64,000 nt of DNA. It comes from Eledone cirrhosa (taxonomy: Eukaryota). The stretch spans positions 362,762,001 through 362,826,000 of the forward strand of contig OZ024743.1 of assembly GCA_964016885.1 (NCBI GenBank), written 5' to 3'. Under the pieces are notes generated by a model. That model did no database searches. It was not told where the DNA came from and saw only the letters and a list, made by a program, of their open reading frames with translations. Position numbers and translations under genes: made by a program. Below are positions 1 to 64,000 of the stretch, one piece after another (position 1 is the first letter of the stretch; every line of letters begins with the position of its first letter).

Positions 1-75
1 TTGAGCTATCTCTTGTTCTGTCATTTCTCTAATGCGATGAGTGTGTTTGAGTCTAATGCACTCAAGTGTTTTTAT

Positions 76-134
<59 letters not shown>

Positions 135-460
135 TGACGAAAACATAAGTCAATTGCATGAACTCATAATCCTTTATTTACTGCTATATATATTTCGATG
201 ATAGCCATTGAATGGCTATGGCCTCATCAGGCAGTTAGTCAGTTCTTAGATATGCCACCTCTGTGTTTATAGTGTTGATGGTATCGGAGCCTTAGGACAT
301 ATAAGCTTGTTAGGAATAACTTAATGTTGTCAGCAGGAATAGTCTTAATTCTCATTGGTCAGTTTGTAGGTGCTAGTAGGGTTAGTATTTGATCTCAAAG
401 AGGCAGGTGGTGTTGTAAACCGTCAGGCAAGATGACAATAGTTCCATATGAATGATTTTC
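135..460 (-). repeat. Penelope-type solo pseudo-LTR repeat, family X, copy 1 (copy 2 at ~1860-2190)
   Basis: ~325 bp direct repeat of 1860-2190; both copies embedded in (AT)n; contains a hammerhead motif followed by AATAAA on the minus strand. Confidence 0.7.
181..234 (-). ncRNA. Minimal type I hammerhead ribozyme
   Basis: Minus strand reads CTGC-CTGATGA-[stem II containing ATAGCCATT/AATGGCTAT]-GAAA-TATATA-TA-GCAG; stem I CTGC/GCAG; palindromic stem III. Confidence 0.8.
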
Positions 461-484
461 ATATGTATATATATATATATATGC

Positions 485-564
<80 letters not shown>

Positions 565-565
<1 letters not shown>

Positions 566-913
566 TATATATTTCATTTCTGAATTTGTTTAGCAAGATT
601 CTTTACCTGAAAACGTGGATGTAACACATGCGCAAACTAAGCACACAACACACACAAAAAAAAGATGGCGTAGGACAGAACAAAGGAGAGGCACAAAAAC
701 AAAGAAAAGAATCCCCAGTCACTGAAGAGGTCACAGAATGTGTGACGAAAGAACTTTGACAATATATAAACAATCATCTGGTTGTGGAACCAACCAGCCA
801 ACCGGAAATTTATAAATTCCTAAATTTATAAATTTATTGTAATAAATTGAAGTGAAAGCAACTGGTGCGTGTGTTTCTTATTGGTAACATGACCCTCCCA
901 AAGTTTAACAATA

Positions 914-915
<2 letters not shown>
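565..915 (+). repeat. Penelope-type solo pLTR / non-autonomous repeat, family Y, copy 1
   Basis: Near-identical ~350 bp copies at 1135-1485 and 3250-3600; further copies at 31240-31810, 35410-35560 and 56715-56970; carries a hammerhead; 3' end ATGACCCTCCCAAAGT(T/A)TAACAAT resembles the end of the GIY-YIG element at ~29450. Confidence 0.8.
718..760 (+). ncRNA. Minimal hammerhead ribozyme, family Y (also 1286-1328, 3404-3446, 31454-31496 minus, 31628-31670, 56770-56812)
   Basis: GTCA-CTGAAGA-G-GTCACA gaatg TGTGAC-GAAA-GAAC-TT-TGAC; stem I GTCA/TGAC, stem II GTCACA/TGTGAC. Confidence 0.75.
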
Positions 916-971
<56 letters not shown>

Positions 972-1026
972 TATATATATATATATGCATATATATATAC
1001 ATATATATATATATGCATATATATAT

Positions 1027-1133
<107 letters not shown>

Positions 1134-1134
1134 T

Positions 1135-1485
1135 ATATATTTCATTTCTGAATTTGTTTAGCAAGATTCTTTATCTGAAAACGTGGATGTAACACATGCG
1201 CAAACTAACCACACAACACACACAAAAACAAGATGGCGTAGGACAGAACAAAAGAGAGGCACAAAAACAAAGAAAAGAATCCCCAGTCACTGAAGAGGTC
1301 ACAGAATGTGTGACGAAAGGACTTTGACAATATATAAACAATCATCTGGTTGTGGAACCAACCAACCAACCGGAAATTTATAAATTCCTAAATTTATAAA
1401 TTTATTGTAATAAATTGAAGTGAAAGCAACTGGTGCGTGTGTTTCTTATTGGCAACATGACCCTCGCAAAGTTTAACAATATGCA
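1135..1485 (+). repeat. Family Y pLTR repeat, copy 2
   Basis: Direct repeat of 565-915, preceded by (AT)n. Confidence 0.8.
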
Positions 1486-1644
1486 TACATGGACACACTA
1501 GAAGAGGAAGACCAAGGTTAACATATTTTGATGCCCTAAGGACAGACACTGGTCTGTTGGAGATGCAGGATATGGCAGCGATAATGAGGGACAGAGACCG
1601 CTGGAGAGAACTCGTCCATGGATCTCGGGAATTTTACCCGCCTT

Positions 1645-1697
<53 letters not shown>

Positions 1698-1746
1698 TGT
1701 ATATATACATATATATATATATGCATATATATATATATATATATGC

Positions 1747-1782
<36 letters not shown>

Positions 1783-1784
1783 GC

Positions 1785-1816
<32 letters not shown>

Positions 1817-1859
1817 GCATATATATATACACACACACATATATATATATATATATATT

Positions 1860-2190
1860 GTGACGAAAACGTAAGTCAATTGCATGAACTCATAATCCTT
1901 TATTTACTGCTATATATATTTCGATGATAGCCATTGAATGACTATGACCTCATAGGGAATTAGTCAGTTCTTAGATATACCAGCTCTGTGTTTATAGCGT
2001 TGATGGTATCGGAGCCTTGGGACATATGAGCTTGTTAGGAATAATTTAATGTTGTCAGCAGGAATAGTCTTAATTCTCATTGGTCAGTTTGTAGGTACTA
2101 GTAGGGTTGGTATTTGATCTCAAAGAGGCAGGTGGTGTTGTAAAGTTCAAACCGTCAGGCAAGATGACAATAGTTCCATATGACTGATTT
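1860..2190 (-). repeat. Family X pLTR repeat, copy 2 (hammerhead core mutated)
   Basis: Direct repeat of 135-460; CTGATGA core reads CCTATGA. Confidence 0.7.
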
Positions 2191-2223
2191 TCATATATAT
2201 ATATATATATGCATATCTATCTA

Positions 2224-2289
<66 letters not shown>

Positions 2290-3249
2290 TATATATATAT
2301 GCATATATATATATGCATATATATGCATATATATATATATATATATGCATTTAATACAATAACAGAGATAGTTTAAAGCTAAACTCTGACTGGTAACCAT
2401 CTCACTCAACAAACATTAGTTTATATTAAAATATAAACCCAATTTAAGTGTTTGGGGTGCTAACAATATGTATAATGTGGAAAAACCAGTTGTATTATTT
2501 TATGAGATATAATTAAAGTTAAAGTATATCTCTCTTTCCAAACAATTGTTTCATTATAAGTTTTCTACAAGTTGAGAGAATGTTTCCAGTTTATGTAGAA
2601 GCCTAATATATATTCATGTAAGAATATATTTAGGTGGGCACTTATAAATCATCAGTGGAAGCCCGTTAAACATTGATATAAGAAAACAATTTCTTACCGC
2701 TGTCAAAAATCGTGTCCGTAAAGTTGCTCTCTCTCACCTCGAATGACTGCCAAATTTGAAATTCCAGCAGTTTTTGACTGAGGAAGTAACATAGCGACAC
2801 GAACCGGGAAGGGGAGACAACCCACGATCCACGAAATGAGGAAAAAAAATAATATACACGCGGGTTAATTAGTTTTTTTGAAAACATTATCAATCCAACG
2901 TGTTTAAGAACTCAATTGAAAATAAAAAAAATAAATATATGCTTGTACAAATCACACACGCATATAGATATTTTCTTAGGCTAAATCAGAAGTTGTACCC
3001 GAAAAAGAACCGCTTCTCATAACCGCAGTAAATGCAGAAAGTTATGCTATAAAGGGCAAATGGGAATATAATTCTCCGGCCGAATTAAGAGTAAAATATA
3101 AAACACACGCGGGTTAATTAGTTATTTCAAAACCAATATTAATTCCTCGTGTAAAGAACTCAATTAATAAAAGAAAATAAATATATGCATGCAATTACAC
3201 ACGTAGGCATACATATATATTTTCTTAGGCTAAAAACAGAGAAGTTATG

Positions 3250-3725
<476 letters not shown>

Positions 3726-4304
3726 TATATATACATATATATATATATAGTACAAGAATAAAGGAACAAAGAATCAGTGTTCCATCATAACATTTAATAA
3801 CATATTACATATATATATATATATTCATATATATATATATATATCGTTGCTTTACCATCTTCGTTTGTTTACACTCTCGCTCTTTCCCCTTATTTACGTC
3901 TCCCAACGACTTTCTTTAGCCGTTGCTCACACCAACCGGTGGTCTATGGTCTTTAAAGCGATGAAATACCAATGATGGTTGGAAGATCACTGCTGAAGGA
4001 CTAACTTTATTCATATATATTATAATAATAATAACAACAACAATAATAATAATTGTTTCTACTTTTGGCCACAAGGGCCGACATATAGGGGACAATACAA
4101 AAGACTGGGACAGTGGGGGGTTACATAAATAACGTGTAAACAACATAAATAACAATAACAAAATAACAACAAAAATACAAGAAAGATTCCCCAATTGGGG
4201 GGATGACCACCCAGGGTTCACTCAGGTACCCCACCAATCCTGAACGACCCGACGCTTCGAGAGCACCAGGGAAGGGCACCCCTCTCCTCCTCAAATTCAC
4301 CCAC

Positions 4305-7300
4305 CTACAGGCGTATGATCAGAAAAGGCCCACTCACACGGACCATTCACCCACCTTTCAGCAAATGTACTGGGGGGCAGCACTTCTCACTCCACCCTCA
4401 CCTTTCTTTCCAAGTGAAACTTGAGAAAGTTGATGAGGGATTGGCCGAAGAGAAAAGTGTCTGTCTTCTGTCCTTTCAATCTGGCCCACCATTCAACCTC
4501 TTTCGCTACTGCCACGAGACAGAGGAAAATTGCCTGCCCTTCCTGGCCAAAAGAAGGTGGCGGGTCGATCTTCACAATGGATTCAGCCGATAGCCGGATC
4601 CGTTCTACACGCGACAACAGCTGTTCGACATTACTCCACAAGTCAGTAATGCACGGACACTGGACGAGTGCGTGCAGAACGGTTTCGTCGCTCTGCGCGT
4701 ATCTCGGGCAGGTCAGTCTGACAGCACTTCCGTGCCTGTAGAGTTTATCTCGAACCGGCAGTGCCCCTCGATAGTACTGCCAAGCGAGGGATTTTTGGAA
4801 ATTATCCACGTCCCCGACTCGAAAGTCCTCCGGAACAGACTGTTTAGTTCGACTTCGTCGACGCCCAGAGCCTCTCCGAGAGCGTCGTCTCACTTGCCCA
4901 CCACTAATCCTCTATAGAACTCGAGAGTGGAAGTTTCACTGACCACATTTCCCGCCTGTAGAGAGCAGTGAGTGCCTGGCAACATTCCAGATGCCAGTCA
5001 TCCAGTCTCGGGCTCCTCTTGACCCAGGACTGCAGCTCAGTCAAAGAAACGAGCTGCGGAAAGGCCCGTCTGACAAATGGCGACATAACCTGTTCACCGT
5101 TTAGGCAGAATATCTGGAGATGCCGCAGCCTCAGCGCGTGTCTGCGCATCATTAGCCACAGCATGCCCAGCCCTCCACGTAGAGGGTTCTGGCAGCAGTG
5201 GACCGCCTCACCAACGGAACCTGACCCCTCCACAATAATTTAAAGAGGAGTTGCTCCAAGTTGGCGAGGCGAGAACGGGGGCAAGGGACGACGGTCAGGC
5301 GGTAGTAGATGACGGACGCGATGTACGCGTTCACCATCTCCCCCGACCTTTCAGTGATAGCTTCCTCGCAGCCCATTTCTGGGTGAGACAGGCTACCCTA
5401 CTCGTCACCTCGTCCCAATTCTTATCCGTCTGACCCTAACCAAACCCCGAGTAACTTTACCGGTCCGTCCGTCCAGCGCCCAACGACGCTGTTGGACGAC
5501 ATGGACTTTCCTCCCCAGATGCCGAGTTGCAAGCCCACCGACCTTTCCGGGTTAAGCTTTGCTCCCGTCAACCTTTCATATTCCTCCAATAAGCTGCCGA
5601 CCACCTCGATTTCTGAGATGTCCGATACCATCACGGTGATGTCGTCCGCATAAGCCGGCACAGCCTTTCCGCGTCCTGATTCGAGCGGGATGCCCTGCAA
5701 CAGCTCCAGCCTCCACAGTAAAGGCTCGAGAGTCAATACGTACAGAAGGGAGGAGAGAGGGAAACCTTGACGGACCGATCGGGAGATCTGAAACGGTTCC
5801 GAGAGGTGGCCATTAACTTTGACCACTGACCAGATGCCGCTGTGCATTGCAGCGATCCAGCTTCTGAAGACGGGCCGAAGCCAGCTGCCTTAAGGACAGC
5901 CTCCAGGTACCGATGGTCGACCCTATCGAATGCTTTTGATTGATCTAAATTGATCAGAAACCCACCGAAGCCAGGTTTACACCCTACCCTCTCTATGATA
6001 TATCGAATCAGTTGGAGGTTTTCGTGTATGGACGTGGTTGGGATTGCCAAGTTTGCGCCTCCCCAACCAAATCCTTGACGACAAGCGCCAACCTCTTCGC
6101 TAACACCTTGACCAAAATCTTAAACTCTGTATGGAGCAGGGTATGGGCCTGAAATTGTCTAATGTGTCCCTCTTGTTCTCATCTTTCCATATCAGCGTCA
6201 CTATGCCCCGGCTCACAGAACTGAACTGGGATTACTCTCGTTTTGCTGCCAGTTGCAGTAGAGCGCTTCGAGGAGATTGGAGAACAAGTCTGGCATATTT
6301 ACGTAAAGCTCGTAGGCAGACCATCCAAACCTGGTGACTTGCGCCTCATGCAGCCGACAAGGGCATCCTGAATCTCTCGGCTGAAGTAATCGGCCTTTCG
6401 CAGCGCTCAGAGTCAGCTGTCGAGAGTTGCGGCAAGCCATCGAGGTAGGGACTGAAGTCCGCCACCGTCTCTGACCCGCCACTTCCCCCGAACAACCGAG
6501 CAAAATGTTGGCAAAAGGCCTCACACATCCGCTTGGAGTTGCTCAGCTCGTGTCCGTCTCGGTCCGTCAAAGACTGAATCGTGGTTTTATTACCACGCGG
6601 GCCCATCGAACAGCTTTGGTTCCTTCGTTTCTCAGAACACGCGCCTTAGCTCTGACAATCCAACCTTCGTGTTTCGCATTGAAGAAATGATCTAATGCCA
6701 TTCTCGCCGCTAGTTCGTCAGTTGCAATTCCACTACCAATATCCTCGTCTAACTTATCTAGCAGCTCCCCCTCCTTTCTATTTTTCTCTAACGCTACTTC
6801 TTTGCTAAACCCTATCGACATTACTCTAATCTCTCTTTTGAGAGCCCCCCACCATCTATTGTTGACGACTCCTCCTGTCAACTTTTTCTTAACTAAATTG
6901 TTGACCCGGTCCCAGTAAGCCTTGCGTGCTGGAAACGACATGTTCAGCTTCCAGTAACCAGGTCCTAGCCTACGCGTCTTATCTAGGTCGACCATACAGA
7001 TCACAAACTTGTGATCTGAATAGGCGACCGTATGTAATTGTGGACACCCTATACTATCCTTATCCACTAATCTAATTAGAAACCTATCTAAGTACGATCT
7101 AGATGTACCTAAACGATTTGTCCAGGCCCACACTGGCGCATTAGGGAAATCTAGTCGGTACCTGTCAGACAGTTGGAACTGGTTGATAAGGTACTTGAGA
7201 CTTTTGACAGTCCCAGCGTGCGTCTAAGATGCCGTTCCGGTCCACCGCTAACAGTAAAAGGCGAAACGTACCCAGAAAGGCTTCCAGGCGTCTAAAGAAA

Positions 7301-7660
7301 TCCGGCCGTCCTTCCCCTGTAGGGGCGTAGAGGGCCACTAGTCTAAAGGCACCACCTTCGCTATTGTTCACGTACAGGACCACCAGCTTACCGTCCAGGT
7401 CTTGGAAGATCGACCATACCTCGAGATCCAGACTTTTCCTAAACAGCACCCCCCCCCCCTCTCATTCCCGGCGGACTAATAGATGCAAAGATCTGATAGT
7501 CGTCGAAAATGGGGGCTTGTGCGCGCGTGTCGGAAATCCTGGTCTCGCTGACGGCAAGTGCATCCATTTCTAGAGACCTGAGGTCGTTGAGCAGGTGACC
7601 CTGCTTCCAGGACGATCCCAGGCCTCTAACATTTAAACATCCTACTCTTAATATCGCCAT
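4305..7660 (-). pseudogene. ORF2 of copy A (APE endonuclease + reverse transcriptase), frameshifted
   Basis: Fragments MAILRVGCLNVRGL, SYLDRF, SDHK, GPGYWKLN, LDQSKAFDRVDH, AYADDIT, CPRYAQSDETVLHALVQC distributed over several frames. Confidence 0.9.
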
Positions 7661-7693
7661 GTTGGCAGGCTAAATGAGAGAGGAAAGGTTTAC

Positions 7694-8303
7694 TTACCTC
7701 CCGGGCTCTTGTGAAGGTCGGGTGGTTCGACCTCCAAATTTGGTGGGGTTTCTTTGGGGAATCCCTTTAAAAGCCTACTTGAGGCTTTTACACTAGGTGT
7801 TCCCACGTCGTTGGGGAAGCCCTCCCTAATTGTTTTATAATTGCTTAGTGCCATTCGCACCAGCAAAAGTGTTTGTGGCACCTTGAAGGTGCAGGTGTTA
7901 AATACCTCCCCCTCTTTCTCTATTTCCTTACTTCGTGTTATTAGGTTTTGTGTTCGATTTCCTCACTAACACGAAGTTAGGTGTTGTTATGGTTGTAAGT
8001 TGTTGCTGTGTATTTTCTTTTAGTTGTTTGTGTTAGTGATAGTGTTGTTGGTGGAGATGGTGTTTGTGTTGACGGTTGTGTTTTTGCGGGGGAGGGTGTT
8101 GTAGTATGTGTGTCTGTGTTTGGTGCCAATGTGTCTTTTTTCTTTGCTGTTTGTGTTGGTGTGTGAGATTTCTTCTTGTGTTTTCTTTTTTGTCTTTTTT
8201 CTTTTTTAGCTTTTGGTGTTCCTCCTCATTTTCGCTTAGTGATGAAGAGGTTTCTGTGTTTGTGTCAGACGTAAGTGACAGTGCGTGTATGGGTGTGTGT
8301 GTT

Positions 8304-8355
<52 letters not shown>

Positions 8356-9792
8356 TGAGAGGGAGGGCGGGAGAGCTTCTTTGGAGTGGCCCCTGGGTAG
8401 TCTTGGTTGGCTTTGCAGTTGGTTGTTGTTGGTTCTGCTGGTGTTGCTGCTGCAGATTTTGTTGTTGGTGTTGTTATTTCGCGAAGAGGCCCCGGCGTCA
8501 GCAGCAGTGGAGAATTTTGACCCCTTGCATTTTTCAACAGCTGAGAGTAGGAGGCTCGCAAGTGTGTTTTTTCGCCGCAACCGAAACAGTGCGGCCTTTT
8601 ACCCCTCAGCCATCACTTGTAGAGCCGTCCCGTTTTGGAGGCGGATTTTCTCCAGGATTTTCTTTATCTCTTCAGGTTTTATCTGGAGATACTTCTTGTC
8701 CTGGTTACCTTTATTTGGGCGTCATCTGACACCTCCACAATCACGCATCCCAAGAGCCACCACATATCTAGTCCAGGTGGAATCCTGGGAATGCGGACGC
8801 TAATTGTTCTTTTTCCCATGTGGGAGGGGTACATAATAACCTTGCTGGTTTTGCAAGGGGTTTTTCGAGTGCTTCAAAGCGTTGGCCTCCGACTTAAACA
8901 GCATGGAGATGATGTCGTAATGTTGACCCCTCACTACGTACTCTGTATCTCCTCTGATGCATCTCAGCGCAGCCTCGACGTCCGCTTGGGGAGAGGTTAT
9001 GGCTCTTTTCTTCTCAGCTGTGATGCATCTGAAGACCAGAGTTCTCTTCTCCGCCGCTTCTATGACCTCTGCCGAGACAGTTAAGTTGGCCCAGGTTTGC
9101 TCCTGTTTGATGAGCTTCCATGCCTGAGCCAACTTCGCTTCCTTGTCTGTCAAGTCCATGTTGAGGCATGGCCTTTTCTTTGCTGCTGCCGCAGCGAAAA
9201 TGTTCTTGTTGTTGTTGTTGTTGTTGTCGTTGTTGTTGTTGTTGTCGTTGTTGTTGTTGTTGTCGTTGTTCTTGTTGGTGTTGTTGCTGTTATCACTGTT
9301 GCAGTTGGTTATATCTTTGGGGTCGCCGCTGCTGCTGCTCTCGGTGCAGCTGGAATTGTTGCTGTTGGTGCTGTCGCTGTTTATGTTCTGGTTAGTGGTG
9401 TTAATTTCGTTGTTGTTTTCGTTGATATTGTTGCTGCTGCTATTGTTGTTATTGTTGTTGTTGTTGTGGTTGTCACTGTTGTAGATATTGTTGTCTTTGT
9501 TGTCGTTCTTTCAGTTGTTTTTGTTGTTGTCATTATTGCAGTTGTCGTTGTTGCTGGTGCTGTTGTTCTTGTTCACGACTGTTTTTTTTTTTTTACTGTT
9601 TTTGGTAATGTCGCTGTTGTTGCTGTTGTCATTTTTGTTTATATTTGTGTTCTCACTGTTGTTGCTGGTGTTGTTGCCTGATGTTTTGTTACATTTTAAA
9701 ATTGTTGCGGGAGGGGCAGCGTTTTTAACTGCAAAGTTTGACTCGCTGTCGCAAGTCAGTAAACTCAATGTAGGGGGGCGTGACTCCGCCAT
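7694..9792 (-). pseudogene. ORF1 of copy A (Asn/Thr-rich N-terminus, degenerate zinc knuckle), frameshifted
   Basis: MAESRPP start, (AAC)n-encoded low complexity, RPHCFGCGEKTHLRAS, C-terminal block FPNDVGTPSVK similar to the other copies. Confidence 0.75.
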
Positions 9793-10274
9793 GTTTTTGT
9801 TTTTTTGATAAAAACTTACTTTTAAACACACAAAGTTTAAATATTTGGGCCAAATGGCCCAAATATTATGTGGAGTCCTTTCTTGGGGTTAAAGACTAAA
9901 GTCTTATTTCCCGTTTGAAACAAAAATATTAATGACAAACCTATTTCAAACCGTAGAAAAAACAAATTTACGAGCTCACGATAGTACGTCCGTTCGCTTC
10001 AGCGACCAATAATAATAATAATGATTTCATTTATTGGCCACAAGGGCCGACATATAGGGGACAACACAATAGACAGGGACAGTGGGGGTTTACATAGAGA
10101 TCGAGTAAGTATAAATAACAAAAAACAAAATAACAATAAAAATACAACAATGAAAGTTCCCCAATAAGAGGGATCACCACCCAGGGTTGACTCAAGCACC
10201 CCACCAGTCCTGAGCCACCCGACGCTCCTAGGGCACCCGGGAAGGGAACCCCTCTCCTTCTCGAATTCACCAGC

Positions 10275-13200
10275 CTACAGGCGCATGATCAGAGTAGGCC
10301 CACTCACGCGGGCCATTCTCGCCACATTCACCCACCTTTCAGTAAATGTACTGGGAGGCAGCACTTCTCTCTCCACCCTCACCTTCCTTTCCAAGTGAAA
10401 CTTGAAGAAGTTGATGAGGGATTGGCCGAAGAGAAAAGTGTCTGTCTTCAGTCCTTTCAACCTGGTCCACCATGCAACCTCTTTCGCTACTGCCACCAGG
10501 CAGAGGAAAATTGCCTGCCCTTCCTGACCAAAAGAAGGCGGCGGGTCAATCTTCACTATGGACTCGGACGATAGCCGGATCCGTTCTACACGCGACAATA
10601 GCTGTTCGACATAACCCCACAAGTCAGCAATGCACGGACACTGGGCGAGTGCGTGCAGAACGGTTTCGTCGCTCTGCGCGCATCTCGGGCAGGTTCGTCT
10701 GACAGCACTTCCGTGCCTGTAGAGTTTATCCCGAACCGGCAGCGCCCCCCGGTAGCACTGCCAAGCGAGGGATTTCTGGAAGTTATCCATCGTCCCCGGC
10801 TCGAAAGTCCTCCGGAACATACTGGTCAGTTCTACTTCGTTGACGCCTAGAGCCTCTCCTAGTACGTCATCGTACTTGCCCTCCACTAATCCTCTATAGA
10901 AATCTTGAGTGGAAGTTCCACTGACCTCATTGCCCACCTTGCAGAGTGCAGTGAGCGCCTGGCAACATTCCAGATGCCAGTCGCCCAGTCTCGGTCTCTT
11001 CTTGACCCAGGACTGCTGCTCAGTCAAAGAGATGAGCTGCGGAAAGGCCCGTCTAACAAACGGCGACCACACCTGTTCACCGTTTAGGCAAAATATCTGG
11101 AGATGTCGGAGCCTCAGCGCATGTCTGCGCATCATTAGCCACGGCATGCCCAGCCCTCCACGAAGAGGGTGCTGGCAGCAGATGGACCGCCTCACCAACG
11201 GGACCCGTCCCCTCCACAAAAATTTGAAAAGGAGCCGTTCCAAATTGGCGAGGCGTGGACGGGGGCAAGGCACGACGGTCAGGCGGTAGTAGATGACGGA
11301 CGCGATGTACGCGTTAGCCACCTCCGCTCGACCTTTCAGGGATAGCTTCCTCTCGGCCCATTTCTGGGTGAGAGAAGCCACCCTGCTCGTCACCTCGTCC
11401 CAGTTTTTGTCCGTCTGGAGGTCTGGACCGAACCAGACCCCTAGCAATTTAACCGGTCCGTCCGTCCAGCGCCCGACGACGCTGTTAGACGGCATGGACC
11501 TGCCTCTCCAGGTGCCGAGCTGCAGGCCCACTGACTTTTCCTGGTTGATCATTGCTCCTGTCACCGCTTCGTATTCTCTTAGTGTAGTGCCGATCGCCTC
11601 GATGTGTTTGGCGTTCGACACCACTACGGTGACATCGTCCGCATATGCTGACAAGGATCTTCCACATTCTAGTTCGCGCGGGACCCCCCTCAACGTCTCC
11701 AGTTTGTGCAGTAATGGCTCGAGAGTCAATACGTACAATAGGGACGAGAGGGGACATCCTTGGCGGCCCGAGCGCATGATGTTGAACGGTTCCGAAAGGT
11801 GACCGTTCACTCTCACTACAGAGCAGATGTCGCTGTGCATGGCAGCGATCAAGCCTCTGAAGACGGGCCCAAAGCCAGCCGCCCTCAGGACTGCCGCTAG
11901 GTAACGATGGTCGACCCTATCGAAGGCTTTCGACTGATCTAAATTGATCGATGTATCGCATGAGGTGGAGGTTGTCGTGGATGGATCTGTCGGGAATGGC
12001 GCATGTCTGTGCCTCTCCCACCAGACCACCAACGACAAGCGCCAACCTCTTTGCTAGCACCTTGGCCAAAATCTTGAACTCTGTGTTTAGCAGAGTTATG
12101 GGCCTAAAATTATCTATGTTATCCCTCTTGTTCGGATCCTTTCTCAGCAGCGCCACAGCTCCTCGGCTCACAGAGCTGGGAATTCTCCGGTTCTGTTGCC
12201 AGTTGCAGTAGACGTCCGCCAAGAGGCCTCCGAACAAGTCTGGCATTTGTACGTAAAGTTCATAGGGCAGACCATCTAAACCAGGCGATTTACTCCTTGT
12301 GCAGCCAGTCATTGCCTCCCGTACTTCAGCGGTTGTTATCGGCTTTTCGCAACACTCCGCCTCAGTGGCCGAAAGCCGCGGCAGTCCGTCGAGGTAGACA
12401 CTAAAGTCCATCCCTCGATCCGGCCCGTCACTGCCCCCGAACAGTTGAGCGAAGTGTCGCTGAAAAGCTTCACACATTTGCCCGGGATCGAGTAGCATGC
12501 GCCCGTCGTGGTCCACCAAAGACCGGATCGTGGCTTTGTTGCAACGACGCGCCTCCACCACTCGGGCCCATTGAAAGGCTTTCGTCCCCTCGTGTCTGAG
12601 AGCATGCACCCTAGCTCTGACAACGCAGCCTTCGTGCTTTGCATTGAAGAATTGGTCAAGGGCCAATTTCGCCGCAAGTACGTCGGTCGCGTTGCCTTTG
12701 CTAAGCGCCTCGTTTAATTTTCTAACTAATTCTCCCTCTGCTCTATTTTTCTCTATTGCTAAAGCCTTACTAAACCTAATGGACTCTATTCTAATTGCTC
12801 TTTTCAGAGCAAACCACCACTTGTTGTTGACGATGGCCCCTGTCAACGCCCGCTTAACTAGTTCGCTAATCCGGTCTCTGTAGGCCTTGCGCGCTGGTAA
12901 GGAAGCATTTAGCTTCCAGTAGCCGGGTCCTCGTCTATGAAGCCTATCTAAGTCAAGCACACAGATCACGAATTTCTGGTCTGTGTAGCTGACTATCTTG
13001 AATTGTGGACAGCCTATGCTAGACCTATCTATTTCCCTACAAAATACTCTATCTAGATATGATCTGGATGACACTATGCGATTTGTCCAAGTCCACATTG
13101 GTACATTCGGGAAATCCTATCCGTACCTGTCAGACAGTTCAAAACGCCTGAGCAGGTTGGTGAGACTCTTGCACCCTCCTCCCCTATCCACTAATCCCAC

Positions 13201-13658
13201 ACAGTCCCAGCGTGCATCTAAGATCCCGTTCCAGTCGCCCACTAACACTAAAGAGCGGGACGGTCCAAGAAAGGTCTCCAGACGCCAGAAGAAATCAGGC
13301 CGCCCTGCTCCTGTCGGGGCATAGACGGCCACTAACCTGAAAGCTTGCCCGTCTCCGCTGGTCACGTCCAGCACCACCAACTTACCTTCTGGGTCCAGGA
13401 AGATGGCCCGTATGGCAAGATCCAAACCTCTCCGAAAAAGCACAGCAACTCCCCCCCCCCCGATCCCGGACGGCTGGGAGATGCGTACACCTCGTAGCCG
13501 CCGAAGATCGGTGCGAAGGCCCGTGCTTCGGAGATTCTGGTCTCGCTGATGGCCACTACATCTATGTTTAGTGACCTGAGGTCGTTGAGCAGGTGGCCCT
13601 GCTTCCATGACGACCCCAAACCACGCGCATTTATGCTGCCTATTCTGAGTGAGGTCAT
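10275..13658 (-). pseudogene. ORF2 of copy B (APE + RT + Cys/His domain), few frameshifts
   Basis: ORFs 13362-13658, 13117-13692, 11917-13098 and 10275-12038 with SINARGL, GDWN, SPGLDG, FRPITLLN, QGCPLS, YADD, CPRC motifs. Confidence 0.92.
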
Positions 13659-13692
13659 ATTGAAAAGGAGTGGAAAAGATGGGAAAGACCAC

Positions 13693-15639
13693 TTACCTTA
13701 CTTCTCGTAGAGGAAGGACGGTTTTTCCATCCTTTTCACTGCTGGTGGCCTCCTCAGGAAGGATGTCCTTATAAATCCTCCTGGAGAGTGCTTGTCGGAA
13801 GTCTCCAATGTCTTTGGGGAATTTTTATGTGATGCGACTGATTTGTATGTGTGGAGGTGGTGTGAATTTTTGGGTTGTTGTGTAGTCTTTTTCTGTGATG
13901 CTGGTGTTGTGTTGGATGTAGTGTAATAATTGGTTGTTGTTCAAATTTAATGCTGTGTAGTGTGTATCGTTTTGGTTGTTTTGTTTTGTTTGCGTTTGTT
14001 GTGGGTTTCTTTCTGTTTCGCATTTTGGTGACTTTTGTGGTGTAGGTGATGGTGGTGTTGGGGTTAATGATGGTGATGGTGTTGGTGTTTGGAGTGATGG
14101 GGTTGGTGATACTGGTGTGGGTGGTGGCATATCTGTCCTAACTTTTTTGTTTGTTAATTTATTTGTTTCCCTCTGTATTTTGTTTTTGGAGGGGGAAGGA
14201 AGAGAATTTTTTCTCTTTTGGTTTCTTTTTTTTTTTCCTGACACCGTTTCCCACTACTCGTCGTCACAATCTGTCTCCAGTTGTGATAGGCCGGGGAGTG
14301 GAAAATCCTCCACAGGCGTTAGTTTTGGTTGTGGCGTGGTGGATGGTGTAGGCGCCAGTGCTAGTTCTGAAGCGCTGGGTGGTGGTGGTGTTGGTTTTGC
14401 TGGTGGTGGTGGTGTTGGTTTTGCTACTGTTGCTGGGTTTGTTGCTGTTATAGTTGCTTCTGTTGTTGCTGCTACAGTTGTTACTGCCATCTCTGCTACT
14501 GGTGGTGTTGATGGTTGAGTCACTGGGGTGGGTAGGAGAGGTGGCCTCAACCTTTTAGCCTGAGGGCAGAAAGCCCTTAGGTGGGTTCCTTCACCACAAA
14601 CGACACACCTAGGCCTTCTGCCTTCGACAATTACGGTGAGGTGGCTGCCGTCAGTGAGGTCTATTACCTCTGGGATCTCCTCAATGCTTTTTTGGTCCGC
14701 TTGGATCAGGAGCTCCATCCCAGATCCGGACCAGTTCTCCTGCTTTTCTTTTGCTATTGCTATTATCTTTGTGTTGGCTTCGATGCCGGCGAGGACGGCC
14801 GCTATTAGCCAGGGAATTTCGATGGCTGGTGGAACGTGGGTCACCCTGATCTTTACGAGTCTCTGGCCACAATAGCTTGGGACGAGTGTGAAGTCGTCAC
14901 TTCTTAATGGGGCCATGGAGTGTTCTCTAGCCTCCTCTGGTGTTTCAAAGAACACGTCCACGGTTCCATACTTCTGTCCACGTCTGATGTAGGTTTTTCT
15001 TGCCCACACATGTCCCAAAGCTTTTTGGATTTGGGACTCGGATGCCCGTTCCACTCGGCGCGATTCTACATTAATTGTTCGATGCTCCATTTTATTAGGT
15101 GGCGGGGGGGGGGCTGACCCTGTACCCATCTTTCTTTACCATTTTTTTGGCATTTTCTAATTCCTCCTGAGTTACCGTAAATGCTTCGCACTGTTTTGTT
15201 ACTCTGGCAAAACTCAGGGTGGTTTTTTTAATGTCATTGTTGCTGTTGTTGTTATCGTTATTTTTGTTATTATTAATTTTAGTTTCAGTTGTGGTGGTGG
15301 TGGTGACGTCAGTGGTGTTCGATGTGGATGAGTTCATTTTGGTTGAAAACATTTCGACATTAGGAGTTGATTTATTTTTCCTTTTGTTTCTGTCGTCGCG
15401 GTGGTGGGGGGGGGGAGGGTCGCGGTGGTGGTGGTGGTGGTGGCTTTAACACCTGCAGTCATTGGTAATGGCGGGAAATGAATGTCTGCCTGAGACAAAT
15501 TTAAAATATTGCTACTGCTTATATTTTTTTTAGTGTTGGCAAACGTAGTAACATTTACAATGGTGGTGTCGGTGTGAGGTGTTAATTTGTGAGGAAGGCT
15601 CTCAGCTGCTTGGTGCAGAGGTGAATTAGCCATTTTCAT
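13693..15639 (-). pseudogene. ORF1 of copy B (gag-like, CCHC zinc knuckle)
   Basis: EGRRPRCVVCGEGTHLRAFC in ORF 14254-15129; Pro/Thr-rich linker; ends LREVR-stop. Confidence 0.85.
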
Positions 15640-15842
15640 TTCAAAGAAATTTTTTGATAATCATAAAAGTTTAAATTTTGGGCACAAGGCCCCAATCTTT
15701 TTGGGTGTCCTTTTCGGAAAACAATATATGTGCGCTTATAAACAGTTAACAATAACATTTTCCATAAATGGCAATTTTTAACAAACGGAAATAACAAACC
15801 TTTGCGGAGCTCACGATGATACGATTTACTATGTAGGTCGCC

Positions 15843-15880
<38 letters not shown>
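15843..15880. repeat. (AAT)n microsatellite abutting the 5' end of copy B
   Basis: About 12 perfect AAT units seen directly. Confidence 0.95.
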
Positions 15881-15882
<2 letters not shown>

Positions 15883-17118
15883 GGACGATTTGTTATGTCT
15901 TCATTACGTTTATTGAGTATTGACGCGCGTTTCGCTAATGATCAGCTCAAGGTTCGATCTGTATCGATCTAGCTCGACTCTGGAATCAGAGTTTAGAGAT
16001 GTCTGTAACGATTCACATTCTTTTATGGTGGTCAGTTCTTGTTGTTTTATTGGTGGTTTTGCTATAAGGAATGTTTTGGCATGTGTGATAGGTTGGGGGA
16101 AGGATGATAATTACGAGGTGGTGGGGAGCGATGGTTGGTTTGAGTTGCGGGGGTGTGGCGTTTTGGTTGTTTATGTGTGTTAGATTTTCATGTGTTGATT
16201 TTTTGTAGTACAGCACCGCACTTTTTCATCTCCCATCACGCATAACACATAACAACCTCCACACCCACACCCAGCACCTTCGGCTCACCACATACACGCC
16301 ACAATGTCTATGAAACAGCCAAAACACCACGCACCCGCAACTCACACCAGCCATCGCTCCCCACAACCACCACCACCACCACCACCTATCACATATACCA
16401 AAACATTCCTTATAGCAAAACCACATCTAGTTAAATATAACTGATTATTTAATAGTTATTATGATATTTATAACATCGCTGTTGCAACTTTAACATTAAT
16501 ATATATATATATATATAAGTATGTACACGTACATACATATATGTATACAGACGTACAGTAGTATGTATATATATATACATACATGCACACATATATATAT
16601 GTGTAAGAGTGGGAAATGAAATTTCGTTTCATTTTTTCCGTTTATATATATATATATATTTATTCACTCCGTATAATTTCATCTTTTCTTATATGATATT
16701 AGTTCTGCAGTAAATATCTTTCAAACGTAACACTGGTCAATTTGATGGATTGCTTGTACAATTTATGAATATTACTTCGATAAAAGTCTTTAACTTCCAA
16801 TTCATAATTGGAAAGTTACTAATCTTCCAAATAACATTTAAGTATTGTAATACATCTGACAGCCTGTTATTTGACCAGCTATTTAATTAGATAAGTGAAT
16901 TATATTATCTGTCGTTCTCGAATGACTTGTATTGATATTTTATTAATCGTCTTGCATTTTAATAAAACTCTAATGATTCCTATAGTTTATTCTAACTAAT
17001 AGCAAATTGTTAAATAAAATAACTTGCTGTTGGTGGTATATTCCTATGGAAAGAAACAATTGTTAATGATTAAATGTCTTGAACTTTTAATTTTGGTTTA
17101 TAAGCACATCGTAATTAA

Positions 17119-17245
<127 letters not shown>

Positions 17246-17319
17246 TGTGTGTGTGTGTATATATATATGTATGTATGTATGTATGTGTATGTGTATGTAA
17301 AAGGTAAACAGATATAACA

Positions 17320-17460
17320 ACACAATCGGTGTAGTATATAGAACGAATATATTAGGTTAACGCTTGAAATAACAGGAAGAGGGTCTTAACGTTTCGCACA
17401 CTAGTCCTTCATCAGGAGACAGAATGAGAAATTAGATCGATTCAAGGGACGGGCGGGGTG
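17320..17460 (-). repeat. Hammerhead-bearing dispersed repeat (second copy ~42225-42380, plus strand)
   Basis: CTGATGAAGGACTAGTGTGCGAAACGTTAAGACCCTCTTCC (minus) matches CTGATGAAAGACTAGCGTCCGAAACGTTACGACCCTCTTCC at ~42276-42318, with flanking homology. Confidence 0.65.
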
Positions 17461-18053
17461 GAATTGGAAAAAAACGTTTATAGAGAATAATAATAGGTCC
17501 ATCCATGTTGCCATCTCATTTATATATTACTCACACCCTCTGTCCTCTACCTCCTCTTACTTCCGGTTTCTCTCTATATATACTCTTTCTCTCTATATAT
17601 ATTCACTTTACTGAGAATCGCCACGGAAAAACATAGCTCCTCTGTTATTATGGCCACCGGGCTTATACCCATCGGCTTGGTATAACTTAATCTATTTTCT
17701 CTTCGGTTACTTACATACATGTGTCATTGTCCTGTGTTCCCCCTTCTATCGGTATGTTTACTTCGTTTTTTCCTTTTTTCCTTTTTTCCTTTTTTCCTTT
17801 TTTCCTTTTTTCCTTTTTTCTTCTTCCCTTTTTCTTTCATCTTCTCTCTCCACTATCACTTCTTTCCCTCATGGCCTTTTGATAGATAAAAGGCCATGGG
17901 CGCGCTACTGATCGATGTTATGTTTAAAGCACCGAAACATCCAAGATCCGTAGTAAACAGCTGACGAAGGGAAACGTTTCTTCTCTTGTTTGTGTCCTGA
18001 TTAGCTTCTAACACTTCGTTTTCTTCAACCACACAGCCTCGCTCCCTAACCCG

Positions 18054-18109
<56 letters not shown>

Positions 18110-18193
18110 GTAGTAAACGTTTAGCAGAAATATCCAAAGGTAAGAGCATTCAGTCTACGAGTTTTGTATAAATAATTACAACAGTGACATAAA

Positions 18194-18241
18194 CAGGTAC
18201 ATAAGTTTCGTTGGGTTCTGGACCTCAACTCATTCAGCCTG
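18194..18241 (-). ncRNA. Hammerhead-like motif with CUGAAUGA core variant (second copy 30932-30979)
   Basis: CAGG-CTGAATGA-GTTG...CAAC-GAAAC-TTAT-GTA-CCTG; stems I and II pair. Confidence 0.6.
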
Positions 18242-18654
18242 TCATAAGAAAAAGAAAAATCAAGATGGCCGCCTGGGGTTGATTGTGCTTTCTTTTTAGA
18301 AATATATCACAAGAGTTTAAACAAGGGCAGGTAATTTATCAAAGGAGATAATCTGTAGAGAATGTAAGAACATATAGTTCCGCTATGTCTTCTTATATTC
18401 TCTACAGATTATCTCCTGTTAAAGTTTAATATATTATTTTATGCATGTATGTCATTCGATATATATGTATGTATATATGTCAATTAATATTTTATGATAA
18501 CTGCTCGGCTTTATTCCTTAGAATCATTCTTTGAGCTTCTACAGGTGATAGGGCGTATGTTTGAGATTTTCTCAAACATGACATCTACATTTTGAATCTA
18601 CATTATAATGATATTAAATAAATGGAAACTATATTTATGAAACCATATTTATTC

Positions 18655-18705
18655 TATTATATATATTTCAAGGGTACCAAAACTTTGGTACGCTTTCATC
18701 AGATA
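18655..18705 (-). ncRNA. Minimal hammerhead ribozyme
   Basis: TAT-CTGATGA-AAGcGTACCAAA gt TTTGGTACcCTT-GAAA-TATATA-TA-ATA. Confidence 0.7.
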
Positions 18706-19026
18706 AAATACAAAGTTTGTTTATAAATATAGTTTCCATTTATTTAATATCATTGAATTATACTCCAGAAAACTTGTCGAGTGCTCTGAATCAGTTATAA
18801 TCATTTATATTTGTTGAATTACCAATAAATTGAATATCCCTTTTGCTTATATATATATATTATGTATGTATATAACAGAGTTTTGTAGCTTGCTTGAAGC
18901 ATTGTTTAATAGGAAGTAAAAATTTTAATTTTGAAGACCAGCACAATGCTTATGGAGAATGTTAAATTGCAATTTAACATTCTCCATGCGGATTGTGTTG
19001 GTCTTCAAAACTTAAATTTGTGTTTC

Positions 19027-19065
<39 letters not shown>

Positions 19066-19689
19066 GGATAGCTGTCCGTCCCGATGACACGTGTCGGGTA
19101 ACAACGAAACAGCTTCCTCATGAAATTTACATCAAAGTAGTTTTGGGGGAGATTGAGTATGACACAAGGAGTGTCAAGGCTGACATTTAGAATTGTAGTT
19201 ACAACTCATTTTTCCAGCCGTGTGCACTAGAGCAATGTGAAAAATGTATCTTAGTGAAAGACACAAGGCTGTGCTGGGAATCAAACTCTCGACCTTACGA
19301 TTGCCCATGATCACGCCCATGGAAAGATGAGTTGTAACTAGAATTCTAAATGTCAGCCTTCTTGGTGATGGAGATAGTGGTAATAAAATAAAAATACTAG
19401 AAAAAATTAATGTATAAGTCTGAGAAGGATAGGAGGGTTGACACAGAAGAAACGGTCTAATTGGTCTGTTTTAGTAATAGAAATAGAAGAGTGTATCAAC
19501 ATCAACGACAACAACAACAGCAGTCACAATTGTCATTAAGGGTGATCTTAATGGTAATTACAATGGATGCTTAATGCGTGGCTAAAGCATGTGCTTTTAG
19601 GTGGTCATGTTGCGGTTTATTGTGTGGCTGTGATGGAAATCTTTATGTGTGCGTTCGAATTATTGACGACAACAGCAACAGTAATAATA

Positions 19690-19870
19690 ATTTTTCTACT
19701 TTTGGCACAAGGCCAGCAATTACCCCGGTGCATTACTGGTGCTTTGTTTTATCGACCCCATAAGGATGAAAGGCAAAGTTAACCTCGGCGGGATTTGAAC
19801 TCAGAACGTAAAGGGCCATAACTCTATGCTGTAAAGCATAGTGTCTGAGGCTCTACCGATACTGTCAATA
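19690..19870 (-). mobile_element. tRNA-derived SINE, Nin/Deu-domain type
   Basis: B box GAGTTCAAATCC, central TTGCCTTTCATCCTTATGGGGTCGATAAA, tail GGCCTTGTGCCAAAAGTAGAAAAATTATTATT; homologous to 46025-46215. Confidence 0.8.
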
Positions 19871-20604
19871 TTAATAACACCAACAACTGTAGCAGCAGCA
19901 TCATAAACAACTACGGTACGTAAATCAGAATATTTCTCAGAAACCAATTGATAAATGGTGTGGTAAATAAATATACACATATAGACATGGGGTGATGTTC
20001 AGTATCTGACACATGTTGATATAAATAAATTGAAGATTATCGAGAGAGAAAAACAACAAACCTATTCACTGCATTCCAAAAAATCATTGAACAGTTTATC
20101 AAACATGATTGCAAATATAGTTTATAAGAGAAACCTTACCTTGTACTCTCTATATACAAAACCTAACTTTGCTAGTCACTAGTTGATAAGCAACCAGAAA
20201 CAAACCAAATTCCAAGTGCTTACCAATATGTCCGAACACGGAAGAGCTGAACTTCCACTGTCATCGCCTCAATCTCCCCCCCCCCCCATTGGTAATGGTA
20301 ATAAAATTAAAATAAAGTGGAATAAAAATAAAAATAAAGGAAATAACTAAAACAAAATTAATTAGTGTAAGTAGGTAGAGGGGATAACTGAGAAGACAAA
20401 CTTCAGGTACGTTTTAGTAACAGGGAAGTGTGTCGGCATCAGTGACAACAACAACAACTACCACAATCGTCATCAAGGGTGGTACTAATGGGATTTACAA
20501 TGGACGCTTAAACATCATACAATCACCATTTGTGGCGACAGCAGCAATGGAAGTAGGAGTAACAACAGCGCCAGTAACAACAACGATCAAGTAACAGCAA
20601 CACC

Positions 20605-20635
<31 letters not shown>

Positions 20636-21309
20636 TTAACGACGGCGACGGCGACGACGATTAAAAACATCATCACCACCAACAGCAATATTAATAACAG
20701 TAACGGCATCAATAATGATGATGATGATGACGATGACAGGGTTGATGTAGTAGTGGACTATTAGTATTTCATGAATGGCGAAATGAAATAAGATATAATG
20801 AGAAGATACAATAAATTGAGTGAGAGAATTGAGTAACAGAAAACCAAATACTGCAAACAATCTGTTCAATGCTATGTCGATATTGGCCCCCACTGCACTA
20901 ATAATGTTTTCTAACAAATGGGTTCGAGGCCTTAAATTTGTAAGCCCGCCTAGACTGCTGAGATTTATATTATATGATTGATGGTTCACACTAATGCCAG
21001 ATGAAAAAGATGCTAGAAATAGCACCCAAATTTACCTAAAATCGCAACTTACCGTCTTTAAAACAATGGAAAGATACATGGAATAATGTAATTCTGGATA
21101 GATTATGCTTGAATTAAAGGCTGGAAAGCTTTTAATCATAAGTACGCTAACTCAGAGTTGACCTAGGGCTGAACTTGGACAGGATTTCATATAACTGAAA
21201 CAGTGGAGAAAAAAATATTTAGAAAGGTGTTTGTTTAGTGCAAAGTCTGCAGGCTGAAACACATCAGGGGTGACAATGGGGAGGGTACAACAAATGTTGC
21301 TGACAGAAG

Positions 21310-21870
21310 TCATACGGAACTTGCTTCTTCTAAGAACACAACAGCATTAAAGAACACCTCAACACACGCATTCTCATTCAAAAAACACATTGACAAATGC
21401 GGAAACACCAACAAAGATATAACAGTCAATATTGAAGCCAGAGAGAGAAATGTTGTCAATTTAAGAATAAAGGAAGCCTTGCTCATACGTAGACTCAACC
21501 CACAAATCAGTATCAGATTAGCACTCTGCACACAATACTTAACATAAAAGGACACACCCACACGCACACACACACGCAACCTGAACAACATCGCACACAA
21601 GAATATTGATTGCATGAAATATGACATCGGCGATTGACGTCATCCTCCAGCTTCTCGTGAATAATCCATCAAACATCAAACAACGTTTGAAAGCGGTTTC
21701 TAAAATCTAAATCTAAATCTAATTCCAAAGAGAAGACACCGGAACATTTTTCTCTGGGAGTTACGTAAATCAGAATATTTCTCAGTAACCAATTGATAAA
21801 TGGTGTGGTAAATAAATATACACATATAGACTCTGAAGAAGCGAATTTTAAGTCCCGAAATATTAGGATG
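21310..21870 (+). mobile_element. Penelope-like 3' remnant (GIY-YIG C-terminus + decayed hammerhead)
   Basis: Plus strand encodes IKEHL...NIEARERNVVNLRIKEALLIRRLNPQI; CTGAAGA...CGAAATATTA at 21833-21865. Confidence 0.65.
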
Positions 21871-22079
21871 AACGAAACCAAACAAAAAGAAAAGGTTATC
21901 AGGTATTTATCTTTTTCGTGACCTTCACCTTACCGACCATTTTGCACTGTTTAGCCTTATTATATATATCGACAGTCGATCGACTTTCATCAAATCGGAA
22001 CAGGGCAACAATGTTTCCATTTGTCTTTCCAATAATATCTATCTTTCTAATAATATCTATCGGTCGCAACTCTAAGTAG

Positions 22080-22260
22080 AAGGAGCAACCTGAAATAAAG
22101 TGTCTTGCCCAAAAGACAACGCCGAGTCCGGGATATATATATGTGGAGCAACGTGAGGAATGTGAAATAAAGTGTCTTGCTCAAGGAAACAACACATCAC
22201 CCGGTCCGAGAATTGAACTCACAACCTTTCGATTGCAAGCCCAATGCTCTAACCATGCGC
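22080..22260 (-). mobile_element. tRNA-derived SINE fragments (CCTTGAGCAAGACACTTTA family)
   Basis: Homologous to 29655-29860; related fragments at ~19060-19310 and ~44205-44370. Confidence 0.65.
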
Positions 22261-22521
22261 GCATATATATATATATATATATAGTACATTATGAAGAGAG
22301 AAGAAGTTTAGGTATGATACATCTTATTACTAATTATATCTAAATGTTTCTTCTCTCTTCATAATGTACTTTAAAGCTCTGATACTGGTTCAGTCTAATT
22401 CATTCGGATTGGTTTGTCCCAGTTATTCATAGAGCAACATCGGTTAAGGTTGGCACCATTAACTCAGGGATGGATGTGGATATACTCATGTATCTGTGTG
22501 TTTCTCAATATATTGTATATA

Positions 22522-23020
22522 TATATAATGGAAAATTTGAACAGGAACAAAACACAGAGGCAGTACAACGAATGTTTATTAATTTCACGCTCTGGAGAGT
22601 GGGGTGGTGGTGGGGAACGACGTTTCGGGCATAAGCCCTTCTTCAGGTGAAAAGTGTGTGGGAAGAGAGTTCAAAGGGTGTGTAGGGGAGTAGTGGAGAG
22701 ACATATAGCGAAAAGGGGTGGGAGGAAACGGTGCGAATGAAATTAAAAATAAAAGCATGATCAAAATAAAATAAAATTAAAATGGGATAAAACAGGTGGT
22801 GGAAGGGTGTGGGGTGTGTAGGGGTGGTGGCGGGTGGAGTGGGGAGAGGGAGACGGGGTGTCCGAGCGGGGAGGGCTGAAGGTGGTGTGTGTGTGTAGGT
22901 GTACGTGTGTGTGTGTATGTGAAAGCAAGGGTTGGGGGAAGAACGGGGTTGCATGTTCAGGAAGAGGTGTGTGTGGGGTGGGGTGTAGGTCGGAGTGTGT
23001 GTGCGTGTGTGGATAGAGGG
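22522..23020 (-). repeat. 3' pseudo-LTR of the Penelope-like element
   Basis: Direct repeat of 26828-27329. Confidence 0.9.
22615..22650 (-). ncRNA. Minimal hammerhead motif in the pLTR (second copy 26922-26957)
   Basis: CTGAAGA-A-GGGC ttat GCCC-GAAACGTC; stem I is weak. Confidence 0.65.
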
Positions 23021-23943
23021 GTGGGGGGAGAGGAATCCGGAGGCTGAAGGTGTAAATATGTGGTGGAAAGCACGTGTGTGTGGGGTTTAAGCGTGTTGTG
23101 GGTGTAGGTGGCGTGTGGGAAAAAAAATTTTTTTTTGGTGTGTGTGGGTGAGTTATAAAGGTGATTCCGTAAGATGTGGTTGAAAGGTTGGTAAACTCCT
23201 AGGATGGTAGTTGATTCCGCGGTCAAGCTCCACATACGAGTAATCCATGAAGAGATGGTCGGAAGAGGAGAGATGTGGGGTGCCCGCGCAACAGGAAGTG
23301 CTCAAGGCGGTAGGAGTGCTGTGTGTCTGTGTGTGCTGGGAGGTGGTCAGAGGGCATAGCAGCAGTAGGGTGGAATGGTAAAGGGGCGAGGATGGGTAGG
23401 TGTGAAAGTTGGAGTGAGGAGGGTGTGTGTATTAGTAGAGGTGTTAGTGGGATGAGTGAGTGTGGAGAAAGGGTTGAATGCAGGTGTGAGTGGGGGTTAG
23501 TGGTGGTAGGGTGTGTAGAGTTGGTGGTGTACGAGGGTGTGTGGGTACGTGTGCGTGGGGTTGGGGGTGTTAGTGATGTTAGTTGCGTGTGAGGTGGGTG
23601 GTGTAAGTGGGTGCGTGTATTCGTGTGCTTGGGGTCAGGGGGTGTTAGTGATGTTAGTTGCGGGGTGGTGGGATGGATGTGTGGGGGTGAGGGTTAGTGG
23701 TGGTAGTAGGGTGTGTGTTTAGTATGAGCGCGTGTATATATGTGCCGGTGGGTGTGTGCGTGTGATAAGGAGGGGGGGGGGAGAAGAAGGGAGGGATGTT
23801 AGTATGTTAGTTGGGGAAGTGTGGTCGGATGAGAGGTGGAGTGGAGGTGTTAGTATTGTTAGTTGTGGGGTGGGCGGTGAAAAGGAGGGGTCTGTTAGTG
23901 GTGTTAGTGGGGGATATGTGTGGGGGGAGGGGGCGGTCGAAGG

Positions 23944-26572
23944 CTAAAGGAATAAGGGTGGGGAGTTCAGGCCGGAGGGAGTGTGGGTCTGTAAGATGAA
24001 GATGGTTCTTTGTTCAACTCTGAGGAGATTGGCGGGTGTTCCGTGGCAGTGGAGTAGGCCACAGACTGTGAGATGGCGTGCGGAATGTCCAGGGGCACCA
24101 AAGTGGCGTGTGATGGGGGAACTACCATCTAGACGAATATCCCGGAGGTGCTCAGTGAATCGGTCCGCCAGGCGACGTCCCGTCTGCCGACGTAAGTCGC
24201 GCTGCACTCCGTGCAGCGAAGTCCGTAGACTAGGTTGGAGGAGGTGCAGCGGAAGGCATGCCGGACAGAGAGAGAGTGGCCGTTGGGACCCTGGAAGGTG
24301 GTGGTGTTGGTGATGTGGGGACAGGTGTTGCAGCGGCGACTAGAACAGAGAAAGGAACCGGGGGGGAGCGTGGGTTGGGGGTAGGGAGCTGTGGACGAGG
24401 AGGGTGCGGAGATTGCGTGCGCGTTTGAAGGAGGAGAGTGGTGGGGTTGGGAAGATGTGGGAGGTGGAGGGGTCGGACTGGAGGCGTCGGAAGAGGCGGC
24501 GGATGGTGCGGTGGAGGGGTTAAGGTGGAGGGGTGGTAGGTGATGGGGAAGGGGAGACGGTGGGTGGGTGTGCGGTGGCGTGGGGTGAGGGTGGTGGAGC
24601 GGTGGACAGCACGGGCGCGGGTGAGAGCGGTGTGGACGAGAGAGTGGGGTAACCTCTGCGTTTGAAATGGCTGACTAGGGAAAGGGCCTGGGACCCGAAG
24701 TCAGCATCTCGGCTACAGAGGCGGCGGGGTGGGAGGGGTGGAAGGAGCAGCAGAAGGAGAGAAAGGAGTCGAGCTGTTCTCGGGTGAGGGTCGTGGCTCC
24801 AATACAGTTGTCGATGTAACGACCGTACAGTTCGGGCGTGGGGCCGGTGTACTGGGCAAAGATTTGGGCCTCAACATGGCCAACAAAAAGGTTGGCATAG
24901 TTCGGGCCCATTCTTGTACCCATGGCTACCCCCGTGACCTGTTGGTAAAACTCACCCGAGAAGGAGAAACAATTGAGGGTGAGGACCAGCTCGGCGAGGC
25001 GAAGGAGGGTGGGGGTGGAGGGAATATGGGAGGGGCGAAGGTCGAGGTAGTGTTTGAGGGCGCGTAGGCCGTCGGCGTGGGGGATGACGGTATAGAGGGA
25101 CTTGATGTCTAGGGTGCAGAGGAAGGGCTGTGCCGGGTGGGTAGGTGAAGGAGTCGAAAAGGCGCAGGGCGTGGTTGGTGTCGGAGATGTGGGAGGGGAG
25201 GGTGGTGACAAGGGGGGCGAGGATGGAGTCGAGAAAGGCGGAGATGAGTTCGGTAGGGCAGTTGCAAGCGGAGACGATGGGGCGCCCGGGGTTGTCGGGT
25301 TTGTGGAGTTTGGGGAGAAAGTAGATGGTGGGGGTGCGGGGGTGCGGACGATGAGGTGGGAAGCGGTGGGGGGATGGGGGAGGAGGAGACAAGGTGTTGG
25401 ATGGTGGAGGAAACTTGTTGTTGGTAGAGGGGTGTGGGATCGGAGGGTAGAGGGCGGTAGAAGAGGGGTTACAGAGCTGCCTGAGGGCTTCGGCCGTGTA
25501 GAGGTCCGCGCGCCACACCACTACGGCGCCTCCCTTGTCCGCCGGTTTGATGACGATGTCATCTCGGCTACAGAGGGAGCGGAGAGCGAGGAGTTCCCCC
25601 CGTGAGATATTATTCCGTTTGGAACGGTGGCGGAAGTCGAAACGATTTACGGCGCTACGGCTGGCATCGACGAACGCGTCCAGGGTGCTAAATTGCCCTG
25701 GGGCCGGCGTCCAAGAAGATGGTCGTCGGCCCAGGGCGAGAAACGGGTCTGGGGCGTCCGGAGCCGGTGGCGTTCGGCCGAAATGTGCCTGTAGCTTCGT
25801 GCGTCGCACGAATCGCTCGACTTCCGTTCGGGTGCGGAACTCGTCGCTGTGCGGAGTGTGGGGTATGATGCGAAGGCCTCTACTAAGGAGTGAGCGCTCA
25901 GGTGCGGAGAGGGGGAGGTCAGGGGGTATGGTGACAACAAATGGTGGGGTTTGGGTGTGAGGGGTGGGGGGAGTGGGTAGGGGTGGGGGTCGAGGGAGGG
26001 GTGGAGAGTGGTGGGCTCATGGGGATGGGCGGGTGGTGGTGGATGGGGGTGGTTGGGAGGAGTGAGTGTAGCTTGCGGGCTTTGGTGGAGCTGAGGAAGG
26101 AGGAGAGGTTGTGGTTGAGGTTTTGGATGAAGGAGAGGATGGCTTGGGCGAGGAGGGGTTCGCAGGTGGAGTTAAGGCGGAGGAGGGTGGGGGTCAGTTG
26201 GTGGTCAAGTTGGCGGAGGGTGGAACGGGAGGCGCGGATGGAGTTGCGCATCAGGAGGCGTGAGGATCGGGTGAGGATACGTTGCATGGAGGGGGAAGCG
26301 GCGGGGGAAGGGTGGAAGTGTAGACGGAAGCCGAGGAAGTGAGGAAAAGTGAGGAAAAGTTTGAGGCTAGTATGTAGTTGGTGGAGAAAGGATCTCAGGC
26401 TGGGCATGGTGGGCGTTGGGTGAAAGCAGGGGGAGGGATGAGAAAGCAGGTGTGTGAAGCGGGGTGGAGTGAACGAAGGAGTGAGTGCGAAGGATTGGCA
26501 GAGACGGGGAAAGGAAAATGAAACAGAAAAACGTAAGGAGGGGGAGAGTATACACAGGAAAATTAAAGACAA
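23944..26572 (-). pseudogene. Penelope RT + GIY-YIG polyprotein, frameshifted
   Basis: ORFs 25919-26572, 24952-25809, 24675-25211 and 23944-24207 are collinear parts of one PLE ORF. Confidence 0.88.
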
Positions 26573-26827
26573 AAAATCATAAAGGTAAAAACACAGGCAA
26601 TCGTGAACAAAAAATCATAGAAATAAAATTGTAAGAACACAGGCAAAAAATCATATACGAAAATAAACAAGTACAGTAACAAAATCAAACAAAGGTAATG
26701 CGTGGAAGGAAAGACCAAGTGTGGGAAGGTGTGTAAAGTTCAGAGAGTGGTCACGGTGGATTAGATCGGGGTTGACTCGGTTGTTAAGTTATGTTCCAAA
26801 GGAATGGAAGCCGTGTGAGCGTGTATT

Positions 26828-27329
26828 ATATATAATGGAAAATTTGAACAGGAACAAAACACAGAGGCAGTACAACGAATGTTTATTAATTTCACGCTCT
26901 GGAGAGTGGGATGGTGGTGGGGAACGACGTTTCGGGCATAAGCCCTTCTTCAGGTGAAAAGTGTGTGGGAAGAGAGTTCAAAGGGTGTGTAGGGGAGTGG
27001 TGGAGAGACATATAGCGAAAAGAGGGTGGGAGGAAACGGAGCGAATGAAATTAAAAATAAAAGCATGATCAAAATAAAATAAAATTAAAATGGGGTAAAA
27101 CAGGTGGTGGAAGGGTGTGTAGGGGTGGTCGCGGGTGGAGTGGGGAGAGGGAGACGGGGTGTCCGAGCGGGGAGGGCTGAAGGTGGTGTGTGTGTGTAGG
27201 TGTACGTGTGTGTGAGTGTGTGTTTGTGTGAAAGCAAGGGTTGGGGGAAGAACGGAGTTGCATGTTCAGGAAGAGGTGTGTGTGGGGTGGGGTGTAGATC
27301 GGGGTGTGTGTGCGTGTGTGGATAGAGGG
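26828..27329 (-). repeat. 5' pseudo-LTR of the Penelope-like element
   Basis: Direct repeat of 22522-23020. Confidence 0.9.
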
Positions 27330-27349
27330 ATATATATATATATATATAT

Positions 27350-28230
27350 ATAAATGAAAAGTATAGAAAATATTGTAGCAAGAAGCCAACAGTATTCCAT
27401 AATATATAAGTGACTATAGCGTCAAAATGGGAAAATAGTTAACGTAAGATGTGGGAAAAATAATTCAAACTCAATTCAAAAAGAATCAGGATATAGATTC
27501 ATGCAACAGAATTTAGTGAAATCCAAGGAAAAATCAATAGAGCTTAACTCATGATAAAATAAAGTTTAAAATACTCATCCTTCAATTTGGAAAAACTACA
27601 AATGCTCTGTATAGTCTTGAAAAGACTATTTCACGAAAAATTTTCAGTGGGGATGGTCACGGTTGGAATTCGATCCTCAGCACAGCTCAACACGATAGCC
27701 AAAATCTCACTGATTATAATATGCCAAAAAGGGAATTTAAAAGCAGGCTAGTTCAACATCATGCGTGATTATGAAAATAAAACGCACATGCGGAAACAGG
27801 GCTGGTGACGTCAGAATGAGACGAATGTTTGTTTACATGAAACAACAGTCAAAAACATTCCGAAAAAAACTCTACAATAAGGAGTTCAGCAAAAAGCAAT
27901 ATTATCGCGGTTATTTTAAAAAAAAAGACCGGGATTAATCACAAATAATTTAAGCACTCTAAGAAAGAAATCCGAGTATTAATATAAATGAAAAGTATAG
28001 AAAATATTGTAGCAAGAAGCCAACAGTATTCCATAATATATAAGTGACTATAGCGTCAAAATGGGAAAATAGTTAACGTAAGATGTGAGAAAAATAATTC
28101 AAACTCAATTTACAAAGAATCAGGATATAGATTCATACAACAGAATTTAGTGAAATCCAGGGAAAAATCAATAGAGCTTAACTCATGATAAAATAAAGTT
28201 TAAAATACTCATCCTTCAATTTGGAAAAAC
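27350..28230. repeat. Pair of ~245 bp direct repeats (27350-27597, 27985-28230) around a ~390 bp spacer
   Basis: TAAATGAAAAGTATAGAAAATATTGTAGC...CAATTTGGAAAAACTA present twice, nearly identical. Confidence 0.85.
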
Positions 28231-28266
28231 TATATATATATATATATCAGAGTATACGAAGGAGCC

Positions 28267-28968
28267 ATGGAAAAGTATAAGACCCTCATAGAACTGGACA
28301 TGAAAGGAATTTGCCCATTATACAGGAGCAAATCATGGAATAGCTTAGATAGGGCTAGACATAAGATAGGGAAAGCCACCTCATGGTACGACAACCAGAG
28401 ATACCAGAGTGTCATGTTTGTGGACGCCACGCCTGGACGGAAATTAGCTAATCAGTGTAAAAAGGCCCTGAGAAAGACCCACTTAAAAATAAAGGTGGTA
28501 GAAAAGCCAGGAACCACCATAAAATCCCTGATCAGCAAAACCTACCCTTTTAAGAAAACCCACTGTACCAATAGGAAATGTATCATATGTAAGGTGAACC
28601 CCCGGATAAACTGTAAAACTAGAAACGTAGTCTATAGCATAAGATGTACAGAGGGTACTTGCAGAAACATGACAACAACATACATAGGTGAGACAGCTTG
28701 TAGCATAGGTGAAAGGATAGACCAACACTGGGGGCAACTAAAAGGACGAAAAAACGGGTCAGTACTATACGAACATGCTAGACAACAACATGACGGTAAC
28801 ATAGACAACATAGAAATTAGAATAATATCTAAACATAGAAATGACCCAGCAGATAGGCAAATCAGAGAGGCCAGTGAAATAGAAATTAGAAGACCAAAGC
28901 TAAACAGAAAGAATGAATGGAATAACAACAACACCCAAACAAACAACACTGACCTAAGAGAAGTATAA
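28267..28968 (+). CDS. Penelope C-terminal region: Cys-rich linker + GIY-YIG endonuclease (partial ORF)
   Basis: HCTNRKCIIC, NCKTRNVVYSIRC, YIGET, ERIDQH, RQIREASEIEIRRPKLNRK; uninterrupted 233 codons. Confidence 0.85.
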   Translation: MEKYKTLIELDMKGICPLYRSKSWNSLDRARHKIGKATSWYDNQRYQSVMFVDATPGRKLANQCKKALRKTHLKIKVVEKPGTTIKSLISKTYPFKKTHCTNRKCIICKVNPRINCKTRNVVYSIRCTEGTCRNMTTTYIGETACSIGERIDQHWGQLKGRKNGSVLYEHARQQHDGNIDNIEIRIISKHRNDPADRQIREASEIEIRRPKLNRKNEWNNNNTQTNNTDLREV

Positions 28969-29207
28969 ATAAGTAAATAAAATAAGATAAATAAATAAAT
29001 ACATACATACACAAGCACAATAACAACAAGCACATAAACACACACTAGTCACCCATCACACAGCAAACATAACACTATACACACACGCAAACGCATGCGC
29101 AAAGAAGACGAAATAAAATAAACAAATAAGCAAATAAATAAATAAATATATAGACAGACTGAATAAAAATGGCGTAGACATACAACACAACAGGAGGAAA
29201 ATATAAC

Positions 29208-29249
29208 ACCACTGACGATGTTGCAGATGTGCAACGAAAGATTTATGAT
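29208..29249 (+). ncRNA. Minimal hammerhead ribozyme
   Basis: ACCA-CTGACGA-T-GTTGCA gatg TGCAAC-GAAA-GATT-TA-TGAT. Confidence 0.7.
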
Positions 29250-29444
29250 AAACTATATATATGTGTTTGTGTCTATATTGTATCTGTATTATTTTTGACC
29301 GTCGGTCAGTCAATGGCAACATTAGGACCGAGTAAGTTAGATCGCAGATATAAAAGACAGCGAGAAGCGAAAACCAACCAAACAGTGAGTGTGTTCTGTT
29401 ATTAATTCTGGCAATATTACACAAATATGACCCTCCCCAAGTAT

Positions 29445-29485
<41 letters not shown>

Positions 29486-29624
29486 AATATGATAATAATG
29501 GAGCTGCGGCGTTGCAAATGGGTTACATATGAAAAAGTAAGTCCTTCATCAATGGCCTTCCAACCTTTCTAGGCATTTCATCACTTTAAAGGCCATATAC
29601 CTCAGGTTGGTGCGAACAACGGCT

Positions 29625-29654
<30 letters not shown>

Positions 29655-29659
<5 letters not shown>

Positions 29660-29860
29660 TTGCAATCGAAAGGTTGTGAGTTCAGTTCTCGGACCGGGTG
29701 ATGTGTTGTTTCCTTGAGCAAGACACTTTATTTGACGTTGCTCCAGTTTACTCAGCTGTAGAAATGAGTACCGGCCTGCCCGCCCAGCCAGTGGGATGGC
29801 GTTATCTTATGGCTAAAACAGCACGATTGGCGCCCGACAGACTGGGTGATCAATGTGATA
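29655..29860 (+). mobile_element. tRNA-derived SINE
   Basis: B-box-like GAGTTCAGTTCTC followed by TTGTTTCCTTGAGCAAGACACTTTATT; reverse copy at 22140-22260. Confidence 0.7.
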
Positions 29861-30049
29861 TATATATATATATATATTGAGTGGATGATATAAGCATTGT
29901 AATAAACTCTGAAGACACCTGTGATGTAACTACTAATTGTGAATTATTAAACAAAATACTTCACTATACGTGACTCAACATCGGTAGAACAAATTGTCAC
30001 CGTATAAATGCCTTGATTCTTTGGTTTTATTCTTTGTAAACTATTAATG

Positions 30050-30085
<36 letters not shown>

Positions 30086-30128
30086 GAAAATAAAACAAAG
30101 AAGCCTTCAATACATCAAAAGTCTTTAT

Positions 30129-30170
30129 TAGCCAACAATGTTTCGTCCTATTAAGGACTCATCAGGGCAA
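30129..30170 (-). ncRNA. Minimal hammerhead ribozyme
   Basis: GCC-CTGATGA-GTCCT taat AGGAC-GAAA-CATTG-TT-GGC; AATAAA immediately downstream; in a ~160 bp island between (AT)n tracts. Confidence 0.8.
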
Positions 30171-30245
30171 TTAAAACTACAAGAAGCACTATCGGCCAAT
30201 ACAAGCCGAAAACTCCGAAGAATATGGAGTGTACATACACTAAAG

Positions 30246-30277
<32 letters not shown>

Positions 30278-30286
30278 ATATATAAA

Positions 30287-30347
<61 letters not shown>

Positions 30348-30815
30348 ATATATATATATATATAAAGTATATATATATATATGTATGTATGTGTGTGTAT
30401 ATATACGTCCATTAAACACCTTGCCCAGGCTTGTTATTTTCTCGGTTCAAATCCATGGAGAGACATGATTGGATATGAACTTTTCTAACATATTCCAATG
30501 AAACTTTGCTGCTGTTAATTGTGCAAAAAGCTTCTTTTTTACTTGCAGAGTCCAGAACAAAAAAATATCGCTGTTTCTCCGCTTAAGTGTCATTGTTAGT
30601 TACCAGAAATCCATGTTTGTTTTGCAATTTCGAATCCCGGCGGAACCAGCTCACTTAAGACACATCTTGTTTTGTTGACACAACTGACACCACTAATATG
30701 CATTTTAGCATTTACATTCTTTGTAGAGTAACACAAGCGAAAACAAAGATTCAGACTTTGACATGACTGTGTTACATATTTTTCATATTTAGTACAGTGC
30801 ATGAAATTACTGATA

Positions 30816-30847
<32 letters not shown>

Positions 30848-31239
30848 ATAATTATAGTAGAAATATCCAAGGGTAAGAGCACTCAGTCCATAGGAAGAGT
30901 TAAGCATAATTAGTTACAGCAGTGACATATACAGGTACTTAAGTTTCGTCGGGTTTTACATCCCAAATCATTCAGCCTATTATATAAAAAGAAAATGGGT
31001 ACCTTCACAGAAAATACGCGAGAGTTCTTCAAGAGCAGGTAATTTCGATTTAGCTATAAATAAACAAAACTTTTAGATAATGTAAAGGTAGGTAACTATC
31101 AAAAGCCACAAAGGTGGGTTATATAATCCAGTTTCGACTACCTGTTGAAAGAAAATGCACACAGATTTTGGTATACACACACACAAACACAATATTTGTA
31201 TCTAAGCCTGTATGCGTGCGTGTATATAAATATATATAT

Positions 31240-31800
31240 ATATTTCGTTTCTGAATTTGTTTAGCAAGATTCTTTATCTAAAATCGTGTGTTGAAACCGA
31301 TATTGTTATACTTTGGGAGGGTCATGTTGCCAATAAGAAACACACGCACCTGTTGCTTTCACTTCACTTTATTATAGTAGATTTATAAATTTAGGAATTT
31401 ATAAATTTCCGGTTGGTTGGTTGGTTCCACAACCAGATGGTTGTTTATATATTGTCAAAGTTCTTTCGTCACACATTCTGTGACCTCTTCAGTGACTGGG
31501 GATTCTTTTCTTTGTTTTTGTGCCTCTCCTTTGTTCTGTCCTACGCCATCTTGTTTCTGTGTGTGTGAAACAAGATGGCGTAGGACAGAACAAAGGAGAG
31601 GCACAAAAACAAAGAAAAGAATCCCCAGTCAGTGAAGAGGTCACAGAATGTGTGACGAAAGAACTTTGACAATATATAAACAACCATCTGGTTGTGGAAC
31701 CAACTAACCAACCGGAAATTTATAAATCTACTATAATAAATTGAAGTGAAAGCAACTGGTGCATCTGTTTCTTATTGGCAACATGACCCTCCCAAAGTAT

Positions 31801-31810
<10 letters not shown>
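31240..31810. repeat. Head-to-head inverted pair of family Y pLTRs
   Basis: 31300-31558 is the reverse complement of ~31568-31808; centre CTTGTTTC tgtgtgtgt GAAACAAG. Confidence 0.9.
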
Positions 31811-31851
<41 letters not shown>

Positions 31852-32269
31852 ATTCAAATTGATGTAAGAGTAAATCTTTCATAATGGTTTTATTTTCTAC
31901 TTCTCATTAGAAGTATTGGATGAAGACTTCTGAAGTGAAGCTTTTTTTTTTTTTTTTTTTGTTATTCACTCCCGTTTGTAAGAATACTCCCGTGAAAAGG
32001 CATGACCTTTCATAGCTTTATTTCCCTATTTAAAACAATTAATCTGTTAGATAAGTCTCGCTTCCCTGCAATATAGTCGTCCACATATGTCAAACGTTGA
32101 AACCACTCCACTGTCGCCTATTAACGCATTCTTATTACATTCGCTGACACAAATACCATATTCTGGTTTTACCTCAATTTTCGTCTGGTTCGTCTGATCA
32201 TTCGGTTCTAGTGGATGGTGTGCATTCTACTGGCTAGATACTTCAAATAGTGCGGATAGCGTCTATATC

Positions 32270-32570
32270 GAGAGCTCTATGTGCTATGACCGATGATTCC
32301 ATGGTTACGGCAAATGCAGACAGCCTGAATGGTGAGCAGATCTGGTCCCCGTTTGCCAGACACGTTTTCCTACTACACATCTCTTTGACGTCTTGAATCA
32401 ACTGAAGACTAAGACTGAGTTCCTAGTACTTCTAATATTGTCAGGCACTCATAACCCTCTACCAGATGAACATAAGGTGAGTGTTAGTATTCTATAAATG
32501 ACTAGTGGTGGAGAGAAGTGACGTTGTTCACGAGGAAGCTCTTGACACCGATGAAAATTAACTGGCACTT
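32270..32570 (+). mobile_element. Old, decayed Tx1 ORF2 fragment
   Basis: CTGAATGGTGAGCAGATCTGGTCCCCGTTTG resembles the LNGEQVWSPF segment of copy B. Confidence 0.55.
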
Positions 32571-33084
32571 ATATTCCGCCCCCGTTACCTACGCAAGTTT
32601 GGAATCGGACATCTTGGAGCCACACACAGAATCGCCGAAGAGATTTTACGAGTAAAGCCAACTGGCAGGAAACTTAGATGTTAACCACTATCAATATGCT
32701 TGGATAAAATCCATGAGCCCGGTTGGTCTCGATTGGGGATCCAGCTGGATTAGTTGGAGACGGTTGCTTCTGATAGGACGTTCTGGAAGGTGTGAAATAG
32801 TGGGAGAAGAAGAAGAAGAAGAAGAAGAAGAAGAAGAATCAAGCCCAGCATTGGACTATAGATCCCGAAGTGGTGAAAGATCAAGTGGACCTCGGTGGGA
32901 TACAAAATGAAATTGTCGATAGCTGGATCGAATACTGCAAGGCATTCTACCCGACAATACTGGTTCTTTGAAAATGTATTGTCTTACGCTCTTATTTCAA
33001 ATAAATATCAACTCGGAAATATATTAAAAATAGACTTCAAGTAGTAATAGAAGATTGCGTCAGCATAAAATAGCGTGACTGTTG

Positions 33085-33420
33085 CATGGCTGAATGGTTA
33101 AGATGTTCGCATCGCAACTATATGGTCAGAGGTTCGATTCCAATGCGAGACATCTGGGGTAAGTGTCATCTACCATAGCGTCAAGTCAACCCTAGCTTTG
33201 CGAGTGAAATTAAGTAGACGGAAACTGCTTGGAAGCCTGTCGGATAGAATCTACATGTAATTCAATGGGCCAGCCTTGTCATATACATCGTGTGACGCTA
33301 AGTTACGTTATGAGTACATGCTCTCGTGGAATGCTCCGCTACCTACATGTTAGTTTCATGAGCAGGTTATTCTGTTGATTGAAAAACTGGATCACCCGTC
33401 CTCTGAACCGACGGAAGTCC
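33085..33420 (+). mobile_element. tRNA-derived SINE, Meta-domain-like
   Basis: A box TGGCTGAATGG, B box GGTTCGATTCC, then GGTAAGTGTCATCTACCATAGC...GTAGACGGAAACTG. Confidence 0.7.
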
Positions 33421-35099
33421 ATTCCATTTCAAAATAACAAATGACATGATAATGGAGGTCAAAGTAAGATCATAAAACTCTTCAAATTGAATAGCCATGT
33501 CTATATAACATAAAACAGGAAACGGTGTACATTTAAACATATACACAAGAAAAAAACTTAAATTCTCAAATGTAAATTATATTTCTCACCCTTTGTTTCT
33601 CTATTTCATTTCCCCACATTTTCTGATATTTGACAAGCCTCCAATTTCCAGTGTTACTAGGTTTACTCTTTTTGTTGTTTTTAATACAAAGCAAATTCTA
33701 ATCTACGTGGGAAGACATGCTTTAAAAATCTAGAATACATTTCAATTATTGGCACTTGCTTAACCGAAGAAATATATTATTATAAATGACGAATTAAGCA
33801 AATTTCATATTTCCTGTTTAACAAATCGATATGCAACACATGCATAATAGTGACAAATTAGGGAGGTTGTCCCATGAATACTTCGAGGAAAAATGACTTC
33901 TACGAATGAATAACCACGAACACTGAACGAATGTGTTATTTAAGGAAACACATTAAGATTAAATTTTACGAGCCTCAGCAAGTTCTGCCATGGCCTAGCG
34001 CTGTCAGTAGATATCTCTTATACATAGAAATACACTATCAAAATAACTTAAGGCCCGCCCGATTTTTTTCCTTTTTATGTTTCGAACAACCCTGTTCAAA
34101 AGTATACCCGCAGTTTAATGAATAAATGAATATCTTAAAAAGTGGCCATTATTACTTAGGCATTTGTTGTTTCTGTCAGGAGTGTCAACGTTCTCCACGG
34201 TTCAATTTTGTTTTTTTCACTTGACACATTATATAGAAATAATGTGGCTAGGGCTCATATTCCTTATGGGGACTTTGTTATCGTATTAAAGGTGGTGTGA
34301 AACATATCTTATTTATCTATACATTTTATGTCATCAAATCACTGCTCTACAAAAAGTAAATTTTAAAATGAACAAGAAATTGGTCTGTAAACACAGCCAA
34401 CAATTCACGAAAAGGAAACAATGTTATCATTGTGTATCATGATCGATTATTACAGTCCCCGATCATGGTTTCGATCGATTAGCTCCACTGAACAGTACGC
34501 CTGAGCGCGCTGCAAAAAAAAGAAGAAAGAAGTGAAATAACTATTAGTGGTATAATTTGTGTAAGTCTGTTTCAAATTTACGAAGATCAAATTTGAATAC
34601 ATGTCGACATTTCGAAATTAGTACGCTTTTCATTTTTATATTTAAGATTGGAGTTGGGTAGCGAATGATGTAGACAGAGGTCTCAGCTCCTAAATGTCTG
34701 AGCCTTATCTAACATTGCGCATGTGATGCTAATGGTATTTCCTCTTGATTTTCAAATATGCTTTCTAAGTACTTTGTTTTCCAAGTGGCAATAACGGTGT
34801 GAATTGTTCTGGCTCTGGTGCCTTTGAAGATACACTATAGCGCTCATTGTACATCCATATCCGATCAACTTTTATGTTTTTGTAACAAAATATATAGAAC
34901 TTGAAATGTATTATTTGGTGATAACATTTTTCACACGGCAAAATTCAATCCCAAAATGAATGTTCCTGTAATGGAAACTACAGCAATTATTTTGGGAAAG
35001 TGAAGCATACTACAATAAAGGCACCCAAATATGATAAAGGTTCTGTTGATTTGCACACTCAAAGTTCACTTCTGTTTCCTTCAATGCAATCTATAGACA

Positions 35100-35560
35100 T
35101 AGAAGGACGAAGGAAGAAGGCCTATTTTTGCGGCGTTTTACAGGACTATGGATATCCCTAAACATTTAAACATTATATATACAAAGTACGCTGGTGGCAT
35201 ATTCCTTGTGACGTTTCCAGAAGTAGACAGACTCATGGAAGATTTAGAAAATAATCCCATCCAGAAATGAACAATTCGACAAAGATCTAGTATGAATTTA
35301 GACCTTGACACCATACCATTCTTAGATGTAAAGATAAAGAACAATCCATTTGGCATGCACCAAAATATAAATGAAAATCACTAAAAAATTACCGGTATAT
35401 CCACTTGGCTAAGCTCTTTCGTCACACATTCTGTGGCCTCCTCAAAGAACTTTGACAATAAATAAATAAACAACCATCCGGTTATTAATCTAGCCGATTT
35501 TAAATTGTAGTGAAAACCAATAGGTGCATGTTTTTATTGGCAGCATGTAAACCAAAATAT
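35100..35560 (+). mobile_element. Decayed Penelope RT fragment followed by family Y fragments
   Basis: KYAGGIFL (decayed YxDD region) and IPFLDVKIK; CTTTCGTCACACATTCTGTG at ~35416 is an inverted Y piece. Confidence 0.5.
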
Positions 35561-36210
35561 CACATAGTTATATCATTTGGCTTGTGGCAGCGCGGTGCTG
35601 AGATTGTTGGATGAATACAGCTAAATATTTTATTACTAATTTAGTTCGGGTTGTACGTTTTAGTTTCCAATTCTAGTTTATTTATTTTTGGTCTAGATGA
35701 TGAATTTAACATATTTGGGTTCTATCAGCGGTTTGGTTAAATTCGTTTTATTACTAGTTCGGAATATAATAATTTATTCTGACACATGTTTTCTTTACTG
35801 GGTTTTACCGCCATTAAGCCACTGTCGTATGGCAAAAGAGAACATCTTTTCCCTCACGTGACGTCACTGTCTGCTGTGTATAGTCTTGTCATGTTAGTAG
35901 TCTAGTTACTGCCGATAGTCCTATCATGCTAGTAGTCCTGTGGCACCTCACAAGGGATACGCAAGATTCCATCGTTCTCTCTCTCTCCATATTTCATCGT
36001 CTGCTGGTGAAGTTTTGCAAGCTGCAGTTGCGCTTGTTTTCTGCATTTGCAGAAACCTAGGTCCAGACTAAATTCAGTGCACATGCCACATTGCAAACGT
36101 ACACTTAGTAAGAACTCTGAGACAGGTTTTTGTTCCTCAAAATTTCGTTCCATAATTAATGGAGTGGGTAATGTGTGCAAGCGAGATTATGATTGATACT
36201 ATAACCTAGT

Positions 36211-36282
<72 letters not shown>

Positions 36283-36943
36283 AGTTAAGAACTCAGGGTA
36301 GTCCCTTACAATTAAATAGCTCTAAGAAAAAAGCTTTTCCGAGCCGTACAATATAATTGAATAAACAAGAGAGATGAACACTAATATAAACATACATGTG
36401 TTCGAATCGTAAGGACTAAAATTTGCTAGGGTGAAAAAATACTAACTACAGCAATATAGTTTGTTATCCTTAACTTTAAATATTAAATTAAGAAAAATTA
36501 AGAAAAATAACAGGCCTAAGAATGAAGAGTAACATGGCTGGCTGTACAAGATAACTTATATATGAAAAAGATAGCGTTTTTTACAAAAACAGTATAATAT
36601 ATATATATATATATATAGTATTAATTATACTATTTATGGATATGTAAATACAAAAACCTTTTGCAGTTATATATATTTTTATACCAACCCTAAATAGTGG
36701 TAGGTAGTAATATATTACTACCTTATTACCAGTAAGTTATCTCTAAGTGTGTACTGCCACTCTAAATGCTGTAATGAATGTTGACCCACAATATTTGCAT
36801 ATGTATCTGTATGTCTCTTGGGTGAAAAGGAGGTCATATAAGTGTTCATTCATTAATAAATTGCTCCGAAGAATTCAAACCTCGGTTTGGAGGAAACAGT
36901 TGTAAGCATAAAAATGTTTTGAACAGTTCTTTGATTCTTATAA

Positions 36944-36998
<55 letters not shown>

Positions 36999-37078
36999 CT
37001 GTTTTTGTAAAAAACGATATCTTTTTCATATATATAAGTTATCTTGTTGTACAGCCAACCATGTTACTCTTCATTCTT

Positions 37079-37139
<61 letters not shown>

Positions 37140-38599
37140 AAGATATCATTTTTTTACAAAAACAGTATAGAAAATTAGAAACATAGGTGAAGTTAAAAAC
37201 AGCTCAAAATCTAAACTATAATAAAGATAAAGTAAGAAGCGCGGGACTGCGTACGGTTTATAATTTTTTAGCTCCTTAGTAAAATAAGTTGGATTACTTT
37301 GAGTAAATAATGAATGAATAATAATTTATCTACTAAATTTCGTGGCTGTTCATTAAATATATTTTATTACTTATTTAAAGATTCACTTCTTTAAAATTTT
37401 CAAATGTCAACACTTCCGGTTAGTGATCTTTTAAATAAATATTCATATATTTCTATCACTAATTTTCTCCTAATGCAGTTTATATATAATATCGTATTTT
37501 TTTAATGTATCATGGATTACGTTACTGATTATATAAGACAGTGTATCGCAGTTTTCGTTCAATTTCTGTGTATATTGTCAATTACGATTTTATTTGATGT
37601 ATCATATCTACATGCATATATACTTGCGTATAATATCAATATACACACCACACATGTTAGCAGAAAACCACCCGAAGGGTGTTTTTTTCTGCTAGTTTAT
37701 TATAATAAATAGTACAAAAGGCCATGTTACATACTGCTTTTTCAAACAAGCATGTGTACAAAATCCTATTGTGCTAAAAATAATAATTATACATAAAGCA
37801 AATTATTCATTGAAGTTTAGTGAGTTGGTCATAGGATTATTTACTCCAGTAAATTCCACTGCATGCCAACTACTATGAAAGAAGATATAGAAGAATGTTT
37901 ATGTAATTTTTCTTGTTTAGAATTATCTCTCTACATTCGAAGTAATAATTGAAGCATGACGAATATCTCAAAACGAGTATCAATAACAACTTGTATTTAT
38001 TGTAGTGCGTGTATTACAATTTGGTAACAAAACGTACCACGTGACATGATATGGTGTAATCCTGAAATAAAAGATAGGATTAGAAAAACTTAATATATCT
38101 GTGCTTGGTGTGGTCAGTTCGAGAGCCTGCTGCCAAAAGAGAGATTGCCCTTTTCTCTTTCTTTTATGATACCTGGAACGGAAGTTCAAGGAATGTTCTA
38201 GAAATTCTAACTCTAGCTACTTCCCTTTGTCTAGAGAGCGCTACAGAAGTAAATACCAAATACGTTTTTACATTAAATATTGATTTACGAACGTTTCGTC
38301 CCCTTTTGGAACTTGTCAAAATCAATTATTTAATATTAAAAACCTCATTATAAACCTCACCAAACCACTCTACAGCCAGCAACCAGAGAAATTGTTTACA
38401 TTTAAAAATTCAAAACGACGTCATAATGCATGGAAAATATATGTTGTCTGATGAGGGGAGTACAACGTCAAACCACTTTAGTACATTGCTATAAAAACTT
38501 AATATCTTTTATAATAATGTTTTATGAAGATTATATTTATCATTTATTTATTGTTTTAAATTAAGTTTTTATAGCAATGTGCTAGGGTGGTTTGAGGCA

Positions 38600-39080
38600 G
38601 GTGTAAAAGCCAATCTCACTATCTTCAGTTCTATATTCGTGCTAACCATTACATATGGTCATAAATCTTGGGTAACGACCGAAAGAAGACGATCGTGAAT
38701 ACAAGCAGCCGAAATGGGGCCCTTTGAACGATCTTTGTAATAACATTACTCGATAGTGCCTAGCTCGGAAGCCAGAGAGTCGCTCCAGGTAGAGTCCCCA
38801 CTTCTCTAAATTGATAGATCACAGCTCCGATATTACGGATATGTGGTTAGAATGTCTCAGGAAAAATCATCGGACAGATTTTACGGTCAAAACCAACCGG
38901 CAGGAGACGCAATGGTAGATCTCGAGTAAGATGGTTGGATAACATCCATGAGCTCGACTAGTGTTGGTTGGGGATCCAGTGGGATTGATTACAGACGATT
39001 TCCTCTTCACAGGACCCACTGGATGGTGAGCTTGAGACCTCCCCGCTCCCGTCCTTGTGAAGTGAGTGAAGATGAAGAGA
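38600..39080 (+). mobile_element. Decayed RTE-clade LINE 3' fragment (related 3' piece at ~32690-32840)
   Basis: TYGHKSWVTTER..IQAAEMG-like segment, LRYYGYVVRM, RVRWLDNI. Confidence 0.6.
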
Positions 39081-40439
39081 AAGCTTCTTGTTTCATGGTC
39101 GGAACAGAGCCCTTAGACTACTACTAGGCGATAATGTTTTAGAAGCTTTCAAACTGAAATAAATAGGGATTAACATTCGAAAATATCGACCCAACAGTGA
39201 AAAATGTTGCGTTGAACATAATGTGTGGCATTGTTAGTGATTGATCATTCTCCAGGCTACACCTAGAATGCCGACATGTTTCAGACATGAATTTCTTTCG
39301 TAGTAGTTTACTTTGCGCCATGCACTACTTCTTTCCTTAAGCCTACAGATCAGCGCATCATGTTTAATGTTAAGACTACTCTCTATCTTGTTAAAGAAAC
39401 TAATTGCCAAAATAAACAATCTATCAGGTATTTGTCACAACACTACCATACCAGGAAGACCATATCAAAGGATCCTGGGATAAGGTATCCGAGAGCTGTG
39501 AGAAAGTTGGGAAAATGCTAATGTCAGAAGCATGTGATTACTTCTTGGAATTTGACGAAGACAAGACCAGGAGTCTTCCATAACATTGCTGGCGTAACTT
39601 ATGAATGGAGAATGCAAAATATCAACGTGGAATATTTGGAGGAGTTTATAGATCCTCATTATAAAACGTTTTCTGTTGAAGAGCGGGAGGAGTTAGCTCA
39701 GTAACGCATCCTAAATGTGCCTGAAAACCCTGCTGCAGAACGAGGAATACCAGAACAACTGCACCATCAAGTTTAAGGAAATTGTGGACCAGTTTACTTA
39801 GAACTACTGAGATTGGATGAGAAGTAGCAAGGTAAAGGGTTTCTTTTTAGACGTAGTATCTTGCTACAATGAATTGCTTCGTGAATCTAGAATAAGCACA
39901 CAACATTACATGCATTCTTTGAATAAGGAACCTATGTGTAAGGAAGAAGCACCACATGGAGCCTCCTCTCAGACACAACCTCTTCTGTCATATACCTCAC
40001 TGCTGCTTTCCAATTCAATTAATGGCATGTAGACGTGTGTTCTTGTGGTTAAAGGTGATGAATTTAACCGGCTTCATAATTTTATTATAAACTTAGATTG
40101 CAATTAATTGTACGTTTTCTAATTTTATCATGACTGTTGATCAGATAGAGTGACATTACATAATGTGAGGTTATCTAAAATCATTAAGTGATTGGTGGAA
40201 GTGAGTTTAGGTGGAATTTTCGATCGCTTAGCAATGTCTACTATTTTTATTTGTGCCGCTATCTGATAAAAATAGCCTAACAGGCTATATTTTTATTTGT
40301 GTCTCTACTGATAAAAATAGCCTAACACGCTATATTTTTCCTTTCTTTCTTTTTCTTCTTTTTCTTTGTTTCATTTATGTCTCGTGTCACGTGGGGTACC
40401 AAACCTTTGCCCTGACGTCACACAAAATATTAATGTTTT

Positions 40440-40645
40440 GTTTCTACATTAGGCACAAGGCCAGCAATTTGAAAGGAAGGGGAAGTTGATTAAATCGACC
40501 CCAGTGAGTTACTGATACTTTATATTATCGACCCCATAAGGATAAAAGGCAAAGTTAGCCTCGGCAGGATTTGAACTAAAAATGTAAAGGGCCGTAACTC
40601 TATGCTACGAATCATCGTGTCCCACGCTCTACCGATACTGCCAAA
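40440..40645 (-). mobile_element. tRNA-derived SINE, Nin/Deu-domain type
   Basis: Homologous to 19690-19870 and 46025-46215. Confidence 0.8.
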
Positions 40646-41195
40646 CCATATATTATTTATATATTTCATTCACCTTTTTACTGCTTGTTTGCGCCTATTT
40701 CACAATAAAATTTTCTGACTGCTGCATGTCAATATAATTAAATAAAACTGTGACAGCTCATAGCCCCGTCTCCCCACGCAAGATTTTGTTCTCCTCATAG
40801 AAAAGCCATTAAAGTACATATATCTATATCTATTTGTTAATAAATATGTGCTCATTTTCATTGTGAACTAGATTTTATGTGCGTAATATACCCAGCAAAT
40901 AGAGACCTATAATCACTATTTGCTGTTGGTTAATACATGCAGCAGGTGGTAGGTCATACAGTCGTACATTTGATTCAATTTCTTCTGACAAGTTGATATT
41001 GCTTTGGCTATGATATATGCAACACATTAACTTTTCTGCGTTTGTTCAGGCAACAACATACACAGAAACATGCACTCAACATCATGTATTTTCTTCCAAA
41101 TATAATTTGTTAGTCTGAACACCATTGAAATATGTACCACAGCTTTATGAATAAAGGAATTGTAAACACCTGCACCGAACTTCGCAATTGTCCTA

Positions 41196-41282
<87 letters not shown>

Positions 41283-41285
41283 GTA

Positions 41286-41315
41286 CTAGCTGAATTACCC
41301 GGCGTTGCTCGGGTT
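41286..41315 (-). mobile_element. Helitron-like 3' terminus
   Basis: Minus strand hairpin ACCCGaGC aac GCCGGGT, then 7 nt, then CTAG followed by T. Confidence 0.5.
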
Positions 41316-41944
41316 ACTGTTATTCTTATTTAGATTAGTAAACAATAAATATGAAGATATGTTTTTTCGCTCATAACTATCAAAATATCTATATTTTATT
41401 TTTTTTTTAAATATCAAAATTGTTATGATAATAGAATTTAGAAATGAAAATCTGTCAATCTTGAAGCACCTTAGAGTAAACAATATTCACTGTGACATTT
41501 TCTGTTGGTGTCCAAATGAATAAATTGTTGCTACACACTCACACACATACACTTTCACATACACTCACATACATATACTAAGATAGACACACACAGAAAT
41601 ATATTTACGCAGACACTCGCACAGATTTTCACCTCATTTTTTTTTTCAGTCTCCACATATGTATATGTATGTGTAGATGTGGGTGTGTATTTAATAACGT
41701 ACCTAATGAGCGTGTACGCACACACACTCATATACAAAATGTGACGTCGTCGTTGTGGTGGTGGTGGTGGTTTACTATAGTTAGTAATATTATTTTAGAT
41801 AAAATGTTATATTGTTTTAATCCAAATGAAAATAAAAATTACATGTTGACACTCCCAAGGTCTAATACTATTACTTTGTAAAATTTAATTTAATATATGC
41901 CCCAGCATGGCCTCAGCCGGATGGCTGAAACAGGTAAAAGAGTA

Positions 41945-41989
<45 letters not shown>

Positions 41990-42001
41990 TACACACACAC
42001 A

Positions 42002-42085
<84 letters not shown>

Positions 42086-42390
42086 TACCCACGTGCACAA
42101 GTATATCTCTTTTCAGTAGACGCGTTCCATCATCCACTTTCTAAAAAATAAATCATATACCAACAATTTTGCAAGAGATGTCAACATGAATGGACCTGTT
42201 CTTTTTTATCTAAAGACATTTTTCGAATTCCAACCCGCCCGTCCCCTCAATCTATCTCATTTTTCATTCTTTCTTCTGATGAAAGACTAGCGTCCGAAAC
42301 GTTACGACCCTCTTCCTGCTATATCAAGCGTTAACCTAATATATCCCTTCCATATACTGTACCGACTGTGTTGTTATTTCTGTTTACCTG

Positions 42391-42497
<107 letters not shown>

Positions 42498-43489
42498 TGT
42501 ATATATTTATGTGTGTGTATATATATGTAGATATGAGTGTATGTAAGTATATAGAACTGAAGATGGTGAGTTTGGCTTTTACACCTGCCTCCCTTCTTCC
42601 GATGACTGAATGCTGAAGCTGGCACATTACTGCACAAGCTCGTACAATTCGTGCACTTAATTCAGCCTCCTGACTATCCTGCGCAGGCTTCCTTGAAAGG
42701 AGAAGTGTCTCAGTCTTTGCAGCACGGATTTACATTCTTGCCGAGCAACACTCGGCAACAAACACATCAAGTGCCTCTCGAAGATCACATTTTGACGAAT
42801 TATCTAGTACCAAGTCGTCCGCAAATTACAGTCAACTGATTCTCCACCCATCAATTTCAATATACCACTTCGGCTAGCTTGGACTCAGCAATCACCCAAC
42901 ATAACTTTGCCATACACTTAGCAGAGACTTTACCGGGGAGGCATAAAAAAGAGACTATCTCTGTATACACAATGTGGAAATTTATATGCGCAATTGCACA
43001 ATCTCGGTTAAAACCTATACTGATTTATACAAGGATAAATTTGACGGACATAGATATACATATGTGTGTGTATGTGTGTGCGCGCGCGCGCGCGCGTAAT
43101 TGATCTTTTTCTTTAGGTACACACATGCATATATATGTGTGCGCGCGCGTGTTTATGTGTTTATGTGCATGTGTGCGTATTTCTGTATGAGTGCGCACAC
43201 ACATATTCACACAGATTATTATTTTGTAACTATGATTCTCTAATCCTCTTAACATGCAAAGCCTTGCCACGGGACAAATACTTTGCACCGTACTTCCTGA
43301 TCTAGAGTAGGTGGAATATATACTATTTCTTAAATTTTATAAATTGACGAAGTTCAAAAGGCATATTATCCAGAATGAAAATGAGTGCACTTGCATCTAA
43401 GTATCCCAACGCCTCGGCCTTCGCGTGTGTGAGCCACATAAATGCCGTTGTGGGGCGATCGTTGACAAGTTCGGCCTGTACCCACTGAC

Positions 43490-44130
43490 TTGCCGCCAGA
43501 GCGCAGGACGGTTGCCCGACACACCATTCTCAACGACATATTGAGAAGGAGCCAGGATGCAGCTGGCTTTCTATCACCACTGGAGCCAGCAGGCCTTGAC
43601 CACGGAGTCGGCAAGCATCTCGATGGAATCATCCTCTTTCCATTCGAAAGAGGTAGATCCCTCATCCGGGACGCCACATGTTGTGACACGTTCTCCACCT
43701 CCAGCTTAGTCGCTTCGGCCACAAACCCTGATACCACAGCCCGCCATGCAGAGGAAAGGAAGATAAACAAATACCGGGGATTGTCCGGCCGCTTTCTCTT
43801 TGCACCGGTTACCGTCGAGACCTCAAGCGTACTTGGAGACCGTACTGTGGAGCTCCTCCGCAAGATCGTAACGCCGGCGGCCCGTTTGAGGAAGGACCCC
43901 CCGCGAGGTGGGGTGGCTGTGTCAGCGGGAATGCTTTTGGGGTCTTGTCTACAGGACGCAGCCCCATTACCGCCGCACCCTAAGCCCAGAGCCCAATCAC
44001 GCTCCTTCTCCCCATTCTTCTGTGACACTAGAGTCCTTGCCATTCCCTACCTTTTCCGGTTTTTTTAAATATTTTCCAATTTTATATTCCATTCTTTTTT
44101 TCAATCTAAATTTTCTTTTTTTCTTTTTCT
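43490..44130 (+). mobile_element. 5'-truncated CRE-like non-LTR retrotransposon (restriction-like endonuclease domain)
   Basis: RHTILND...LEP...LDG...DAT...AEERKINKY...FAPVTVET in ORF 43490-44068; T-rich tail. Confidence 0.75.
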
Positions 44131-45911
44131 ATTAAACTGTATTTACATGATATATTCCATTTAATGAATTAAGTGTTCACTGTAATACTCAACGCAGCTA
44201 CTTGTGAAGGCGTGTGACTTACGGATTAGGGTCTTCGGCTTATGACTGTAAGATTGTATTAGTTCGATTTCTGGCGGCGCGTTGTCTTTTTGAACAAGAC
44301 ACGTTGCGCCAGTCCACTTAGTTGACAAAAAAAAGAGTTGTAGCTGTAATTAAAAGAGCCAACTTTAATCACACTGAATCACTCCATTTGTAGAATATTC
44401 GATTTTTTGTTGTACTTTAAACAGCTAGATTAAATATATTTGTCACAAAGAGTTAATCAATTTCAGCTATGATATTCAAGTCATATTTCATGTGACATTC
44501 AGAGGGAATTATTTCTTAAAATATGTTACAATAAAAAAATCTTATGATGAAATACTTAAGTTGTATGTTTTATGCCATTGCCAACAATAGTGACCTTTAA
44601 TAAAAGAAGCTCCAGTGTCTTGAAACTAAATAAGTTGTACTTTCGGCCTACTGTGGTACAAGACCATTTAAATGGCTCTACACTTTTGAATATCAACAGT
44701 GCCAAGGAAAGCTTCTTGCTTTTTCTAACGTAATTATATCATTTGCTCGAAAGAAAAGCACGAAACATATTTCTGAATGTATAACAAAAAATTTAAATTA
44801 CTATAATGATGGTACATCTTTCTATGATAGTGATAATATCTTAAATGTTTATTTTATTTCACAAGTAAACATTATAGATGTAAATTTTGTGCTAATGGTG
44901 TTAATATCGATGGGTTGGCAAAATGTCATTGTGATATTGGTTTATGCTCTTTACATTCAGAGTTCATATTCCGCTGATCTCAACTTAGTCTTGCATCCTT
45001 CCGGAGGCCAACAAATTAAGTAGCAGCCAATGTCGGTCATTCTGCGTTCTTTCACCAAGTTAATCAGGTTTTCTCCCAACTTATGAAATTTTCCCCGTCT
45101 ACTTTATTCCATTTGCATATTGAAGTAGAGTTTACATTTGTCTTTGCACCAAACTTGGATTCTTAAGTCAGAACATCCAAAACGACATCCAGCTGCCTGG
45201 TTCGTATTTTCCTTTTACATTTAGAACAGCCTACAATGTCCATGTGTGTTTCACTATATAAACTGAATAGTAAAATCATGTATACATCTATTGAAACTGA
45301 TTTTCTGAAAAAAACTGACCGTGTGATTTCCACATTTTCTTTATTTTACAGCGTGGGTACGGCAAATACCTGTACAGTTCGAATTAGCATTGTTTAGAAC
45401 GCACGATCTTGTCTAGTGTAACAGCTTTAGCTCGTAGTGACACAAATATTTTATTCAATATTTTGCTTCACAACTATAATAAATATGACGAAACATTTCT
45501 TTTGCCATTGAGGCATAATAAATGTGCTATACTTACTGCTACTAATTGTAAGATTGTTCTCTATTGTTGTATGATGACTTTGAAGATATTTGTATGAAAT
45601 TACTTTTTTTATATGTTGGTCAAGTTTTATTCTGTTGTTATATGATTTACGTTGCTTTCGTCAGTTGAATGTATAGATCAGATTCACTAGAAACTCTCAT
45701 TGTCTTTATTGTACAAAAATGATTTGATCATCTATAGATTTCGAACAATCCAAATGAAAATGTTTAACAATTACTTCATTTGAGAATTTCAGTTAATTGA
45801 AGTTTTTCAACTATAATAAATATGAAATTCTTCCGTGTATGAATCTCTGTATTTATCAATATATGTTTTAAAATTGTAATAGTAACCAACTATTATTATA
45901 TTATTAACATT

Positions 45912-46225
45912 TAGGTTAACTTTGCCTTTCATCCTTACGGGGTCGATAAAATAAAGTACCAGTAATGTACTGGGTAATTGCTGGCCTTGTGCCAAAAGTA
46001 GAAACAATTATATTATTAACATTTAGGGCGGTGGATTGGCAGTATCAGTAGAGGGTCGGACGCCATGCTTTTACGCAAAGAGTTATGTCCCTTTACGATC
46101 TGAGTTCAAATCCCGCCGAGGTTAACTTTGCCTTTCATCCTTACGGGGTCGATAAAATAAAGTACCAGTAATGTACTGGGTAATTGCTGGCCTTGTGTCA
46201 AAAGTAGAAACAATTATATTATTAA
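45912..46225 (+). mobile_element. Tandem SINEs: 5'-truncated copy (45912-46010) + full copy (46025-46215), Nin/Deu-domain type
   Basis: A box TGGCAGTATCAG, B box GAGTTCAAATCC, GCCTTTCATCCTTACGGGGTCGATAAAATAAAGTACCAG; TATATTATTAACAT repeated at all three junctions. Confidence 0.85.
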
Positions 46226-46689
46226 CATAGTACATGTAAAAATGGTGGAGTTTACCGTAAAAAGAATAATTAACTTAATAACTCCTTGGTTAGTAAATAT
46301 ACTTCAATAATTGAATTTCCTTGATCTTCTCCCTCTTGTCACTCAGACAATCGCTGTTTTCATTTTACATTAATTTAAATCAATTACAACAATTTTCTTT
46401 CCTATTTTCTTTAATCATTATCAAACATATATCCACCAAGTTAATATGATTTGTTATACCTTTGTATCCGTTTGTCTGTTATCTATCTATTTTCTGACAG
46501 CTATTGAGATTTAGGTTCTGTTGTTCTTTTCCGAAAATAAATGCTTTGAAAAATCTACATAAATAGCTAATTATATCATAGTATGACAGTGTGGTAGAAA
46601 GGTAGACAGACAGATAGAGAGAGGCAGGTAGATAGGTGAGGAAGATATATAGGTAGAGAGGTAGGTGCGGAGGTAGATAGATACACAGA

Positions 46690-49600
46690 TCAGCCACGCC
46701 CGGACAGTGCACCAATGCGTGCGCAACGGTTTCTTCGTGACGCACGCATCTAGGGCAAATCTTTTTCGAGGGATCCCTGCCCGAGGCCCGTGTCTGTAGA
46801 GCTTCTCTCGAGCGGGTAGAGCCCACCGGAAGCACTGCCAGGCCAGTGACTTCTGGAAGTTATCCATTGGTCCCGGGCCGAAAGTCCTACCGAACAGGCT
46901 GGCCAGTTCGTCCTCTTCCATGTCCAGCGACTCTCCAAGGGTGTCATCGCCCCTGCTAGCCACCAGCCCTCTATAGAATGACGAGGTGGATTCTCCACCG
47001 ATGGCCGGGTCCGCTTGCCAGAGAGCCCTGAGCGCCTGGGCACACTCAGTGTGCCAGTCGCCCAGTTTTCCGGATCTTTGCTTGACCCAGGACTGCAGCT
47101 CGGTGAGCGAGACGAGTCTCGGAAAGGCTCGTCTCACGAACGGAGCCCACACCGGTTGACCAGTGAGGAATACCTGTAGGTGCCGTAGCCTTAATGCGTG
47201 CCTACGCATCATCAACCACGGCATTCCCAGCCCTTCTTTCGAAGGTTGTTGGCAGCAGATGGATCTTCTCACCATGGGAGGGCGCTTCTTCCAAAGAAAT
47301 TGAAAGAGCATGCGTTCCATGGTGGTGAGTGTTTCCTTAGGGCAAGGCACGACAGTCAGGCGGTAGTAGGTGACGGACGCTATGTAAATGTTCGCCACCT
47401 CCGCCCGACCTTTCAGGGACAGCTTACACTTGGCCCATTTCTGGGTCAGTGCAAACACCTTGCTCGTAACCTCGCCCCAGTTCTTTTCCACCTGGAGGTC
47501 CGGTCCAAACCAGACCCCAAGCAACTTCACCGGGCCCTCCGTCCAGTGTCCGACAACACCGTCGGCGAGGCATCAGTCTGCCTCTCCACGTTCCGAGTTG
47601 CAGCCCGATGGATTTTTCCTGGTTCAGTTTCGCTCCTGACAACCTTTCGTATTCCTCCAGTAAGGTACCGATCGCCTCGATCTCAGAGTCGGTTGATACC
47701 ATTACTGTTACGTCATCGGCGTAGGCCGACACCGCTTTGCTCAATCCTGGTTCCAGGGGGATACCCTGCAACAACTCCAACTTCCTCAGTAAAGGCTCGA
47801 GAGTCAATACGTACAGAAGGGAGGAGAAAGGGCACCCCTGTCGAATGGATCGTGTGATTTCGAATGGCTTCGAAAGGTAGCCGTTCACCTTGATCCTAGA
47901 ACAGATGTGGTTGCTATGTAAGGCAGTGATCCAGCCTCTGAAAACAGGACCAAACCCAGCCGCCGCTAGCACCGCATCCAGGTAACCATGGTCGACCCTA
48001 TCGAACGCCTTAGACTGATCCAAGTTAATCAGGGCCCCACCGAAGCCGGGTTTGTTGCCAACCCTCTCTATGATGTATCGCATGAGGTGGAGGTTGTCGT
48101 GAATGGACCTGGATGGGATAGCACATGTCTGCGCATCTCCCACCAGGCTAACTACGACAAGCGCCAACCTCTTTGCTAACACCTTGGCCAAAATCTTTAA
48201 CTCTGTGTTTAGCAGGGTTATGGGCCGAAAATTATTTATACTATCGCCCTTGTTCTCGTCCTTCCTCACCAGCGAAACTACGCCCTTGGCTACAGAACAA
48301 GGAATTCTCCCGTTCTGCTGCCAATTGCAGTAGACTGCTTCGAGGAGTTCGGAGAAGAAGACCGGCATTGCTAAATAAAGTTCGTAAGGTATACCATCGA
48401 GACCTGGAGATTTGCGTCTGCTGCATTGGCTCAGCGCATCCCCGATCTCATCAGCCGAGATTGGTCCCTCGCAGGACTCTGCCTTTTCGCTCGAGAGACG
48501 CGGCAGGCCGTCGAGGTATGGACCGAAATCCACGTCCCCGCCCGGACCCTCGCCTCCCCCGAACAATCGGGCAAAGTGCCTTTGAAAGGCCTCGCACATC
48601 TGCTTAGGCTCCCGGATCACCCGTCCATCCTCGTCTTGTAAAGACCGGATGGTGGATCGATTTCCACTCTTAGCTTCTGTCACGCGGGCCCAGCCAACGG
48701 CTTTGGCCCCCTCATTACCTAGAGCACGTATTTTACTTCGAATGACGCAGCCTTCGTGCTTTGCATCGAAAAACTGGCTCAAGGCCGTCCTCGATGCCAG
48801 CACTCTGGCCACATCTTCGCTGTTGATTGCCTCTTCTAATTTACCTGTTAATTCTTTCTCGTTCCTATTCCTATCGGCAGCTAACATCTTGCTATAACTT
48901 ATTGATTCTGTTCTAATCTCTCTTTTGAGAGATGCCCACCATCGGTTGTTGACGATTGCACCCGTCCACCTCTCCTTAACTAATCTGCTAATCCGGTCTC
49001 TGTAAGCCTCTTTTGCCGGTAAAGACAAATTAAGTTTCCAGTAACCGGGACCCTGTCTATGTGTTCTCTCGAGGTTGACTACGCAGGTCACTAATTTGTG
49101 ATCTGTATAGCCAACCGTGAGAATTTCTGGACAGCTTAATATGTCCCTATCCTTACTTCTAACTAAGAATCTATCTAAGTACGATCTAGATTGACCACTG
49201 TGGTTCGTCCAAGTTGGCACAGTTGGAAAATCTAGTCGATATCTATCGACCAAGTTAAAACGGTCGAGTAACCCCTTGAGGCTGTTACACCCCCCTCTAT
49301 TAGGACATGCTCCTGCATAGTCCCAACGTGCATCTAGGATGTCATTCCAGTCCCCCGCTAGAAGCAGGGAACGCGACGTTCCCAGAAAAGTCTCCAGACG
49401 CTGGAAGAAGTCGGGTCGTTCAGCTCCGAAAGGGGAGTAGACGGCGACCAGTCTCAAGGCTGCACCTCCACTACTGCCAACGTCTAGCACCAACAAACGA
49501 CCTTCCGGGTCCGAGTGAACAACCTGTATGGCGAGACCCAGGTGTTTTTGCAGCAGTACGACAACCCCACCCCCACCTCCAGATTGACAGAGAGATGCGT

Positions 49601-49772
49601 GCACCTCAAAGTCATCGAAGGTAGGGGCCAGCTGCCGCACGACGCTGATCCGAGTCTCACAGATAACCATTACATTTATACCACGTGACCTGAGGTCATT
49701 TAGAAGCTTTGCTTGCTTCCAAGTTGAGCCCAGGCCACGTACATTCAAATATCCTACTCTTAACACATCCAT
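46690..49772 (-). pseudogene. ORF2 of copy C (782 uninterrupted codons, then frameshifts)
   Basis: ORF 47424-49772 with APE and RT (QGCPFS, YADD); continues in 46571-47530 and 46479-46835. Confidence 0.92.
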
Positions 49773-50513
49773 GTGGGCGGCAGAGCCAAAGGAGAGTGTA
49801 GAGACCTACCTTTCTGCTTCCCGGGGTTCGGGTCGCACGACTTCCATGGGGTCGGGGGTGTTGGGTGAAGGGGTGTCTTGTGGTGGTGTGGGGTTGTCAG
49901 TGTGGGTGGGGTTGGGGTGTTTGGAGTTGTGTTGGGGAGGGGAAGGGGAGGGGGAAAGCTTTTTAGGAGGACGCGGTTTATGGGTTTGACAGAGGGTGGT
50001 CCTACGTCCTCCTTAAAATCCTTTTTTAGTTTTTGGTAGAGGTTCATTGGGACCTTTATTAATTTTAATTGTGGATTGTTTTCTGAAAAAACAAAATTTA
50101 CCCCTTCGGTTTGTACCGAAGGGTTATTGTTTATGAGTTCATTTAATTTATTATTGTTTCTGTTGATGTAAGTATAGTGTAATGTCTTTTTTTCGGATGG
50201 TGTGAGTGTTTCGAAGAGGGGAGGGGCAGGTTTGGTTTTGTTTGTTGCTGGAGGGGTGTTTTGTGTTTTGTTGGATTGTGTTGACATTTGGGTAGGGGCT
50301 GTTGGGCCTTGTGTGTTTTGCACATGTTTTCTTTTTTTTCTTTTAATCTGTCTGAAGGACTCCGTTTCTTCCTCCGAATTCGTTGGGTTATCTTCAGTGT
50401 TGGAGGGAACAGGTATGTTTGCTGGTAGTGTTTCCGTGTTAGTTTTCTTTGGGGGGGGGGGATGTCACTATGTTAGACTGTGTTGTGTGTTGTGGCTGCG
50501 GTGGTTGTGTTGT
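46690..50513 (-). mobile_element. Tx1/L1-clade retrotransposon copy C, 5'-truncated and lacking its 3' end; (TATC)n-associated
   Basis: Begins mid-ORF1 directly after the (TATC)n tail of D; ORF2 breaks off after HCPGVADLC into degenerate TATC/TACC repeats; closely similar to copy F. Confidence 0.92.

Positions 50514-50568
<55 letters not shown>
50514..50568. repeat. (GATA)n microsatellite between copies C and D
   Basis: About 13 perfect units seen directly. Confidence 0.95.
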
Positions 50569-50796
50569 TGTTTCTTTATTAGCCACAGGGGCACAAAGAA
50601 GGGGACAAATACAAGGGGGAAGTTTACATACAATAAAAACGTGTAAAATATTATCACAAATGCAATTTAAAAATTAGTCGATTTTCCCCAATAGGGGGAG
50701 ACAGTTCATATGGGTATGAAAAAAAAATGTGCAACCCTCATCTCCAGGAGTACGAAGAGTTTGTACTCCTTTCCTCTCTTCCTCTTTTTCCTCAAA

Positions 50797-53700
50797 CTAC
50801 AGGCTGATATAGAGAGAAGGCCCATTCACTCGGGCCATTCTCGCCACTTTCACCCACCTTTCATAAAACTTGTTGGGGTACAGCACCTCTCTCTCCATCC
50901 TGATTCTTCTTCCAAAGTGGTATTTGAAAAAAAGAATCAGTTGTTGGCCGGAGAGAAAGGTGTCTGACCTCAGCCCTTTGAACTTTGTCCACCATACAAC
51001 CTCTTTCGCCATAGCTATCACACAAAGGAAAACCGCCTATCCTTCCCTTTTGAAGGAGGGTGGCGGTTTGATCTTGACAATGGACTCGTTGGTCAACTGG
51101 ATTGGTCCCACCCGCGACAATAGTTGTTCCACATAGCCCCACAGGTCGGTGACGCCCGGGCAGTGTATGAATGCGTGCGCGACGGTTTCTTCGTCTCGTA
51201 CGCACCTCGGACAGATCTTTTTTGCAAGGTCCCTGCCCGGGCGCCCATGTTTGTAGAGCTTGTCTCGAACTGGTAGAGCTACTCGGTAGCACTGCCAGGC
51301 TAGGGACTTTTGAAAGTTGTCCATCGGTCCCGGGCGGAAGGTCCTACCGAACAGACTGGCCAATTCGTCTTCCTCTACGCCCACAGTTTCACCGAGCACG
51401 TGGTCGCACTTGCTGCGGATCAACCCTCTATAGAATGACGAAGTGGAGTCTCCACTGATCGCCGGGTCCGCCTGCCAGAAGGCTGTGAGCGCCTGAGCAC
51501 ATTCGATGTGCCAGTCGCCCATTTTCCTCGGTCTTTGCTTGACCCAGGACCGCAGCTCGGTCAGCGAGACGAGTCGTGGGAAGGCTCGCCTCACGAACGG
51601 GGCCCACACCGGTTGTCCGGTGAGGAATACGTAGAGATGCCGCAGCCTCAGCGCGTGTTTGTGCATCGTCAGCCACGGCATCCCCAGCCCTCCGTTGGAA
51701 GGGCGTTGGCAGCAGATGGATCTTCTCGCCAAAGGAGCCCGCCTCTTCCAGAGAAATTGGAAGAGCGCGCGCTCCATTTTGGCGAGCGTTTTGGCTGGAC
51801 AAGGCACGACGGTCAAGCGGTAGTAGATGACGGACGCTATAAAAGTGTTCGCCATCTCCGCTCGACCTTTCAAGGATAGTTTGCACTCGGCCCACTTCTG
51901 GGTGAGTGCAAACACCTTGGCCGACACCTCGTTCCAGTTCTTCTTCACCTTGAGGTCCGGACCAAACCAGACCCCGAGCGGCTTTACTGGTCCTTCCGTC
52001 CAGCGTCCGACGACGCCATCGGAAGGCATCGGTTTGCCTCTCCACGATCCGAGTTGCAAACCGATGGACTTATCCCGCTTCAGCCTCGCTCCTGTGAACC
52101 TTTCGTATTCCTTCAGTTAGGTGCCGACTTCCTCGATTTGCGAGGCGCTCGACACCATTACTTCCACGTCGTCGGCGTAGGCCGACGCCGCTTACCGCAG
52201 TCCCGGTTCCAGAGGTATCCCTTGCAATAGCTCCAACTTCCGTAGTTGTGGCTCGAGAGTCAATACGTACAGAAGGGAGGAGAGAGGGCATCCCTGTCGA
52301 ATGGAACGGCTCCGAGATGTGGCCGTTCACCTTAACCCTTGAGCAGATGTTGCTGTTATGCATTGCAGCAATCCAGCCCCTGAACACGGGTCCGAAGCCT
52401 GCCGCCTCGAGCACTGCATCCAGGTAACGATGGTAAACCCTATCGAAAGCTTTAGACTGATCCAAGTTGATCAGGGCCCCACCGAAGCCGGGTTTACACC
52501 CTACCCTCTCTATGATATATCGCATGAGGTGGAGGTTGTCGTGTATGGACCTGGTCGGGATTGCGCATGTCTGCGCTTCTCCCACCAGGTTCTCGACGAC
52601 AAGCGCCAGCCTCTTTGCCAACACCTTGGCCAAAATCTGTAACTCTGTGTTTAGCAGAGTTATGGGTCGGAAGTTGCCTATGTCATCTCCCTTATTCTTG
52701 TCCTTCCCGACTAGTGTGACTACGCCCCTGGTCACAGAACTGGGAATTCTCCCGTTCTGTTGCCAGTTGCAGTAGACCGCTTCCAGGAGACCGGAGAATA
52801 AGTCCGGCATTGCTACGAAAAATTCGTAGGGTAGACCGTCGAGACCTGGTGATTTGCGTTTGCCGCATTGGCTCAACGCGTCCCCTATCTCATAAGCTGA
52901 AATCGGCTTTTCGCAGAACTTCGCCTTGCTGTCCGAGAGTCGCTGTAGGTCGTCGAGGTATGGACCGAAATACATAGCCCCTCCCGGCGCGCGACCCTGT
53001 CCGAACAGCTGAACAAAGTGCCGCTGAAAGTCCGCACACAACTGCTTCGGCTCACGTATCACGCGCCCGTTTTGGTCCTTCAAAGACCGAATCGTGGACT
53101 TGTTGCCACTTTTTGCCTCCGTCACTCGGGCCCAGCTAACAGCTTTGGCTCCCTCGTTTCCCAGAGCACGTATTTTGCTTCTGACAACGCAGCCCTCATG
53201 CTTTGCGTCGAAGAACTGGTCCAAGGCCGTTCTCGTTGCTAGCACGCTGGCTACGTTGCCACTTCTAATTGCCTCTTCTACTTTATCTACCAGTTCTTTC
53301 TCAGTTCTAATTCTATCTAACGCTAATTCTTTACTAAAAACTAACGAGTCTAATCTAACTGCCCTCTTGAGAGAGTACCACCATCTGTTGTTGACAATGG
53401 TCCCTGTCAAGTGTTGTTTAACTAAAGTGCTAATCCGTCTACTGTAGGCTTTGCATGTCGGTAACGACAAGTTCAGCTTCCAGTAGCCGGGTCCTTGTCT
53501 ATGGGTTCTATCAAGGTTGACCATGCAGGTCACTAGTTTGTGATCTTAATAGGCAACCATGAACATTTGTGGACAGCTTAACATGTCCCTATCCTTATTT
53601 CTAACTAGAACCCTATCTAGGTACGATCTAGATGTTCCGCTGCGATTAGTCCACGTCCACAGTGGCACAGTCGGAAAATCTAGTCGATATCTATCGGCCA

Positions 53701-54220
53701 GGTCAAATCGGTCGATTAACTGTTTGAGGATGTTACACCCCCCTTTATCGGGACATGCTCCCACATAGTCCCAACGTGCATCTAGGATTCCATTCCAGTC
53801 CCCCACTAAAAGCAAGGAGCGGGACATTCCCAGAAAAGTCTCTAGACGTTTGAAGAAGTCTGGCCGCGGTGTCTCGGATGGGGCATATGCGGCCACCAGC
53901 CTGAAGGCTCCACCTTCACTACCGTCAACGTCTAGGACCACCAGTCGACCCTCCGGGTCCAGATGTACCGTCTGTGTTACGAGGCCCAGGTGTTTCCGCA
54001 GCAAAACGGCAACCTCGCCCCCACTTCCCGGCTGACAGAGAGATGCGTAGATCTCAAAATCATCGAAGATGGAGGCCAGCTGTCGCTCGCTGTGGATCCT
54101 GGACTCGCAAATGGCTACTACATCCATACTGTGCGACCTGAGGTCGATTAAGAGTTTGCCCTGTTTCCAGGGCATCCCCAGGCCGCGTACATTCACACAC
54201 CCAACTCTTATATTGGCCAT
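50797..54220 (-). pseudogene. ORF2 of copy D (APE + RT + Cys/His domain)
   Basis: ORFs 53546-54220, 52070-53533, 51037-52059 and 50797-51021. Confidence 0.92.
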
Positions 54221-54257
54221 GTTGGTTCTGAAAAGTTAAAAGAGGAGAAGAAAACAC

Positions 54258-55033
54258 TCACCTCTTCGTCTCCCGGGGATCAGGCCGCACGGTTTCCATT
54301 GGGTGTTAGAGGAGTTGTCTGGGTGGGTGGTGGTTTCCGGTGGGGTGGGGACGGAGATGTTTGGTGGGGTGGTGGTGTCTGGGGTGAGGGTGGGGAAACT
54401 TTTTAAAAGGACGCGGTTAATGGGTTTAACACAAGGATTACCCACGTCCTTAGGAAAGTTTTCCTTTAAAGACTTATAGGTGTCCGTAGGGACCCTAATC
54501 ATCTTTAAATTAGGTTTGTCTACACAGTTCGAAAAAGTTTTCCCTTCGGTTTTCACCGAAGGGTCGTTGGAGATGACCTCCATTAAAGTTTTGTTTTTAC
54601 TGTTATGTATGTGTAATGTTCTTGTTCTGTTGCGGTGGTTTTTGTCTGTTGTTCTTGTGGGAGCTTTCGTTTTGTTGTAGGTGTTTGTGTTTGGAGTGAT
54701 GTTGTCGTGGTTTTGTTTTCGGGACGGGGGGTTTTTGTTTGTAATGTTTGTGTTGTTTGTGTTGGTGGTTGTATGTTTGTAGTGATGTTTGTTGTTTTTT
54801 TTGTTCTTGTGGTGTCTTTTCTTCTTTCTTTTCGAACGGAGAGGCTCTCGCTCATCATCACTTGGTGATGATGTGGGGGCCTCGTCCGTTGTGGTCTCTG
54901 TGTTATTTGGAAGGGGTATGTTTTGGGGAGCTGTTGTGTTTGTGGGTGTTTTTGCAGTGGTTTTAGGTGGAGTGGGTTGGGTGGGACTGTGCTTGCAGGT
55001 TGGTTTGTTGTTCTTGTTTTGGTTGTGTTTGCG

Positions 55034-55069
<36 letters not shown>

Positions 55070-55995
55070 GGTGGTGGTGGTGGTGGTGGTGGTGGTGGTG
55101 GTGGTGGTGGTGGTGGTGGTTGTGTTGTTTTGGGTGTTGGCAGTAATGCCTCTTTTTTTTTAGTTAACTGAGGACAGTAAGCCTTCAGGTGACCACTGCT
55201 TAAACAGTGGTAACATGAAGGCCGCCTACCCTCAACAGAAATGTTTATGTGTGAAATTCCATCCAGAGGCACACGTTGGGGTATTTTAGCTATCCGTTCT
55301 GGCCTCATTTGGACCAGAACTTCCATGCTTTTACCATTGAATGTGCCTCTGGAGGACTTTCCCACCGAAATGATGGTGTCTTCGTCGAAATCGATGAAGC
55401 CAGTTAGAATCCACCAGACGTTTACATTTGGTGCAATGTTCAAAAGTTTTATTTTTTTAGTTCTTTTTCCCATATATGTGGGGAAGAAGGTGTAAAGGGG
55501 GGGGGACACAATCGGCGATACAGAATATTTTTGTGCTGTCAATTGGTCTTTCAACAACACCGAAATGCTTCCAAAAAGTTTCCCTTTTTGGATGAAGGCA
55601 ATATCCTTCATGGAATTCTTCAGAACCAGTTCAATATCGTTTTGGGATAACTGAACTGGTTTTTTCGACACATTTGAAACCGTCCTAAAAATTACTGTTT
55701 TTAGAACAGTTTCTCTGCGTAACTGTTGAGGAGAAGTGATGCTGAAAGCACCACTCTCACCAAAAGTTACGTACTGTTTTGCATCGCTTAACATTTCCCT
55801 AGCATTGGAAATGTCAAGGTATGTGAACAGTTCCGTCTTTTGGACGGTTTGAGCAAAAGAAATCTTTTCCTTGTTCGTAGAGTTGTTCGTGTTGCTGCTG
55901 TTGTTGTTGGTGGTGTTGTTGTTATCATTGTTGTTGTTGTTGGTGGTGGTGGTGTTGTTGTTATCATTGTTGCTGTTGTTGTTCTTGTTGTCATT

Positions 55996-56028
<33 letters not shown>

Positions 56029-56142
56029 CTGGTTGGTGTTGTTTATATTTTGCAAGTTATTGGTGTTTGTGTTAGTGTTGATGTTACAATCAACGTCCGA
56101 CATCGTGTTTTCAAAACTGACGACATTTTCGATGTCTTTCAA
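54258..56142 (-). pseudogene. ORF1 of copy D (poly-Asn N-terminus, CCHC knuckle, poly-Pro/poly-Gln)
   Basis: EGRRPSCYHCLSSGHLKAYC in ORF 54583-56142; ends METVRPDPRETKR-stop. Confidence 0.85.
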
Positions 56143-56714
56143 TGAGGTGGTGAGATAGATAGATAGATATTAAGATAAGTGGGTAGGTAGGAAGTTAGGT
56201 AGGTAGATAGTTATTTAAATAGATATATAGGCAAAGAGACATACAGATAGCTAAATACAGATAGGCAGAAATTAATCAAATTACCATTTCCCTTTCAAAG
56301 TTAGCATGTCCTTGTGCTTTCTTATAACACCGAATTGGTAGGCCACTTCCGAATCAAGTCTATTTTCTATTCTCTGTTTGGGTTTGCCGTAATTCTGTTA
56401 TCGATTAATTAATTTTGCAATTCACACCTGATAATGTCGTCTTAGTCTTACGTCATGATCAGATGCTGTAACTCGGCCAGTGAAATAGGAAATATGTATT
56501 GTGTTCTTGCATTATTTTGAGTCAGGCCTTCTGTTGTTTTTAAATAAATATTCAACTCCGTTCCTGCACCAACCACAGGATACCACATCTACGATGGATG
56601 ATTTCCATGACCTCCAATGCTTTAACTTATTATATTATGGTCATTTGCACTGGGACGCACACATTTTTAATTTCAAATTTACTCACTGTTTCTTAACTCA
56701 AACGTTATATATAT

Positions 56715-57066
<352 letters not shown>

Positions 57067-57849
57067 TTCCTTCGAATGAAACAGTTCTAGTTCCGTAGAA
57101 GCCATTTATATATATATAGAGATATATATATAATGACTAGAATAACCAGGATTTAATTACATTATCTAATAGATTTACGGACTTTTTTTTTCAAATACAG
57201 TAGGAAGTACTATTTATTTCTCTGTACTGAAATTCCTCAGAATCATTAAATATTACAAAAAACATAATTATTTACCGACCACATGCCCGAATATCTCCAT
57301 TTCGAAAACGTAAACAACTTTTAAAATCTAGTCAGGAAAACGTTAAAACTTATGGAAGACTAAACGCACAAATTAAAATATATTAGTAATACATATACTA
57401 TGTAGTAATTAGTTTGACTCTTAAAACCTAATACACGTATATGAGACTCAAATAAACATTATAGGAATAAATTTAGAGCCTATAAATTTAATAATACTTA
57501 TTTGAATTAACAACCAATTTCAATACTAACATTAATATGTGAAGAAAAACAATATAAAAATGATGGAAGCTTAATTTAGTGATAATCAGTAGGATGAGTT
57601 CTAATTATTAAGAAACTAATCGCCTAAAAATAGTATTTATAGAAGTGAAAGAGGATTATTTATAGAATAAAGTTATGACTGTAAATTAAACAAAGCATAT
57701 TCAGCTACACCCACACACACGCAGATATCTATAGATATACTTATCTATACACACATACACACTTATATCCCACCATATATATATATATTTGAAAAAAAGG
57801 AAAAGAATGACTTCACTTGTAGTGTTAAAAAATGTTATGATTTATTTGT

Positions 57850-58005
57850 TTCTATTTTAGGCACAAGGCCAGCAATTATCCAGTACATTACTGGTACTTT
57901 ATTTTATCGACCCCGTAAGGATGAGAGGCAAAGTTAACCTCGGCGGGATTTGAACTCACATCATAAAGGGACGTAACTCTATGCTTCAAAGCATGGTGTC
58001 CGATA
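57850..58005 (-). mobile_element. tRNA-derived SINE, Nin/Deu-domain type, head truncated
   Basis: Homologous to 46025-46215; abuts the 5' end of copy E. Confidence 0.8.
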
Positions 58006-61000
58006 CTGGAGATTGAACAACCCGATCTCCAGGAAACGAAAAGGTAAGTGCACCCTTCCGTCCTTTTTCTCCAACTCTTCTTCACCAACATGTTTCGGAA
58101 GGAACTGGACGTCGAAGTACAGCAAGTGCACTTGGACCCGGAGGGTAGACTGGTAGTCCTAGACGTCAACAGTATTGGAGGTGGAGCCTTCAGACTGGTG
58201 GCCGTTTATGTCCCGACCGGGCAATCGCAATCACGGCCAGACTTCTTTAAGCGTCTAGAGTCTTTTCTGGGAACGTCTCGCTCTTTACTTTTAGTGGGGG
58301 GATGGGATGGTATCCTAGATGCACGATGGGACTATGTGGGAACATGCCCCAGTAGAGGGTGATGCAACAGCCTCAAAACTTGAATCAGCCAATTCCAACT
58401 GGCCGATAGGTATCGACTGGATTTCCTGACTGCACCACAGTGGACGTGGGCAAACCGCAGCGGGACATCTAGATCGTATTTAGATAGGTTCTTCATTAGA
58501 GAAAGGGACAAGGAGATGTTAAGCTGTCCACGAATGCACATGGTTGCCTATTCAGATCACAAATTAGTCGTCTGCTTAGTCAACCGTGATAGAATACATA
58601 GACAAGGAGCCGGATACTGGAAGCTGAACGTAGAGCTTACAGTGAACGGATAAGTAGACTAGTCAAGCAACAGTTAACGGGAGCCATCCTCAACAATAAA
58701 TGGTGGTACTCTCTCAAGAAAGCGATTAGAATAGATTCGATAGGGTTTAGCAGAGAGTTAGCCTTAGAGAAAAACAAAATAGAAAGAGAACTAGTAGCCA
58801 AGGTAGAGAAGGCACTTAGAAGTGGCAACGCGGCTAGAGTGTTAGCGTCGAGAAGGGCACTGGACCAGTTCTTCGATGCGAAACACGAAGGCTGCGTGGT
58901 CAGAAGCAAAACACGTGCTCTAGGAAACGAAGGAGCGAAAGCTGTCAGCTGGGCCCGAGTGGCGGAGGCGAAAAGTGGCAACAAGTCCACGATTCGGTCT
59001 TTGAAAGACCAAAACGGACGCGTGCTACTTAACCCCAAGCAAATGTGCGCGGTCTTTCAGCAGCACTTTGCGCGACTGTTTGAGCAGCACGACGGTGAGC
59101 CGAACGGGGCAATGGACTTTAGTTCATACCTCGACAACATGCCGCGTCTCTCGAACACGGACGCCGAGTTCTGCGAAAGACCGATCACGGACACTGAGAT
59201 ACGGGACGCTCTGGGCCGCTGCGAGAAATGCAAGTCACCCGGTCTAGGTGGTCTACCCTATCAGTTTTACATAGGCATGCCGGACTTGTCCTCTGGCGTC
59301 CTCGAAGCCGTCTACTGCAATTGGCAGCAGAACTGGAGAATTCCCAGTTCTGTTGGCAAGGGCGTAGTAACGCTGATCAGGAAAGACGAGAACAAGGGGG
59401 ACGAAATTAACAACTTCAGGCCCATAATCTGCTCAACACAGAGTTAAAGATTTTGGCCAAGGTGCTAGCGACGAGGTTGGCGCTTGTCGTCGAGAACCTG
59501 GTAGGGAAAGCGCAAACGTGTGCAATCCCGACCAGGTCCATACACAATAACCTCCACCTCATGCGATACATCATAGAGAGGGTGGGTAGTAAACCCGGCT
59601 TCGGTGGGGCTCTTGTCAATTTGGATTAGTCTAAGGCATTCGATAGGGTCGACCACCGATACTTGGAAGCGGTTCTCAAGGCGGCCGGTTTCGGTCCCGT
59701 GTTCAGAAGCTGGATCGAGGCGATGCACACCAGCATTTGCTTGAGGGTCAAGGTGAACGGCTACCTATTGGAGCCGTTCGCAATCACGCGTTCCATTCGA
59801 CAGGGGTGCCCTCTCTCCTCCATTCTGTATGCATTGACTCTAGAGCCACTACTGAGGAAATTGGAGCTGTTGCAGGGCATCCCTCTAGAACCGGGACTGC
59901 GGAGAGCGGCGTCGGCTTATTCTGACGACGTGACGGTAATGGTGTCGAGCACCTCGGAAATCGGGGTGATCGGCAACTTACTGAAAGAATACGAAACGCT
60001 GACGGGAGCAAATCTAAACTCGGACAAGTCTATCGGTTTGCAACTCGGTACGTGGAGAGGCAAACCGATGACGTCCGACAACGTCGTTAGACGCTGGACG
60101 GACGGACCGGTGAAATTGCTCGGGGTCTGGTTCGGTCCAGACCTCCAGGTGGAGAAAAACTGGAACGAGGTCACGGCCAAGGTGTTTGCGCTCACCCAGA
60201 AACGGGCAGAGTGCAAACTGCTTTGAAAGGTCGAGAGGAGGTGGCGACTACTTTCATAGCGTCCGTCATCTACTACCGCTTGACTGTGGTGCTTTGTCAC
60301 CGTGACCACCTCGCTAAGATGGAACGCATGCTCCTCCAGTTTCTGTGTAAGAATCAGGCTCCGCTAGTGAGGAGATCCGTCTGCTGTCAGCACCCTTCCA
60401 ACGGAGGGCTGGGAATGCCGTGGCTTATGATGCGCAAACATGCATTGAGACTGCGGCATCTCCAGGTATTCCTCACCGACCCCCAACCGGTGTGGGCACC
60501 GTTTGTGAGACAGGCTTTCCCACAGCTTGTCTCGCTGACGGAGCTGCAGTCCTGGATCAAGGAAAGACCAAAAACGATGGGCGCCTGGCACATTGAACGC
60601 GCTCAGGCGCTCACAGTCCTCTGGCAAGCGGGCGCAGCAATAAATGGAGACTCCACTTCGACATTCTATACAGGGATTGTACGTTACAAGGGCGACGACG
60701 TGCTGGGAGAGACTCTGGGCATCGAAGACGATGAGCTCACCAGTCTGTTTGGTAGGACTTTCCGCCTGGGACCTATGGACAACTTCCAGAGGTCCCTGGC
60801 CTGGCAGTGCTACCGAGGAGCTCTACCGGTTCGTGACAAGATCTACAGGCACGGACGCCCCGGCAGGGATCCTTTCACGAGATGCGCGCAGGACATTGAA
60901 ACAGTCCTGCACGCAATTGTACACTGCCCGGGCGTAACCGACCTGTGGAACTATGCAGAACAACTGCTGTCGCGTATGGGACAAATCCAGTTGACTGCCG

Positions 61001-61523
61001 AGTCCATAGTAAGGATCAAATCGCCAGCCTCTTAGAAAAACGAAAGAGAGGCGGTTTTCCTCTGTACGGTGGCTATGGTGAAACAAGTTACATGGTGGAC
61101 GAGATTGAAAGGAGTGAGGACAGATGCCTTTCTCTCCGGACAACAATTGATTCTCTTCTTTAAGTATCACTTTAGAAGGAGAATCAGAGTGGAGAGAGAG
61201 GCACTGCACCCCAGTAAATTTACTGAAAGGTGGGTGAATGAAGCGAAAATGGCCCGAGTGATTGGGCCTTCTCTGTTTATAAGCCTGTAGGTCGAAGAAG
61301 AGAGCAAAGGGAAGAAAGGTGCACTTGCACAACACGCTCCTGGAGTTGAGGGTTGTTCTATCGACGGGGTATTAAACAACCCATTTGTGGCGCCTCCCCC
61401 CTATTGGGGATTTCGATTGTTGTAATTGTTTGTTTTTATATTTTTAACACGACTGTATGTAAAGTGCCCGGCATGTCTTTGTATTGTCCCCTTTTCTTGT
61501 GCGCCCTTGTGGCTAATAAAGAA

Positions 61524-61524
<1 letters not shown>
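58006..61524 (+). mobile_element. Tx1/L1-clade retrotransposon copy E, 5'-truncated; (TATC)n tail
   Basis: Starts in the last ORF1 codons (LEIEQPDLQETKR-stop); ends AATAAAGAAATC-(TATC)n. Confidence 0.92.
58090..61290 (+). pseudogene. ORF2 of copy E, with stops, frameshifts and an N-terminal deletion
   Basis: ORFs 58048-58362, 58839-59447, 59663-60226, 60211-61035 and 61069-61290; YSDD at the RT site. Confidence 0.9.

Positions 61525-61577
<53 letters not shown>
61523..61577. repeat. (TATC)n microsatellite between copies E and F
   Basis: About 13 units seen directly. Confidence 0.95.
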
Positions 61578-61821
61578 TTATATACTACTATGATCTAGCT
61601 GTCGTCTGTTCTACAGTGTGGATGTCATTCACTTCGCACAGAAGTTTTGTTCAAATTTATTAAGGAAATTTTGTGAGTTCAAACTTAATTTTGATACAAT
61701 TGTGTAGCTTGACCCTCCGTCTGAACTGTCAGGCGGTGGGTCAGCTCATCTTTACCCCTCCTAGAGGTGAAAAACCTGTTTTAAAAAATTTTGTGTAAAA
61801 AATTTCAATCGTCTAACAGAA

Positions 61822-63717
61822 ATGTTAAACGCAGCGAACGAAAATAGTAGTGGGGGGACAGCGGTAAGAGTTGTAAGCTCGCACGCTTTAGTCCTCCCTT
61901 CCTTCCCAACTAACGTCATAGAGAAGGAAGGAAAAATGAAAATAAAAACGGACGAATCTGCGGAGAAAAAATTAAATGACGAAAACATAAATCTGGACTT
62001 GGATTCCAACAACGAAAAAAAAAAATTTGAAAAATTGCATGACAATACTAATAACACAAACAAAGACACAACAAACAAAAAAATAACAGTTGAAAATAAC
62101 ACCATATCAGAAAACAAAGCAGACGACAAGATTTCATTTGCACAGAAAACAAAGAAATCTTTGACTTATATAGCGGAAAACATTTCAGATGTGGTACGAA
62201 GGATCACGGACGCCAAACAATACATAAGTGAAGGTGAGAATGGTATTTTATTGGTAAAAATGCCTCAAGAATTCACGAAAGACATTGAAAGCCGAACGGT
62301 CAAGTTTCGGACCATCAACAACAGTACAAAAAAACCTGAACAGCCTTCTCAAGCAGATATCAAAACAGTACTCACAGAAGTACTGAATGAAACAACTTTC
62401 ATAAGAAAAGACAGACTGTATGGAAGCCTAGCAATTATCATGAAGAACGAATCGGCGGCAAAAAAATGTGCTTTGTCACCGATTCGTTCGAAAAATTTCA
62501 CCTTTTATCCATCTTATATGGGGAAAAAAAACTCAACGCATATGGCTGGATGCAATGATGCCAGATGTGGACTACTGCTGGCTCATAGCTGGCTTCATCG
62601 ATCCAGTGAATGACAACGTGATTTCCATTGGGAAAACCACAGGCAATGCGTTCAGTGGAACAGGTATAGAGCTGGTAGTACAAATGAAGCCTGAACGCAT
62701 CGCCCAAATACCCGACAGAATCCTATTAGAGGACCACGGGTATATAAACATTAGCGTGGAGGGGAGAAGGCCGTCCTGCCATATCTGTGCAGGCAGAGGG
62801 CACCTGAAGGCCGCTTGTCCCCAACTCAACAAAAAGAAAACCCTGCTACCAACACCAGCTCCACCACCACAACAGATAAACAAACAACAAAACTCAGTCC
62901 CACCCAACCCGTCCCTCAGTAAAACCACAACACCACCACAACACAAACAGTCACAACACATTACCCCAAAACAAAATACAGGCCCACCCAACCTCTCACT
63001 CAATAAAACAACACAACCACCGCAGACACAACACACAACACAGTCTAACATAGTGACATCCATCTCCCCCACAAAGAAAACCAACACGGAAACATTACCA
63101 GCAAACATACCTCTTCCCTCCAACACTGAAGATAACCCAACGAATTCGGAGGAAGAAACGGAGTCCTTCAGACAGATTAAAAGGAAAAAAAGAAAACATG
63201 TGCAAAACACACAAGGACAAACAACCCCCACCCAAATCGCAACACAATCCAACAAAACAGAAAACACCCTCCAGCAACAAACAAAACCAAACCTGCCCCT
63301 CCCCTCTTCGAAACACTCACACCATCGGAAAAAAAGACATTACACTATACTTACATCAACAGAAACAATAATAAATTAAATGAACTCATATACAATAATC
63401 CTTCGGTACAAACCGAAGGTGTAAATTTTGTTTCGTCAGAAAACCACCCACATTTAAAACTAATAAAAATCCCAATGAACCTCTACCAAAAACTAAAAAA
63501 GGATTTTAAGGAGGACGTAGGACCACCCTCTGTCAAACCCATAAACCGCGTCCTACTAAAAAGCTTTCCCCCTCCCCTTCCCCTCCCCAACACAACTCCA
63601 AACACCCCAACCCCACCACACACTGACGACCCCACACCACCACAAGACACCCCTTCACCCAACACCCCCGACCCCATGGAAGTCGTGCAACCCGAACCCC
63701 GGGAAGCGGAAAGGTAG
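61822..63717 (+). pseudogene. ORF1 of copy F (CCHC knuckle), frameshifted
   Basis: EGRRPSCHICAGRGHLKAAC; homologous to ORF1 of D; ends EPREAER-stop. Confidence 0.85.
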
Positions 63718-63750
63718 GTCTCTACACTCTCCTTTGGCTCTGCCGCCCAC

Positions 63751-64000
63751 ATGGATGTGTTAAGAGTAGGATGTTTGAATGCACGTGGCCTGGGCTCAAC
63801 TTGGAAGCAAGCAAAGCTTCTAAATGACTTCAGGTCATGTAGTATAAATGTAATGGTTATCTGTGAGACTCGAATCAGCGTCGTGCGGCAGCTGGCCCCC
63901 ACCTTCGATGACTTTGAGGTGCATGCATCTCTCTGTCAACCTGGAGGTGGGGGTGGGGTTGTCGTACTGCTGCAAAAACACCTGGGTCTTGCCGTACAGG
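63751..64000 (+). CDS. ORF2 N-terminus of copy F (APE endonuclease), partial
   Basis: MDVLRVGCLNARGLGSTWKQAKLLND...ICETR, open to the window end. Confidence 0.85.
   Translation, partial: MDVLRVGCLNARGLGSTWKQAKLLNDFRSCSINVMVICETRISVVRQLAPTFDDFEVHASLCQPGGGGGVVVLLQKHLGLAVQ

Follow-up and report, generated by a model that had tools for sequence, protein, structure and literature searches.

Tx1-like LINEs stacked head-to-tail in ATT and ATCT microsatellites of an octopod genome

Results

Two Tx1-like elements between ATT runs

The window, by which we mean the whole 64,000 nt stretch of Eledone cirrhosa DNA that was analysed, contains two Tx1-like LINEs, A and B, in the minus-strand order (ATT)12 - B - (ATT)5 - A - (ATT)4(GTT)3(ATT)3. 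The (ATT)12 run (15843..15878) forms the 5' flank of B, and the DNA further upstream has no self-match to Tx1 3' ends. Element B (10023..15842) is a full-span LINE, younger and less decayed, and is separated by the (ATT)5 spacer (10008..10022) from element A (4054..10007), which is also full-span, older and heavily decayed. The 3' flank of A is the compound run (ATT)4(GTT)3(ATT)3 (4024..4053). Both elements have GG as their first letters, immediately 3' of ATT, and poly(A) is absent from both. B has an AATAAA signal 7 nt ahead of the repeats; in A the signal is degenerate. The arrangement given in a preliminary description of the locus, including the GG starts and the lack of poly(A), is thus borne out. 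The same description called both elements full length. This is correct in the sense that each spans a 5'UTR (~210 nt), ORF1, ORF2 and a 3'UTR, but not for the reading frames, which are broken in both. A and B are dead copies.

All parts of the two elements lie on the minus strand. The 5'UTR of B (15634..15842) starts with GG and has short motifs in common with the 5'UTR of A, which are absent from the 5'UTR of relative F (see below). The broken ORF1 of B (13693..15633) encodes a low-complexity N-terminus, a conserved core, one C-x2-C-x4-H-x4-C knuckle and a Pro/Thr-rich tail. Its stop is overlapped by a splice-donor-like segment (AG/GTAAGT, 13659..13698), in which a pyrimidine-rich spacer leads to the ORF2 ATG. 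ORF2 of B (10275..13658) encodes an APE endonuclease, a reverse transcriptase (RT) and a C-terminal zinc finger, and is interrupted by 2 frameshifts, one of them a deletion inside the RT, and 1 stop. The B endonuclease has Gln at a conserved His position, where the other copies keep His. The 3'UTR of B (10023..10274) contains two short hairpins, found also in A, D and E, and the AATAAA signal at 10035-10030. In A, the broken ORF1 (7690..9792) has an Asn-rich N-terminus and a donor-like motif at 7697, and ORF2 (4305..7660) is disrupted by 14 or more frameshifts and by 2 stops. The 3' module of A (4054..5506), which comprises the post-RT domain, the zinc finger and the 3'UTR, matches B 10023-11499 with ~90% identity in the coding part and 81-85% in the 3'UTR. 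The ORF1 knuckle is present in B, D and F; in A its last Cys is gone. ORF1 matched no Pfam family above cut-off, and no homologue of it was found among longer proteins (0 of 682 candidates scored).

The Pfam matches of ORF2 are Exo_endo_phos, RVT_1 and zf-RVT, the first of which is sub-threshold in the broken B piece and above cut-off in copies C and D. Its best PDB match is L1 ORF2p, with R2 behind. With the RT/C-terminal piece of B as query, an alligator protein with the automatically annotated name "transposon TX1 uncharacterized 149 kDa protein" scores 189 bits, and human L1 ORF2p scores 75 bits. Together with the APE, RT and zinc finger domains of ORF2, these scores support the Tx1-like identity proposed before. 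A separate ORF1 with a CCHC knuckle is a feature of non-LTR retrotransposons that are of Tx1 type, which belong to the L1 group. The closest named protein, 61% identical to copy C, is from Argonauta hians, in keeping with an octopod as the host. The window copies separate from fish and reptile Tx1-like proteins in a tree with annotation-named references and without curated Kibi or Koshi sequences.

Mosaic structure and relative age of A and B

Over 3692 nt, A and B share 77% identity, which argues against a tandem duplication, and their divergence is uneven along the length. At the protein level, the aligned ORF1 core pieces are 24-27% identical; the values for the endonuclease, linker, RT and C-terminal part are 65%, 61%, 74% and 88%, respectively. 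At B 11499 / A 5506, the nucleotide mismatch falls from 26.8% (565/2108) to 10.0% (120/1199). The log-likelihood ratio for this step is 71.7, against a maximum of 7.0 in 200 permutations, and none of five control pairs has a comparable step. The closest part shared by A and B is therefore the 3' module rather than the endonuclease. Differences within the shared part are distributed 18/27/67 over codon positions 1, 2 and 3 (p=9e-9). This third-position bias indicates that the differences arose under selection in active lineages, which thus exchanged the segment before insertion, and it leads us to reject gene conversion of the shared 3' third after insertion. The view of A and B as members of one subfamily turns out to be too simple, since ORF1 is only ~25% and the endonuclease 65% identical, and only the 3' third (90% at the nucleotide level) is recent.

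A and B are sisters in the endonuclease (EN) tree (94/96) and in the C-terminal tree (100/98), against relatives C, D and E. In both trees, the repeat type follows kinship, with A and B in ATT and C, D and E in ATCT. One tree favours a derivation of the A RT from the ATCT group (94/97). We do not claim such a swap: diagnostic residues are divided 4:4:2, and the AU test does not reject the grouping of A, B and P0001 (p=0.144).

A is the older element. It has private changes at 56 of 505 otherwise invariant residues, compared with 22 of 474 in B (p=2e-4), and 16 breaks in ORF2, compared with 3 in B (p=0.004). As A is both older and downstream, B landed in repeats on the 5' side of A. The idea that there were two separate insertions is thus supported by the overall identity, the low similarity of ORF1 and the different ages, but the suggestion that each tail served as the next target fails for this pair, because the later insertion lies 5' of the earlier one. 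Among the relatives, E predates D (p=0.013), and F closely resembles C; the age difference between C and D is not significant (p=0.70). Use of a tail as the next target may describe E followed by F. It is the array itself that matters for insertion, on either side.

Relatives in ATCT repeats

Four more relatives, ~70% identical to A and B at the nucleotide level, are found at 46.7-64 kb. They form two stacks, with the order D-(ATCT)13-C in the minus-strand stack and E-(ATCT)13-F in the plus-strand one. Relative D (50568..56152, minus strand) is without the long 5'UTR and thus probably 5'-truncated; it is preceded by (ATCT)4 (56168-56153) and a decayed ATCT-like tract. Relative C (46684..50513, minus strand) is truncated at the 3' end and, at the 5' end, within ORF1, and is 95% identical to F. 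It begins in the middle of ORF1, exactly at the end of (ATCT)13 (50567-50514), and matches F at 95% from that point on; a decayed ATCT-like tract follows it. The outer flanks of the D and C stack have ATCT-like densities of 0.35 and 0.44, compared with a background maximum of 0.155 (726 windows), and look like an old host array that was split by the stack.

Relative E (58006..61523, plus strand) is 5'-truncated. Its 5' end meets a SINE-like repeat through 3 shared bases, and there is an internal deletion in E nearby. A later deletion as the cause of this junction outside ATCT is possible but unproven. E runs into (ATCT)13 (61524-61577), and directly after this run F (61578..64000, plus strand) begins with a complete 5' end and then leaves the window. 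Elsewhere, a Tx1-like fragment at 32328-32615 has an (AGA)11 run nearby, which was left out of the counts below because it follows another repeat.

Junction counts

Of the 78 microsatellite loci in the window, all three of ATT type and all three of ATCT type (counted at 4 units or more) adjoin a Tx1 end, compared with 0 of the 72 others, among them 36 AT loci, two AG loci and one AAG locus. ATT runs make up 0.23% of the non-Tx1 bases. In this sample, which is small (six copies from one window, picked for being stacked, with n=2 for ATT), five of six 5' junctions lie inside the cognate repeat (ATT 2/2, ATCT 3/4, in this window alone), the exception being E. The cognate repeat is present at all four 3' junctions that are intact, without poly(A) at any of them. 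In B, D and E, the AATAAA signal is found 3-7 nt ahead of the repeats. Of the five 5' junctions in a cognate repeat, those of A, C and F adjoin the 3' run of another element, and upstream of B and D there are cognate repeats without a Tx1 tail. No 5'-truncated ATT copy is present among the six window copies. By these counts, with a clearly 5'-truncated copy among the cognate 5' junctions, a repeat preference is supported locally, and the proposed repeat targeting is upheld to this extent, the 5' junctions not being random sequence. A target-specific Tx1 family is defined in PMC4494074 by a target in >20% of flanks, which refers to copies across the genome, a wider set than the six copies of the window.

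Arrays of a sister lineage

A contig scan identified 46 loci, of which 44 are on contigs of one MAG record (CAXXMW01), which look eukaryotic. These relatives have 41-43% amino acid identity to the window copies, and a tree places them as their sister group (SH-aLRT 100). The copies are arranged head-to-tail in arrays. A poly(A) run of at least 7 was found at none of 49 unique 3' ends of the sister lineage (16 contigs), where the single simple-repeat match is a T run. Stacking that leaves no poly(A) is therefore common to the window copies and the sister lineage.

In the arrays, the AATAAA is followed by a junction word that is ~17-19 nt long. The words of eight array types are unrelated (at most 7 of 18 positions match), though their endonucleases are 90-96% identical and have the same hairpin, except for one residue in one array. 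Stacking therefore needs no sequence-specific endonuclease. Three 5'-truncated units begin directly after the junction word, and two of them share the breakpoint. At two of three array starts, the flank upstream contains the word once more (over 19 and 16 nt), as would be expected from target duplication; at the third it is absent from the flank, though it is common to five contigs. Many neighbouring units are >99% identical and others 94-97%, which suggests that unequal exchange, as described for R1 arrays (PMC5932611), contributes too.

A donor-like motif at the end of ORF1

The motif AG/GTRRGT is present at the end of ORF1 in all six window copies, 37-46 nt ahead of the ORF2 ATG. It is followed by a pyrimidine-rich spacer, and the ORF1 stop codon varies among the copies. 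The motif fits the splice-donor consensus. In the sister lineage, a donor-like motif is found at 48 of 50 unique junctions, there 3' of the stop; in three units that were checked, no second site of this kind occurs. A search for spliced ORF1-only copies in the sister arrays gave no match without the donor among 50 motif matches, with overlapping loci counted separately. Our literature search found no report of a splice donor at the end of a Tx1 ORF1. A fusion of ORF1 and ORF2 via a short intron was rejected, with a spacer of just 37-46 nt and a candidate AG that is in frame only in D. Also rejected was the presence, at the 5' ends with GG, of an HDV-like RNA or another known one: an Rfam search of 3500-17000 gave 20 matches, all below the gathering score, two of which fall in element A, in low-complexity DNA.

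Discussion

Tx1 elements in microsatellites are already known. They include the teleost Kibi in (TC)n and Koshi in (TTC)n, and a crocodilian group at (TTCC)n/(TTTC)n, as reported in PMC4494074 and PMC3812793. The elements described here are alike in being two-ORF Tx1-type APE elements in a microsatellite. They differ in the repeats, (ATT)n and (ATCT)n, in the octopod host, and in being split by target into families that are ~70% alike at the nucleotide level; all flanks in the window are ATT or ATCT, and no (TC)n or (TTC)n insertion of the Kibi or Koshi type was seen. ATT- or ATCT-targeting Tx1 elements did not turn up in the literature searched, a scope outside which lie the target lists of Repbase and PMC4494074 that possibly include them, and the two targets are apparently new within it. 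For Octopus vulgaris, a similar host, 13 recently active L1-Tx1 families with 421 insertions are reported in PMC13282606, which belong to the same broad class as A and B.

Landing sites of the same repeat class as (ATT)n are also used by Dong elements. Dong belongs to the R4 clade and has a single ORF with a C-terminal restriction-like endonuclease. TAA microsatellites are described as its targets (PMC3812793), and Dong-R4 is listed for Octopus (PMC13282606, PMC9115989), with no mention of Tx1 in the accessible text of PMC9115989. In contrast, the endonuclease of the A/B-type elements is an N-terminal APE domain and their ORFs are two in number, so they are not members of Dong. Tandem dimers of transposable elements that arose by double insertion are known from R1 arrays (PMC5932611) and from tandem SINEU-3 copies that sandwich a TSD (PMC4494074). 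Like the window copies, these are arranged head-to-tail with target sequence between the copies, and some of the partners are 5'-truncated. In the case of A and B, however, the partners are from different families and of different ages, and the junction is a microsatellite.

We consider it highly probable that a repeat preference exists, whichever route produces it. The alternative that there is none, with the repeats as element-made tails (and 5' repeats present on full-length transcripts) and the stacks due to passive accumulation or tail recombination, is improbable. It would account for the repeat on every intact 3' end, for the 5' junctions of A, C and F next to the run of another element, and for the 5' end of E in a SINE-like repeat. 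It does not sit well with the exact abutment of the 5'-truncated C on the repeat, with the tail-free cognate repeats ahead of B and D, with the decayed ATCT-like DNA at both outer ends of the D and C stack, or with the lack of Tx1 ends at any of the 72 other microsatellite loci, including the far commoner AT loci. That the A/B pair was made by tandem duplication, by template jumping in one event, or by local gene conversion after insertion is very improbable. A and B do have adjacent 3' thirds that are 90% identical, but the low identity of ORF1 (~25%), the codon-position pattern of the differences (18/27/67, p=9e-9) and the unequal ages speak against such an origin.

According to PMC3812793, the route by which APE-type LINEs target microsatellites is not well understood. 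For the window copies, we lean with some hesitation towards target-primed insertion in which an APE nick and the annealing of a read-through repeat tail together set the landing site. Related Tx1-type families would then have inserted A and B by target priming, in separate events, into a single (ATT)n array that was already in place, with A first. As the AATAAA is so close to the repeats, we infer that a poly(A) signal at the extreme end of the element would let the transcript read through, so that it ends with a few repeat units of the flank. The APE endonuclease would nick the purine-rich strand, the repeat tail of the RNA would pair with the nicked strand, and reverse transcription would begin within the repeats. 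The product would be devoid of poly(A) and the target would be remade on both sides, which would permit later stacking in either direction. A moderately selective nick and the RNA-DNA annealing would both contribute to specificity, with the tail as a possible basis of the difference between ATT users and ATCT users.

SART1Bm and R1Bm are members of the R1 clade and not of Tx1 type. They are APE-type like A and B, and an annealing of target-like RNA that sets the start of reverse transcription has been proposed for them (PMC7265360). SART1 differs in that it requires a long poly(A) for accurate insertion (PMC7265360), whereas none is left in A and B. Some observations are counterpoints to a role of the tail, namely the E junction outside ATCT, the degenerate signal of A and the sister relationship of A and B in the EN tree; moreover, the >99% identical neighbours in the sister arrays could reflect unequal exchange instead of re-insertion, and at one of three array starts the flank is without the junction word.

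The repeats could instead be plain target DNA, with the choice left to the endonuclease alone, so that the A/B enzyme would read (AAT)n and the C-F enzyme (AGAT)n. An ATT-specific APE endonuclease was also put forward in the preliminary description. We regard this as doubtful. The endonuclease is described as the main determinant of target choice in non-LTR elements (PMC4494074, PMC3812793), and the grouping of A with B in the EN tree (94/96) fits a specific endonuclease too. At the tip of the DNA-probing hairpin (defined in PMC1950540, and located here by counting from L1 anchors), A has Leu and B Ile, compared with Ser in C, D and E. On the other hand, the endonucleases of A and B are just 65% identical, compared with 57-63% across target types, and P0003 joins A and B in the linker tree yet has Ser at the hairpin tip. 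A grafted Tx1L hairpin failed to transfer specificity (PMC1950540), and in the sister arrays a shared hairpin goes together with stacking at unrelated words. A stronger form of tail guidance, which we consider rather unlikely, is that target choice is inherited via the RNA, with the transcript carrying ~15-20 nt of donor flank that would guide the next insertion by base-pairing. If this were true, a founder that landed in ATT or ATCT would become microsatellite-specific with little or no change of its endonuclease, a founder in unique DNA would give rise to self-targeting arrays, and a swap of the 3' module could shift specificity between families.

The window brings together relatives (~70% identical at the nucleotide level) that use two repeats and a natural 3' recombinant, a comparison that could separate the contribution of the endonuclease from that of the RNA tail. 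Together with the sister arrays, these paired targets and this recombinant make the question of endonuclease or tail testable. If the endonuclease alone matters, two further targets are added to the known list. Should insertion be guided by the tail, a single step could switch specificity, and a change of the RNA could reprogram it, which would bear on the evolution of LINEs, on the origin of tandem arrays of transposable elements, and on tools for RNA-templated gene insertion.

Features of the Tx1-like copies

All six Tx1-like copies in the window carry a splice-donor-like motif, AG|GTRRGT, at the end of ORF1. The motif lies on the minus strand at 7697 and 13696 in A and B, the two LINEs stacked in (ATT)n, and at 49809 and 54261 in C and D, two of their relatives in (ATCT)n; it lies on the plus strand at 58044 and 63714 in the other two relatives, E and F. 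It recurs in 48 of the 50 unique ORF1-end junctions of the sister lineage (loci L003-L044). The motif could allow an ORF1-only mRNA to be made, or could bind U1. The ORF2 stop context in A, B, D and E is CCTGTAG, which is weakly acceptor-like.

In their 3'UTRs, A, B, D and E share two short conserved hairpins, one of them immediately 5' of AATAAA; the sister lineage has a comparable hairpin ahead of its AATAAA. The pairs in the window copies are mostly invariant, and the hairpins of these four 3'UTRs thus have no covariation support. Copy C ends at 46684, about 700 nt before its full 3' end and just after an ATCT-like word within its own sequence, and decayed ATCT-like DNA then begins. The shortened end is compatible with either internal priming or a later deletion.

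The sister lineage is found on CAXXMW01 contigs (L001-L044), a bacterial MAG record in which many contigs look eukaryote-like. The near-intact elements form long head-to-tail arrays without poly(A), and the junction words, the roughly 17-19 nt after AATAAA, are specific to each array.

Other repeats and a U1-adjacent element

Self-comparison and a domain search identified a GC-rich element at 22514-27329 (minus strand), with a weak RT match, (AT)n on its flanks and direct repeats of 516 nt that are 95% identical. We take it to resemble a Penelope-like element, and the repeat presumably contains a hammerhead-like motif. Just upstream of the ATT array, at 15879-15940 (minus strand), AATAAA and a motif resembling by eye the 3' part of the Penelope-like repeat are present. 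The ATT array may therefore itself represent an older element's tail.

Self-comparison also revealed an imperfect inverted repeat upstream of B (16053-16424, 79% over 120 nt). A short repeat, roughly 280 nt long (658-956, 1226-1490, 3344-3642, 31300-31848 and 56717-57002), with one inverted pair, is bordered by (AT)n in every case, and is perhaps an AT-targeting element. A SINE-like family, which we assume to be typical of octopus, occurs at 19682-19869, 40498-40648, 45913-46228 and 57830-58005, the last copy being joined to E. An old decayed fragment at 32328-32615 (plus strand) is a remnant of a Tx1-like C-terminal domain, 40% identical to the homologous protein P0001.

At a separate locus, L045 (2325-2488, 9250-9426), a U1 snRNA gene is followed immediately downstream by a more distant Tx1-like element, and a second U1 lies farther on. 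The element possibly represents a family that targets U1 loci.

Follow-up and report, generated by a model that had tools for sequence, protein, structure and literature searches.

Conserved donor-like motifs at the ORF1 end of L1-group elements in Eledone cirrhosa: putative U1-binding sites or the border of an ORF2 intron?

Why would a LINE carry a 5' splice-donor consensus at the very end of its first reading frame? The window analysed here, 64,000 nucleotides from Eledone cirrhosa (GCA_964016885.1, contig OZ024743.1, positions 362,762,001 to 362,826,000), contains six related copies, A to F, with such a motif between ORF1 and ORF2 (Table 1). A preliminary description proposed that this donor and a TAG at the ORF2 stop bracket ORF2 as a retained intron, which would be 3.46-3.48 kb long; its removal would leave an mRNA for ORF1 alone and could set the ratio of ORF1p to ORF2p. 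What lets LINEs produce ORF1p in large excess over ORF2p, and what protects their long intronless RNAs from early termination, are to our knowledge both open questions.

Table 1. Features of the element copies in the window (positions count from the first nucleotide of the window).
Feature	Position	Strand	Remarks
Copy B ORF1-end donor AG/GTAAGT	13691..13698	-	phase 2; TAA stop inside, then pyrimidine tract
Copy B ORF2	10275..13658	-	APE endonuclease, RT, zf-RVT; frameshifted; CTG TAG end at 10275
Copy B 3' UTR	10010..10274	-	L180-type, not family-B type; AATAAA 10035-10030; (ATT)n tail
Copy B 5' UTR + ORF1	13697..15842	-	near-donor GTGAGC 15814-15809
Copy A donor AG/GTAAGT	7690..7699	-	phase 1; ORF1 stop TAA 7692-7690
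Copy A ORF2	4305..7660	-	degenerate; end CTG TAG/GT
Copy A 5' UTR + ORF1	7700..10005	-	ATG 9792; near-donor GTGAGC 9979-9974
Copy C donor AG/GTAGGT	49804..49811	-	phase 2; ORF2 ATG 49772
Copy D donor AG/GTGAGT	54256..54263	-	phase 2; ORF2 ATG 54220; TTTTCAG in spacer
Copy D ORF2 end	50797..50830	-	pyrimidine-rich codons, ATC AGC CTG TAG; two candidate AGs
Copy E donor AG/GTAAGT	58042..58049	+	ATG 58090; copy 5'-truncated just upstream
Copy E ORF2 end	61257..61290	+	ATA AGC CTG TAG/GT, then purine-rich run
Copy F 5' UTR donor-like GTGAGT	61673..61678	+	second conserved site; same sequence in L159
Copy F ORF1-end donor AG/GTAGGT	63712..63719	+	phase 2; ORF2 ATG 63751

The domain content places these elements in the L1 group. 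ORF2 matches the Pfam families Exo_endo_phos, RVT_1 and zf-RVT, corresponding to an N-terminal APE endonuclease, a reverse transcriptase and a C-terminal zinc motif, and its best PDB match is human L1 ORF2p (E 7e-52). A separate ORF1 has RNA-binding and CCHC features; no Pfam family matched it, and its Atlas neighbours (zf-CCHC and ZCCHC3-type RNA-binding, at 0.90-0.93) serve as a lead only. Four loci searched against Rfam gave no match. Like L1/Tx1-group LINEs in general, the copies combine a 5' UTR, a CCHC-type ORF1, a short spacer, an APE-RT-zinc ORF2 and a 3' UTR with a simple-repeat tail and, apparently, tandem arrays in microsatellites. Tx1 elements typically insert into repeats, simple ones or other repeated targets; the present copies adjoin (ATT)n or (ATCT)n stretches, which may be tail or target, and occur in tandem arrays. 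The Tx1 label of the preliminary description is compatible with the accessible text of PMC5203782, which treats Tx1 as an L1 subgroup with an RRM/CCHC ORF1. Copy B looks chimeric: at the ORF1/ORF2 junction it agrees with family B, at the 3' end with the relative L180. A relative from another species (P0006, 65% identical) ends in S-M-H-L, like family B.

A motif search located the claimed donor in all six copies, as AGGTAAGT in A (7692-7699), B and E, as AGGTAGGT in C and F, and as AGGTGAGT in D, and reading confirmed the claimed distance of 37-46 nt to the ORF2 ATG. AGGTRRGT occurs 19 times in the window against a shuffle mean of 8.6 (0/100 shuffles reach 19), a comparison that involves mutually related copies. 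That ORF1 always ends in AGG, a stop and GT is not true of copy A, where the stop follows the GT; the donor motif itself is present in all six. Nor does copy A need the small upstream indel that had been assumed: the frame containing the conserved LKGFPKETP motif reads to P-G-G-K-stop without it, and L180 has an open ORF1 frame of 642 codons that ends in P-E-G-K. Genome-wide, AG/GTRRGT stands at the ORF1 end of 28/30 position-ordered copies, and G/GTRRGT is invariant in 13/13 family representatives, so that the GT at the ORF1 end is conserved in a broader copy set as well. Only 21% (42/198) of four-fold sites are invariant among these representatives, at four-fold identities of 0.50-0.98, whereas donor positions -1G, +1G, +2T, +5G and +6T are unchanged and +3/+4 are purines throughout. 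Hand estimates for sites chosen after the fact give 0.21^5, about 4e-4, for the five invariant positions and about 0.01 when only those three are taken on which coding in phase 2 has no bearing. A pyrimidine run follows each motif. Since the donor occurs in three reading phases (2, 1 and 0), it does not simply follow from the ORF1 stop. It has been conserved through frame shifts and between deeply diverged families, a stronger case than the preliminary description could make. Of the distant relatives in metagenomes (24-50% best-segment identity), those whose ORF1/ORF2 region is readable lack AG/GTRRGT at the ORF1 end, which makes the feature look clade-specific.

A second donor-like site lies in the 5' UTR, reading GTRAGT or GTAGGT in 12/14 aligned copies and GTGAGC in the remaining two; by hand estimate, about 0.04 such motifs are expected by chance per 80-nt sense window. 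No AG common to the aligned copies was found between this site and the ORF1 ATG, and 323 5' UTRs of the youngest family match the unspliced form while none matches the altered form. A 5' UTR donor without a shared acceptor suggests that donor sites can persist without productive splicing. Human L1 likewise has a conserved, seldom-spliced 5' UTR donor, according to the accessible part of PMC5860796. It differs in that its donor belongs to a RUNX3 site and that spliced copies are found (about 1.8% of full-length insertions carry one 5' UTR splice), whereas we found no spliced copy; for the ORF1 stop, the same part of that paper does not name any such conserved donor.

The acceptor side is less uniform, which bears out the earlier judgement that the donor evidence is the stronger: the donor is invariant in 13/13 representatives, and an acceptor is missing at the stop of family B. 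The supposedly invariant GCCTGTAG is present at the four window ends (4305, 10275, 50797 and 61290) but is not invariant genome-wide. ORF2 ends in TGTCTGTAA in 4/4 complete B-family genomic ends (L147-L150) and in the A-type copy L168, and other families have GTTCTGTAG, ATCCTGTAG or AGACTATAG. TAG/G stands at the ORF2 end of 12/13 representatives, preceded by pyrimidine-rich codons and followed by a purine-rich (GA-rich) run. In a broader set, TAG is conserved in these twelve but not in the large B family (2,412 ORF1 ends), where the stop is TAA and no AG other than AAG or GAG lies close by. An earlier AG precedes the TAG in 8/13 representatives. Third-position conservation over the last 15 ORF2 codons is ordinary (rank 334 of 1,125 windows), a hairpin is predicted in which the pyrimidine run is paired, and inspection by eye of the 13 representatives revealed no shared strong branch point near the ORF2 end. 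Reading by hand, we found in each representative an ORF2-end AG that would place a stop at most four codons from the junction. In the five without an upstream AG (window copy A counted), TAG is closely followed by a stop in the phase of the copy itself; where such a stop is missing, an upstream AG reuses the ORF2 stop. This pattern is only suggestive, because two AGs give freedom and the states are inherited.

Retrotransposed copies precisely lacking GT...TAG, to which the preliminary description looked as traces of splicing, did not appear: targeted searches returned no processed ORF1/3'UTR junction copy (two matches were unrelated, two unspliced and none in family B, leaving no junction copy among its 2,412 copies). 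HAL1 (half-L1) elements, ORF1-only non-autonomous L1 derivatives described in the accessible text of PMC5753468, have the look expected of a retrotransposed ORF1-only mRNA; here, in contrast, junction patterns revealed no element consisting of ORF1 and 3' UTR. Nor did any transcript-derived C-terminus come up when ORF1 homologues were searched for. Two B copies, L054 and L185, have long deletions that start at the donor or 2-3 nt after it, and we rejected both as spliced copies. L054 has an in-frame deletion to ORF2 whose end point follows CGG in 32/39 other copies read, and the deletion in L185 ends after CAG. Internal deletions are common (48 rows, most of them with short overlaps, and no clean GT-AG intron seen among them); two close to the donor in 2,412 copies are in keeping with such a background. 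A young family copy is listed in 6 runs, all of unstated kind, which speaks neither for nor against splicing; contigs were read from four of them. In run X1, single contigs span the donor (2432-2724) as well as the acceptor (5951-6278), and none of the 15 joints listed, with 236 further ones outside the listing, connects the two, a result that we do not count as evidence since the kind of run is not stated and contigs drop rare forms. A joint in the 5' UTR occurs in X1 only (664 to 832, GT..CG, letters between not given) and has no matching genomic copy.

How, then, can the conserved donors be explained? The reading that we tentatively prefer, at slightly less than an even chance, is that the sites at the ORF1 end and usually also in the 5' UTR are putative U1-binding sites that act mostly without splicing. 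Both would bind U1 snRNP on the nascent element transcript and could keep a long intronless RNA full length, perhaps because AATAAA signals in the A-rich ORF1 are masked or because transcription is assisted. This is consistent with conservation beyond that of neutral sites, with frame independence, with the second site in the 5' UTR and with the missing processed copies, although the latter would also be expected if ORF2p works strictly in cis. In 4/4 copies checked, a sense AATAAA occurs some 250-350 nt 5' of the donor, and the ORF2s of the same four together contain only one; AATAAA is, however, expected by chance in an A-rich ORF1. There is a precedent in the Ty1/copia elements that make shGAG by splicing (Arabidopsis EVD, Drosophila copia), whose structural-protein ORF has a conserved donor of U1 type close to its end. 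As the accessible text of PMC5580714 describes it, this donor serves a structural-protein-only mRNA and blocks premature 3'-end formation, the latter being described for EVD and its U1 site. Both are LTR elements, with a single gag-pol ORF and demonstrated splicing, whereas ours are two-ORF LINEs with their own ORF1 stop and a merely hypothetical splice. U1 binding leaves TAG/G and the purine-rich run in 12/13 representatives to coding or structure. A minor splice that removes ORF2 would be compatible with it, one U1 site doing both jobs as in EVD.

The retained intron of the preliminary description would account for just these features, namely TAG/G with pyrimidine-rich codons before and GA-rich sequence after it, and for the stop near every junction, which is no more than suggestive; the 3-kb intron of Drosophila copia is a direct precedent (PMC5580714, accessible part). 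Against it stand the TAA of family B with only AAG or GAG nearby, the competing earlier AG in 8/13 representatives, the ordinary third-position conservation, the predicted hairpin and the failure of targeted searches to find a processed junction copy, and we consider it rather doubtful. The same reserve applies to its fullest form, an improbable one in which a LINE clade would hold the whole of ORF2 in a regulated spliceosomal intron, one U1 site in the last ORF1 codons toggling between ORF1-only mRNA and unspliced genomic RNA and a near-native stop being rebuilt at the junction, a copia-like answer to the ORF1p:ORF2p ratio but independently evolved in a non-LTR element. The donor might instead be used with an AG in the spacer or inside ORF2, or with an acceptor in a host exon further downstream; the YAG in the spacer of families D and A and the deletions of L054 and L185 could be read in this way. 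A spacer intron would, however, be only about 30-37 nt long, most families have no spacer AG, and the L054 end point and the deletion background speak against the rest; this seems very unlikely to us. Somewhat less remote, but still quite improbable, is a role outside U1 binding, as a DNA-binding-factor or internal-promoter site or as a ribosome-restart signal for ORF2. The human L1 5' UTR donor is kept as part of a RUNX3 site (PMC5860796, accessible part), and our 5' UTR motif could likewise be a DNA-level promoter site. The ORF1-end motif always lies about 30-50 nt before the ORF2 start, where one family has ATA instead of ATG, which would indicate an unusual restart mechanism. Yet the variants GTAAGT, GTAGGT and GTGAGT with their exonic AG track the U1 consensus as generally known, and the same hexamer occurs at two unrelated places. 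Chance inheritance of an Arg-stop ending, finally, is very unlikely: all families share an ancestor and phase-2 stops fix +2 to +4, but the motif is kept in phases 0 and 1 and at four-fold identities near 0.5, while the adjoining spacer diverges in length and sequence.

In a search that had most subscription papers and Repbase notes outside its scope, we found no LINE reported to conserve a donor at its ORF1 stop or to carry ORF2 as an intron. The main texts of PMC13282606 and PMC9115989 contain neither "splic" nor "intron"; in their accessible portions, PMC7192593 (DIRS-1) discusses introns only as reporter introns and PMC1636488 (TART) mentions introns in antisense RNA. Whether through U1 binding mostly without splicing or through an ORF2 intron, these elements would represent a LINE version of the Ty1/copia strategy, of which we found none in print. 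Testing is cheap, requiring two RNA junctions and one two-base reporter mutation. The accessible part of PMC5860796 regards the splice sites of human L1 as a cost. If our reading is true, a LINE clade with thousands of copies actively keeps U1-type donors, which would be the reverse of the human L1 case.

The 3.0-Gb genome from which the window derives contains a large group of LINEs. A degenerate ORF2-start pattern, which leaves out most of family B (families A and B are named after window copies), matches 5,786 genomic places, and a family-B ORF1-end pattern gives 2,412 matches. Six two-ORF copies (A-F) lie in the window, several arranged head to tail. Their ORF2 contains APE endonuclease, RT and zf-RVT domains, with human L1 ORF2p as the best solved relative. 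CCHC-type look-alikes are a lead for ORF1, and Tx1 is a plausible candidate label for these elements. Other decayed retroelement ORFs in the window (see table) gave no Pfam match at 1e-3.

Positions of features in the window and in related loci (L numbers are genomic loci of the same LINE group, with coordinates within the locus)
Position	Strand	Feature
Window 10010-15842		Copy B, apparently chimeric: family-B ORF1/ORF2 junction with 3′ end of the type of L180, an A-like relative
L168		Chimeric: A-type junction with B-type 3′ end
Window 24675-26614	-	Decayed retroelement ORF
Window 28204-28968	+	Decayed retroelement ORF; in this and the preceding entry, visual inspection suggests RT-like and GIY-YIG-like motifs (Penelope-like)
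L174:2554-2600 (also L156, L158, L172, L173, L123, L125, L136, L137)		Young family: ATA where others have ATG, open ORF2 frame
L162:350-640 and 6267-6545		Youngest family: tandem 60-72 nt monomers at 5′ side, each with a T-rich run ending CACAG
L162:664-832		Joint seen only in sequencing run X1, skipping part of the 5′ UTR (GT..CG)
L162:5975-6110 and equivalents; window 61236-61371		Three predicted hairpins at ORF2 end and in 3′ UTR

The preliminary description reported a splice donor motif (AG|GTRRGT) at the end of ORF1 in all six copies, and each was found where it had been placed. GTRRGT also occurs in the spacer region of 28 of the first 30 loci recovered with the ORF2-start pattern, the remaining two being point variants, and in 38 of 39 longer loci whose start could be read, many of them the same elements as among the 30. 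As a null we used an ORF2 alignment of 13 representatives, picked from these loci for completeness. Four-fold identity among them ranges from 0.50 to 0.98, with 42 of 198 four-fold sites invariant. In all 13 the donor has five bases that never vary and two positions occupied only by purines, and the exonic AG precedes it in 12. The adjoining spacer varies in length and sequence and is pyrimidine-rich throughout. Retention of GT in 2,332 of the 2,412 family-B copies is ordinary decay after insertion and uninformative on selection.

The Arg-stop ending that had been tied to the motif holds for most families. It fails for family A, which reads G|GT AAG TAA, and for a third family, whose donor lies on a codon boundary, with ORF1 continuing for 12 more codons. 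Since the donor stands in differing frames, what is kept is the nucleotide motif rather than a peptide end. The earlier claim is thereby corrected and the donor observation strengthened. The young family with ATA in place of ATG likely employs non-AUG restart or a frameshift, judging from its sequence. This ATA has a good start context and overlaps the ORF1 TAG; upstream of it, the ORF2 frame stays free of stops to beyond the donor. Two of its loci, L158 and L174, are 99.5% identical around the junction.

A second donor-like site lies in the 5′ UTR: GTRAGT or GTAGGT occurs <~80 nt from the element start in 12 of 14 aligned 5′ UTRs, and GTGAGC in the other two. Its position differs, near +70 in one group and near +35-40 in others, so it is perhaps not one homologous site. 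At L159 and L162 it is the sole sense-strand GTRAGT of the element. AGs upstream of the ORF1 ATG are frequent, none being common to the aligned copies. Pattern searches in the youngest family recovered 323 genomic 5′ UTRs in the unspliced configuration and not one in the altered configuration. RNAs spliced in the 5′ UTR would retain both ORFs and could, by analogy, be copied in cis, as described for SpIREs, spliced human L1 copies (PMC5860796).

No genomic copy matches the 5′ UTR joint seen in X1. The 5′ UTR alignment (A2) also contains one or two hairpins upstream of the ORF1 ATG and a common GACGT-like motif near the element start, which resembles a downstream promoter element of insect LINEs. 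The monomer repeat beside the youngest family has very high depth in X1 and in another run, X2, and may be a separate abundant repeat serving as target. Copies of this family, among those listed, are mostly near contig ends.

The TAG proposed as acceptor at the ORF2 end is found as TAG|G in 12 of the 13 representatives, preceded by pyrimidine-rich codons and followed by a GA-rich run; family B ends in CTG TAA instead. Eight representatives have an AG seven bases earlier, straight after the pyrimidine run. Third-position conservation of the last 15 ORF2 codons is not unusual (rank 334 of 1,125), and the pyrimidine run is predicted to be base-paired within a hairpin, whose positions are mostly invariant instead of showing covariation (10 sequences). 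The TAA of family B, the earlier AG, the ordinary conservation and the predicted pairing all count against the acceptor. In junctions read by hand, some available AG always places a stop no more than four codons from the junction, commonly as R-stop or S-L-stop, which argues weakly for an acceptor. The predicted hairpins in this region, those in the 3′ UTR with some compensatory changes, are candidates for ORF2p recognition.

Retrotransposed copies precisely lacking ORF2, suggested earlier as a check, were not found in targeted genomic searches. Of the 2,412 family-B copies, individual reading covered every one of the 98 in which the three bases right past the exon end differ from GTA, and the 7 without the T-run at +10 to +12 (two also among the 98); none of those read joins to the 3′ UTR or ORF2 end. 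One family-B copy continues into unrelated DNA and another into an inversion. Six phase-2 families were covered by a degenerate junction probe, which would miss the upstream AG and does not extend to phase-0 or phase-1 families; it gave 2 matches versus 1 in the control, both unrelated. A further probe, combining one ORF1-end group with any sequence other than the spacer, had 2 matches, both unspliced, among an uncounted number of copies. Internal deletions are common in these loci (48 rows), so L054 and L185, considered as spliced copies for their long deletions from the donor region, and other odd copies fit this background.

Of 33 distant loci obtained by scanning metagenomes, 15 were examined; AG|GTRRGT at the ORF1 end is present in 0 of the 14 with upstream sequence, and one locus has GTGAGT within ORF1. 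Since identity is 24-31% for most distant loci and some are perhaps other clades or rearranged, this result shows only that the donor feature is not general. Our literature search yielded no LINE described with this arrangement, most subscription papers lying outside coverage; the closest described system is subgenomic splicing in Ty1/copia.

How may these sites work? Both donor-like sites are conserved and frame-independent, and a run rich in U or pyrimidines comes after each. A donor with such a run behind it is a better target for U1, which is also able to suppress poly(A) sites in its vicinity. Four young copies each have a sense AATAAA some 250-350 nt upstream of their ORF1-end donor, and only one occurs in ORF2; the upstream placement would be expected by chance from the A-rich ORF1. 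In the EVD retrotransposon, a single U1 site serves both for splicing a GAG-only mRNA and for blocking early termination (PMC5580714). From the conserved frame-independent sites, the properties of U1, the EVD precedent and the AATAAA placement, we tentatively rank first a reading in which U1 would bind the donor-like sites with little splicing, at slightly under an even chance.

Removal of ORF2 as an intron to give an ORF1-only mRNA comes second and is rather doubtful. The lack of processed copies lowers its standing without deciding against it, because an ORF1-only RNA requires ORF2p in trans. That the motif is a DNA-level or translation signal is improbable, and that the donor is used with another acceptor is more improbable still; that the motif reflects chance inheritance is the least credible reading. 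U1 binding with little splicing and removal of ORF2 as an intron are compatible, and both can be true of these elements at once.

Follow-up and report, generated by a model that had tools for sequence, protein, structure and literature searches.

The window analysed here, a stretch of 64,000 nucleotides from the octopod Eledone cirrhosa, contains copies of APE-endonuclease, L1/Tx1-like LINEs, of which C, D, E and F are associated with TATC repeats and A and B with ATT repeats. Their ORF2 codes for an N-terminal APE endonuclease, a reverse transcriptase (RT) and a C-terminal zinc-binding region (PF03372, PF00078 and PF13966, in a domain search that matched no RNase H in ORF2), and the RT is more similar to L1 ORF2p (92 bits) than to R2 (60-71 bits). 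This ORF2 layout, a separate upstream ORF1 (A, B, D and F each show a single CCHC-type knuckle in it) and 5' truncation (in C, E and apparently D) all fit APE-type non-LTR retrotransposons of the L1 group. The endonuclease domain of C (49068..49772, minus strand) retains an intact reading frame (PF03372, E 1e-8), and the closest fold to its predicted structure (pLDDT 93) is the L1 endonuclease (TM 0.81). The nearest named RT proteins come from Argonauta, Branchiostoma, fish and frog, with no named Tx1 reference among the matches, and the ESM Atlas returned generic endonuclease and RT clusters only. Judging by their architecture, A-F are putative members of Tx1, the clade of Tx1L, Keno, Kibi and Koshi. 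The family is very high-copy: the body of D (50570-55000) matches 32,145, 96,939, 3,532 and 4,168 contigs in sequencing runs X1, X4, X5 and X6, respectively, and coverage depth declines toward the 5' end in all four.

Copies beside TATC repeats

Copy D (50569..56152, minus strand) comprises ORF1, ORF2 (endonuclease, RT and zf-RVT, with five stops and one frameshift) and a 3' UTR ending in AATAAAGAAACA. As the original prediction held, its 5' end directly follows TATC repeats, here (TATC)4 at 56153-56169, within a degenerate, period-4 TATC/TACC tract that reaches ~56260 (56153..56260, minus strand; lag-4 autocorrelation 0.62). D itself appears to be 5'-truncated, to judge from its sequence, because its ORF1 frame is open up to the junction and an ISFA motif lies unusually near it (289 nt away, versus 553-908 nt in F, B and A). 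At its other end, D passes into pure (TATC)13-14 (50513..50568, minus strand); we count 13.8 units at 50514-50568, in line with the ~13 noted before. Copy C (46684..50512, minus strand), truncated inside ORF1, starts exactly at the edge of this tail, again as described: its 5' edge is 50512 (1 nt ambiguous), and at most 1 nt is common to both. C is 95.5% identical to F over 993 columns (F side from ~63008), and its ORF2 carries two frameshifts and no stops. It runs out, as had been noticed, into degenerate TATC/TACC/TGTC sequence (46590..46683, minus strand; lag-4 0.51), but this direct joint is also a 3' truncation, previously overlooked, that removed ~570 nt, 3' UTR included. D and C together split a single degenerate ~200-bp TATC/TACC tract, and TATC lies on the sense strand at both sides of each copy. 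The outer tracts cannot be the tail of the adjoining copy, because the left one is at the 5' end of D and the right one adjoins C, whose 3' end is missing. Searches with tblastn and blastn found no other LINE remnant upstream of D.

Copy E (58004..61523, plus strand) retains the last ~60 nt of ORF1, most of ORF2, with an internal deletion of about endonuclease residues 2-75, and the 3' UTR. It ends in TATC as predicted, with pure (TATC)13-14 (61524..61577, plus strand); we count 14.5 units over 61524-61581. Its 5' end lies head to head with a tRNA-type SINE from which the initial ~30 nt are missing (57832..58003, minus strand), and this absence of TATC, already recognized in the prediction, counts against a TATC preference. 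Copy F (61578..64000, plus strand) follows with a 5' UTR, ORF1 with its knuckle and the start of ORF2 before running off the window; its 5' boundary is uncertain, as that end has no second copy in the window, and the spacing of ~20 nt from the TATC of E given earlier is accordingly provisional. Poly(A) is absent at the 3' ends of D and E, and in B, D and E an AATAAA precedes the repeat by 7-10 nt.

We compared these junctions with the 36,675 bp of non-element DNA in the window, scored for TATC, TACC and TGTC in 100-nt windows. The TATC at the D+C flanks is not due to chance, because the two densest background windows (13 and 11 tetramers; 14 and 13 exactly at the junctions) coincide with them; the third densest (7 tetramers) lies beside the right tract. 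Among 73,480 oriented host positions, a set that includes the junction tracts, only 66 (0.09%) have at least two TAYC units immediately upstream. All five TATC junctions have the same orientation, and all three visible 3' ends abut TATC; among the 5' ends of the four copies, two lie directly against TATC, one follows it at an uncertain distance and one, that of E, has none. The published criterion for microsatellite specificity is target repeat in >20% of a family's flanks (PMC4494074); the window offers about three informative insertion events, two of them in one tract. Within a repeat, target-site duplications are unreadable.

Beyond the window, two of the 12 joints listed (of 233) in run X4, from organism B, link the 3' end of the element to a copy of which only the last 255-271 nt remain, and both pass through TATC-like sequence, ATATCTATC and CTATATTTATCTGTCTT. 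These head-to-tail junctions give modest outside support for a TATC preference, though they could be tandem duplications, one having a depth of 142 versus ~26 for single contigs. The 24 loose ends listed out of 7,628 in read-contig matches are divergent paralogues, with no junctions among them. Searches for flanked relatives confirmed 0 of 517 candidate stretches from C-terminal patterns in metagenome contigs, 0 of 34 in viral contigs and 0 of 63 in genome contigs, the latter two sets also giving no DNA matches; RT patterns in metagenome contigs confirmed 2 of 83, both distant (44-59%, short pieces) and uninformative on flanks.

Relationship to the ATT-flanked copies

Two full-length copies on the minus strand are flanked by ATT: B (10023..15842), between (ATT)12 (15843-15880) and (ATT)5 (10008-10022), and A (4054..10007), between the same (ATT)5 and an ATT/GTT run (4022-4053). 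A is a mosaic with respect to B, with 67-90% identity upstream of ~5500 and 82-94% downstream in 100-column windows; most endonuclease-RT windows show 69-76% and the 3' third 88-92%. A SINE that carries the last ~33 nt of A likewise ends in ATT. The ATT flanks common to A and B, despite endonucleases only 63% identical, count against a leading role of the endonuclease.

A TATC-associated lineage separate from the ATT-flanked copies is supported, as had been proposed. DNA trees divide A+B from C+D+E in all four ORF2 regions (bootstrap 100 for the endonuclease, 99 for the linker, 99 for the RT and 100 for the C-terminal part), and the endonuclease protein tree places A with B against C, D and E at 96; with five lineages, a given two-against-three split arises in 3 of 15 trees, that is, by chance one time in five. 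With outgroups, A-E and P0002-P0004 form one clade (100). There, the C-terminal part recovers A+B (100) and C+D+E (99), whereas residues 1-735 give C+D+E only 34 and A+B+P0003+P0004 65; once outgroups are added, C+D+E is supported only C-terminally. A directional target switch finds no footing in these trees, since they do not fix the root within the clade.

The two groups are less close than was thought. Their ORF2s are indeed similar, but at 69-71% DNA identity hardly "highly" so, and the endonuclease proteins share 56-63% across groups, about equal to the 63% between A and B inside the ATT group, which speaks against calling the groups close relatives. The suggested comparison of endonucleases does yield a signal: 14 of 215 alignment columns sort strictly by flank, any other split reaching at most six. 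Candidate specificity positions, numbered as in C, are 17 and 22, 61-63, 83-86 and the hairpin tip at 192 (S versus L/I). The pair is nonetheless less handy for mapping specificity residues than hoped, because about 40% of endonuclease positions differ. Neither motif put forward for that purpose sorts by flank, the SYLDRF/V position reading F, V, F, V, F in A, B, C, D and E, and the SDH/TDH region reading AYSDH, SYTDQ, GYTDH, AY-stop-DH and AYSDH.

Origin of the TATC junctions

That C, D, E and F have a real preference for TATC, by whatever route, seems to us quite probable. The strongest support is that D+C split one tract, not the C/D junction; the original argument that the junctions exceed what an element-made tail can explain holds for the former, while a template jump could also give the latter. 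More specifically, there is perhaps an even chance that these copies represent an old octopod L1/Tx1-like lineage preferring insertion into (TATC)n by endonuclease-led target-primed reverse transcription. The APE endonuclease would most likely nick the GATA strand, the freed DNA end would prime on the RNA 3' end, and the element would be inserted with TATC on its sense strand. Repeat would remain at both sides, each insertion re-creating the target, so that later copies could stack head to tail, as in D-C and E-F. The 3' loss of C might come from internal priming at the target-like ATCTGT or from a later deletion. We infer that the preference extends genome-wide, with this nick position; the odds that the endonuclease is its main determinant we put at roughly one half.

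A possible, though rather unlikely, alternative is that the preference is real and set by the 3' module: RNA reading into (UAUC)n would anneal to the GATA strand once an endonuclease of low specificity had nicked it, and the TATC/ATT difference would follow the C-terminal domain, 3' UTR and tail. The mosaic A, which is B-like in its 3' third and kept ATT flanks, agrees with this, as do the ATT-ended SINE with the 3' end of A and the endonuclease hairpin loop, which differs little between the two groups. RNA-target annealing is used by SART1 and R1Bm (PMC7265360), and grafting the Tx1L loop onto the L1 endonuclease did not transfer specificity (PMC1950540). Yet the endonuclease trees and the columns that sort by flank still separate A+B from C, D and E, and the AATAAA ahead of the repeat argues against obligatory read-through. 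Single-sequence folding of five 3' ends, done without a shuffle control, revealed no hairpin common to them. Going further, and quite speculatively, an octopod L1/Tx1-like radiation might have partitioned microsatellites (TATC versus ATT), changing target by 3'-module exchange and not by endonuclease retuning, in which case recombinants like A and the SINE with its 3' end would inherit the target of that end.

We consider it improbable that there is no target preference at all, TATC being an element-made tail, D-C and E-F products of template jumping, and the outer tracts chance or decayed tails. The pure tails of D and E, equal in length, would fit, and a template jump would set a truncated 5' end exactly at the tail; an age difference between C and D is not demonstrable (2 versus 6 lesions, p 0.29), and E lacks TATC at its 5' end. 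But this leaves unexplained the degenerate tracts 5' of D and 3' of the truncated C, against the low background given above; upstream of D there is no remnant of a lost copy; and the D and C families are 79% apart. Less probable still are secondary junctions, in which deletion, or unequal exchange among TATC tracts, moved pieces of already inserted elements beside repeats. Rearrangement is common here, C being cut at both ends, E internally deleted beside a decapitated SINE and A recombinant; exchange, however, removes intervening DNA and alone would not leave truncated ends directly against TATC at three separate junctions, and the near absence of shared sequence between the C 5' junction and the tail also argues against it.

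Comparison with known systems

If the endonuclease-led or any other TATC preference is confirmed, TATC and a mollusc host would join the microsatellite targets of APE-type LINEs, and two high-copy lineages in one genome, together with natural recombinants, would make the roles of endonuclease and RNA-tail annealing separable. Dong, one of the elements compared below, belongs to the R4 clade and has a restriction-like endonuclease. According to a review, how elements come to target microsatellites is poorly understood (PMC3812793). TATC is probably a new repeat target of a known class of microsatellite-targeting LINEs: our literature searches, and the texts of PMC4494074 and PMC3812793, gave no TATC- or GATA-specific Tx1, but Repbase, Kojima and Fujiwara 2004 or the supplements of PMC4494074 may list one. 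Octopuses have many L1-Tx1 LINEs with recent activity, O. vulgaris showing 13 families and 421 recent insertions; the portions available of both reports (PMC13282606, PMC8967140) do not mention target sites.

Outside Tx1, Waldo, (ACAY)n, and Mino, (AC)n, of the R1 clade, and Dong, (TAA)n, are likewise microsatellite-targeting non-LTR elements, Waldo also on a tetranucleotide, but they differ from C-F in clade and repeat unit (Grandi and An 2013, PMC3812793). SART1 and TRAS1 of Bombyx are related elements that use different sites in a simple repeat, and their specificity was altered by endonuclease swap (PMC7265360). SART1 can also prime internally at repeat-like RNA, which yields copies that lack their 3' end and directly adjoin the repeat, as C does. 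Unlike the copies described here, they belong to the R1 clade, insert into telomeric TTAGG and have poly(A) tails, and their specificity is experimental where ours is inferred (PMC7265360). R1 tandems, which arise by insertion into a duplicated target, resemble D-C and E-F in having head-to-tail copies with a target copy between them; by contrast, R1 inserts into 28S rDNA at a site of unique sequence, where a 14-bp duplication can be read (Stage and Eickbush 2009, PMC2718515).

The closest parallels are the Tx1 elements Kibi, (TC)n, and Koshi, (TTC)n, of teleosts and the crocodilian Tx1 in (TTCC)n/(TTTC)n (Kojima 2015, PMC4494074), so that publications already describe both the targeting of microsatellites and the change of target between related Tx1 families. 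Like C-F, these are APE-type LINEs in short-unit microsatellites whose unit differs among related families, tetranucleotides included. C and D match the Kibi/Koshi type in being bordered by the repeat at either end, always in the same orientation, and D and E in having no poly(A); what sets C-F apart is the TATC unit and the mollusc host.

Copies and their TATC junctions

Self-comparison of the window reveals six copies of one LINE group. Copies A (4054-10007) and B (10023-15842), both on the minus strand, are set between ATT runs; the TATC-associated ones are C (46684-50512) and D (50569-56152), again on the minus strand, and, on the plus strand, E (58004-61523) and F (from ~61578). ORF1 codes for a single CCHC-type knuckle. 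ORF2 combines APE endonuclease, reverse transcriptase and zf-RVT domains; the domain search gave no RNase H match. The model of the C endonuclease (pLDDT 93) has the human L1 endonuclease as its closest structure (TM 0.81), and the reverse transcriptase scores higher against L1 than against R2. Argonauta hians supplies the top protein match (58%), and a short piece is shared with a gene model of Octopus bimaculoides, which points to an octopod host. We take the group to be putatively Tx1, a label given from its architecture.

The original prediction described a sister subfamily that had apparently switched target to TATC, and the junctions on which it relied were borne out. D opens directly after (TATC)4 and its 3′ end, AATAAAGAAACA, is followed by 13.8 pure TATC units, at whose edge C begins; comparison with F (95.5% identical to C) places this 5′ end within ORF1. 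E does end in TATC (14.5 units) and F does follow, its 5′ start being approximate. Two truncations had escaped that description. C is also cut at its 3′ end, stopping within ORF2 at ...GATCTGTG, ~570 nt before the end of D, and joining TATCTATCTACC directly. D appears to be 5′-truncated, since its ORF1 frame runs without a stop as far as the junction, and the distance from there to a conserved motif is 289 nt, versus 553 in F, 625 in B and 908 in A. The 5′ end of E indeed abuts a SINE, itself without its head, and E is devoid of ~75 endonuclease codons; this junction may reflect a later deletion but is still scored as a miss for the TATC association.

In all six copies the ORF2 ATG is preceded, at 30-45 nt, by a splice-donor-like AG/GTRAGT and a pyrimidine run (~7699, ~13698, ~49811 and ~54263, minus strand; ~58042 and ~63712, plus strand). 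The site reads AGGTAGGT in C and F, and four of the six AGGTRAGT matches in the window belong to these pre-ORF2 sites.

Outer tracts and the origin of the association

A truncated C lying against TATC had been considered hard to explain by an element-encoded tail. The C/D junction could also come from a template jump between RNAs, and the outer tracts are better evidence. Both flanks of the D+C block are degenerate, period-4 and pyrimidine-rich (lag-4 autocorrelation 0.62 and 0.51), and no other TATC/TACC/TGTC window in 36,675 bp of non-element DNA is as dense: they hold 13-14 tetramers, and the next densest, which adjoins the right tract, has 7. Two TAYC units immediately upstream occur at 66 of 73,480 oriented host positions. 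Neither flanking half can be a tail belonging to the copy that touches it, and the window search detected no other LINE remnant upstream of D. The simplest reading of these flanks is one old ~200 bp tract divided by insertion. The independent events are few, two in the D+C tract and one for E-F.

Most likely, a nick in the GATA strand would lead to target-primed reverse transcription of the lineage RNA, leaving TATC repeats on both sides of the insertion and thus re-creating the target, at which later copies would pile up head to tail, a pattern also seen for R1 at the site that it duplicates (PMC2718515). C might have lost its 3′ end because reverse transcription was primed internally at a target-like sequence, an event reported for SART1 (PMC7265360), or through a later deletion. 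That the endonuclease sets the TATC target seems to us an even bet; annealing of the RNA tail might do so instead, with perhaps half that likelihood. A tail combined with template jumping, in the absence of any target preference, would accommodate the C/D junction but explains the outer tracts poorly and is improbable, and junctions produced by later rearrangement, which face the same difficulty with the outer tracts, are less probable still.

Scans of metagenome, viral and genome contig collections yielded no close relatives with flanks. In contigs of four public sequencing runs, compared with the body of D (50570-55000), the family is very high-copy in all four organisms; the loose ends comprised solely divergent paralogues among the 24 listed of 7,628. 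Of the 12 listed joints with intervening letters (of 233), two, both in run X4, lead from the element 3′ end to a cut copy of which the last 271 or 255 nt remain, the linkers being ATATCTATC and CTATATTTATCTGTCTT (element orientation). They reproduce the D-C pattern in another organism, but tandem duplication of a 3′ end could also yield it.

Relationships and endonuclease residues

Whether the ORF2 phylogeny sorts by flanking repeat had been set as a test, and in unrooted trees it does: endonuclease, linker, reverse transcriptase and C-terminal trees all part A+B from C+D+E (100, 99, 99 and 100), and DNA identity is 75-80% among C, D and E, 79% between A and B and 69-71% between groups. Alone, this split is weak because 3 of the 15 possible trees of five lineages contain it. 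With ten outgroups added, the whole LINE set forms one clade (100), and rooted support for C+D+E is 99 in the C-terminal part and 34 over residues 1-735. The unrooted endonuclease and linker trees place the Argonauta protein on the same side of the split as C/D/E, and the rooted tree puts it outside both groups (35). Endonuclease identity is 56-63% between groups and 63% between A and B, so the groups are not close relatives. A switch between close relatives was an overstatement.

A is a mosaic with respect to B, at ~69-76% over most of the endonuclease-reverse transcriptase region and 88-92% over the 3′ third. Its segment 4054-7720 is recombinant, with a breakpoint near 5500-5600 and 82-94% identity to B downstream and much less upstream. 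A (9975-10007) and B (15810-15842) have in common a short 5′-terminal motif, GG.CG...CGTA..ATCGTGAGCTC, apart from which their 5′ UTR and ORF1 have diverged.

Neither SYLDRF/V nor the letters before DH, put forward as specificity residues, sort by flank. Strict sorting by flank occurs in 14 of 215 informative endonuclease columns (best other split, 6) and disjoint residue sets between groups in 43, E being absent from these counts for residues 1-77. The segment preceding SRSYLD aligns to the L1 betaB6-betaB5 hairpin, which influences the nicking profile (PMC1950540), and also forms a hairpin in the C endonuclease model. At the tip, C, D and E have S, and A and B carry L or I; of two related proteins, P0129 (80% to B) has I, but P0003, itself on the A/B side, has S. 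A single-residue target switch is unlikely, since a Tx1L loop grafted onto L1 did not transfer specificity (PMC1950540).

Other repeats and known microsatellite-targeting LINEs

A tRNA-type SINE family (plus strand, 46025-46228 and 45913-46022; minus strand, 19682-19869, 40438-40648 and 57832-58003) has its last ~33 nt in common with the 3′ end of A (4042-4076; 91%, with E 1.7e-6 within the window), and most of its copies finish in ATT-like runs. It may be mobilised by the ATT lineage; literature searches turned up no Tx1-type partner described for an octopus SINE. An old remnant at 32328-32615 (40% to the related protein P0004) comes from a LINE that is of this group but more distant than A-F, and has an (AGA)11 run downstream (32805-32838). 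A ~270-bp dispersed repeat with AACC and AAATTTAT runs (648-914, 1216-1482, 3334-3600, 31300-31566, 31568-31848 and 56717-57002; 92-97% identical) adjoins (TA)n tracts at six or more sites, and two of its copies lie back to back in opposite orientation. Direct repeats of ~510 bp (22514-23020 and 26822-27329, 95% identical) bracket a G-rich region (23223-26614) whose open frames had no Pfam match. On contig L001 (275-720), a distant Tx1-like reverse transcriptase fragment lies among U2 snRNA-like gene copies (U2 assigned by eye); it brings Keno to mind but, unlike Keno, is not at a site within the U2 gene.

Octopus L1-Tx1 families are on record, with no target sites given in the available portions of those sources (PMC13282606; PMC8967140). 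Literature searches found no TATC/GATA-specific Tx1, although Repbase, Kojima and Fujiwara 2004 and the PMC4494074 supplements may list one. Within the Tx1 clade, Kibi inserts into (TC)n and Koshi into (TTC)n, and their crocodilian relatives use (TTCC)n or (TTTC)n (PMC4494074); other targeted units are ACAY (Waldo), AC (Mino) and TAA (Dong) (PMC3812793). Both the targeting of microsatellites and shifts in repeat unit between related families have thus been described before, and the Tx1-like copies described here probably resemble Kibi and Koshi in their working, with TATC as a new unit and a candidate genome-wide specificity.
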